In this document: piece after piece, positions 1 to 38,635 of the stretch
How the letters are laid out: each line of letters opens with the position of its first letter
Position numbering within the stretch: position 1 is the first letter of the stretch
Assembly: GCA_965200155.1 (NCBI GenBank)
Contig: CBDATR010000001.1
Coordinates: forward strand, 1-38,635
Direction of reading: 5' to 3'
Source of the DNA: Nitrosopumilaceae archaeon
GTDB taxonomy: Archaea > Thermoproteota > Nitrososphaeria > Nitrososphaerales > Nitrosopumilaceae
DNA length: 38,635 nt
The notes under the pieces: generated by a model
Seen by the model: only the letters and a program-made list of their open reading frames with translations
What the model was told of the DNA's origin: nothing
The model's database searches: none
Position numbers and translations under genes: made by a program

Positions 1-46
1 GATTACATGACAACCAACAAATACAATCCAAATTCAGCACCAATAC

Positions 47-1297
47 ATGACCAATGTGCTGGTGGTTGGATCCGGCGGTCGCGAACATGCCCTAGCCTGG
101 AAGCTGGACCAGAGTTCCAGGGTCGATACTGTGTATGTGGCGCCGGGAAACGGTGGTACCAAAAACTGCGTCTCCATACCTGCAGACGATATATCGTCCC
201 TGGCCGACTTTGCCAGTGATAACAAATGCTTCACCGTAGTGGGGCCCGAGGCGCCACTGTCTGCCGGGATATTCGACTTGTTTGAGAGCCGTGGCATAAG
301 ACTGTTCGGGCCCGGTCGAGAGGCGGCTAGGCTGGAGTCCAGCAAGGCATGGGCCAAGTCATTCATGATCAGACATAACATACGAACCGCTGCCTACGGT
401 GTCTTTGGTGATATGCGCAATGCCTTGGAGTACGTGGAGGCGGCTGAGTATGATGTTGTAGTCAAGGCTGACGGTCTGGCGGCCGGTAAGGGCGTTACGG
501 TATGTAATGACAAGGATTCTGCATATGCTGCCATACGGGACATAATGCAGAATAACCGATTCGGAGATGCGGGAAGACAGGTTGTAATAGAGGAGAATTT
601 GGCCGGTGTCGAGGCCTCATACATCGCCATATGTGACGGTACTGTATCAGTACCCATGGCCACCAGCAGGGATCACAAGCGTGCGCTGAACGGAGATCTT
701 GGACCCAATACCGGCGGCATGGGAGCTTATTCCCCTACACAGGTAATAGACGATGACATGGCATGCAAAATTCAGTCCGATATAATACAGAAAACGGTAT
801 CCGGCATGAAAGATGAGGGTGCACCATTCTCCGGCTTTCTATATGCTGGCATAATGATAAGTCACGGAGAGCCATACGTACTGGAGTATAATGTCCGCAT
901 GGGTGATCCCGAATGCCAGCCTATTGTAATGCGCATGGACTTTGATCTATTCCAGTATATGGACGCGGCCGTATCGGGTAATCTTTCGGACATGTCCACT
1001 CCAAGATGGAATCCCGGTCATGCGGCATGCGTGGTTCTTGCATCCCGGGGATACCCCGGCAAGTACCGTACCGGCCAGACAATCCGGTTACCACCTGTAC
1101 CCTCCCACACCAGGGTATTCCATGCGGGGACTAGGCGTACCGGCGGGGATTTGCAGTCCAGTGGGGGAAGGGTACTGGGTGTTACGTCACTTGGCAGCAG
1201 CCTTGAGGATGCCTTGAGCCGCGCGTATAATACGGCGAATATGGTATCTTGGGACGACAAATACTGCCGCACCGATATTGGACGCAGCGGAATCTAG
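47..1297 (+). CDS. purD: phosphoribosylamine--glycine ligase
   Basis: VLVVGSGGREHALAW, VVKADGLAAGKGV, GPNTGGMGAY, LEYNVRMGDPE motifs. Confidence 0.97.
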   Translation: MTNVLVVGSGGREHALAWKLDQSSRVDTVYVAPGNGGTKNCVSIPADDISSLADFASDNKCFTVVGPEAPLSAGIFDLFESRGIRLFGPGREAARLESSKAWAKSFMIRHNIRTAAYGVFGDMRNALEYVEAAEYDVVVKADGLAAGKGVTVCNDKDSAYAAIRDIMQNNRFGDAGRQVVIEENLAGVEASYIAICDGTVSVPMATSRDHKRALNGDLGPNTGGMGAYSPTQVIDDDMACKIQSDIIQKTVSGMKDEGAPFSGFLYAGIMISHGEPYVLEYNVRMGDPECQPIVMRMDFDLFQYMDAAVSGNLSDMSTPRWNPGHAACVVLASRGYPGKYRTGQTIRLPPVPSHTRVFHAGTRRTGGDLQSSGGRVLGVTSLGSSLEDALSRAYNTANMVSWDDKYCRTDIGRSGI

Positions 1298-1809
1298 ACT
1301 TTATGTGTGCGGCTCTCGCTCACTACCCAATCCACCAAAATGTCATGCTCATGGCGGGGCATTTTTCTCACTATCTGCTTTTCCAGCGTAATGGCTATGG
1401 AAGTGGTGGGATGTCTTCCCAAATACTCGTCATAGTAGCCTCCCCCATACCCCATACGATCACCCTGCAGCGTTACGCATATGGCCGGGACCAGCAGGAT
1501 ATCCGGTATGGCTGGCGGGCACCTGCGTCTTGGTTCCATGATTCCATATGTGCCGCGCATCAGATCCGCGGCACTATTTACCATACAGAATACAATCCTG
1601 CCGTCCCGCAGGGCTGGCAATAGCAGGCTCTGGCCCCTATTCATTATGTCATTCATTATGTCCTGTGTCATTATCTCGCTACCTATTGCATGATGTGCGC
1701 CCACACTACTAGCCTCAATGAGCGGTTCCATGTCTGAGAGTCTGGTACGTATCTTTTGACTGGCAATCTGTAACATGTCATGTGAGGTGGAGTCGCGTCT
1801 ATCTAGCAT
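1294..1809 (-). CDS. 5-formyltetrahydrofolate cyclo-ligase; true start may lie near 1851
   Basis: DILLVPA..RMGYGGGYYD and HDILVD motifs; adjacent to folD. Confidence 0.92.
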   Translation of the reverse strand: MLDRRDSTSHDMLQIASQKIRTRLSDMEPLIEASSVGAHHAIGSEIMTQDIMNDIMNRGQSLLLPALRDGRIVFCMVNSAADLMRGTYGIMEPRRRCPPAIPDILLVPAICVTLQGDRMGYGGGYYDEYLGRHPTTSIAITLEKQIVRKMPRHEHDILVDWVVSESRTHKV

Positions 1810-1837
1810 AAGGGCACGCAGTGCCTCTTTGCCATGA

Positions 1838-2689
1838 TCACTTTCCGATATGTTCGGCCGCCACCATTGTATTATACAGCAACATGGCCACTGTCATCGG
1901 ACCTACGCCACCGGGAACGGGAGTCGCGTATGATGCCTTCTCCAGTACACTTGCAAAGTCTGCATCACCGGAGAGTTTTCCATTCTCGCGGTTTATGGCC
2001 ACATCTAGTACAACTGCGCCCTCCCGTATCATGTCTGCATTCAGCACAAAACGCCCGTTACCCACGCCTGTAACTATAATATCCGCGCTTCTGCAAATGT
2101 CTGCCAAGTTCCTGGTCTTGGAGTGGCACATTGTAACGGTGGAGTCTCGCTGCAGCATCAGGTGATACAGGGGTTTGCCTACCAGTATACTGCGGTTTAT
2201 TATCACTGCATGCTTGCCGGTCAGGCTTATCTTGTAGTAGTCCAGCATGCGAATTATGCCCGAGGGTGTACAGGCTGCAATTCTTGCACGACCTGATGCC
2301 AGCAGGCCTGCACTGGCAGGGGTCAATCCATCAACATCCTTGTCCGGCGATATGGTGCTTGTGGCCGCAAACTCATCCATGTGCACTGGAAGGGGCAGTT
2401 GTACCAGTATGCCATGAACCGTTCTATCATGATTGATACTGTCTATCAGCGAAATTAGTTCGCCCTGTGTAGCCGTTACCGGTAAGCGATAGTCCCGAGT
2501 TTTGATACCCGCCTTCTCGCACGCAATGTGCTTGTTCCGTACGTATATCTTGGATGGTCCCTCATCTCCCACCAATATGGTTGCCAGGCAGGGCACAATC
2601 CCTTTCTGGCGCATAAGGGCCGTCCTTGCTGTTACCTCCTGCTTTACGGATTCAGCAACCTCCAAACCATTCATGGCTGTTCCAGTCAA
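1838..2689 (-). CDS. folD: methylene-THF dehydrogenase/cyclohydrolase
   Basis: VHGILVQLPLP, KDVDG, CTPSG, TPVPGGVGPMTVAML. Confidence 0.97.
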   Translation of the reverse strand: MTGTAMNGLEVAESVKQEVTARTALMRQKGIVPCLATILVGDEGPSKIYVRNKHIACEKAGIKTRDYRLPVTATQGELISLIDSINHDRTVHGILVQLPLPVHMDEFAATSTISPDKDVDGLTPASAGLLASGRARIAACTPSGIIRMLDYYKISLTGKHAVIINRSILVGKPLYHLMLQRDSTVTMCHSKTRNLADICRSADIIVTGVGNGRFVLNADMIREGAVVLDVAINRENGKLSGDADFASVLEKASYATPVPGGVGPMTVAMLLYNTMVAAEHIGK

Positions 2690-2734
2690 TGTCTCTGTGG
2701 ACTACTGTCGTACAATTAAACCATGCCTGTGCCG

Positions 2735-3912
2735 GAGTTTGTTGCATAACTGACTTTGACAGAATACAGGTTCCCCATGTCGTAATCTACGTTACTGCCG
2801 CGTCCGCCCACTCGTTGCACTCGTATGTTATCCCATTTCCGCGCCATTAATCCGTGCCCGAATAATCGTTTGAACGGGAACCGGCTCTATGATTATCTCG
2901 ATTATCCATCGCCTGTTGTACCCTTTTGCCGCCTTCCAGTACTGCTTGTTTTCGACCTTTTCCTCATCAGAAAGGCGGAAAATGGGCGATTCCGGGCTTC
3001 CTCCAAGACTGCAAGTCCCCATGAGTCGCCTTTCCTTTGGTGGAATTTAGCTGAAGTGGAATGGTTGTCCGGATGCGATTATCACTGCACAATTTCATGT
3101 TATCCCTGGACGCGTATGCTCCATCCGCAAGCAACTCGAGGTTGCATGCGCGCTTCTCATCATTATTCGGTAAGGGGGACACACCGTTAGTCAGCGTGTT
3201 TCCGGGTGGTGGCTTATCTGTTGGTCCTGCCAGAGATGGCAACTGTTGCAATGGGTCCGGAACTTTCCAATTCCAGAGTGTGCTCCCTTTCCGGTTGTGG
3301 CTCTTCTGCATACGAGCCCAGTACTGCATTGTTTAACATGCGCGTATCCCCAACCCACTCGCCGGTAACCGTAAATGCATATGCTCTCCCAGTCCGCGAG
3401 CACTGATGAATCCGCGTCTCTTTTTCCATTTGGTTCTAATCCACTCACCACGATTCAAGGCCGGTCGAGTCCACAATCATGGTTCTAGTCAGTTTTTTGT
3501 CTGTGCAGGCAAATACTGTTCTTCTTGTCTATGTCTATCCCTTCCGCGTATGTATGTGGAGTAGTACGGGGTTTGGTGCCCTTCTAGTATTCCTGTAGGG
3601 AATCCGGATACCTGCCTGTATCTCATACCTAATGCCGTTCTCAGTGTCATGTAACATGCCCACAGCATACTGGTAGGGAGCACCCTCTTTGTTATGGTTG
3701 GCCTTTTCAATCCCATGCATGATCAAAGCCAAATAGCCTCCCACTGGACGTACTTGGCATTGTCGGTGAATACCATCAAGTTTGTTTAAAAAATCTCAGA
3801 TGTAATACTTGGATCCAAGTTAGTAATTACTATGACAGAATAAACGAAAATACTCAAACCATTCCTCACATACATTTTTAATCTAACTTGTTTGGAGTTA
3901 TGCAACAAACTA
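2735..3912 (-). mobile_element. IS5-family (IS903-like) element with frameshifted transposase, copy 1
   Basis: Perfect 16-bp TIR AGTTTGTTGCATAACT (2736-2751 / 3896-3911); degenerate 8-bp TSD ctgtgccg/ctgtatcg; fragments LADGAYAS and YWKAAKGYNRRWIIE lie in different frames. Confidence 0.88.
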
Positions 3913-3962
3913 CTGTATCGTCTCGCAAATTTACATAATTAGTTTATATATGCAGCTACGGC

Positions 3963-4934
3963 GTGCAAATGATATTGCAGCAAGTAGGAAGGGACATGTA
4001 TGGTGCCATATGCACGTATCGTGATACCATAATACGGCTGGATCCTCGTACCCTGGGTTCCGGAATCAACTTTGTCTCTCACGCGCATACGGATCACCTA
4101 CCTGCGCCCCGTGACGGCAAGGTACTTACCGCCAAGTCTACCGTTCACCTGGCCCGGGCCCGTGGAAAAAACCTGACTCATTACGACGAATATGTGGATG
4201 GCTTGAAGCTGTACGACTCCGGCCATATACTGGGATCCCGTAGCATAATGGTAGGTGACATATTCTATACCGGTGACATATGCACTCGAACCAGGGGGTT
4301 TCTGGAAGGCGCCAAGATACCACAGTGCGAGACATTAATAACTGAGTGCACCTTTGGGCTTCCGGAATTTTCGTTCCCGCCCATACACAAAGTCCGTGCC
4401 CTGGTTGATGAGATTATATCCAAGATGTACGCGCGCGGTGTCCCTGTCATACTAATGGGCTATGAGCTAGGCAAGGCACAGACACTCTCGCAAATGTTCT
4501 CCCACTGGGAACCAGTGTACTATCACGACTCGGTAAAAAAGATGAATGACATACATCGCCAGCTGGGCATATCCATCCCCGACCGGTTGGGACATACAGA
4601 AGCCATGAATGCCGGGCTACTCAGGAAGCGTCCGTGGATAATGATAGCGCCAATGCTAAAGTCAAAATCCCCATTCCTTGCGGAGATGCGGCAGTATGGG
4701 GCAGTAACCGTATCTTTTAGCGGCTGGGCCGTCTCCGGTCAGCATGTACGCAGTGGGGCGGACTATAACATACCACTCAGTGATCACTGCGATTTTAATG
4801 AACTTGTTGATATGGTGAAAAGAAGTGGGGCCAGTCAGGTGTATACGGTGCACGGTTTTGTAGATTATTTTGCCGCGTCACTGGCAGAGCAGGGCATCAA
4901 CGCCGAGCCACTACCTTTGAGGGCATTGCACTAA
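3963..4934 (+). CDS. MBL-fold/beta-CASP nuclease
   Basis: SHAHTDH, GHILGS, YTGD, ECTFG, LSDHCD, VHG motifs. Confidence 0.9.
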   Translation: MQMILQQVGRDMYGAICTYRDTIIRLDPRTLGSGINFVSHAHTDHLPAPRDGKVLTAKSTVHLARARGKNLTHYDEYVDGLKLYDSGHILGSRSIMVGDIFYTGDICTRTRGFLEGAKIPQCETLITECTFGLPEFSFPPIHKVRALVDEIISKMYARGVPVILMGYELGKAQTLSQMFSHWEPVYYHDSVKKMNDIHRQLGISIPDRLGHTEAMNAGLLRKRPWIMIAPMLKSKSPFLAEMRQYGAVTVSFSGWAVSGQHVRSGADYNIPLSDHCDFNELVDMVKRSGASQVYTVHGFVDYFAASLAEQGINAEPLPLRALH

Positions 4935-5160
4935 CAAATTTATCGCACTGACAGTTTGAGTTCAGGCATGTTCCTGTATTGTTTACATGCGAATAGTTCA
5001 TGTGGCCGCACTTGGCACAGGTCCTTCTTTTAGTCTCCCTGGCGACCACTATCTGTGCTATGCGGTTGGCTTCTATGCGCGAGAGTCTCTTCTTATCAAT
5101 GTAAAAGCGAACTACACTATTGTATAGTTTCTCTACATCAAAGCTACGTTCCACCTGCAT
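4897..5160 (-). CDS. small hypothetical protein with C-terminal Cys/His zinc-finger-like motif
   Basis: CAKCGH..H..C...CQC pattern; converges on the nuclease gene. Confidence 0.65.
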   Translation of the reverse strand: MQVERSFDVEKLYNSVVRFYIDKKRLSRIEANRIAQIVVARETKRRTCAKCGHMNYSHVNNTGTCLNSNCQCDKFVSAMPSKVVARR

Positions 5161-5318
5161 TCACTCTCCACATTTCATAGTCGGGCATGAATCGTTCCTG
5201 CACGTCTAATGCATGCCGGGGTATGTGCCATGGAGTCGATACGGGCATCAGTTTACTTTGGCGAATATGGTCTTGTACCATAATATCCATACACTCTTTT
5301 TCTATTTGAGTCTGAGTA

Positions 5319-5959
5319 TCATATGTTGTATTTTGCCTTAAAATTACGATAGAACAACTCCATGTTGCGCCGCAGTGTGCCTAACAGTTCTATGTCTTTC
5401 AAATCCTTGCGCATATGCATACCCCATGCGCCGGCCATGGGCAGGTCCACTTCAAGATGAAACTGAATTCCCACTATGGACCCGCAGCAGAATGCCTGGT
5501 TTTCATATAATGCGGACTTGGCCAATCGTTCTGAGCCAGGTGGCAACTCAAAGGAGTCATTGTGCCAGTGAAAGACCAGATGTGGTATGTCAGCACCGCG
5601 AAACAGGTCTGAATTCAGATCCGGAACCAGATCCTCTGTGAATCCCGCTTCCGTATATTTGCCCACAAACACGCTGCCTCCCAAAGCCCGGGCGGCTATC
5701 TGGGCGCCCAGACACACACCCAATACGGGTATCTCTTTCTTGTGGCATACCCGTAAAGATCCTCCTGTTCGCGCAGGTATGACTCATTGTCATTGGCGCT
5801 CTGTGGTCCGCCCAGAATAACCACTGGCTCATGGGCTGTCTCCGGTACGCCATGCTTTGCATGATATATTCTGGTATCCAGTCCGTCATTCCGGAATAAC
5901 TCATACAGTGTTCCCGGCCCTTCCATGGGACTATTCTGTATGAACATCGTTACCATCAT
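5319..5959 (-). pseudogene. class I glutamine amidotransferase with a 1-bp frameshift near 5755
   Basis: EGPG and ILGGPQSAND are in one frame; PVLGVCLGAQ, FHWHND and QFHLE are in another. Confidence 0.85.
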
Positions 5960-6031
5960 GGCGTTGGCCAAAATGTATCTTGTGCGCAAATGCCGCAACG
6001 CATTTTTTAACAATCACTTTGGTGAATCAGT

Positions 6032-6382
6032 ATGGATGAATCACAGGCCATACAGAAGTTTATCATGGATTTAGAACACGATGGCGGTGTGGTGATCGTA
6101 GAAGGAAAGCAGGATGCCCGGGCTTTAAGGTATCTGGGTTTCACCGGGACCCTGATGCAGTTTCATCAGTACCGTGGATTTGTACAATTCGCCGATGTAA
6201 TGGCATCCCATGATCATGTGGTGGTACTATTTGATTATGATCGTGAGGGTAAGAATATGACCTCTAGAATGGTGCGGCTATTGCAGAGGCGAACCAAAGT
6301 GGATTTGTCTTATCGAAAACGCCTTATTCGTATAACCCAGGGCAGGATAAGATTCGTTGAGGAACTGATAGCGTACGCTTAA
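6032..6382 (+). CDS. small Toprim-domain protein
   Basis: VIVEGKQD and FDYDREG Toprim motifs. Confidence 0.88.
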   Translation: MDESQAIQKFIMDLEHDGGVVIVEGKQDARALRYLGFTGTLMQFHQYRGFVQFADVMASHDHVVVLFDYDREGKNMTSRMVRLLQRRTKVDLSYRKRLIRITQGRIRFVEELIAYA

Positions 6383-7650
6383 GGCCAGATACCGCGAACA
6401 TGATGCGTGTCTATAACTCTACGAACCGCTACGGCCATGGCCGCCCTGCGCATGTCGATCTTTTTGGCTACAGACATTTTGTATGTGTCGTTAAATCCTG
6501 CAACTAGGTGCTCTTCCATGAGTCCTGCCACCTTGTCGAAACTCCAATACTGTCCTATATTATTCTGCACCCACTCATAGTATGAAATTGTAACACCACC
6601 AGCATTAGCCAGTATGTCCGGTATGACCAATATGTCCTTGTCGTATAGTATGGGATCCGCCTCCGGGATTGTGGGTCCGTTGGCGGCCTCTCCTATAATT
6701 CGACATTGTATATTTTGCGCTATCTCCTGGGTTATCTGGTTTTCCAAGGCTCCTGGAACCAATACATCACATTTGGCACAAAGCAGATCCGCAGTAGATA
6801 CCTGCCTGCTCTCTCCAAATCCAACTACGGTACCATTTTTGGTCTTCCAATCCATAAGTTCTGACATTTTCATTCCATTGGGCTCCAGTATGCTACCCTG
6901 TGAATCAGACGCACCAATTATGGTACATCCCATCTCCTCTAGGTATCTTCCTGCAAAGGTAGATGCATTACCAAAGCCCTGTAACACTACTGTTGCCTTA
7001 TCCAACTTTGTCTTCAAAACACTTGCTGCCTCCCGTACACATATGGCTGTGCCCAATCCAGTGGCAACATTCCTCGCTTGTGAACCGCCCACTAGTAATG
7101 GCTTGCCGGTTATGGTGCCCGGCTGGTAGGTTACGCCGTTAAGCTTTCCATATGTGTCCATTATCTGTGTCATCTCTCGGCCTGTGGTGTAAACATCCGG
7201 TGCCGGTATGTCCTTTTGCGGACCTATTATTTCAGATATCATAAAGGCAAAGCCGCGGGTTAACCTCTCCATCTCTCCCAAACTGAGGTTCTCTTTCTTT
7301 GGGTTAACGAATATAGCTCCCTTGCCTCCGCCCAATGGCACATTTGCAATGGCGGTCTTCCAAGTCATCCATGCAGAGAGTGCCATCACTTCTCTCTCCA
7401 TATATTCTACACCGCCTTCGGGATCAAAGTATCTGATGCCTCCCTTGTAGGGACCACGATCATTGTTGTGCTGGCTCCGGAATCCGGTGAATACTCGGAG
7501 AGTGCCATCATCCATGCGAACAGGTATCTTTACGCGTAGGACCTTGTTTGGCATAGCTAGATACTCCCGTAGTCCGGCGTCGTTCTCTCCTAGCACTTCA
7601 CACGCATCATGAAGCTGCTGAACTGCATGATTAAATGGATCACTAGCCAT
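6379..7650 (-). CDS. gdhA: glutamate dehydrogenase (Glu/Leu/Phe/Val family)
   Basis: GPYKGGIR, GGGKG, DIPAPD, QGFGNA, EAANGP, PDILANAGGV. Confidence 0.96.
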   Translation of the reverse strand: MASDPFNHAVQQLHDACEVLGENDAGLREYLAMPNKVLRVKIPVRMDDGTLRVFTGFRSQHNNDRGPYKGGIRYFDPEGGVEYMEREVMALSAWMTWKTAIANVPLGGGKGAIFVNPKKENLSLGEMERLTRGFAFMISEIIGPQKDIPAPDVYTTGREMTQIMDTYGKLNGVTYQPGTITGKPLLVGGSQARNVATGLGTAICVREAASVLKTKLDKATVVLQGFGNASTFAGRYLEEMGCTIIGASDSQGSILEPNGMKMSELMDWKTKNGTVVGFGESRQVSTADLLCAKCDVLVPGALENQITQEIAQNIQCRIIGEAANGPTIPEADPILYDKDILVIPDILANAGGVTISYYEWVQNNIGQYWSFDKVAGLMEEHLVAGFNDTYKMSVAKKIDMRRAAMAVAVRRVIDTHHVRGIWP

Positions 7651-7700
7651 ATGAATCCAAAATTTATATGCCTTATTTAAATCTAGGAAGCGGGCAATCG

Positions 7701-7942
7701 GTAACCATTTAGGTCGCGTTATAGATTAACACCTAGATGGTAAATTCACGGACATATGTGAGGCAACATGATAGAAAAAACAAGAACGGACATGTTAGTG
7801 GTGTGTCTTGGTATGAGTTCACGTCTTCCGGAATCTTATGCACAAATCACATTAACTGTCGCGATCAGTTATGCGTAAATTTAGACACAGGTGAACTCAT
7901 ACGTGTCTTGAACAGTTGCCCGGGGGTGACCTAAACTGTTAC
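7701..7942. mobile_element. MITE-B, older TIR element interrupted by MITE-A
   Basis: Imperfect TIR gtaaccatttaggtcgc / gtgacctaaactgttac (14/17); interior resembles 36384-36570 and 38437 onward. Confidence 0.65.
7811..7902 (+). mobile_element. MITE-A (92 bp)
   Basis: 12-bp TIR GTATGAGTTCAC; 8-bp TSD gtgtcttg. Confidence 0.96.
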
Positions 7943-8190
7943 GCGCTGAATGTGCCTTTGTGAGACGCCCACTTTGGATATAATTGGGGTGTTCTTTCTC
8001 CCACTGCACGAGATTATGACGTATTGGAGAGTTTTTTCCATCCAGTGCTTGACTATGATTTGTAGAGTCTTTGTTAGTGGTTTTTGGACTTTACTAGACA
8101 TTTCCCCACTGGCGCTTTAATCTTAGTGCGACCTAATTTTAGTACGCTTGAACTAAAAAACAACAATTATAATTTTTTAGCGAGTGAATC

Positions 8191-8280
8191 GTATGAGTTC
8201 ACGTCTTCCGGAATCTTGTGCACAAATCACATTAACTGTCGCGATCAGTTGTGCGTAAATTTAGACACAGGTGAACTCAT
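8191..8280 (+). mobile_element. MITE-A, right end 2 bp short
   Basis: Near-identical to the other copies; TSD agtgaatc. Confidence 0.95.
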
Positions 8281-8392
8281 AGTGAATCTGGTCGCAAATG
8301 CTACAAAGAGCGGTCCCGGATTCTGGAGTTTGCTCAAATATGATTGTGTCATGCTACGCAAAATATACAAACCATGTTCCATAACCATTACC

Positions 8393-8482
8393 ATGAGTGA
8401 TGAGGAATCACCTGTGGCGTCTAGAGAGGCTAGAATTCGAATGGCGCAAGAGGCAATTAAGAAATTCAAAAAGTTAAACTAA
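8393..8482 (+). CDS. putative 29-aa small protein
   Basis: ATG with TATA-like aaatatac about 25-30 bp upstream; charged helical peptide; ends 26 bp before the TPR gene. Confidence 0.45.
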   Translation: MSDEESPVASREARIRMAQEAIKKFKKLN

Positions 8483-8508
8483 AATCGTACTACATACAAC
8501 TAAAATTT

Positions 8509-9327
8509 ATGGGGTTATTTAAAAAACATAGTCCCGATGAGCTTATGAGTCGGGCCTTGACATTCCTTGAAAATAACCAGCCCAAGGGTGCAGTGGCAAT
8601 GTTTAACCAGATACTCAAGCAAGAGCCAGAAAATCGAGAAGTGTTATACAAAAAAGGGTTGGCGCTAAACCAGATGCGAAAGTTTAGTGATACTGTAACG
8701 TGCTCGGACTTGATACTGAAAAACCACCCCCATGATGCAAGAGCCCTCAACAACAAGGGATGGGCACTAGCCGAGCTTGGCAATATACAGGCCGCTGTGG
8801 AGTGCTATGATTCAGCAATACGGGTAGATTCAAAATATTATGAATCATACTTTAACAAGGGTGTCTTGCTGGCCAAGATGGGAGATCATGAGGAAGCCCT
8901 AGATCTTATGGAACGCGCCATTAAGCTGAATCGAAAAAATCCTGCTCTCTTGACACACCGGGGCATAATACTGGGAAAATTAAAGCGTAATCGCGAGGCG
9001 CTAGATGTATTCGAGTACATGGAAAAACGCTTTGGCCCTCATCCGGATGTGGTATTTCAGCGCAGTATTCAACTTGCGGAGATTGGCGAGCATAAAAAAG
9101 CCATAAAAATACTACAGAGTTTGCCGGATAATCACAAAAATAACGTAAATGTCACGTATGCACTGTCTCGCAGTCACGCTGCATTAAATGAGTATTCCGT
9201 AGCATTGGATCTGCTAAAAAAAGCTGTATCTAAAAGTCCCAAGGTCATACGTTCATGGGCGCAGGAAGAAGAGATTTTCCGGCCACTGCATTCTAACGAG
9301 CAATTCAGAAAAATTGTTAAAATGTAA
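8509..9327 (+). CDS. tetratricopeptide repeat protein
   Basis: Repeated 34-aa units such as LNNKGWALAELG..AVECYDSAI. Confidence 0.92.
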   Translation: MGLFKKHSPDELMSRALTFLENNQPKGAVAMFNQILKQEPENREVLYKKGLALNQMRKFSDTVTCSDLILKNHPHDARALNNKGWALAELGNIQAAVECYDSAIRVDSKYYESYFNKGVLLAKMGDHEEALDLMERAIKLNRKNPALLTHRGIILGKLKRNREALDVFEYMEKRFGPHPDVVFQRSIQLAEIGEHKKAIKILQSLPDNHKNNVNVTYALSRSHAALNEYSVALDLLKKAVSKSPKVIRSWAQEEEIFRPLHSNEQFRKIVKM

Positions 9328-9444
9328 CTGCGTTTGAATCGAATTTGTCACTAAAATAATTAATTAAATTACTGCATACGTGTCTCTGACGCGCACGAGA
9401 CAATGAAATGTTGTCGGTATTTTTCCCCCAAAATACTACTTCAT

Positions 9445-10743
9445 TCACACTTTTGTGGAAACAAATCGTTCTGTTGTCTCTGATATGTGTCGTATGTCAG
9501 AATCCGAGTGCGCCGTGGATATGGCACCCATCTTTCCCGGCAGAAAGAATATGCCCTGAGTCATTAGGTATTTGTGATATCTCTGCAGCATTTCGTGATT
9601 ACAATGTGCGGTATCTGTGGCGTTATTTACGGCGCTGATATCCTTATCCAGAAAGTGCACCATGAATAATGATCCTTCGCCGGTTACACTCACTCTATCA
9701 CCTAGTGTTTTTCTTAGGGCATCGCGCATGTTCTGTCCCATGCGGTTTATGCGGCTGTATGCATCCTGGTTCAGTGCACTCAGGGTTGCTGCGCCCGCTA
9801 CCATGGATACCGGGTGGGCAGAAAATGTTCCGCCTCCCACATAGCAGCGCTGATTCCTTGACATCTTGTATGTGTCTGCCAGACTCATCACATCTTCCTT
9901 GCCACAAATAACGCCAAGGGGCATGCCGCCCCCGACAACCTTTCCCAGGGTTACTATATCGGGATCCAAGTTTCTGTCCTGGTAGATACAACCGCGCCTG
10001 AGCCGGAACCCTGTCACAATCTCATCTAGCATGAACAGGCCACCGCAACCCTTGACATAGTCCTGTACTGTATGCAGGTACTCTGGGGTGGCCGGTATGC
10101 CGCCCCCGCCACCCAGCAGGGGCTCCATTATGACACCTGCTATATCCTCTCTTACGCGACCCATTATGTCAAGCGTCTTGTCTACGTCATTATACGGCAC
10201 AGACACAATATTGTCATCCCCTGTGCACCCGGTACTCTCAGGTTCTGAGAATGGCCAATTGACCGTCTTGAGAAGATCCGATGTGTATCCATGCCATCCA
10301 CCATCCATTTTTACTATAATCTTGCGACCTGTGGCGGCCCGTGCAAGCCTTACGGCATACATGGCGGCCTCAGTCCCTGATGCTACGTATCTCAACTTCT
10401 CCGCGGCTGGCACTGTGTCATGTAATATTCGAGACAGCCTTATGGTAGGCTCGTTGACCGTGCCATACATCCATCCAGATTCCAGCTGATCCACCATAGC
10501 CTTGTGTACAGTGTGCGGCTTGTGGCCCAATATGAGGGACCAGTGCCCCATCCAGTAGTCTGTATACTTGTTGCCATCTACATCCTCCAAATGATTGCCC
10601 TCTGATGATTGTACGACAAAGGGGTAGGGATCAAAGTACCGGATATTGTGTGATACACCGTTCACATGATACCTGCATGATTCGGAGAATGTTTCCTGGG
10701 ATGTGGGTGTCATGCTCCTGTATTTCTCCTCCCAGGCACTCAT
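9445..10743 (-). CDS. hemL: glutamate-1-semialdehyde 2,1-aminomutase (class III aminotransferase)
   Basis: DVDGNKYTDY, SGTEA, LDEIVTGFR, LGKVVGGGMP, GTFSAHP. Confidence 0.88.
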   Translation of the reverse strand: MSAWEEKYRSMTPTSQETFSESCRYHVNGVSHNIRYFDPYPFVVQSSEGNHLEDVDGNKYTDYWMGHWSLILGHKPHTVHKAMVDQLESGWMYGTVNEPTIRLSRILHDTVPAAEKLRYVASGTEAAMYAVRLARAATGRKIIVKMDGGWHGYTSDLLKTVNWPFSEPESTGCTGDDNIVSVPYNDVDKTLDIMGRVREDIAGVIMEPLLGGGGGIPATPEYLHTVQDYVKGCGGLFMLDEIVTGFRLRRGCIYQDRNLDPDIVTLGKVVGGGMPLGVICGKEDVMSLADTYKMSRNQRCYVGGGTFSAHPVSMVAGAATLSALNQDAYSRINRMGQNMRDALRKTLGDRVSVTGEGSLFMVHFLDKDISAVNNATDTAHCNHEMLQRYHKYLMTQGIFFLPGKMGAISTAHSDSDIRHISETTERFVSTKV

Positions 10744-10934
10744 GGTGATAATTTACTAGCACTCAATATATAGCGTCAACCATAAGTCTTTGATCATGGT
10801 TTTTCATGGAGCCCGTACTGGACTGATCCAGTAAAGCAGTGCATGGCTTTGGTTATTGGTTACACGTTACACACTGCTGCCTCTGGTTGGGCGGCAGAGC
10901 CACCCCGTGGACGACTCGCTCATCCGCCCTATGC

Positions 10935-12110
10935 AGAGACCGGTTACTCCACGCCGCGTTGATATTGGAATTCAGGGTTACATCGGGTACGGGTAACCGG
11001 TTCCTCTGCCACTAGTTGGACTTGCCTGTGTGATCACATGGGCGGCATGCTTGCCTGGATATCCCACTGGCATGCATTTTGTTCAAGCTTACCGTATTCA
11101 GTAACCATGGTGTGGGCGGCATGCTTGCCTGGATATACCACTGGCATGGCCGCCATCCCTATCTGCTTGGCCTCGCACTTCTGGTCTGGTTTTTGTAGGG
11201 AGCCACTAACGCGGCTCTCTCACATGAGGCGGTTCATTGCTCGTTTGCGGTTCCCATCGTGAGCAGTCATCTTTTACGGACAAGTTCCCAGCAGCTACCT
11301 TGTCCATACTTTTAGTGACTTCATGGACTATCCTATTGATGGAGTCATTCGCGATATTACTGGACTTCTCTTGTAGTGATATTTGTTTCCACATCTTCCT
11401 CTGGCGGCGCCTGCCCTTCCGGGTTTTCACACTGTACGAGTATCTACTCTCCCACAATATCTCATGTTGTGAATCTGTGTCAACTGTTGTAGCTATGTGT
11501 TTGCCACCGACATCCACTCCTTGAACCACGCCAGTTGGTATGTATTCAGCACACTCCTCTTTGATATGCGCCTCAAGTAAGCGTTCTCGTGACTTTGTTT
11601 TCTTGTAGGCTCTCTCAACTATCTTGAATGAGCGCATATCCCAAGAACAATCAACCGGCTTTGTTGTTCTGACAAAGTCGCGCAGACCTACCCAAAACCA
11701 CCGCGTCTTGTTGGCGGCCTTGTACATTATAGTGTGATTATCCCGTCGCTCTTCCGGCGAGACGGGATGTTACCGGAATTATCCTCACATGTACGCGACG
11801 GACGCATCCATGATGGTATCCTCGCCATACACAATGGTAACTCGCGTAACCACTCATTATTATGGCGCCACCGGGAGCAGCTTGCTTATCATGCCATTTC
11901 TTAGCATGACCTTGGGCGGGTGGAACTGGCGAGCATTAACAGGCTCCACATATCCGGAATCTTTCCCTCGACTATATCCTCTGGTAAGTCGAATATGCCC
12001 ATCTCCTCGACTTCCGGTATGCATTCATCGACTGCCATGTTGAATGCCACCCGTGAGTGCTCGCCCATTATCTTGGCCCGGAGAGAATCTTGTCCGGTTT
12101 TATGATGGTA
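10935..12110 (-). pseudogene. tnpB: TnpB-family RNA-guided nuclease remnant; ends approximate
   Basis: RVAFNMAV (N-terminus), GVDVGGKH (RuvC-I), RQACRPCDH (zinc finger), NINAA (degenerate RuvC-III); multiple frameshifts. Confidence 0.8.
11039..11148. repeat. two 36-bp direct repeats separated by 38 bp
   Basis: tgggcggcatgcttgcctggatat(c/a)ccactggcatg at 11039-11074 and 11113-11148. Confidence 0.9.
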
Positions 12111-12188
12111 CGAATCCCTCTTATGGTGGCCGCTACAGTTACTGTGTTCCTCGCTCTATTTTTTAACCGGTATGATTCAATACATATT

Positions 12189-12566
12189 ATGAATGGCATC
12201 CGTCCTCCCGTTATACTATATGATAACAAGTGCAATCTGTGCACAAGGTTTGCCCATATAGTTAACTGGCTGGCCCGGGGCAATCTCAGCATTGCCGGTC
12301 ACTATACCGCTCACGGGAACCGTATACGATCCGCGGTCTTGGATTCATCGGCGACAGAAATGTTCTGGGTAGTGGGGGAGCGCAAGGCATATGGGGGTAG
12401 GGCGGCGCTGCTACCCTTGGTGTCGGCTATCCTTACCGCCCGGGAAGGTCTGGGTCTGATGGGCGGTACCACGCAGTGTACCGATACATGCAGTGTCTTT
12501 GTACGCTCCGCCAGCATTTTGTCCCGTAGTCGCAAGATGGTATATGAACCGGTAAATATGCTGTAA
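12189..12566 (+). CDS. DCC1/DUF393-like thiol-disulfide oxidoreductase
   Basis: ILYDNKCNLC (DxxCxxC); ATG at 12189 lies outside the mobile element. Confidence 0.8.
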   Translation: MNGIRPPVILYDNKCNLCTRFAHIVNWLARGNLSIAGHYTAHGNRIRSAVLDSSATEMFWVVGERKAYGGRAALLPLVSAILTAREGLGLMGGTTQCTDTCSVFVRSASILSRSRKMVYEPVNML

Positions 12567-12598
12567 AATTAATTAAATCTAGAAAAATACAGCCTCTT

Positions 12599-13102
12599 GT
12601 GCAGTCCATACTCAGGGAAAATGGCGGCCTAGTATACCGACGTGCCACACCAGAAGACCTAATACCTGTCATGGAGATAAATCTCAAGACATTACCGGAG
12701 CACTACTCTGACTACTTTTATGAGAGTCTCCTAGCAGAACTGCCCGAGGCGTTCCTGGTTGCCTTGCAGGGGAATACCCATGTAGGCTATATCATGTGCA
12801 AGTCGGAGTATGGTTTTTCATGTTTTCGGCGCCTGGGATTTGTTAAAAAGGGACACCTTGTCTCGGTTGCGGTTCTTCCCGAGTACCGGCAGCGGGGAAT
12901 AGCCAGAATACTTGTTGAAGAGGCGCTCAAGGGAATCCAGGAAAGACAGTGCGTAGAGATGTACCTTGAGGTGCGTTGCAGTAACAATATAGCGGTAAAT
13001 CTGTACCAAAAGTTGGGCTTTATAATAAAACAGCAGCAGAGATCATACTACCGGGATGGCGAGGATGCGTTTTTGATGGCTATCGAATTCTCAAAACAGT
13101 AA
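12599..13102 (+). CDS. ard1: N-terminal acetyltransferase (Ard1/RimI-like)
   Basis: NLKTLPEHY, GHLVSVAV, LEVRCSN, YYRDGEDA. Confidence 0.92.
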   Translation: MQSILRENGGLVYRRATPEDLIPVMEINLKTLPEHYSDYFYESLLAELPEAFLVALQGNTHVGYIMCKSEYGFSCFRRLGFVKKGHLVSVAVLPEYRQRGIARILVEEALKGIQERQCVEMYLEVRCSNNIAVNLYQKLGFIIKQQQRSYYRDGEDAFLMAIEFSKQ

Positions 13103-13127
13103 ATAATTGGTGAGCGACCATTCTTGT

Positions 13128-13343
13128 ATGGAAAGGCGTCGGACCGCCGGAATAACAATTTTCGTCCTGTGTATCGGCGGGTTTTTCGTATATGCTTTTC
13201 TCCTAATGCTCTCAGAATGGAGTCCCATCGTAATGCAACTCTCCATGCTCATGATGGTGGGCGCAATAATGGGTGTAATTGCGTGGATTGGATACTCCAT
13301 GGCCACCACACGCCACTCACCTGCCTCCATAAGCGACGAGTGA
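13128..13343 (+). CDS. small two-helix membrane protein
   Basis: Two hydrophobic segments ending WIGYSMATT; follows ard1. Confidence 0.7.
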   Translation: MERRRTAGITIFVLCIGGFFVYAFLLMLSEWSPIVMQLSMLMMVGAIMGVIAWIGYSMATTRHSPASISDE

Positions 13344-13405
13344 CACCTGTGTGAATATACATCACGATGATTGGCACGTACCATTGGGGCGTGAGCTCTT
13401 GAATA

Positions 13406-13506
13406 GTATGAGTTCACGTCTTCCGGAATCTTATGCACAAATCACATTAACTAGAACAACCTGTTCCATCAGTTGTGCGTAAATTTAGACACAGGTGAAC
13501 TCATAC
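13406..13506 (+). mobile_element. MITE-A variant (101 bp)
   Basis: TIRs intact; TSD cttgaata; central gtcgcg replaced by agaacaacctgttcc. Confidence 0.95.
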
Positions 13507-14337
13507 CTTGAATATCCTGGCATCTACCACGGTCTGGTAATACCTGGGCCCCACCGCCCTGACCAGCCGGAACCCAATCACCTGCAACCTGGCATCCACT
13601 ACATCACTTAGGTGTTCTGCGGATAGGGCCGCGGCCTCCTGTTTCCTGTCCGCATGTATGTGTGAATAGTAGTGTATAATGCCCCCATTCCTGGTTACGC
13701 GTACGGCACAATCCAAAAACTCATCAGACCTCTCTGGGAGCGGCATAAGCGTACGGTCTGCCATATCGGGCATTGTGGACGCTATGTGACGCGCGTCATC
13801 CGTAACCGGAATCACCTTGCCCATAATCTTGTTGTGTCTCATACTCTCGATACACAATTCCGTAGCCCGGGGATTTACGTCAACATTATACACAGTACAT
13901 GGACTCTTTTTGGCTATCTGTACCGAGTATGCGCCCATGCCGCCGAACATATTCATGATCATCTCGCCATCACATACCATATCTGCGATACGGGCCCGTT
14001 CAGTAGAGAGTCGGGGTGAAAAGAATGCCTTTTCCACATCCACGGAGAATACACATCCATTCTCCTTGTATGTGGTCTTGGTGTCCCCGCTTCCCGCTAT
14101 TAATTCCAGGTTCCGTACGCGATACTCGCCACTCACGTCTGATATTTGGCAAAAAACCCTGTCTACTATCTTTATGTTATCTAATAGTGTCCTGCCAATA
14201 CATTCCCTCTTGGAGTGTAATGATGGCGGTATCCTAATCACTATGATGCTGCCTATCTGATCAAACGCCGATACCACAGAATGAATCTCTGTATCACTGA
14301 GTACGTCCTGCAGGGCGCGTTTAAGTAGCCGGGTCAA
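13501..14337 (-). CDS. Trm5/TYW2 (Met-10+) family tRNA-modifying SAM transferase
   Basis: FDQIGSI, KENGCVF, FFSPRLSTER, MFGGMG, IIHYY. Confidence 0.9.
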   Translation of the reverse strand: MTRLLKRALQDVLSDTEIHSVVSAFDQIGSIIVIRIPPSLHSKRECIGRTLLDNIKIVDRVFCQISDVSGEYRVRNLELIAGSGDTKTTYKENGCVFSVDVEKAFFSPRLSTERARIADMVCDGEMIMNMFGGMGAYSVQIAKKSPCTVYNVDVNPRATELCIESMRHNKIMGKVIPVTDDARHIASTMPDMADRTLMPLPERSDEFLDCAVRVTRNGGIIHYYSHIHADRKQEAAALSAEHLSDVVDARLQVIGFRLVRAVGPRYYQTVVDARIFKV

Positions 14338-16112
14338 CTGGAATAGTAGAACCGGCCATCGGATTTTTGCTGTTTGTCCAACCGGCTCTCCAATTTGTTC
14401 ACCCGGGGCCGCATTGTCTTTTCATCCCTCCGGAAGGACACTCCCAGTGATGCCAAAAAGTGGTTCATTGCTGCGGGCTTGGACATGGGCTCTGATGCCT
14501 GGCCATGCAACCCGGACTTGCCCTCGAATATTATAATCCTGTCCGATACCATGTCCAGAAGCTGCAGGTCATGATCAATTATGATGGCGGATCTGCCAAA
14601 GGATCTGACAAACTTTTGGACAAATTTTGCAACGGCTATACGATCCTCCACATCCAAAAACGCGGAGGGCTCATCAAGGCAGTAGAGATCAGCCTTCTGC
14701 AGCAAGGCGGCGGCCACGGCCACCTTCTGCAACTCCCCGCCGGACAGATTTCTGACAGATTTTGTGTACAGCTTTGTGACCCGGAGGGGCTTTATTATCT
14801 GCTCCTCCATCTGGCTACCTGCTATACTGCAGTCCGCCGCCTTGGCAAGAAGGGCTTCTACCTCCATGTCCGTGTCGCCTTGTAGATACTGCGGCTTGTA
14901 TGATATCTTTATCCCCTCTGTTATACTGCCAGAGTCTGGCTTGTGTATGCCTGCAAGTATCTTCATCATCGTGGTCTTGCCCAGCGCATTGGCGCCTATG
15001 ACGCCCAATATTTCACTCTGTCGTATCTCGCCCCCTGATATGTCCAGTGAAAATGACTGGTATGTCTTTGTCATGGCCGGATACTTCATTATTATCGTGT
15101 CTGAGAATACATCGTCGTTAGACGTTGATGCCACAAAAGTAAATCTCTTGTCGCGGAATCGTACGTTCTCTTGCGGCAGGTAACCGTCCAGAAATACGTT
15201 TATTCCAACCTTGGTGGACAAGACACTGGATACAATACCATACGCCGTTGGCTCGCCATATAACACGTCTATATAATCACTAAGTGAGTCCAGCAGTGTC
15301 AGGTCGTGCTCCACCACCATGACACTCTTGTTCATGTCTGCAAGACCCTGTATAACCTTGGCTACCCCCGTCCTCTGGAAGATATCATTATACGAGGATG
15401 GTTCATCAAAGAAGTAGAAGTCCGCGTCCTTGCATGCCGCCGCCGCTATGGACAGTCTTTGCAGTTCCCCGCCGCTAAGATCAGTCAGGGGTTGGTCCAC
15501 CGAGTTTCTCAGGTTTAGCTCATCGATAAGCGTACGTGCTGCGCCCCGCTCATCAAACTTGTCTAAAAGATCCCTTCCGGTTCCGTCAAAGGCGGTAGCC
15601 ACCTTGTGTACCTGTTGCGGTTTTATGGAGGCGCGGATATGACCGTTCTTTATCATGTCAAAATGTGCCCATAACTCGGTACCGGCAAAGCGCCGCAGTA
15701 CCGTATCCCAGTCTGGTGTATCTGCATATTCTCCGAGGTTTGGAATCATTCCACCTGATAATATGTTCACTACCGTACTCTTCCCCATGCCGTTGCGGCC
15801 CAGCAGTCCCACAACTTCCCCCTTTCTTGGTGTGGGCAGGCGGTACAGCCTGAAGGAATTCGGTCCGTACTGGTGCACCTTGTCGGTCTTTAGCTCTGAT
15901 GCCAAATTCACTATGGTAATTGCATCAAAGGGACACACCTTGACACATATGCCACAGCCGTTACAGATGTCCTCGTCTATGTGGGCTTTTTTATCATCCA
16001 GCGTGATGCAATCGGCGCCAGACTTGTTTACGGGACAGTATTTTATGCATTCCAGGCCACACTTTCTTGGCTGGCAGAGATCCTTGTCCAGGACTGCTAC
16101 TCTATGTGTCAC
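14334..16112 (-). CDS. ABCE1/RLI ribosome recycling ATPase
   Basis: N-terminal Fe-S Cys cluster; two ABC domains (GRNGMGKS, GANALGKT, LSGGELQ twice). Confidence 0.97.
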   Translation of the reverse strand: MTHRVAVLDKDLCQPRKCGLECIKYCPVNKSGADCITLDDKKAHIDEDICNGCGICVKVCPFDAITIVNLASELKTDKVHQYGPNSFRLYRLPTPRKGEVVGLLGRNGMGKSTVVNILSGGMIPNLGEYADTPDWDTVLRRFAGTELWAHFDMIKNGHIRASIKPQQVHKVATAFDGTGRDLLDKFDERGAARTLIDELNLRNSVDQPLTDLSGGELQRLSIAAAACKDADFYFFDEPSSYNDIFQRTGVAKVIQGLADMNKSVMVVEHDLTLLDSLSDYIDVLYGEPTAYGIVSSVLSTKVGINVFLDGYLPQENVRFRDKRFTFVASTSNDDVFSDTIIMKYPAMTKTYQSFSLDISGGEIRQSEILGVIGANALGKTTMMKILAGIHKPDSGSITEGIKISYKPQYLQGDTDMEVEALLAKAADCSIAGSQMEEQIIKPLRVTKLYTKSVRNLSGGELQKVAVAAALLQKADLYCLDEPSAFLDVEDRIAVAKFVQKFVRSFGRSAIIIDHDLQLLDMVSDRIIIFEGKSGLHGQASEPMSKPAAMNHFLASLGVSFRRDEKTMRPRVNKLESRLDKQQKSDGRFYYSS

Positions 16113-16170
16113 GGCGTGACATGCGCACTCGGGGTTTTATACTATTGTGGCTATATGGGTACCGTCAATA

Positions 16171-17213
16171 GTACGAAAAGTAAGTTCGCTTAGGATCCGG
16201 CGTACAGTAGTTCAGATTGCACAAACCACGAAAGGCTATGGTAAAGAGAATAACAGAGGAATCAATAGTAAGACAGCGCAAAAGAGGCGTTGCCGCCACC
16301 AAAATGTATGAGTTCACGTCTTCCGGAATCTTATGCACAAATCACATTAACTGTCGCGATCAGTTATGCGTAAATTTAGACACAGGTGAACTCACACCAA
16401 AATAGCTCAAGACCTGAAACAAGACACGTACGAAGATTATGAATCAGAGGACGGGAACTACTCGAGTAAAGATTGGCATGCCTATGATACCAATCACCGC
16501 CACCCAGATACGAATGGCAACTGAAGCATACAGCAAGGATCCCGCTGGAGTAGTACGTATTGAAGAGACTGATACATGATACATATCGCGCAGTATATCG
16601 CATAATGAAAAAGAACGGTACGGCAAGATCATCACCTGCAAAGTCAGAGTGGGTACGCTATGAGCGTAAATATTCCAATGCAATGTGGCACTGGCATGTC
16701 ATGAAAGATGAGCGCTTCGAGGGACTGAATCTCATAGATGATGCATCTAGGTGCATCGTCGGGGCGGCACTATTTGAGCATGCAACCTCAGAGAACGCCA
16801 CTCTATTACTGAGACTGGTAATGAAACGATTCGGCGCCCCTGCATCCATACTATCGGATAACGGCGCGTGTTCCGTAGGACAATAAAAGGGCAAGAAAAG
16901 CTGGAAACCCACTATTCGAGGAAGAACTGCTGGATCAAGACATCGTACTAATCAATTCCAGCCCATACCATCCACAGACAAATGGCAAACTGGAGCGCTT
17001 CTACAGAACGATTGAGGATGTGATATGGCATTATGACAGCCTCCGGGATTATGTAGACTACTACAATGAGAGAAGATTGCACTTCTTACTGTATAGATAA
17101 CGGCGAAACACCACTTCAGGAATAAAAAGGCGACCCAGACAATTAGGGCAAATGATGCAAAATGGATGGAGCGGGATGCCAATGACTAGCGGACCGACTT
17201 TTCATACATTACA
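16171..17213 (+). mobile_element. IS481-family remnant with frameshifted transposase
   Basis: IDDASR, ILSDNG, PYHPQTNGKLERF, YNERRLH; imperfect IR 16171-16190 / 17188-17207 (16/20); right end reads ACA at 17211-17213. Confidence 0.85.
16306..16395 (+). mobile_element. MITE-A inserted in the IS481 transposase
   Basis: TSD accaaaat; removing it restores ATKIAQDLK. Confidence 0.95.
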
Positions 17214-17310
17214 ATTGTTGGGCGCGATCCATTATACTAATATCTAAGACCAAAGTTTTTAACTTTTATCTTGCTTTAAAGTACCATATTTAGCTGCGCA
17301 CAATACCATA

Positions 17311-17414
17311 TTGACATGCCAAATTAACCACCTCCTTGGGGGCGCGCAAATAAGTCTGTGATAATTGCGATATTTTGATCAAATTAGTCGCCCAAAGACT
17401 TATGGTGGCCGCCA
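17311..17414. mobile_element. MITE-C remnant; left boundary approximate
   Basis: Ends in cttatggtggccgcca followed by TA; ttgacatgc segment shared with 38488-38578. Confidence 0.5.
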
Positions 17415-17464
17415 TAATTGTGGCGAACAGCCGCGCATAAATTTGGATATATTTGAACTCGTGC
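17415..17464 (+). repeat. highly degenerate right half of an old MITE-A
   Basis: taattgtggcgaacagccgcgcataaatttggatatatttgaactcgtgc aligns without gaps to the MITE-A 3' half. Confidence 0.65.
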
Positions 17465-17618
17465 AACAGAGGCGGGTTCCATAATTACACGCCCTACCTG
17501 ATGTCGTACTTGCATATCTTCAAATATTTATTATCAAAGTGGACGATATAACTGCCGCGTTTCTGTCGCACAAATACAGACAAATTCATGTGAACCAAGG
17601 ATATTCAGACTTAATAAT

Positions 17619-18095
17619 ATGCGCAACAATGTTGTTACTGTGAAAATAGACGAGCTAGACAAGAAAGTGATGTATAACTTGCACCTAGATAGTTCTACAT
17701 CCATACCCATTCTATCCAAAAAGCTTGGGGTAAATTCCTCTATGTTATATAGCCGGATAAAGCGACTGCTCAAAAATGGTGTGATCAAAAAATACACCAT
17801 ACAAGTGGATGACTCAAAGCTTGGTGTATATGTCTGTGCCCAGATAGGAATTAATCGCAGTCCCAAGTTAAAGCGATACATACATGAACAGCTTTTACAA
17901 TTTCCCAGCATTGTGTCAATAGCGGAAGTGTCAGGTAGGTTTGACCTAATGGTAACGGTGAGAGTAAAGAGCATAGAACTGCTACATTCCACCATAATTG
18001 ACAAGATAGGCAAGATGGAGGGTGTTCAAAATACAGAAACCTTTGTGGAGTTGGAGCGTATAGAAAAGGATCTGGAGTACTTAAAACCGGTCTAG
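17619..18095 (+). CDS. Lrp/AsnC family regulator
   Basis: IDELDKK..HTH..RIKRL..GVIK and VSGRFDL. Confidence 0.93.
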   Translation: MRNNVVTVKIDELDKKVMYNLHLDSSTSIPILSKKLGVNSSMLYSRIKRLLKNGVIKKYTIQVDDSKLGVYVCAQIGINRSPKLKRYIHEQLLQFPSIVSIAEVSGRFDLMVTVRVKSIELLHSTIIDKIGKMEGVQNTETFVELERIEKDLEYLKPV

Positions 18096-18571
18096 AACTT
18101 TTCGTCCCATGTACCAGAATTTATCTCTGTGGTTATCTCTTTTGGTGACTTACCCTCAATCTTTATTCCCAATGCTAAGCACGTTCCCACTATAGTTTTT
18201 GTTACAGACTTTACGGTGGTCGCATAAGAGGAATCTAGCTTTGTTTTGGCAATCTTGATAGCTGCGTCCATGGTTATCTCGCCCGCCCACTCGGTGCCAG
18301 AGGCTCCGGAGCCCTTTTTGACACCCGCCTCTTTGAGTATAAGTGGAGAGGACGAAGGTATGCCGACGTCTATTTCATATTTTTTTGTATCCGTGTCTAC
18401 CGATACAGTAACCGGTATCTTCATACCATCAAAGTCACTTGTTCGCTCGTTAATCTTCTTTATGACTTCCATGATATTTACTCCCAGAGGGCCCAATGCA
18501 GGACCCAAAGGAGGACCGGCCGAAGCGGCACCACCAGTTACCAAGGAGGATACAGTTTGAACTTGTCCCAT
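18092..18571 (-). CDS. rpl11: 50S ribosomal protein uL11
   Basis: GPPLGPALGPLGVN motif. Confidence 0.97.
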   Translation of the reverse strand: MGQVQTVSSLVTGGAASAGPPLGPALGPLGVNIMEVIKKINERTSDFDGMKIPVTVSVDTDTKKYEIDVGIPSSSPLILKEAGVKKGSGASGTEWAGEITMDAAIKIAKTKLDSSYATTVKSVTKTIVGTCLALGIKIEGKSPKEITTEINSGTWDEKF

Positions 18572-18840
18572 AATCACAAGCCAGGATGCAAAAATTTAAT
18601 CCTTTGTATAGTGGATTATGCATATAGGTCAGGGCATCCATGATAGTGGTAGATTTTGTGCGTGATCGTTTTGAACATAGTTGCTTTGCAGACCTATTTG
18701 CACAATGTCCAGTAAATACAATAACTCATACAGGTAACCAACCCCGTGCCAGAGGGCACACTATGCGATTCTCATTCACCGTAAAGTTAGCCAGATCCCG
18801 GATTTAGAATGCCAGTGTCACTGCCCAGTACGGCAGTTAG

Positions 18841-19302
18841 TCATACTTCGGCAGATATTTTCAGATAGTTGGCATCAACGGTGACAGGAAGCTGATATGC
18901 AGCATCTAGTAGTATAACGGTAGCCTCCTCCTTTTCACGATCTATTCTGGTTATAGTAGCCTTCATTCCCTTGAATGGTCCGCCAGTGATCTCTACAGTA
19001 TTCTCCACACTCAGTGTTGAAACCACGGATTTTTTCACCAAGTACCCTTCAATGTCTGAGAATGCAAGTTCACCGCGCAGTTGTCCACGGATGTGTCGGA
19101 CCCCATCAACTGCGTGATATACGTCATTGGAGTCCAGTGCCTCTATTACTACGTATCCTCTTAGGCCTTCCACTAATAATACTGCACGTATATTGGAAGT
19201 GCCAGATCGTAGCTTGGCCTCCAAGAGATTCATCACTTTCTTCTCCTGTCCCATATTGGTCTTTACTGCATACAGATGAGTGTCTTGGGATTCTTGAGTC
19301 AT
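18841..19302 (-). CDS. spt5: transcription elongation factor Spt5
   Basis: GQEKKV, LRGYVVIEA, KOW motif VEITGGPFKG. Confidence 0.96.
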   Translation of the reverse strand: MTQESQDTHLYAVKTNMGQEKKVMNLLEAKLRSGTSNIRAVLLVEGLRGYVVIEALDSNDVYHAVDGVRHIRGQLRGELAFSDIEGYLVKKSVVSTLSVENTVEITGGPFKGMKATITRIDREKEEATVILLDAAYQLPVTVDANYLKISAEV

Positions 19303-19303
19303 T

Positions 19304-19477
19304 CTATCTACCATATGTCGCAACAGCAAAGACAAACTGTATGATAAAACCTATGGTACCTATAGATGCAATACCCAAGAGAACTAGCCGCAAGTGCTGT
19401 TTGTATTCATCCTGATCGGGCTTCTTGGTGAGCTTTATGGTATTTATCATATTCTTCAACGTCTGCCGCGGATTCAT
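19304..19477 (-). CDS. secE: SecE/Sec61-gamma
   Basis: KKPDQDEY plus one TM helix with GTIGFII; immediately upstream of spt5. Confidence 0.93.
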   Translation of the reverse strand: MNPRQTLKNMINTIKLTKKPDQDEYKQHLRLVLLGIASIGTIGFIIQFVFAVATYGR

Positions 19478-19515
19478 TAGTTGGAATAAATAACCAGTCA
19501 ATATAATTTTGTCGT

Positions 19516-20289
19516 ATGGATCTGCTAGTGGCGTACGATGATGATCCGGCAGGCCTCAACATGGCAAAACACTTGGCTGTCAACATGTCGCAGAAGGACA
19601 AGGTGTACAAGGGTGATGCATATGACCTAGCCATTATATCTAGCCCGACCATATCTGCGGACTGGCTGGAATCTCAATTCAGGTATGACAGGTATGTATT
19701 TCTCTCCAGGCATTCGGCCGAATCCGGTCGACTGGCACTGACATGTCATTCAACAGGTAACTTTGCGGAAGCCCGCTTTGGAGGCAATCCAAGAGAGGTG
19801 GCCATACCATTCTCAGCACTACTTAAGAGGTATATGCAAAGACTATGGGCACGCCGGGACGGCCTAGCGAAGTTCCAGATAACACTGGAAGCCACACACC
19901 ACGGTCCCACCGCATTAAGCAAGCCGTGCATATTTGTTGAGATAGGTACGACACCAGACCAGTGGAACGACTACGCGTTATGCGGAACTGTGGCATCCAT
20001 ATTGCACGAAGCCATAACAGAGGATACAACATACCCCGCGGCCATTGGATTTGGCGGGACCCATTATCCCGCGGCGCATACCAATATGGTGATAAACGGC
20101 AAGTATACCCTGGGTACAATAATTCCCAAACACAGCCTAGAACACATAGATTCAGAATTATTGGAGCACGTACTAACCAGAAATCCCGATGCAGAGGCGG
20201 CACTACTGGACTGGGATGGAATGGGGGCGCATAAGCGGCGCATACTAGACATGCTGGAGAATACTGATCTGGAGGTGGTACGAATTTGA
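19516..20289 (+). CDS. dtdA: archaeal D-aminoacyl-tRNA deacylase
   Basis: FLSRH, LTCHSTGN, EATHHGPT, FVEIG, GFGGTHY. Confidence 0.93.
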   Translation: MDLLVAYDDDPAGLNMAKHLAVNMSQKDKVYKGDAYDLAIISSPTISADWLESQFRYDRYVFLSRHSAESGRLALTCHSTGNFAEARFGGNPREVAIPFSALLKRYMQRLWARRDGLAKFQITLEATHHGPTALSKPCIFVEIGTTPDQWNDYALCGTVASILHEAITEDTTYPAAIGFGGTHYPAAHTNMVINGKYTLGTIIPKHSLEHIDSELLEHVLTRNPDAEAALLDWDGMGAHKRRILDMLENTDLEVVRI

Positions 20290-20588
20290 GCAAGGCTGAA
20301 ACAGTGTACAGGAAATTGATGGAAGTACCACCGGGAAGCGTGGTCTCATACTCTGAATTGGCCCGAGCGGTGGGTATGGAGAATGGTCAGAGAGCGGTGG
20401 GTCGTATACTGAACCGTAATCCCTATCTGATTGCAGTTCCGTGCCACCGGGTCATAATGGCAGACGGGCGCCTGGGTGGCTATGTGGGCGGCTCTGAGGT
20501 AAAGGCGAATCTTTTAAGAAAAGAAGGCATAGTAGTGAAGGGCGATCGCGTGTGCGATATGGACAAGATAATGTACAGATTCCAGTGA
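20286..20588 (+). CDS. ogt: O6-methylguanine-DNA methyltransferase
   Basis: RAVG and PCHRV active site. Confidence 0.93.
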   Translation: MSKAETVYRKLMEVPPGSVVSYSELARAVGMENGQRAVGRILNRNPYLIAVPCHRVIMADGRLGGYVGGSEVKANLLRKEGIVVKGDRVCDMDKIMYRFQ

Positions 20589-20685
20589 CATACAGGACGA
20601 ATTAGGATGAAGAGTTCGGCTTGTATCGAAACCCGGACATGCCCAGAGATTAATGGTGCATACTGGAGAAAGGTGCATACACATG

Positions 20686-20777
20686 GTATGAGTTCACGTC
20701 TTCCGGAATCTTATGCACAAATCACATTAACTGTCGCGATCAGTTATGCGTAAATTTAGACACAGGTGAACTCATAC
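20686..20777 (+). mobile_element. MITE-A without TSD
   Basis: Full 92 bp; flanks tacacatg / cttgcatc differ. Confidence 0.95.
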
Positions 20778-20845
20778 CTTGCATCTGCTGATTTAGCCTG
20801 CCTGCCATCCCTGTCGTGATATTTTATGGAAAATCACCGCCAAGA

Positions 20846-20861
20846 CTTATGGTGACTGCTA
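20846..20861. repeat. MITE-C terminal repeat abutting tnpB copy B
   Basis: cttatggtgactgcta followed by TA. Confidence 0.7.
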
Positions 20862-20863
20862 TA

Positions 20864-21829
20864 CGAGGATCATTCTAATTACATACCACACCGGCTTGAC
20901 AATGACAGAATCATACCATCATGGGTAAGACCACCAATCCGTCGTGGTGAGTTCAAGTTGGGCCTGTGGGGTTTTGGTGTGGTGAGAACAACCAAACCAA
21001 TAGATCGTTCCCAGGGCATGCGCTCATTCAATATAGTTGAACGAGTAACCAATAGTAGGGAACGTCAATTCTAGATTCACATCAATATACGGGAGAAACC
21101 ACCTGCCGACCGGCGTTGTTCGCGGCGTGGATGTCGGCGGGAAACATCTAGCTGTAACAGCTGACACGAATGGCAGAACGATGATTCACAACATGAGACA
21201 TCGTTCCATATTGCGGGAGATTAGTGCACTCCAGAGTATTAGAACGCGAAAGGGTAAGCGCAGGAAGCGAAAGATTGAGAAACAAATCACTCAACTACGA
21301 CAAACATAGCGAGCGACTCCATGAATAGAGTAGTCCACGCGGTCACCAAAGGTGTGGACAAGGTGGTACTAGAGGATTTATCACCGAAAGCAGTGACCAG
21401 TCATGGCGGGAACCACAAAATAACAATGAACCGTTCCATGCGCGAGAATCGTGTCGGTGAGTTCCGCCGGAAAGCAGTACAAAAGTGCGAAGCACTGGGG
21501 ATTGAATTGGCATCTGTGCCAGCGAAATACACGAGGGGGCGGTTTACCCGCCCAACGAGCCAGACCTGTCATGTGTGTGGACACGTTGACGACAAATCAC
21601 GATCAACTAGGGACACTTTCAATATGTAACCAGGAATTTCACACCGATATCAACGCGGCGTTTAGTAACCGGTTTCCCTGTATGGGGCGGCAGAGCGTGT
21701 CGTCCGGGGGGCGGGGAACCGTTACCCGCCCAACCGGAGGCGTCATGGCGGGAATAATGGCGACAAGCCAAAGCCATGTACCATCCAGGAACGATGTGCC
21801 ATGTTCTCAAAGACTTATGGTGACCGCTA
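20864..21829 (+). mobile_element. tnpB: 5'-truncated tnpB element (copy B), pseudogene plus 3' end
   Basis: GVDVGGKH, VLEDL, TSQTCHVCGH, HTDINAA; collinear with copy A; ends cttatggtgaccgcta+TA. Confidence 0.85.
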
Positions 21830-21960
21830 TATTCAAGACTGCCAGTAGTGCAGCAGGACTTGCAAACAGGAAAATCGTCCCCATAACACGAACCACGGAG
21901 AGGCACGTTGTAAATTCTTCTAGAGATACTCTACATTTTTATTAATTTTAGAATGTTTTT

Positions 21961-23631
21961 ATGATCATGGGATCCCGCTTTTGTACCATACGACGCAATA
22001 TTGCAAGAACCCGGGACCTGATTATAGATGGTACGGCAGCGGCCGGTTCCGGTCACCCGGGCGGTTCGCTATCCATGGCCGAGATTCTGGGATGCCTCTT
22101 CTACAAACACATGAGGTACGACGCAAATAATCCACACTGGGAAGACAGAGACCGGCTCATACTGTCCAAGGGTCATGCATCACCCGGTCTTTACTCCAAC
22201 TTGGCGGTCTCAGGATTCATAGATGCGCAAGAGATCACAACCTTGCGGAGTCTGGGCAGCAGGCTACAGGGTCATCCTGATCTCAAATGCCCCGGCGTGG
22301 AATTCTGTGGCGGTTCGCTGGGAACAGGACTGTCATATTCGTTGGGGATAAGTCTGGCCATGAGACTTGATGGACGTGCATCCCGCGTATTTGTCATAAT
22401 CGGCGATGGTGAGTGTGATGAGGGGCAGATTTGGGAGGCCACCATGTCGGCTTCCAAGTTTGGCCTGGACAACCTCACAGTAATACTTGATCGTAATTAC
22501 GTCCAACAGGACTCATATACAGAAAATGTGATGCCACTGGATACTATATCCAGTGACAAGATGGTATCGGCCCGTACGGATACAGATTCCTGGAGGACAG
22601 GCCACAAGTGGCGTGCATTTGGATGGAATGTAATAGAGGTTGACGGTCACCGTATAGAGCAGGTTGACCGGGCGCTATCCCAAGCCGCAGAGCACCGGGG
22701 CGCGCCCACCATCATAATCGCCCGTACTGTAAAGGGCAGGGGAGTAGAGCACATGGAAGATAACCCGCAATGGCACGGCAAGGCACCCTCAAAGGATTTG
22801 GTGCCGATCATACATGCAGAGCTACGATCACAGACAGCCCTGGCCCCATCAATAATAGCGGGAGACATGACCCGCCTGGACCGGGAAGTGAGCAGATGCG
22901 ATACAGCAGGGGCCGACTATATACACCTGGATGTAATGGACGGCGTATTTGTCCCCAACCATACCTTTGATCATACCAAGGTACGGGAGCTGCGAGCCCT
23001 GACACATATACCTTTTGATACGCATCTTATGATAACTGATCCGGCTCACCAGGTATCCAAGTATGCAGAGGCAGGAAGCGATATCATAACAGTACACGCG
23101 GAGGCATGTACTCCGTCAGAGTTCGGCGAGATTCACGACTACCTAAAAAGTAATGATGTGGGTGCAGGCATCGCCATCAACCCCGGAACCGATGTGCCCT
23201 CCTGGATTACGCCCTTCATACCTACTCTGGACCAAGTCATAGTGATGTCCGTGGTGCCGGGAAAATCGGGACAAAAGTATATGCCAGAGGCACACAAAAA
23301 GACACAAAACATATCCGCATTGCTACAGGAAGGGGGCTTTGGAGGTGTGATAGAGGCAGACGGCGGGGTCAACATGGAGAATATTGGACAGTGTTTCAAT
23401 GACGGATGTCGGGCCTTTGTAGGAGGCAGTTCCATGGTAGGGCAGGCTGACATGGCAGAGGCCATGGGCGACATGCGCCTTGCCTTGCGTGATGCGCGCA
23501 GGCGGCATCTCATACAGGAAGCGTACAGCAGAGGCGGATCCCCGCTGGTGACACAATGGGCCCAACTGCACACCATAAACTCCACATTCGAGACAATACT
23601 GGATATGGCCAAGGAGGCCGGTTTGGCATGA
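21961..23631 (+). CDS. transketolase N-terminal subunit fused to ribulose-phosphate 3-epimerase
   Basis: SGHPGGS, LSKGH, GDGECDEG, then APSI, HLDVMDG.FVPN, DTHLM, EADGG. Confidence 0.93.
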   Translation: MIMGSRFCTIRRNIARTRDLIIDGTAAAGSGHPGGSLSMAEILGCLFYKHMRYDANNPHWEDRDRLILSKGHASPGLYSNLAVSGFIDAQEITTLRSLGSRLQGHPDLKCPGVEFCGGSLGTGLSYSLGISLAMRLDGRASRVFVIIGDGECDEGQIWEATMSASKFGLDNLTVILDRNYVQQDSYTENVMPLDTISSDKMVSARTDTDSWRTGHKWRAFGWNVIEVDGHRIEQVDRALSQAAEHRGAPTIIIARTVKGRGVEHMEDNPQWHGKAPSKDLVPIIHAELRSQTALAPSIIAGDMTRLDREVSRCDTAGADYIHLDVMDGVFVPNHTFDHTKVRELRALTHIPFDTHLMITDPAHQVSKYAEAGSDIITVHAEACTPSEFGEIHDYLKSNDVGAGIAINPGTDVPSWITPFIPTLDQVIVMSVVPGKSGQKYMPEAHKKTQNISALLQEGGFGGVIEADGGVNMENIGQCFNDGCRAFVGGSSMVGQADMAEAMGDMRLALRDARRRHLIQEAYSRGGSPLVTQWAQLHTINSTFETILDMAKEAGLA

Positions 23632-24590
23632 TGGGCGATATGAGAACCGGGTACGGCAAGGCCTTGGTGGAGATAGGGCACAAAAACCCCGACGTGGTAG
23701 TGCTGGGGGCAGACACGACCGACTCTCTCAAGACCGCCGCTTTCGGGAAGGAATTCCCGAACAGGTTATTCAATGTGGGAATAGCCGAGGCCAATATGGT
23801 TTCTATGGCTGCAGGCCTGGCATACTCTGGCAAAATACCCTTTGCCAGTACATATGCCATATTCTTGCCCGGCAGGGCAGTGGACCAGATACGCAACAAT
23901 ATAGCCTATCCCACAAGAGACGGACGGGAAGGTCTGAATGTGAAGCTGGTGGCATCCCACGGTGGACTTTCTGTGGGTCCGGATGGCGGATCCCACCAGC
24001 AGTTGGAAGACATTGCCATAATGCGCGCCATTCCCAACTTTACGGTTCTGGTTCCGGCCGATGCAATCGCAGTGCACAATCTCACAGTAATGATGGCAGA
24101 TGCGCATGGACCATTTTACATGCGCATGGCCCGCTCAAAGACAGTTACAGTTCACGACGAATCCGCGGAGATGATTCCGGGAAAGGCAATAACAATGAGA
24201 GATGGTTCGGACTGTACGCTGGCAGCATGCGGCATAACCCTGCACATGGCAATGGAGGCCGCAGATATACTGCACCGCGAGGACATATCATGTCGCGTAC
24301 TGGATATGTTCTGTGTAAAGCCCGTGGACGCATCAGCCTTAGAGGATGCCGCCAGGGATACTGGGGGAATAGTTACATGCGAGGAGCACAACATACTGGG
24401 AGGTATGGGATCCGCCGTAGCGGAGGCGGTATCTGAGACATATCCTGTACCAGTACACCGCCTGGGCGCGCAGGACAGTTTTGGTGAATCGGCCAGGGAC
24501 AACCAGATTCAGGATCTATTGAAAATGCACGGCATCTCACCCATTAATATAGCGGAGCGTGTGCGGAACCTTCGGAGGTCCATGAGATGA
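23628..24590 (+). CDS. transketolase C-terminal subunit
   Basis: NVGIAEANM, GPDGGSHQ, EEHNILGG; ATGA overlap with the upstream gene. Confidence 0.94.
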   Translation: MMGDMRTGYGKALVEIGHKNPDVVVLGADTTDSLKTAAFGKEFPNRLFNVGIAEANMVSMAAGLAYSGKIPFASTYAIFLPGRAVDQIRNNIAYPTRDGREGLNVKLVASHGGLSVGPDGGSHQQLEDIAIMRAIPNFTVLVPADAIAVHNLTVMMADAHGPFYMRMARSKTVTVHDESAEMIPGKAITMRDGSDCTLAACGITLHMAMEAADILHREDISCRVLDMFCVKPVDASALEDAARDTGGIVTCEEHNILGGMGSAVAEAVSETYPVPVHRLGAQDSFGESARDNQIQDLLKMHGISPINIAERVRNLRRSMR

Positions 24591-25228
24591 AAATATTCCT
24601 AGATACGGCAAACCTGAACGATATACGACGGTTCAACGAGATGGGGTTGCTGGACGGAATAACCACAAATCCAACCCTAATGTCCAGGGAGAGTGACAGT
24701 CCGGATTCTATCATGAAGGAGATAGTGTCCATCATAGACGGGCCGGTAAGCCTGGAGGTAATAGGCACCAAATACGACACTATGATTCAGGAGGGGCACA
24801 AACTGTGCCAGTATGGCAAAAATGTGGTTGTGAAAGTTCCCATGACCGCGGACGGCCTGCGCGCCTGTAGATCACTTTCGCAAGAGGACATACCGGTCAA
24901 CGTGACGCTGGTATTTTCGCCCAACCAGGCAACACTGGCTGCCAAGGCCGGAGCCACTTTTGTAAGTCCGTTCATAGGAAGGCTGGACGACATAGGACAT
25001 GACGGAATGGGCCTCGTTAGGACAATACTGGAAATATTCAGACAGTATACATATGACACCCAAGTGTTGGTTGCAAGTGTCAGGCACCCGCTACACGTGG
25101 TAGAGGCTGCGCGCCTGGGCGCAGATGCAGTGACCCTTCCCCCCAAAGTTCTGGACAAGATGCTTGGTCACCCCCTAACAGATATTGGACTTAGCAGCTT
25201 CTTGGAAGACTGGAAGAAGATTGGCTGA
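24587..25228 (+). other. tal: transaldolase (FSA/TalC type)
   Basis: FLDTA, GITTNP, VVKVP, NVTLVFS, SPFIGR. Confidence 0.95.
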
Positions 25229-25245
25229 TCACACGCATCATGGCG

Positions 25246-25337
25246 GTATGAGTTCACCTGTGTCTAAATTTACGCATAACTGATCGCGACAGTTAATGTG
25301 ATTTGTGCACAAGATTCCGGAAGACGTGAACTCATAC
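25246..25337 (-). mobile_element. MITE-A
   Basis: TSD tcatggcg; 17 bp after the tal stop codon. Confidence 0.96.
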
Positions 25338-25413
25338 TCATGGCGGGCTCTTGCGTAAATTTAGGAACATGTGAGCCCCGACATTTTAAAAACGATAAGA
25401 AAAATTAGTATAT

Positions 25414-26256
25414 CTAGTTCAGATTCAGCGGAACCTGTAGACTTCCAAAAGACTCGTTGATACGGAAGTGGTACTCCTTTGCAGAGTCATACACAAAGGT
25501 GGTTCCACCATAACCGATATTGGGACCAAACATGATCATGAATTCCCGATGATCTTCAGGCGGTATGGTTATACTTCCGCTGGTAAAGTCCGTGGCGGCA
25601 TACTTGTACACGTTGCTACCATCGGTAACATCATAGTTACAGACTGCCGGTCCGGAGCATACAAGTGTGACATTGTCAGTGCCACCATTATAGACAAGCA
25701 TGCGTATGGTCAGTAACGGCTGGCCCGCGGCGGTTATCTCCAGATCTGATCCCGGAAAGTAGTACGTAACAGGTCCTACATCATATTGTACAGAATTCCG
25801 TTCATACTCCAGGAAGGTCATCTGCTTCTCCACGGCATCCTCACAGTCAAGTCTCATGTACGCCTTGGTGTACTCAGAGCATGCAAGAAGCTGCGCCTCA
25901 AGTTCCGCCATTTGGGAATCCTGCTGACCGACCGATATTATGCCGGAGTTTACAAGATACTGTATGGCGCCGACAAATTCTGCATCACTGGTTAGACCCT
26001 CGGCCCACCATGCAGCAGTACTCTGTATCCAGTCCGGAATGCCCTCAGATGTCTCCACCGCCGGTTCCGTACTTTGTACCGTTATCACACCTTCCGCTAC
26101 AAGATACTGTATGGCGCCGACAAATTCTGCATCACTGGTTAGACCCTCGGCCCACCATGCAGCAGTACTCTGTATCCAGTCCGGAACTGATTCGGCATGA
26201 GCAGATGATGCGGCAATCGCCACCAGCAACACAACCGATGTTATCACAATTTTCAT
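25414..26256 (-). CDS. secreted/surface protein with two thaumarchaeal PDWI..A.WWAEG..SD.EF domains
   Basis: Signal peptide MKIVITSVVLLVAIAASSAHA; duplicated domain. Confidence 0.85.
   Translation of the reverse strand: MKIVITSVVLLVAIAASSAHAESVPDWIQSTAAWWAEGLTSDAEFVGAIQYLVAEGVITVQSTEPAVETSEGIPDWIQSTAAWWAEGLTSDAEFVGAIQYLVNSGIISVGQQDSQMAELEAQLLACSEYTKAYMRLDCEDAVEKQMTFLEYERNSVQYDVGPVTYYFPGSDLEITAAGQPLLTIRMLVYNGGTDNVTLVCSGPAVCNYDVTDGSNVYKYAATDFTSGSITIPPEDHREFMIMFGPNIGYGGTTFVYDSAKEYHFRINESFGSLQVPLNLN
25951..26186. repeat. two identical 89-bp intragenic repeats, period 147 bp
   Basis: 25951-26039 equals 26098-26186. Confidence 0.95.
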
Positions 26257-26486
26257 GATAACACAAGGTGTATTATTACATATAAGGCAGGAGATGGGTT
26301 TTTCCATGGTGCCAACTTTGTACATAGTGCCAACAAAGTCCCGCATAATTGCAGGGGACGTAACCACCTAGGCCACTCCCGGCATGGTTCTACTTCCTAG
26401 CCAGAACCTAGACTGACATATTTTGAGACCGAACAGTCAGCAGTAATGACCCCAACAAACTGATACACAGACTTGGCTGCTGGTTT

Positions 26487-26578
26487 GTATGAGTTCACCT
26501 GTGTCTAAATTTACGCACAACTGATCGCTACAGTTAATGTGATTTGTGCATAAGATTCCGGAAGACGTGAACTCGTAC
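26487..26578 (-). mobile_element. MITE-A
   Basis: TSD gctggttt; two private substitutions. Confidence 0.96.
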
Positions 26579-26610
26579 GCTGGTTTTTGTGTGACATGAA
26601 CGGTTACAGG

Positions 26611-26919
26611 TTAGTCGCGTACATCTATGTAGATACCATCGTCACGGACATCCACCGGGTAGGTCTCCAGTTTGACCCCCTTGAGATAGTCCACTAGCAC
26701 ACCGGTCTTGATGTTGTAGTGCCAAAAGTGCAGGGGACACTCAACAATATCTCCGTCCAGTTTTCCCGGGGCTAGGGAACCATCCTGGTGTACGCATATG
26801 TCATCCATAGCATGGTAGCCATCCTGATTGAATACTGCAATCTTTTTGCCGTCAAGCTCAAAGGCCCGGCCTTTGCCCACCGCAACATCGTTCTTCCCCG
26901 CTATCCTCTTCCATGCCAT
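26611..26919 (-). CDS. Rieske 2Fe-2S ferredoxin
   Basis: CVH...CPLH motifs. Confidence 0.93.
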   Translation of the reverse strand: MAWKRIAGKNDVAVGKGRAFELDGKKIAVFNQDGYHAMDDICVHQDGSLAPGKLDGDIVECPLHFWHYNIKTGVLVDYLKGVKLETYPVDVRDDGIYIDVRD

Positions 26920-26970
26920 GTAGTGAAAGTGTAGTGATGAGCCGTATTAAATTTTAGGAGATCAATTGTT

Positions 26971-27115
26971 GTAGCCGTTTAGGTCGCACAGAAGATTACA
27001 AGTTCCGGCGCGAGATTCCCAGGATCAATGTGGTGACACCGGTCAGCATCCAAGTACTGGCTGCCTAGAATTGGAAGTCACAGAGATGTATGACGGGAGT
27101 GGCCCAAACGATTGC
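26971..27115. mobile_element. MITE-B-like element
   Basis: gtagccgtttaggtcgc / gtggcccaaacgattgc ends; flanks tcaattgtt / ccaatggtt. Confidence 0.55.
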
Positions 27116-27156
27116 CCAATGGTTGATACAAATTAGGCACCAGACTCGCTAATTTA

Positions 27157-28336
27157 GAGTTTGTTGCATAACTGACTTTGACAGAATACAGGTTCCCTAC
27201 GTCGTAATCTACGTTGCTGCCGCGTCCACCCACTCGTTGTACTCGTATGTTATCCCATTTCCGTGCCATCAATCCGTGCCCGAATAATCGTTTGAACGGG
27301 AACCAGCTCTATGATTATCTAGATTACCCATCGCCTGTTGTACCCTTTTGTCGCCTTCCAGTACTGCTTGTTTTCGACCTTTTCCTCATCAGAAAGGCGG
27401 AAAATGGGCGATTCCGGGCTTCCTCCAAGACTGCAAGTCCCCATGAGTCGCCTCTCCTTTGGTGGAATTTAGCTGAAGTGGAATGGTTGTCCGGATTCGA
27501 TTATCACTGCACAATTTCATGTTATCCCTGGACGCGTATGCTCTATCTGCAAGCAACTCGAGGTTGCATGCGCGCTTGTCATCATTATTCGGTAAGAGGG
27601 ACACACCGTTAGTCAGCACCTTTCCGGGTGGTGACTTATCTGTTGGTCCTGCCAGAGATGACAACTGTTGCAATGGGTCCGGAACTTTCCAATTCCAGGG
27701 TGTGCTCCCTTTCCTGTTGTGGCTCTTCTGCATATGAGCCCAGTACTGCATTGTTTAACATGCGTGTATCCCCAACCCACTCGCCGGTAACCATAAATGC
27801 ATATGCTCTCCCAGTCCGCGAGCACTGATGAATCCGCGCCTCTTTTTCCATTTGCCCTAATCCACTCACCGCGATTCAAGGCCGGTCGAGTCAACAATCA
27901 TGGTTCTAGTCAGCTTTTTGTCTGTGCCGACGATCATGTCATTCCCCTTGTTAATGTCAAGATCTTTTCCGCGTCTGTAGTGGAGTAGTGCGGGGTTTGA
28001 TGCCTTCCAGTAGTCCTGCAAGGAATACGGATACCTGCCTGTATCTCATACCTAATGCCGTTCTCAGTGTCATGTAACATGCACACGACATACTGGTAGG
28101 GGGCACCCTCCTTGTTATGGTTAGCCTCTTCAATCCCATGCATGGTTAAAGCCAAATAGCATTCCGCTGGACGTACTTGGCATTGTCGGTGAATACCATC
28201 AAGTTTGTTTAAAAAATCTCAGCTATTAATGCTTGGATCCAATCTAGTAATCACTATGACAGAATAAATAAAAATACTCAAACCGTTTCTCACATACATT
28301 TTTAATCTAACTTGTTTGGAGTTATGTAACAAACTA
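27157..28336 (-). mobile_element. IS5-family (IS903-like) element with frameshifted transposase, copy 2
   Basis: Collinear with 2735-3912; perfect 8-bp TSD ctaattta. Confidence 0.92.
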
Positions 28337-28380
28337 CTAATTTACAAACTTATTTATAATAGATCTGCCTAGAAATACGC

Positions 28381-28752
28381 ATGGCTTTAGCCATATCGTA
28401 CATACTAGTAGCAATTGGTATTGCAATGTTGCTCATCTATTACGCGGATACACAGGTCGGCGGCGGAGCCGGTGGTGATGGATTTATTCCGCTGGACAGC
28501 ATGGCCAGAGGCATTGGCTTTGGTACGCCACCCATAATACTGGCCGTTGCAGCCTACTTCATATCGCGCAAGGAACCGTCCATGCCCCTAGGTGGACTCA
28601 TAACCGCGATAGGTTTGATGATAGTCGTAGGAGGAGTAATGTCCGTATCCGCAGCAGAGCCCGAGTCAGGCATGAGTAGTGGCGGCGGCCTATTGGCAGT
28701 GGGAGCAGCAATTCTGGCGTTGGGCATATTCAAGATAATAAGGTCACGCTAG
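28381..28752 (+). CDS. hypothetical membrane protein with about 4 TM helices
   Basis: Hydrophobic segments; TATA-like tttataa about 25-30 bp upstream. Confidence 0.8.
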   Translation: MALAISYILVAIGIAMLLIYYADTQVGGGAGGDGFIPLDSMARGIGFGTPPIILAVAAYFISRKEPSMPLGGLITAIGLMIVVGGVMSVSAAEPESGMSSGGGLLAVGAAILALGIFKIIRSR

Positions 28753-28873
28753 GAATGCCCACCTGCTTTCGGTGTGGCAATCGCATAGACAAGGCATATG
28801 ACTGCGAGCATACAGAATTCAAGAGTTGTTGTCGCATATGCTATCAGGATATACATTATGAAATGACAGAGTC

Positions 28874-30034
<1,161 letters not shown>

Positions 30035-30074
30035 CTATATTGAAGCATCGACATGGGCTGACCGCGCTCCACGG

Positions 30075-30154
30075 ATATTAGTTCACTTCTTGATCGCGCG
30101 CTCAAGTCATACCGGTTGTGACCATCTGTCGTGCAAGCACAGATGAACTCATAC
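30075..30154. mobile_element. 80-bp diverged MITE with MITE-A-type ends
   Basis: atattagttcac ... atgaactcatac; TSD ctccacgg / ctccatgg. Confidence 0.7.
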
Positions 30155-30204
30155 CTCCATGGCATAGGCAAGCTCTCATATTGTCAAAAATTGGTATCAG
30201 ACGT

Positions 30205-30894
30205 ATGCGGGCCAAAATGCTTGCTCTGGGAGCTGGTATAGCTGTTGCGACTGCCGCCATAGTTATCGCGGCTGCCAGCGTATTATGGTCAGATGTGCCA
30301 ATACCAGTAGAGGATGCACAGGAACCGCAACAGTTAAGCATCCTTTCGGCACTGCTGGACAACGGATACCCGCCCATTGGAAGCCCTGATGCGCCAATTC
30401 GGCTGGTGGAGTTTGGGGACTACCAGTGCCATTTCTGCCACGTCTTCTTTGAGGATATCGAGGAGGATGTAATAGAGAACTATGTGGATACCGGTCTTGT
30501 ACAAATGTACTTTAAGGATTATACAATTATTGGACCGGATTCAATTACCGCGGCCCACGGCGCCCGGTGTGCAGAGGAGCAAGGCAGGTTTTGGGAGTAT
30601 CACGATGTAGTGTATTCCAACTGGGACGGAGAGAACACAGGATGGGCATCACAAGACAACCTGGAGCGGTTTGCCGCGCAGGCAGGGGTGGATACGGCCG
30701 CATGGTCTGCATGTATGGCAACATCTGAGTATTCGGATGTGGTCAGGAATAGCAACCAGGACGGCAGGAATCTGGGTATACAGGGCACCCCATCCTTCTT
30801 TGTTATTGCACCGGACGGCGAGGTTATCAATATACGCGGCGCCCAGCCCTATGATGTCTTTGCATCGGTGTTTGATGATTTGTTGGAGCAGTAA
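30205..30894 (+). CDS. DsbA-family oxidoreductase with N-terminal membrane anchor
   Basis: EFGDYQCHFC and GIQGTPSF. Confidence 0.92.
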   Translation: MRAKMLALGAGIAVATAAIVIAAASVLWSDVPIPVEDAQEPQQLSILSALLDNGYPPIGSPDAPIRLVEFGDYQCHFCHVFFEDIEEDVIENYVDTGLVQMYFKDYTIIGPDSITAAHGARCAEEQGRFWEYHDVVYSNWDGENTGWASQDNLERFAAQAGVDTAAWSACMATSEYSDVVRNSNQDGRNLGIQGTPSFFVIAPDGEVINIRGAQPYDVFASVFDDLLEQ

Positions 30895-31023
30895 GTCCCT
30901 GTGCCATATGAGTCCAGTTTGGATGGTATCTGGATAGTAATATTATTCATGATGGATTGTGTTGCACAGGTACCAACACATGTTGACATAAAAACCATAT
31001 AGGGTCACGTGAGGAGTGAGTGC

Positions 31024-32406
31024 ATGTTAGCAGGGATAGATGATATCGCGATATACATACCAAAACTGTATGTGGATTCAGAAGACTTTGCCAATAAGCG
31101 CGGCGTAAATCTTGACAAACTGCAGAAGGGACTGGGAATATACCAGATGGCAATTGTGGACAGTAACCAAGATCCCGCGTGCCTGGCGGCCAATGCCACA
31201 CTCAAGATAATGAGGAGGAATGATATCGCGCCCAAAGATATAGGAAGGCTGTACTTGTCCACTGAATCGTCTTTTGACGAATCCAAGGCCATGAATGCCT
31301 ATGTCATAGGTATGCTGGAGCAGGTGTATGGTAATGGTACATTCAATCACTGTGGCGGGGTGGAGACTAAATTCGCCTGCGTCAGCGGATCCTACGCGTT
31401 ATATGATAACGTGAACTGGATCAGGGCGGGTGAGTCCGGGGATCAGTACGCCCTTGTTATAGTATCTGACATAGCAAAGTATGATCTGGGCTCCAGCGGC
31501 GAGATGACCCAGGGCGCCGGGGCAGTGGCAATGCTGCTTTCGAACACCCCTCGCCTGTTACAGTTTGATCCCAAGGTAACATCCACATCTATACGGGACG
31601 AGTATGACTTTTACCGCCCCTTTGGCAAAGACACCCCAATAGTTCACGGCCAGTACTCCAATATGCTGTACTTGATACAGATTCGAGAGGCGCTGGAGAT
31701 GTACAAGGAAAAGGCCCGGAATACAGGACTCATACAGCCCAAGCCTGACGAGTCTGTGCTGGATTATATCGATTATATGAATATGCATCTTCCGTATAGT
31801 GCCATGGGTCGCAAGGCTCTAGCATATCTCATGCGCCATGAATGGCGCCAGCTGCCCCGCTGGAAGGATGTAATAGAGAACATAGGAATGGCAGAGCCGG
31901 TGCAGGACAACTCTTCAGGCACCATAGAGTCCGCATTACGGAATCCGCAGTTCCTAGAGAATGATTCTGCGTTCAATCGTAAACTGATGAAGACACCGCA
32001 GTTTATGGAAATGTACGAGAGAAAGTTGGCGAGCTCCCTGATAGCATCAAAGATGATAGGAAACTTGTACACTGCGTCATTATATCTTGGTCTGCGAAGT
32101 AGCCTGGAATACGAATATCGCAAGGGGGTGGACCTGGCTGGAAAGCGCGTAGGTTTTGGTTCTTATGGAAGTGGCAGTAGTGCCATGGTCTTTAGTGGCA
32201 CCATACTGGATAGTTACAAGGAGGTCATATCAAAGATGCACCTAGAGCAGGATATGGATAAGCGCAGGCGTCTGTCACTGGAAGAGTACGAGATGCTGCA
32301 TCGCGGAGAAATGCCTGCTGGCCAGTCCGTAGTTACTGCCAAAAACGAGTTCACCCTCGCCAAGATAGACCGGGAAACGGGCGAGAGAAGTTACACCTTT
32401 AACTGA
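31024..32406 (+). CDS. hydroxymethylglutaryl-CoA synthase
   Basis: TES..D.SK, KFACVSG, EMTQGAGA, GNLYTASLY, SYGSG. Confidence 0.93.
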   Translation: MLAGIDDIAIYIPKLYVDSEDFANKRGVNLDKLQKGLGIYQMAIVDSNQDPACLAANATLKIMRRNDIAPKDIGRLYLSTESSFDESKAMNAYVIGMLEQVYGNGTFNHCGGVETKFACVSGSYALYDNVNWIRAGESGDQYALVIVSDIAKYDLGSSGEMTQGAGAVAMLLSNTPRLLQFDPKVTSTSIRDEYDFYRPFGKDTPIVHGQYSNMLYLIQIREALEMYKEKARNTGLIQPKPDESVLDYIDYMNMHLPYSAMGRKALAYLMRHEWRQLPRWKDVIENIGMAEPVQDNSSGTIESALRNPQFLENDSAFNRKLMKTPQFMEMYERKLASSLIASKMIGNLYTASLYLGLRSSLEYEYRKGVDLAGKRVGFGSYGSGSSAMVFSGTILDSYKEVISKMHLEQDMDKRRRLSLEEYEMLHRGEMPAGQSVVTAKNEFTLAKIDRETGERSYTFN

Positions 32407-32407
32407 C

Positions 32408-32926
32408 ATGAACGACCCGGATACCACAAAGAAGAGACTCTTTGACATACTGGAGTCAAGAAAGGAAGAGTTCGATTATATGGTTTCCCGGGACAAGTAT
32501 GGCGATATCGTAAGAGCGGCTCTGCGTGCATGTGAAAATATGGTTTCTGACGCCGAGGACTTGAAAGTGGTAGCCACAGGCCTGCTCCATTATATAATAA
32601 CGCGAGCCGCCATTCCCAGCCAAAGAAAGGTGGACGCGGGAGATACATTTTTGGATATAGTAATACCGGGCATTCGGGATATGCGCCGCCGCCCCCAATC
32701 CACACTGATAATACTGATTTGTGGCGACTGCTCAGACGTGCAGGAGCGAATGGGGCGAGTGAAAAAAATACAGCCAAACCCCGACAACCTGTGGCTATTG
32801 GCGCAGGACTGCCAGACTATGGAAAGCCCGTGCTATACGATACGGGAGAGCATGGCAGACATGGTCGAGGACATGATAAGATTTGCACGGGAGCACAATC
32901 AGCACAAACTGGGATTGACCGTATGA
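32408..32926 (+). CDS. hypothetical protein
   Basis: Starts 1 bp after the HMG-CoA synthase stop; ATGA overlap with bioA. Confidence 0.75.
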   Translation: MNDPDTTKKRLFDILESRKEEFDYMVSRDKYGDIVRAALRACENMVSDAEDLKVVATGLLHYIITRAAIPSQRKVDAGDTFLDIVIPGIRDMRRRPQSTLIILICGDCSDVQERMGRVKKIQPNPDNLWLLAQDCQTMESPCYTIRESMADMVEDMIRFAREHNQHKLGLTV

Positions 32927-34197
32927 AGGCGCATCACGCCATATGGCACCCCAATACCCAGATGTCCGAATGGGAAAGGTTCTCTGAGATAGTGCAGGGG
33001 GATGGGATGTGGCTGATAGACAGTACCGGTCACCGCATGATGGATGCAGTGGCCTCCATGTGGTGTAATGTGTGGGGGCATTCTGAGACACAACTAATCG
33101 AGGCGCTAAGAGAGCAGGCTGCGCGCCTCCAGCACGCACCGCTATTCAATCTGACTCACCAGCCTGCCCAGCGATTGGCCCAACACATGCTGGATATGTG
33201 CCCGGATATGGACGGGGTGTTCTACTCGGATAACGGATCCACGGCCATGGAAGCCGCTTTCAAGATGGCAGTACAGTACTGGAGTAACCAGGGAGAGACA
33301 GGGAGAAACCGCCTGGCCGGTCTCCGAAACGGTTACCACGGAGACACACTGGGGGCCATGCTGGTGAGTGGGAATAGTTTCTTTGGCAGGTTCCAGTCCA
33401 TGGCCGCACCATACCCCCGCTTTGACATACCAGGTTATGATGCACCCTCAGAGGACTGGGCACGATGCACAGGAGAGATAGGCGAGATAATAGAGAGTGA
33501 TGACACACTGGCGGCAGTGGTAATGGAGAGTGGCGCACAGGTTGCCGGAGGCGCCCTCATATACCCCCACGGGTTTCAAAGGGATATCTCGAGCATGTGT
33601 CGCAAGGCAGGCATACTGATGATAGCGGACGAGGTGGCCACAGGACTGGGCCGGCTGGGATCCATGACCGAGTATACCAGTCAGGAATCAGCGCCGGACA
33701 TTGTGGCATATAGCAAGATGCTCACAGGCGGGTATCTTCCCATGGCAGCTACGCTGGCCACCAAGAAAGTAAGGGATGCATTCCGGGGTGAGTATGACAA
33801 GGAGATGCACTTGTTTCATGGTCACACATTTACCGGTAACCCACTAGCCGCTGCGGTGGCCTGCAGAAATCTAGAATTGTACAGGGAGCGAAATCTTATA
33901 CAGCACGTGAATGACATGTCCAAAATACTGTCCGAGTCATTAACCTGCATGGACAATCACCAAAGGGTACGGGACATACGGTGCAAGGGTATGTTGGCTA
34001 GTATACACCTGGAATGGGAGCCGCCACAAGGCTCATCGGCTAATAGGACAATATACGAGGCAGGAAGAAAGAACGGCGTATATCTACGAACACTGGGCAA
34101 TACAATACTGGTAGTTCCGCCCCTGGCAATATCCGGCGACGAGATTGCCGAGATGGTATCACGGATTAATGCTACTATCAGGGATATCCTGAGATAG
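32923..34197 (+). CDS. bioA: adenosylmethionine-8-amino-7-oxononanoate aminotransferase
   Basis: IWHPNTQM, DAVASMW, YHGDT, ADEVATG.GR, KMLTGGY, HGHTF. Confidence 0.95.
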   Translation: MKAHHAIWHPNTQMSEWERFSEIVQGDGMWLIDSTGHRMMDAVASMWCNVWGHSETQLIEALREQAARLQHAPLFNLTHQPAQRLAQHMLDMCPDMDGVFYSDNGSTAMEAAFKMAVQYWSNQGETGRNRLAGLRNGYHGDTLGAMLVSGNSFFGRFQSMAAPYPRFDIPGYDAPSEDWARCTGEIGEIIESDDTLAAVVMESGAQVAGGALIYPHGFQRDISSMCRKAGILMIADEVATGLGRLGSMTEYTSQESAPDIVAYSKMLTGGYLPMAATLATKKVRDAFRGEYDKEMHLFHGHTFTGNPLAAAVACRNLELYRERNLIQHVNDMSKILSESLTCMDNHQRVRDIRCKGMLASIHLEWEPPQGSSANRTIYEAGRKNGVYLRTLGNTILVVPPLAISGDEIAEMVSRINATIRDILR

Positions 34198-34436
34198 TTT
34201 GGCATCTCGGCGCCGCCTATACCACATCACTATGCCTCCTGCCAGCATGGCCGAGAACAGTATGACTCCAGTCATTTGTAATTCCAGCTGGTACATCATA
34301 ATGTCGTATTCCGGAGTGGTATTGGATAAATGTTGCTGAAAATGTCACGATAGCCCCGGAGAGAATATTTGTGAATAAACAGACATTAGACTGTATGCGC
34401 AGAATCACTTCTCCCACCCTGCACGTCTAAACCAAG

Positions 34437-35675
34437 TTGTTAGATACGAACAATCGACCTAGTATCATGGGTTTTCCCACAGACTCGTGTGAAACAGAAA
34501 AGTTAAGACCTAATTTTGTAATACCAGGTATGCTAAAAGCAGAAGAACTCACCAGGGAGCAGTTAGTCACAGAGTACTACCGGCTACGCACCGAGTCCGA
34601 GACCAAAGTAACAAACCTGCGTGGAAAAAATGACAGTTTACGTGGGAAAAATGACAGCCTGCACGCCAAACTTGAAGCTCAAACAAAGAATGCCCTCGTT
34701 TCAAATCTCGATGACATCATAGAACGCAAGGATCAGCTTCATTCCCTGACCGGATGCACCCCGGAAGAGTTCAAATGGATACTAATCAGATTCACAGAAT
34801 ACGTAGAGTCCCTGGAAGGCGATGATGCACGGCGATTCTTAGAACTTACAAATGATCGTGGCCATGTGAACAAATTTCCCATTAGGCATGTACTCTTAGT
34901 TACACTGATACGCCTGCGCTGCAATACAAAGCAGGAGCTGCTGGCAGCAATACTCAAGATAAACCAGTCAAACATATGCCGTTACATCCAGTTTACAAAG
35001 CAGGGACTGATCAAGATACTCCCAACGGCCGATACCGTTGCAAAAGCAATATCACAAATCAAGTCAACACCCGACTTTAAGGAAATTGTTCCAGGCCGAG
35101 CCGGAGGGGAGATAAAGACTGACGGGACACATGTACGCGTACAACGTCCTAAAAAAAATCAGGAGGCAATGTACTCTGGTAAACAAAAAACCCACACGTA
35201 TAACGTACAGATAACATCAAACAAGAAAAGACTGATAATTCACGTAAGTGGAGTATATGAGGGAAAAAGACACGATTATGGTATATTCAAGAATGATATT
35301 CCCCTCGGTGGCAAATGGGGCAAGTCCCTAAAAGAATCAACCACGCCACCATCCGATAAGATAACAGTAATAGCAGATGCAGGATACCAGGGTATGAAAG
35401 ACTTCCTACCCGGCGCAAAGGTCATAATTCCATACAGGGGTAGGGAATCACTCACTAAAACTGAAAGGAAATACAACCAATATGTATCAAAAAGGCGCAT
35501 ATTAATCGAGAATGTAATTCGAATGCTAAAGGTATATCGTAGATTAAGTCAGGTATATGATGGCAGTCGTGAGGAATTCCGGGAAGATCTACTCGTAGTA
35601 TCTGGGTTGCATAATTTACACATTATGCACAAGCATACCAGGTACAAGAAATTCTTGAAAAATATCTGTCCATAA
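34437..35675 (+). mobile_element. intact IS5-family (ISL2 group, DDE_Tnp_4-like) transposase; start possibly 34530
   Basis: DGTHVRVQRP, YSGKQKTH, G..HD, ADAGYQG, RILIEN; no TIR pair found. Confidence 0.9.
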
Positions 35676-35867
35676 TTTCCGTGTTATTATAATTCGAATA
35701 TTACTCATCAGAAAATCCACTAAATTAATGGGTTTTGTGGTAACCATTTAGCTCACTCATGATATACGTCATCAAGATCCGGTCACCCCACTACACGACA
35801 TTTGTAATCACGGCATACGTTAGTGCTGGCAGGTGCCATTCACATTGTTCATGCTTGACTGATTGTG

Positions 35868-35959
35868 GTATGAGTTCACGTCTTCCGGAATCTTATGCAC
35901 AAATCACATTAACTGTCGCGATCAGTTATGCGTAAATTTAGACACAGGTGAACTCATAC
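35868..35959 (+). mobile_element. MITE-A
   Basis: TSD tgattgtg. Confidence 0.96.
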
Positions 35960-36048
35960 TGATTGTGTGCCATAAAATACACCCCAGTTTGAAGCAACAT
36001 GGGCTATTCCTGTCAATCATGCGCATAAGGTCTATTGTGTATGCAGGA

Positions 36049-36333
36049 CTATTGTGCTGCAACGGTGTAGATTTTGGGAGGGGAGCGCACGTCTCGCAAA
36101 GACATGGCTTCCTTGTGTACGCGTTGATGCTCGGGACTTTGGCGCATTGTATCAAACTGCTCCGCACTCTCAAATTCTACCATAACACGAAGCGAGCCGT
36201 CCTCTGCCTGTAGCAGTCTTCGGGATATGAATCCGTCAAATTTGGATATGACCTTGTTGGATTGCTTCATCCACGCCTTAAAGTCATCCATGCGTCCTGG
36301 CTTTGCACTAACCTCCGCGATTGCCACTATCAT
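36049..36333 (-). CDS. ABM (antibiotic biosynthesis monooxygenase-like) protein
   Basis: KPG..DDF, DGFISRRL, FES...F....SPEH pattern. Confidence 0.82.
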   Translation of the reverse strand: MIVAIAEVSAKPGRMDDFKAWMKQSNKVISKFDGFISRRLLQAEDGSLRVMVEFESAEQFDTMRQSPEHQRVHKEAMSLRDVRSPPKIYTVAAQ

Positions 36334-36383
36334 TTACGCGAAAAACAGGGTGCCGTTATAATTAGTTAGTGCGTACGGTCATG

Positions 36384-36570
36384 GTAACGTTTGGGTCGAG
36401 TAAAAGATTAGACGTATGAGTTCACCTGTGTCTAAATTTACGCACAACTGATCGCGACAGTTAATGTGATTTGTGCACAAGATTCCGGAAGACGTGAACT
36501 CATACGATTAGACATCTAGACGATAAATCCACGGGCATGTGTGAGACAGTATGATGACCAAAACGGCTAC
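36384..36570. mobile_element. MITE-B interrupted by MITE-A
   Basis: gtaacgtttgggtcg / tgaccaaaacggctac ends; interior similar to the 7701 copy. Confidence 0.6.
36414..36505 (-). mobile_element. MITE-A
   Basis: TSD gattagac. Confidence 0.96.
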
Positions 36571-36602
36571 ATGGCTATGCGGTACTATTTCACCAAACAG
36601 AT

Positions 36603-37316
36603 TCAGGTCAGCATGGACGTGGCAGTCTCTGCCGGGTCACTAGAATTCAACAGGCTCCTGCCCACTATGATGTAGTCAGTGCCATTGCTAAACGCGTCCT
36701 GCGCCCTGCCTCCCTGTGTTCCTACGCCGGGCGATACAATGTCTGCGCTGTCTTTGATGTCCCTGTGGCACGCATCTATTATATCCGGAAATGTGGCGCC
36801 TATCACAAAACCGTCCACCCCGGCATCCATGCCCCACCTTAGGAATTTCTTGTATAGTGGTTGACCCTCAGTTATAATCTCATAGGAGTCCGCTCCCTCA
36901 GGAGAGCTCATATGGCACAGTGATATGATACCATGCCCCCCCGTATGCGCGGATTTGACCAGCTCCAGTAGTGCATGCCGCCCCATGATGGGATTGGCTA
37001 TCAGGGCATCAAACCCGCATGCCCACAGAACTTTGGCAGTAGCAATGTTGGTATTCTTTATGTCATTTAGCTTGATGTCGGCTATGCACTGTAAACCGGA
37101 TTTCTTTGCATAAGCAGTGATTTTGGAAATATCTGCTGAGCTCAGGGACAGCAGAACCTGAAAATTCAGCTTGATCGCGCACAGGTGATTTTGGAGATCA
37201 ACAATGAGGTTTGAGGCGTCCTTGTACATGTTACTGGAATTAGGTATATCCAGCGCAAGTATTATGGGCCCGCCCTCGGATGCTGATTTAGCCAGTCTTG
37301 AGCGAAATCCAGACAA
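36603..37316 (-). CDS. pyrF: orotidine-5'-phosphate decarboxylase
   Basis: LALD, DIKLNDI..T, SPGVGTQGG, IVGRS. Confidence 0.94.
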   Translation of the reverse strand: MSGFRSRLAKSASEGGPIILALDIPNSSNMYKDASNLIVDLQNHLCAIKLNFQVLLSLSSADISKITAYAKKSGLQCIADIKLNDIKNTNIATAKVLWACGFDALIANPIMGRHALLELVKSAHTGGHGIISLCHMSSPEGADSYEIITEGQPLYKKFLRWGMDAGVDGFVIGATFPDIIDACHRDIKDSADIVSPGVGTQGGRAQDAFSNGTDYIIVGRSLLNSSDPAETATSMLT

Positions 37317-37319
37317 AGA

Positions 37320-38324
37320 CTATTCGCCGCGACGGTCTATTATCTCGGTAGCTGCAGCTCCTGTGCCTATTATGGTAACGGGAACACCTAATTCGTCCTC
37401 TATTCTCTTGACGAACGTCTTTGCGTCATGACTGAGCATTTCAAAATCACTTATACCCGCACACTCGGGAAATCGTACATCCAATTTTGTGAGTGCTATT
37501 TGGGTAGCCCCATTCAGCATAACGGAGCGCCTTCCCAAATCATAGTCCATATCCGCAGCCCTGCGGGGACGGCCGGTAACTGTGCCCCACTCGGCCCAGC
37601 CTCGACTTTCTGCCTCCTCGGGGTCAAGTTCACCCTTTAGCGGCCCAGTTCCAACTCGGGTTATGAATGCCTTGATCACCACAATCACGTGATTTACCAT
37701 TGTTGGGCCTATACCCACATCGGCGCATATTCCCGAGGCCGTCACATCCTTGGATGTTACGTACGGGTAGGTTCCGTGCCACAGTGAGAGAAATGTTCCC
37801 TGTGTACCCTCTACCAGTACGTCCTTGCCTAATGATACAGTCTTGTGTATCTCGCTGGGAACATCGCACACCATCTTGTCCAATTCGGGCATATCCTTGG
37901 CTAGTCCAAGTGTACGCATGGCTCTGTCCGCGTTGGCAGGTCCTGTCCCGGAACCGGTACTGCCAATGGCTGTCTTTAATCTGCCCTTTGAGTCCGCGTC
38001 CAGATGCGACTTTTCTATTATCCCACAGTTGCCATCAACAAATGTCCGTCCTGCGGTCCCCAGCTCCTGCACTTCCTTGTCCAATACTTTGGGGTTTATC
38101 ACTACACCGGGGCCTATCATAAGACGGGACTTTTTGTTAAGAAAACCGCTGGGCAACATACGAATCTTGTATGTAGTATCATCATAACGAATCGTATGAC
38201 CCGCATTTGGGCCAGCTCCGCCCCGCACCACAATATGAGGTTCGTCCTTTAGTGCAAGGTAAGAGATAATCTTGCCCTTGCCCTCGTCTCCGAAAAAACC
38301 GCCAACTACCACTGTAATGGCCAC
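37320..38324 (-). CDS. purA: adenylosuccinate synthetase (short archaeal type)
   Basis: GDEGKGK, GPNAGHT, GSTGSG, GTYPYVTS, GTVTGRPRR. Confidence 0.97.
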   Translation of the reverse strand: MAITVVVGGFFGDEGKGKIISYLALKDEPHIVVRGGAGPNAGHTIRYDDTTYKIRMLPSGFLNKKSRLMIGPGVVINPKVLDKEVQELGTAGRTFVDGNCGIIEKSHLDADSKGRLKTAIGSTGSGTGPANADRAMRTLGLAKDMPELDKMVCDVPSEIHKTVSLGKDVLVEGTQGTFLSLWHGTYPYVTSKDVTASGICADVGIGPTMVNHVIVVIKAFITRVGTGPLKGELDPEEAESRGWAEWGTVTGRPRRAADMDYDLGRRSVMLNGATQIALTKLDVRFPECAGISDFEMLSHDAKTFVKRIEDELGVPVTIIGTGAAATEIIDRRGE

Positions 38325-38436
38325 AGCATATACAATTTATGCCCGTATATTAGTTCAAGCACATAAGAGGATACAGCCGGTCCTGTAACATTCTGTGTCC
38401 GATTCCCGGACTGCCCCAAATAGAATGAGTTCACAT

Positions 38437-38487
38437 GTAACCGTTTAGGTCGCGTTAAAGATCACCCAGGTGGTTAATTCATGGGCA
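38437..38487. mobile_element. MITE-B left part
   Basis: gtaaccgtttaggtcgcgttaaagat matches the 7701 copy. Confidence 0.65.
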
Positions 38488-38578
38488 TAGCGAACACCAT
38501 ACTTTTTTGACATGCAAGACGGGGGGTTGTGTCCGTCAAATGCAGGATTTGTCACCCAGAGACTTATGATGGCTGTTA
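38488..38578. mobile_element. MITE-C (about 91 bp) inserted in MITE-B
   Basis: tagcgaacaccata ... cttatgatggctgtta+TA; same TIR type as the tnpB element. Confidence 0.6.
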
Positions 38579-38624
38579 TAGATCTGTGGCAAAATCAGCT
38601 GGCATACCCACTATTTTCATGACT

Positions 38625-38635
38625 GTATGAGTTCA
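38625..38635. mobile_element. MITE-A end truncated by the window edge
   Basis: gtatgagttca, 11 of the 12 TIR bases. Confidence 0.75.

Follow-up and report, generated by a model that had tools for sequence, protein, structure and literature searches.

We analysed a 38,635-bp stretch of DNA from a Nitrosopumilaceae archaeon (GCA_965200155.1, contig CBDATR010000001.1), hereafter called the window. In the spacer between hemL and a DCC1-like gene, positions 10771-12135 hold a decayed 1365-bp solo-tnpB element (copy A) that lies between 16-bp inverted repeats. Its components are listed below, with LE denoting the tnpB-proximal and RE the tnpB-distal end.

10769..10770, no strand assigned: TA outside the RE-side terminus, one copy of the target duplication (from the sequence and from the TA duplication of the family as read from paralogous empty sites)
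10771..10792, plus strand: terminal inverted repeat of the RE end, consisting of the 16-mer and a conserved TCTTTG (common to ~140 termini)
10771..10975, minus strand: putative omegaRNA scaffold region, from the end of the tnpB remnant to the RE terminus (helices with compensatory changes suggest an RNA role)
11206..11769, minus strand: largest tnpB remnant, 187 aa from stop to stop, with the RuvC-I motif GVDVGGKH (translation; similarity to a copy on C10)
11901..12105, minus strand: N-terminal tnpB remnant in a different frame (translation; DNA similarity to about positions 406-673 of fuller elements)
12120..12135, minus strand: terminal inverted repeat of the LE end, with 0 mismatches to the consensus
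12136..12138, minus strand: flank CTG (on the tnpB strand) directly outside LE, where the expected extra TA is missing (sequence; motif statistics)

Copy A is called tnpB because of its similarity to other copies in the genome. The 187-aa remnant is 55% identical to the C10 copy (E=3.2e-24; 49-50% by blastp), and a Pfam search of two copy A pieces returned no family at E values up to 0.01. No tnpA lies inside the element, as a first-pass annotation made from the letters of the sequence had stated; the inverted repeats that it had described around the tnpB remnant are likewise real, and their arms are identical at 14 of 16 positions. Further inside copy A, a local duplication of 39 bp occupies 11038-11076 and 11113-11148. 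Throughout the window, the 16-mer was found at 10771(+), 12120(-), 17399(-), 20846(-), 21814(-) and 38563(-), which includes every additional full copy named before. These six matches, obtained with up to three mismatches, compare with 0.61 expected, and six were reached in none of 100 shuffles. The extra TA that had been reported for five of the ends is present immediately outside five of the six copies, while the sixth (12120-12135, the tnpB-proximal end of copy A) has TG. Copy A is accordingly flanked by TA on the RE side only and lacks it at LE.

The window contains a second tnpB copy (copy B) and several pieces with related or adjoining ends:

17213..17414, minus strand: left end of the IS630-family partner element, a fragment of ~200 bp that reaches the common terminus, with TA outside (blastn)
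20686..20777, no strand assigned: copy of an unrelated 92-bp MITE, directly next to the right end of IS630 type (the genome has 582 copies that are near full length)
20778..20861, minus strand: 84-bp fragment from the right end of the IS630-family partner or of its MITE derivative (96% identical to the C13 element at 1958-2041)
20862..21829, plus strand: copy B of the tnpB element, 5'-truncated, extending from element position ~490 as far as the RE terminus (21814-21829) and interrupted by many stops (DNA identity, translations)
~38488..38578, no strand assigned: MITE of 91 bp whose inverted termini are the same (the 88-bp MITE C10:327409-327496 is 81% identical)

Copy B shares 88-91% DNA identity with fuller copies and has a TA at 21830-21831, outside its RE terminus. 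In translated comparison it showed 57% identity with seven stops, and both of its Pfam matches were below threshold (Cas12f1-like_TNB at 25 bits, cut-off 26.3; OrfB_IS605 at 18.9 bits, cut-off 30.5). The fragment 20778-20861 is inserted at a TA within copy B, with the junction ...CTGCTA/TA/CGAGGATC. By blastn, 17213-17414 matched the IS630-family element C13:13693-15733 with 96% identity over 3-131 and 89% over 231-308. The earlier statement that no partner transposase lies in the window stands for the coding sequence, which is absent; the end fragments 17213-17414 and 20778-20861 of the partner are nevertheless present. The partial inverse copy noticed earlier at 38488 turned out to be the other end of the 91-bp MITE and belongs to the same terminus family.

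Genome-wide, this family comprises about 140 termini in 2.38 Mb. A search allowing up to three mismatches gave 183 matches, of which 141 were kept as termini; TA flanks 129 of the 141, with T at -2 in 133 and A at -1 in 132. A 21-mer pattern, at up to two mismatches, matched the genome 104 times and its reversal not once. The terminal 20-22 bp are common to all terminus classes. The terminus was found in 0 of 200 other genomes of the same family, including nine of the genus, and two exact terminus patterns gave no match in genome_contigs and metagenome_contigs, searches from which the window's own genome was possibly excluded. Neighbouring termini form 31 inverted pairs in the genome. These include 16 tnpB elements of 1.3-3.5 kb in addition to copy A, five short tnpB elements (0.96-1.3 kb) and two deletion derivatives (472 and 498 bp). 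At least 17 full-size and five short tnpB elements therefore occupy distinct loci with an inverted repeat at both ends; their flanks are unrelated, and their termini lie at fixed distances from the gene. The sequence just inside the termini is specific to the tnpB elements, with one LE class (n = 27) and two RE classes (n = 29 and n = 11). The same termini also bound MITEs, represented by 18 and 8 termini of an 88-bp type and by a 252-bp type.

Copies A and B are homologous to family copies having RuvC-like OrfB_IS605 and zinc-ribbon TNB domains. One family copy, C10:39333-40253, passes Pfam for both (TNB 40.2 bits, cut-off 26.3; OrfB_IS605 35.1 bits, cut-off 30.5) and scores 91 bits on NF040570; the catalytic motifs GVDVGG, VLEDL and HADINAA were found in pieces. 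The protein is, as judged from its sequence, predicted to be an ordinary prokaryotic TnpB of compact size (~400-450 aa). Its nearest named relatives are labelled Cenarchaeum, and the nearest solved chains are TnpB-like, at E=3e-12 and 7e-12. A chain from a giant virus, 'TnpB-like protein L79' (9b0l), which we take to be a Fanzor2, matched at E=6e-4 only. No tnpB copy in the genome is open from end to end, the longest open frames being 307 and 349 aa. Both window copies are decayed, as previously recognized, with remnants in split frames in copy A and many stops in copy B. One 8-nt frameshifting deletion, located between the zinc finger and RuvC-III, is common to 19 of 27 tnpB copies, which implies that most of them spread without a working tnpB in cis.

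In sister species, relatives of this TnpB are intact, 450-453 aa long and ~50% identical. These homologues are solo genes in TIR/TSD-bounded elements and do not lie beside a Y1 or serine tnpA, and the relatives in the sister genomes G227 and G196 ride IS1595-type ends with 8-bp duplications.

A transposase candidate was found within the same genome. The decayed IS630-family element C13:13693-15733 carries the same 20-22-bp terminus and TA duplication, so that this repeat appears to bound the remnants of an IS630-type transposase, for which the first-pass annotation had suggested a search. Collinear, sub-threshold matches connect the element to Pfam DDE_3 (positions 2-70 at 25.1 bits, 89-141 at 20.3 bits) and to NCBIfam IS630 (NF033545; positions 125-170 and 233-295 of 299, 17-30 bits). 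At four further loci, the 3' part of the partner transposase runs into the right terminus. The transposase is represented by frameshifted pieces only, each below curated cut-offs; two copies have identical frameshifts, and no intact copy was found in the present genome or in the wider collections searched for the terminus. Six IS630 proteins of sister genomes compared with the de-MITEd partner gave three weak matches, with 28-39% identity over 43-71 aa. The tnpB element, the partner and several MITE families have one terminus in common. As all tnpB and partner-transposase copies found in the genome are broken, they are a fossil record and not an active system.

Target duplication was deduced from predicted empty sites that match paralogues gaplessly across the junction. 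Three paralogous empty sites are compatible with a duplication of 2 bp, and two of them have a single TA. The empty site of the IS630-like element matches copies of another MITE carrying a single TA. That of the tnpB element C10:271053-272583 corresponds to C24:331479-331548, which has a single TA and from which the whole element is missing. For the short element C35:24049-25238, C9:1041-1141 also matches without a gap, but this paralogue has GT at the site. We also considered that the TA might be part of the repeat instead of a duplication, an idea dropped because the paralogous empty sites are against it.

The hemL/DCC1-like gene pair is retained in sister genomes. Three of these have a spacer of 97 bp, compared with 253 bp for G196 and 1388 bp for G272; in the present genome the spacer consists of 80 bp plus the copy A element. 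An orthologous empty site was not obtained there, as the sister spacers are too diverged for aligning a TA. In addition, contigs of four public runs from two studies were compared with window positions 9500-22500. DNA contigs cross copy A with 0-8 differences, and no joint skipping 10771-12135 occurs among the joints listed; with respect to an empty allele this says little, because contigs drop rare variants. Contigs from RNA libraries partly cover 10825-11539, and this coverage is not proof of transcription.

Taken together, copy A is very probably a dead, non-autonomous tnpB-only transposon that was moved in trans by an IS630-family DDE transposase of the same genome. This reading rests on termini and a TA duplication that match those of the IS630-family element, on the empty sites and on the fact that no Y1 or serine transposase was found, and it agrees with the DDE-mobilised, non-autonomous TnpB element postulated earlier, which was favoured by each of the checks suggested with it, as far as these were run. 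The transposase would move the tnpB element, which has none of its own, by cut-and-paste, and would likewise mobilise the MITE families with the same termini.

Cas12 descends from TnpB, which is itself a compact nuclease for genome editing. In IS200/IS605 elements, TnpB cuts the emptied donor site, whereupon the transposon is copied back. For the elements described here, RNA made from the RE end may take its guide from the DNA just past the terminus, with the duplicated TA first, and TnpB may recognise T-T-G just 5' of the duplication on the LE side. With guide and recognition arranged in this way, TnpB could cut the restored empty site after excision, which would favour re-copying of the element.

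Two sets of observations bear on this proposal. First, the RE end has the features of a structured RNA. Of 33 proposed pairs, 90.6% are paired, compared with 34-47% when the partners are slid, and 11 cells have compensatory changes, a number reached in 0 of 500 shuffles; the structure behind these values is our own and is at an advantage, having been built from the very sequences tested. The helices are conserved between subfamilies, with some compensatory changes. An RNAalifold consensus on a MAFFT alignment was weak (-13.2 kcal/mol, covariation term -0.47) and misses one hairpin. The structured RNA at the 3' end of the element is presumably an omegaRNA.

Second, the flanks are biased on one side. 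G occupies position -3 in 23 of 27 LE flanks, compared with 4 of 40 RE flanks (p=4e-10) and 12 of 63 termini that do not belong to tnpB elements (p=4e-9). In the short tnpB subfamily, the true LE flanks read ACTA in all five cases. Among the relatives on IS1595-type ends, 17 of 19 LE flanks have G as the base directly 5' of the 8-bp duplication, vs 4 of 19 RE flanks (p=4.7e-5). On both carriers, T-N-G thus stands directly 5' of the duplication at the tnpB-proximal and not at the other flank. The LE flank CTG of copy A fits T-N-G if TATA lost one TA. The possibility that T-T-G is element sequence was dropped, as it is target DNA in the empty-site paralogue and lies outside the variable 8-bp duplication in G227. 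The one-sided T-N-G resembles a TAM and suggests that TnpB-guided retention may operate on DDE transposons. We tentatively go one step further, in a proposal that we regard as quite possible though not as the likelier outcome: one TnpB lineage of this genus may have switched between DDE carriers (IS1595 with 8-bp duplications in sister species and IS630 with TA duplications in the present genome), the T-N-G footprint would be its TAM, and the guide would start from the duplicated bases.

A rather unlikely, yet serious, alternative accepts the mobilisation and holds that the LE T-T-G bias has nothing to do with TnpB, reflecting instead a transposase preference, local context or copies that are not independent. 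The motif was noticed post hoc in the present genome, where all copies are dead and most have the tnpB-breaking deletion, and in G227 and G196 six of the 19 triplets read TAG and could be stop codons of upstream genes. T-T-G was, after its discovery, predicted and then found in G227 and G196, and the position of the bias with respect to the duplication does not differ between two unrelated carriers, of which one makes 2-bp and the other 8-bp duplications. Against the alternative also speak the missing bias at the other end of the elements and at IS630-like/MITE termini, and flanks that are all different beyond the motif. In the G227 elements only one side shows the bias, although their two termini agree in all of 24 bp, and a flank motif specific to one orientation is not expected from a symmetric transposase. 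Moreover, a second tnpB subfamily of the present genome, bounded by termini shared with the first, carries a different triplet, TAC, in 5/5. If TnpB-guided retention is indeed behind the motif, RNA-guided homing would work for cut-and-paste TIR transposons as well and would shape which insertions survive. The genus offers a clean natural comparison, with related TnpBs on two DDE carriers and numerous independent insertions whose boundaries and duplications are exact, and with the intact G227 and G196 elements the idea is open to a direct test. A literature search of titles and abstracts found no paper tying TnpB to IS1595 carriers.

As to the mobilisation itself, a very improbable alternative is that copy A derives from an IS607-type (serine) or IS200/IS605-type (Y1) tnpB element, with the TA serving as recombination core or target motif. 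Serine exchange at a TA core also places a TA at either side and leaves one TA in the empty site, so that the empty sites alone do not exclude a serine recombinase. The IS607_TnpB model of NCBIfam is slightly ahead of IS200_TnpB (69 vs 51 bits), both scores being far below cut-off, and a single resolvase gene was found in the sister genome G272. Neither Y1_Tnp (PF01797) nor Resolvase (PF00239) had a match in the present genome, whose assembly is 87.6% complete. Among five sister genomes, Y1 was found in 0/5 and Resolvase in 1/5, compared with DDE_3 in 5/5 (9-67 matches). At 22 tnpB loci of the sister genomes, inspected with ~1.5 kb of flank, an IS630 fragment lies beside tnpB at one (L033), and at G142:C3 an IS630 transposase adjoins an N-truncated tnpB. 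To our knowledge, long TIRs are not a feature of IS607, and we know of neither Y1 nor serine enzymes that make 8-bp duplications, as seen for the G227/G196 relatives. The 20-22-bp inverted repeats at the tnpB ends and the target duplication further separate the elements from IS200/IS605 and IS607, described as lacking both TIRs and TSDs in the relevant part of a 2026 review (PMC13565253), and the same ends bound the element with IS630 transposase remnants.

That independent MITEs flank tnpB remnants by chance, with tnpB outside any TIR-bounded unit, has a negligible probability: MITEs with these termini are common and an unrelated insertion of such an end (20778-20861) abuts the 5' side of copy B, but chance flanking is excluded by the at least 17 full-size and five short two-ended elements at different loci, by their tnpB-specific inner sequences (LE 27; RE 29 and 11) and by the paralogous empty site from which a whole tnpB element is missing.

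Several known systems come close to copy A as interpreted here. Among eukaryotic Fanzors, a DDE transposon as carrier is common; in prokaryotes, a TnpB-type nuclease on such a transposon is rare. Bao and Jurka in 2013 and Saito et al. in 2023 reportedly placed Fanzor1 in Tc1/mariner and further DDE transposons of eukaryotes. As in the account of Fanzor1 in part of PMC13565253, the present elements have a TnpB-family nuclease as passenger of TIR transposons that duplicate TA, and their target duplication adjoins or overlaps what may be the target-adjacent motif of the nuclease. They differ from Fanzors in the archaeal host, the compact prokaryotic TnpB and the position of the conserved flank motif outside the duplication. 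The Fanzor parallel drawn in the first-pass annotation thus holds for the carrier and not for the protein, by sequence an ordinary prokaryotic TnpB.

The same annotation had taken prokaryotic TnpBs to ride TIR-less elements, a view that is out of date: Altae-Tran et al. (2023, PNAS 120:e2308224120; PMC10691335) describe, in the sections considered here, IS630-linked prokaryotic TnpBs with symmetrical ends, the 'DDE-6 large branch', together with solo TnpBs whose ends hardly differ from those of elements that bear a transposase, and which are taken as mobilised in trans. Our elements resemble these in the prokaryotic-type TnpB, the symmetrical IS630-family ends and a tnpB 3' end near the transposon end. 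Unlike in DDE-6, where according to these sections TnpB is combined with an IS630 DDE transposase and a separate HTH protein, tnpB is alone here, and the transposase is on a separate element sharing the terminal 20-22 bp only, a comparison made by description. The main text of that paper, as far as it was available, contains no mention of TSD, target site duplication or IS1595. The copy A element is therefore of a type already published for prokaryotes and is unusually well documented here. Solo-tnpB elements of the IS1341 group, with the derivatives belonging to IS200/IS605, as presented in part of PMC13565253, also have no tnpA, many copies and a presumed mobilisation in trans; they have asymmetric hairpin ends with no TIRs or duplication and depend on Y1 TnpA, whereas TIRs, a TA duplication and no Y1 were found here. 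The corresponding part of the review also states that the benefit of TnpB on cut-and-paste DDE transposons may be small, and treats the question as open.

For the window itself the result is modest, namely a fossil of a published kind of element. What MITEs of the IS630/Tc1-mariner group (Stowaway-like) share with their autonomous partner is limited to the terminal inverted repeats and the TA duplication. The tnpB elements are likewise non-autonomous and share these two features, and true MITEs of 88-252 bp coexist with them in this genome; unlike Stowaway-like MITEs, they are 1.4-1.6 kb long and carry a passenger gene and a structured RNA. The window as a whole testifies to transposon activity that was once heavy and is now extinct in this sponge-symbiont archaeon.

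The 16-bp terminal repeat that the first-pass annotation had placed around a tnpB remnant (copy A) was found in the window as six matches with up to three mismatches, at 10771(+), 12120(-), 17399(-), 20846(-), 21814(-) and 38563(-). This compares with 0.61 matches expected, and six or more were reached in 0 of 100 shuffles; all the further copies listed there, at 17399, 20846, the 21814 region and 38563, were thus recovered. The copy A arms (10771 and 12120) are inverted, identical at 14 of 16 positions and enclose 1365 bp. The partial inverse copy reported at 38488 forms the opposite end of a 91-bp MITE, a short non-autonomous element. The extra TA described beside five repeat ends lies immediately outside five of the six copies, the exception being the tnpB-proximal end (LE) of copy A, where TG is present.

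Features of the window.
9445-10743, minus strand: hemL, one flank of copy A
10771-12135: copy A, with a TnpB-like protein encoded piecewise on the minus strand
11038-11076 and 11113-11148: 39-bp stretch duplicated in the 3' untranslated part of copy A, 36/37 identical
12189: start of a DCC1-like gene, divergent from hemL, other flank of copy A
17213-17414: left-end fragment of an IS630-family element, about 200 bp
20778-20861: right-end fragment of the same family, 84 bp, inserted at a TA within copy B
20862-21829, plus strand: copy B, tnpB element with 88-91% DNA identity to fuller copies, from element position ~490 to the end

Both tnpB copies are decayed, as had been stated. Copy A is readable in pieces only, in which a Pfam search detected no family; compared with better genomic tnpB copies, the translated pieces gave 55% identity (E=3.2e-24; 49-50% in blastp). 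Copy B is truncated at its 5' side and scores slightly under the Pfam cut-off. The duplicated 39-bp stretch of copy A has no further occurrence elsewhere in the genome.

A search for the repeat across the assembly (2.38 Mb in 51 contigs, 87.6% complete, the window being contig C1) revealed a large family. The 16-mer gave 183 matches at up to three mismatches, and 141 were retained as termini according to the bases directly outside and inside the repeat; with this choice, TA precedes 129 of the 141 retained termini versus 2 of the 42 discarded matches. A 21-mer pattern allowing two mismatches matched 104 times, and its reversed form not once. Elements were delimited by neighbouring inverted pairs of termini, and termini were sorted into classes by the sequence directly inside the repeat. 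The classes share no more than the terminal 20-22 bp.

Elements bounded by inverted terminus pairs, and terminus classes.
tnpB elements besides copy A: 16, of 1309-3484 bp, mostly 1444-1642 bp
Shorter tnpB elements: 5, of 963-1317 bp
Deletion derivatives: 2, of 472 and 498 bp
MITEs: 87-88 bp and 252 bp
Single 2041-bp element: C13:13693-15733
Termini, tnpB-distal end (RE): 29+11
Termini, tnpB-proximal end (LE): 27, one misfiled
Termini, 2041-bp element: 19 and 18
Termini, MITEs: 18 and 8
Termini, short-element LE: 7, five true
Termini, others: 4

The TA might have belonged to the repeat itself. To predict empty sites, element flanks were joined minus one TA and the genome was searched for uninterrupted paralogues, which matched without gaps across the junction in three independent cases. 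The 2041-bp element interrupts one copy of another MITE, and uninterrupted copies of that MITE have a single TA at this point; the tnpB element at C10:271053-272583 lies inside a MITE with a single-TA paralogue at C24:331479-331548; and the short element at C35:24049-25238 has a paralogue at C9:1041-1141 with GT at the site. TA as part of the repeat is therefore ruled out, and it is a 2-bp target duplication. Copies of a ~135-bp MITE with GTAACCGTTTAGGTC ends (C10:520080-520212 and 31 more near-full copies) acted as empty sites for IS630-like insertions, two of which entered the same TA (C24:512493 and C10:396244).

Without the three copies of an unrelated 92-bp MITE that it contains, the 2041-bp element is 1751 bp long. 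Pfam DDE_3, the IS630-type transposase domain, gave four sub-threshold matches in the genome, two of them collinear within this element (positions 2-70 and 89-141), and the NCBIfam IS630 model matched it piecewise (positions 125-170 and 233-295 of 299, 17-30 bits). The transposase 3' part is continuous with the right terminus at four further loci; its frame has several breaks, which are common to two copies. In the 87.6%-complete assembly, neither a Y1 transposase nor a resolvase-type recombinase was found. Of five sister genomes searched, none gave a Y1 match, one gave a resolvase and all five gave DDE_3 (9-67 matches each). The tnpB elements share their termini with an element bearing IS630 transposase remnants, which supports the proposed non-autonomous, DDE-mobilised element; very probably, an IS630-family transposase moved them in trans, and the MITEs with the same termini are best read as likewise moved in trans. 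The transposase copies would have decayed afterwards. No partner transposase lies in the window, as had been stated, but end fragments of the partner element are present at 17213-17414 and 20778-20861.

No intact tnpB was found in the genome, where the two longest open frames measure 307 and 349 aa; the 307-aa fragment scores above both Pfam cut-offs for TnpB domains. An identical 8-nt deletion, between the zinc finger and the RuvC-III motif, breaks the frame in 19 of the 27 copies with a matchable stretch, which means that most copies stem from a master with an already defective tnpB. The frame still reads through this stretch in the copy ending at C10:490260. Against solved chains, the TnpB sequence matched TnpB-like ones at E=3e-12 and 7e-12 and 'TnpB-like protein L79', which we take to be a giant-virus Fanzor2, at E=6e-4; by sequence it is nearer to the former. 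The 150-200 nt leading up to the RE terminus contain predicted helices that recur in diverged subfamilies despite different sequence. Across a 20-sequence alignment, a proposed 33-pair structure, derived from the same sequences, was 90.6% paired versus 34-47% with partners slid. Changes on both sides affected five pairs (reached by 15/500 shuffles) and 11 cells (0/500), and the consensus that RNAalifold itself computed was weak. These findings support, but do not prove, a conserved RNA structure at the RE end.

The terminus was absent from 200 other genomes of the same family, nine of them of the same genus, and from two public collections searched with two exact patterns each. The closest proteins outside the genome are 45-50% identical, and those with names are labelled Cenarchaeum, so that the host is a thaumarchaeal sponge symbiont; runs containing the window include sponge metagenomes. 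TnpB relatives occur in 8 of 10 genomes of the genus. Intact homologues, sought as a check, are numerous in the sister genomes G227 and G196 (450-453 aa), each a solo gene in a 1.43-1.57-kb element. The inverted terminus of these elements is a different one, 24 bp long, and their duplication measures 8 bp; among 19 elements with both ends, 14 have a perfect duplication and one more has a single mismatch. A 2690-bp transposon of G227 shares the terminal 13 bp with them, is likewise bounded by an 8-bp duplication, and carries an IS1595-family transposase (138 bits) and a methylase-HNH passenger. Related TnpBs therefore ride two DDE families within one genus, on IS630-type ends here and IS1595-type ends in G227. 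A second, unrelated TnpB family, of 445 aa, in G227 uses the same IS1595-type ends.

Several further observations concern these carriers. The 2690-bp transposon (G227:C1:1770047-1772736) is bounded by inverted repeats of 34 bp, with CAATTTTA as its 8-bp duplication; its passengers are a fusion of an N6/N4 DNA methylase with an HNH nuclease domain, and an overlapping 150-aa ORF. Besides the intact homologues, at least two TnpB families lie inside the same IS1595-type termini in G227 (L063, at C1:352058-353477, L064 and L065), one of 445 aa with an HTH_OrfB_IS605 domain and another with open frames of ~476 aa. The window's genome also contains IS1595 remnants and 30 IS1595-type termini. At C22:6213-7427 and C22:6507-9650, an element with IS1595-type ends and IS1595 transposase remnants interrupts a tnpB element in its RE terminus region; the adjoining bases read TTCTCAAAGA, which is tnpB-element sequence from directly inside the repeat. 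The only near-cis IS630/tnpB pair seen, adjoining an acetate-CoA ligase gene in the sister genome G142 (L046, C3:105-2935), consists of an intact 414-aa IS630 transposase (181 bits) and, 660 bp upstream of it and on the same strand, an N-truncated tnpB.

Beyond the TA, the tnpB elements show T-T-G in their LE flanks: of 27 such flanks, 23 have G at -3, 17 have T at -4 and 16 have T at -5. G at -3 occurs in 4/40 RE flanks of the same family (p=4e-10 versus LE) and at 12/63 termini of the IS630-like element and MITEs (p=4e-9 versus LE). The flanks all differ further out, so the insertions are independent, and an empty-site paralogue shows that the G is target DNA. In the short subfamily, A-C-T-A stands at every one of the five true LE flanks. 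For the IS1595-borne relatives the motif position was predicted before counting: G immediately 5' of the 8-bp duplication was present in 17/19 LE versus 4/19 RE flanks (p=4.7e-5), and T two bases beyond it in 13/19 LE flanks. To our knowledge, TnpB with its RNA is the only component of these elements whose function depends on orientation. Because a transposase would not be expected to distinguish between two identical inverted ends, T-N-G is tentatively read as a possible target-adjacent motif of TnpB; the first guide bases would then be the duplicated ones at the RE.

The hemL/DCC1-like pair flanking copy A is kept in sister genomes, where the two genes are 97 bp (three genomes), 253 bp or 1388 bp apart; in the window's genome the spacer is 80 bp plus the element, and copy A is therefore an insertion. 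For the suggested comparison with empty sites upstream of hemL, the spacers are too diverged to show a single TA. DNA contigs from public runs of two studies contain copy A, and no joint skipping it was among the joints listed. The RE terminus lies 27 bp upstream of the hemL start codon, with copy A oriented like hemL. At 10744-10792 the terminus and TA junction read ...GCTATATATT..., which is TATA-box-like and about rightly spaced for a leaderless archaeal mRNA; copy A may have landed in the hemL promoter and reconstituted it. In the sister genome G272 (L068, on C13), the spacer holds an unrelated ~1.1-kb insertion flanked by direct repeats of spacer sequence, with two small ORF-like stretches.

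The novelty suggested for TnpB on IS630-type ends was overstated. The parts of the literature consulted describe a TnpB branch with IS630 DDE transposases, an HTH protein and symmetrical ends, and solo TnpBs with near-identical ends interpreted as trans-mobilised (PMC10691335, Altae-Tran et al. 2023). A 2026 review restates both points, naming ISL2, IS630 and IS1031, and considers the benefit of TnpB for DDE transposons possibly small (PMC13565253). Elements of this kind are therefore already known; the window contributes a solo, archaeal, dead member. In titles and abstracts, nothing was found on IS1595 carriers of TnpB or on a one-sided flank motif; the supplements of PMC10691335 could hold such data.

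Two other observations were made. A 556-aa ORF at 21961-23631 combines a transketolase N-terminal, TPP-binding domain (Pfam E=7e-47) with a complete ribulose-phosphate 3-epimerase domain (8e-52), either as a fusion of two pentose-phosphate enzymes or through a missed stop. The 92-bp MITE, whose inverted ends are 12 bp long (GTATGAGTTCAC...), is present 582 times in near-full form across the 2.38-Mb genome and is found within other mobile elements, with three copies in the IS630-like element and others inside tnpB elements.

Copies of the 92-bp MITE in the window.
7808-7902
8191-8281
13406-13506
16305-16397
20686-20777
25246-25337
26487-26578
35868-35959
36414-36505

Follow-up and report, generated by a model that had tools for sequence, protein, structure and literature searches.

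The stretches that follow two broken tnpB genes in the window (the whole of the 38,635 nt of DNA analysed here) are probably relics of the omega-RNA (reRNA) scaffold of dead solo-tnpB elements that lay between borrowed transposon ends and whose intact copies in sister genomes keep the fold. We put the probability of this reading at about 0.7. The first-pass annotation of the window had proposed that the tail of both copies is a candidate omega-RNA scaffold ending in the terminal inverted repeat (TIR). The proposal gains ground from the relatives, in which the tail has covarying helices and lowered synonymous change and ends inside the inverted repeat. However, the copies in the window are dead, the consensus of the family is frameshifted, the window tails match the relatives' model weakly and the tail of copy B folds no better than shuffled sequence. 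For these reasons, and because the window tails carry derived insertions, we describe the tail as a candidate relic and not as a working omega-RNA.

Two broken tnpB copies and their shared tail

Copy A, on the minus strand at 10769..12137, is a full-length, frame-broken element of a diverged subfamily with a longest frame of 187 aa. Its parts are a left repeat (12137-12116), NINAA codons (10966-10952), the tail (10966-10769), a right repeat (10792-10771) and a TA (10770-10769). Copy B, on the plus strand at 20862..21831, is a 5'-truncated and frame-broken solo-tnpB element with a longest frame of 171 aa; homology to the family runs from 20862 to 21831/21832, and the first ~500 bp and the left end are missing. 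Full-length copies of the family, found in a search with a longer query, are ~1.5 kb and reach ~500 bp further 5' than copy B. An intact TnpB protein is absent from both copies. Domain remnants were recorded for PF07282 (21.1 bits at 21456-21602) and PF01385 (17.2 bits), and the DINAA codons at 21646..21660 (+), from the RuvC-III motif region of TnpB, align with HAD(V/I)NAA of the intact relatives.

The genome as a whole, which is 87.6 % complete, gave the same picture. A tblastn search with an intact relative found 44 tnpB-like places and none is intact. The longest stop-to-stop frame among them is 349 aa, as against 445-453 aa in the relatives, and the copy with this frame also contains a MITE. 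The majority consensus of 20 of the genome's own copies is frameshifted and has no frame of >196 aa. The family was therefore amplified after tnpB had broken, and both copies in the window are consequently non-functional relics.

Copies A and B were said to remain alignable for about 180 nt beyond the end of the conserved motif and then to part abruptly, and reading and aligning the two copies bore this out. The alignable stretch is ~185 nt past the DINAA codons (21646-21831 (+) in copy B, 10966-10769 (-) in copy A; ~185-200 nt overall), and each of the blocks said to be shared, namely agtaaccggt, gtcgtcc, a GC hairpin, ccaaagccatg and tcaaagacttatgg..gctata, was found in both copies. The likeness ends at ...GCTATA, which is position 21831 in copy B and 10769 in copy A, and the flanks beyond (ttcaagactg... 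in copy B, tattgagtgc... in copy A) are unrelated. The starts proposed for the guides, 21832 and 10768, are indeed the first bases past the element and its TA. The likeness of the two tails is not due to chance, as the BLAST E value for tail B against tail A is 2e-12 and in the window's genome a query of 206 nt from the tail gave 62 matches at E≤10, of which 21 reach ≥84 % identity over ≥133 nt.

The tail was also kept better than the decayed coding part, where equal or lower conservation would have spoken against a scaffold. In 60-nt windows, copy A and a typical copy of the B family are 85 % and 78 % identical in the tail and 31-76 % identical across 19 coding windows from positions 121 to 1260. 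Among close copies, tail identity is 92-98 %. Rfam gave no match, either for the whole window at the gathering score or for 21300-21900 at E≤10, and a tRNA scan of the window found no tRNA.

IS630-type ends here and IS1595-type ends in relatives

The tnpB elements of this genome have inverted ends of 22-24 bp, with (TG)TATAGCGCCCACCATAAGTCTTTG at the left and the inverted copy of this sequence at the right. The TIR that had been claimed is real, and is seen in copy A (12137-12116) and at 24-25 other left ends, but it is not visible from copy B alone because copy B lacks the left end together with the first ~500 bp. The right TIR of copy B, of IS630 type, lies at 21808..21829 (+) and is followed by TA (21830-21831). 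At ≤5 substitutions there are 150 copies of this 22-nt terminus in the window's genome, or 138 if a stricter pattern is applied. The terminus is abundant only there (138 matches, compared with 0-1 in four relatives), and the tnpB module is therefore found between IS630-type ends in this genome and between IS1595-type ends in the relatives.

The copies of the terminus are carried by several MITE families and by a decayed IS630-like element of 2,045 bp (C13:13691-15735) that is bounded by the same repeat and contains fragments of an IS630/Tc1-type DDE_3 transposase. The fragments score 25.1 bits in the genome search and 22.6 bits in the Pfam scan, where the cut-off is 28.6 bits. Six DDE_3 matches were found in the window's genome, all below the Pfam cut-off (best 25.1 bits) and three of the six with a stop. 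The tnpB elements thus have their ends in common with an IS630-type DDE element, as is expected of non-autonomous IS630 derivatives.

All ends in this genome read TA/TAGCG...CGCTA/TA, which fits a TA duplication or a TATA terminus alike; IS630 is described as duplicating TA (review, PMC13565253). At two nested junctions (window 20862-20863 and C43:17770), the copy that was interrupted has a TA at the break, and no empty insertion site was found for TA-ended elements. The first of these junctions is formed by the right-end remnant of an IS630-like element (20778..20863, +), which is identical to the right end of C13:13691-15735 and adjoins copy B at the TA. In the second case, an end remnant (C43:17770-17831) lies beside another 5'-truncated tnpB copy. 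Further solo termini of the same repeat family are found in the window at 17395-17416 and 38559-38580.

Other small repeats are present in the same region. A 92-bp MITE with the ends GTATGAGTTCAC and GTGAACTCATAC occupies 20686-20777 of the window and is also found inside the tnpB copies C10:368217-369744, C5:95601-97246 and C10:190892-192304; it has by far the top summed contig depth of the region in both DNA and RNA runs. Termini of the IS1595 type also occur in this genome despite the IS630-type ends of its tnpB elements, in MITE-like pairs ~250 bp apart (C5:38812-39059, C5:44293-44541, C10:487026-487274, C24:370711-370959 and C24:374836-375088).

An IS200/IS605-like element with hairpin ends was considered and ruled out by the inverted ends, the duplications and the failure to find a Y1 transposase (no PF01797 match in the window's genome, 87.6 % complete). 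The features of that transposon family are a Y1 transposase and ends with neither inverted repeats nor a duplication, whereas the inverted ends here are 22-24 bp and the relatives have 8-bp duplications.

As DNA, the tail was found in none of 200 other genomes of the family, including nine of the same genus, and the relatives were therefore reached via the protein. Translation of one of the genome's own copies led to ~450-aa proteins (445-453 aa) of Cenarchaeum/Nitrosopumilaceae with ~48 % identity. With an intact relative as the query (E≤1e-20), matches were found in eight of the nine same-genus genomes and two of the 191 others in the family; a metagenome scan by protein alignment yielded one weak locus and nothing more. 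The intact proteins carry the OrfB_IS605 and TNB domains (PF01385 plus PF07282, with scores of 61.1 and 35.5 bits in the relative P0005), and D223, E309, D395 and four Cys (CxxC..CxxC) are invariant in 13 intact sequences.

Beyond HADVNAA, the intact ORFs run on for ~55 residues to end ...I-stop, with the stop codon within the right inverted repeat, ...TGTATATAATTCCC. The tail is therefore also coding in working relatives. On the 3' side of the G100-type elements, the DVNAA codons lead to ...TATAATTCCC and then to the flank. The relatives' elements start GGGAATTATATAC... and finish with an inverted copy of it, which are ends of the IS1595 type. Examination of 33 loci gave 24 distinct elements with both ends, of which 17 have a perfect 8-bp duplication, two a near duplication and five none. 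A duplication of 8 bp is typical of IS1595.

The partner of these ends was found in the sister genome G100, where element L152 (C1:1769947-1772836) has an IS1595-family transposase (PF12762, 138.2 bits), a 34-bp repeat that starts with the 13-nt terminus of the tnpB elements, and an 8-bp duplication, CAATTTTA. Hence, the relatives' elements have both the ends and the 8-bp duplication expected of non-autonomous IS1595 derivatives. L152 also carries a passenger, an N6/N4 DNA methylase fused to an HNH domain and split into two frames. More distant TnpB families from the same genus and another genus, with ~30 % identity to the main clade, have elements that end in an identical ...ATAATTCCC (L153, L041, L051, L049 and L056). 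In L153, where this was read, the ORF likewise ends ...I-stop inside the repeat.

Fold of the tail and bases at the left end

The fold was examined in the relatives using an alignment (A3) of 34 distinct tails from genomes G100, G018, G065 and G145. RNAalifold proposed helices P1-P4 and the terminal hairpin E was added by eye, making 30 pairs in five helices; the outermost pairs of the RNAalifold structure (columns 1-3 with 167-169) and a helix P0 were dropped as unsupported. In A3, 94.0 % of cells are paired, as against 44-50 % when the partners are slid by 1-3 columns. Pairs changed on both sides number 9 of 30 (2-6 when slid) and the covariation score is 0.273 (0.04-0.09 when slid). None of 500 shuffles reached the observed pairing or covariation score and 121 reached the number of pairs changed on both sides, though these counts overstate the support because the sequences are related.

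The covariance model built from A3 (R1) also matches tails outside that alignment, both in the window's own genome and in the distant TnpB families, in which L153, L041, L051, L049 and L056 score 20-49 bits. A second alignment (A4) consists of 18 such further tails fitted to the model and has letters in only 272 of 540 cells; 90.1 % of cells are paired (34-49 % when slid), 19 of the 30 pairs are changed on both sides (3-7 when slid) and the covariation score is 0.120 (0.01-0.03 when slid). The covariation thus comes from about four lineages within a single genus, together with a few distant families, and the rows are interrelated. In helix 1 of the relatives (A3 columns 38-45/51-58), 96.7 % of the cells are paired. 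In P2, A-U is swapped for G-C and G-C for C-G between lineages with pairing kept, and while the 5' half always encodes Arg-Arg-Pro, the 3' half encodes other residues in G100 than in G065. In the terminal hairpin, all nine pairs are changed on both sides in the model-fitted alignment.

Substitutions in the coding sequence were compared between the last 56 codons and the rest of the gene. Among 14 G100 paralogues, the synonymous difference is 0.125 in the last 56 codons and 0.215 in the rest, and the amino-acid difference is 0.144 and 0.154, respectively. The corresponding values for all 19 ORFs are 0.174 and 0.319 (synonymous) and 0.288 and 0.267 (amino acid), and in codons 421-448 the amino-acid difference reaches 0.406 with a synonymous difference of 0.146. 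Synonymous change is lower in the tail and amino-acid change is not, which points to constraint at the nucleotide level. However, as the tail is coding in the relatives, part of its conservation is protein constraint. Codons 1-28 of the G100 tnpB also have low synonymous differences (0.116 compared with about 0.2); possible causes are a promoter that overlaps them, the left end or a constraint on the start region.

A covariance model had been suggested as the way to check the proposed scaffold. Its helices covary in the relatives' tails; however, the window tails match it weakly, copy B with 15.5 bits (E 0.002) and copy A with 12.5 bits (E 0.014). In the window's genome as a whole, R1 has 22 places at E≤0.01, the best being C34:175684-175864 with 73 bits. 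Compared with shuffled sequence, copy A folds better (z -4.10) and copy B no better (z -0.44). The tail of copy B (21640..21831, +), which on alignment to the relatives is a relic of the C-terminal coding end, is also a putative relic of the scaffold. In it, helix P1 (GGGCGGCA / TGTCGTCC, loop GAGCG; pairing in copy B assigned by eye) lies at 21685..21705 (+) and corresponds to helix 1 of the relatives. Helix P2 spans 21739..21800 (+), with GGCGTC (21739-21744) paired with TGTGCC (21795-21800), and encloses P3 and P4; the three are helices 2-4 of the relatives. Within P3/P4, on the same strand, ATGG (21757-21760) pairs with CCAT (21774-21777) and the loop ACAAGCCAAAG is conserved. The terminal hairpin E at 21798..21821 (+), taken from the centroid structure and with an equivalent in the relatives, pairs GCCATG with TATGGT inside the right inverted repeat. 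Judged by eye against the family consensus, P1, P4 and the terminal hairpin survive in copy B and P2 and P3 have one broken pair each.

Relative to the relatives, both window tails carry two insertions, of 6-8 nt and 24-30 nt. The shorter, around AACCGG, is the agtaaccggt block; it causes a frameshift in copy B and is absent from G100, G065 and the genome's own C34:175710-175864 (C34b). The longer is in copy B a 30-nt GC palindrome (21706..21735, +), absent from G100, G065 and the own copies C34b and C9a. Hence, although all the blocks assigned to the scaffold by the first-pass annotation are present in both copies, two of them, agtaaccggt and the GC hairpin, are insertions absent from intact relatives and were ruled out as parts of the scaffold. 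The GC palindrome GGGCGG..CCGCCCAAC is found at two sites in tnpB, in the Zn-ribbon part (21537-21556, in frame) and in the tail (21709-21734). The motif has 37 matches in the genome, a few of them at loci unrelated to the element, and could be a very small insertion, either mobile or templated.

If an RNA were made, the flank at 21832..21851 (+) would template the guide of copy B, and 10768-10749 (-) that of copy A, by analogy with the reRNAs of TnpB and Fanzor (PMC10711439); these flanks are unrelated between the copies. Among the 19 relatives' elements with a duplication, 18 have a G at position -1 of the left duplication, and three have the mirror C on the right. In this genome, 21 of 24 tnpB left ends have a C (G on the top strand) as the first outward base past the terminal TA; the two positions beyond it are each A in 15 of the 24, giving TTG-TA on the top strand. 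A C in the corresponding place was seen at four of 29 tnpB right ends and, among other termini that carry this repeat, at 17 of 87. What is expected of a TAM, a motif beside the left end only, was thus seen as a pattern, and a G that is confined to left ends, and that goes with tnpB rather than with the repeat they share with other elements, is suggestive of a TAM footprint. The IS1595-type MITE pairs of this genome were unusable as a control for the left-flank G, as they lie within larger repeats and have no clean duplications.

The metatranscriptome runs X5 and X6, which are from one study, were used as contigs only; they include pieces of the family, with no cover at 21840-21916, and starts, ends, strand and level are unreadable from them. 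For the DNA runs X1 and X3, also searched as contigs over 20300-22600, contigs cross 21803-22600. The RNA and DNA contigs count neither for nor against a transcript.

Three other explanations of the tail were weighed. If it had been conserved only as the C-terminus of TnpB plus a transposase-binding repeat, and had never functioned as RNA, then the stretch should be coding in intact relatives, as it is, and protein-level motifs should be kept, as is AAW.N..L.RA..VV in copy A; helix P0 and part of P1 also coincide with conserved Ala/Gly codons. We nevertheless regard this as unlikely, since it does not account for synonymous change in the tail that is about half of that in the rest of the gene with amino-acid change as high or higher, for P2 pairing that is kept though the 3' half encodes different residues, or for the drop in pairing from 94 % to 44-50 % on sliding. 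Alternatively, the ~200 nt could be a subterminal element acting as DNA, either as sites that the DDE transposase binds or bends or as a hairpin that the DNA forms for transposition. Hairpin E could indeed serve a transposase: it shares sequence with the inverted repeat, in G065 the palindrome occurs at both ends, and one left end (L053) has compensated changes. However, left and right ends have only 22-37 bp in common, in G100 only the right end has the 5' arm of E, P1-P4 lie 40-150 nt inside the element, and the tail is missing from the MITEs and the IS630-like element, which use the same repeat. A purely DNA-level role for the tail is on this evidence quite improbable.

It could also be that the system is still active, with transcripts of the window tails guiding a TnpB that is encoded elsewhere, in a portion of the genome missing from the assembly. 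In favour of this, the assembly is 87.6 % complete, contigs of the RNA libraries include pieces of the family and the tails of close copies are 92-98 % identical. We nonetheless consider continuing activity highly improbable, as none of the 44 tnpB-like places is intact, the consensus is frameshifted, the tails with their insertions of 6-8 nt and 24-30 nt match the model weakly and RNA libraries can contain DNA.

Proposed architecture and known systems

In the preferred reading, that of a relic guide-RNA scaffold, the last ~180 nt of the element in working relatives would code for the final ~55 residues of TnpB, form the folded scaffold of a guide RNA and end in the right repeat, and read-through into the flank would provide the guide. 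Such an RNA would presumably be made and direct TnpB, and RNA-guided DNA cleavage by the intact relatives is putative. As the element has no transposase of its own, its mobility would be provided in trans by a DDE transposase able to recognise its ends, through IS630-type ends with a TA target in this genome and IS1595-type ends with an 8-bp duplication in the sister genomes. The G (TTG in this genome) directly 5' of the duplication, at the left end only, may be the TAM footprint of TnpB-assisted retention or homing.

A wider proposal is offered tentatively, and we rate it as somewhat less than an even chance. A Cenarchaeum-like TnpB with its guide RNA may have been a passenger between borrowed DDE ends that switched between the IS1595 and IS630 types, each time rebuilding the terminal hairpin with the foreign repeat as its 3' arm. 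The G/TTG would then be the TAM footprint of retention or homing alongside cut-and-paste transposases, and the whole could be a prokaryotic counterpart, and possibly a model for the origin, of the Fanzor architecture.

The annotation of the window is settled by these findings as two dead solo-tnpB elements with probable relic guide-RNA tails, in a genome crowded with one IS630-type end. Intact TnpB elements with DDE-type ends (IS1595, IS630) are available in the sister genomes, where the proposed scaffold, the ORF end and the inverted repeat overlap, and these elements would allow co-operation between an RNA-guided nuclease and cut-and-paste transposition to be tested directly. They could also be a source of a compact archaeal nuclease whose TAM is very short. 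The intact relatives with IS1595-type ends, and the left-end-only G, are most worth following.

Among known systems, the elements resemble the DDE/IS630-associated and solo TnpBs described by Altae-Tran et al. (2023; PMC10691335) in having an IS605-OrfB-type TnpB inside symmetrical inverted ends with the 3' end of tnpB near the end of the element. That study reports symmetrical ends for IS630-linked TnpBs, inverted repeats flanking every DDE-associated TnpB, and solo TnpBs whose ends are borrowed; the resemblance of the latter ends to those of transposase-bearing elements implies mobilization in trans. The elements described here differ from those in lacking a transposase in cis, in having a Cenarchaeum-like thaumarchaeon as host and an ORF that extends into the repeat, and in the IS1595-type ends of the relatives. 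IS1595 does not occur in the main text of PMC10691335, and a full-text literature search for TnpB and IS1595 returned nothing about such elements, as judged by titles and abstracts. The 2026 review (PMC13565253) names ISL2, IS630 and IS1031 as DDE partners, and describes the association of OMEGA systems with DDE transposases as rare in prokaryotes and poorly understood.

In IS200/IS605 TnpB-omegaRNA systems such as ISDra2 (PMC13565253), as is proposed for the elements analysed here, the scaffold overlaps the 3' end of tnpB and the right end, and there is a short conserved motif (TAM or target) 5' of the left end. However, IS200/IS605 elements have a Y1 transposase and neither TIRs nor duplications (PMC13565253), whereas here the TIRs are 22-37 bp, the duplications are 8 bp or, putatively, 2 bp and no Y1 transposase was found. 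The elements are like IS630 and IS1595 MITEs in their borrowed ends and apparent amplification in trans, and the same termini bound short MITEs in these genomes. Unlike MITEs, they have a 1.35-kb nuclease gene and a tail with a predicted structure, and the flank preference at the left end only is absent from MITEs. Likeness to Fanzor1 and Fanzor2* (Yoon et al. 2023; PMC10711439) lies in non-autonomous elements that carry the nuclease only, with TIRs and short duplications of the target and with the TIR inside the predicted scaffold; the Fanzor reRNAs are reported there to include the TIR and the duplication and to extend about 15 nt beyond. Unlike Fanzor, the element described here is archaeal, its protein is an ordinary TnpB of ~450 aa (PF01385 plus PF07282) and its RNA scaffold is predicted from sequence.
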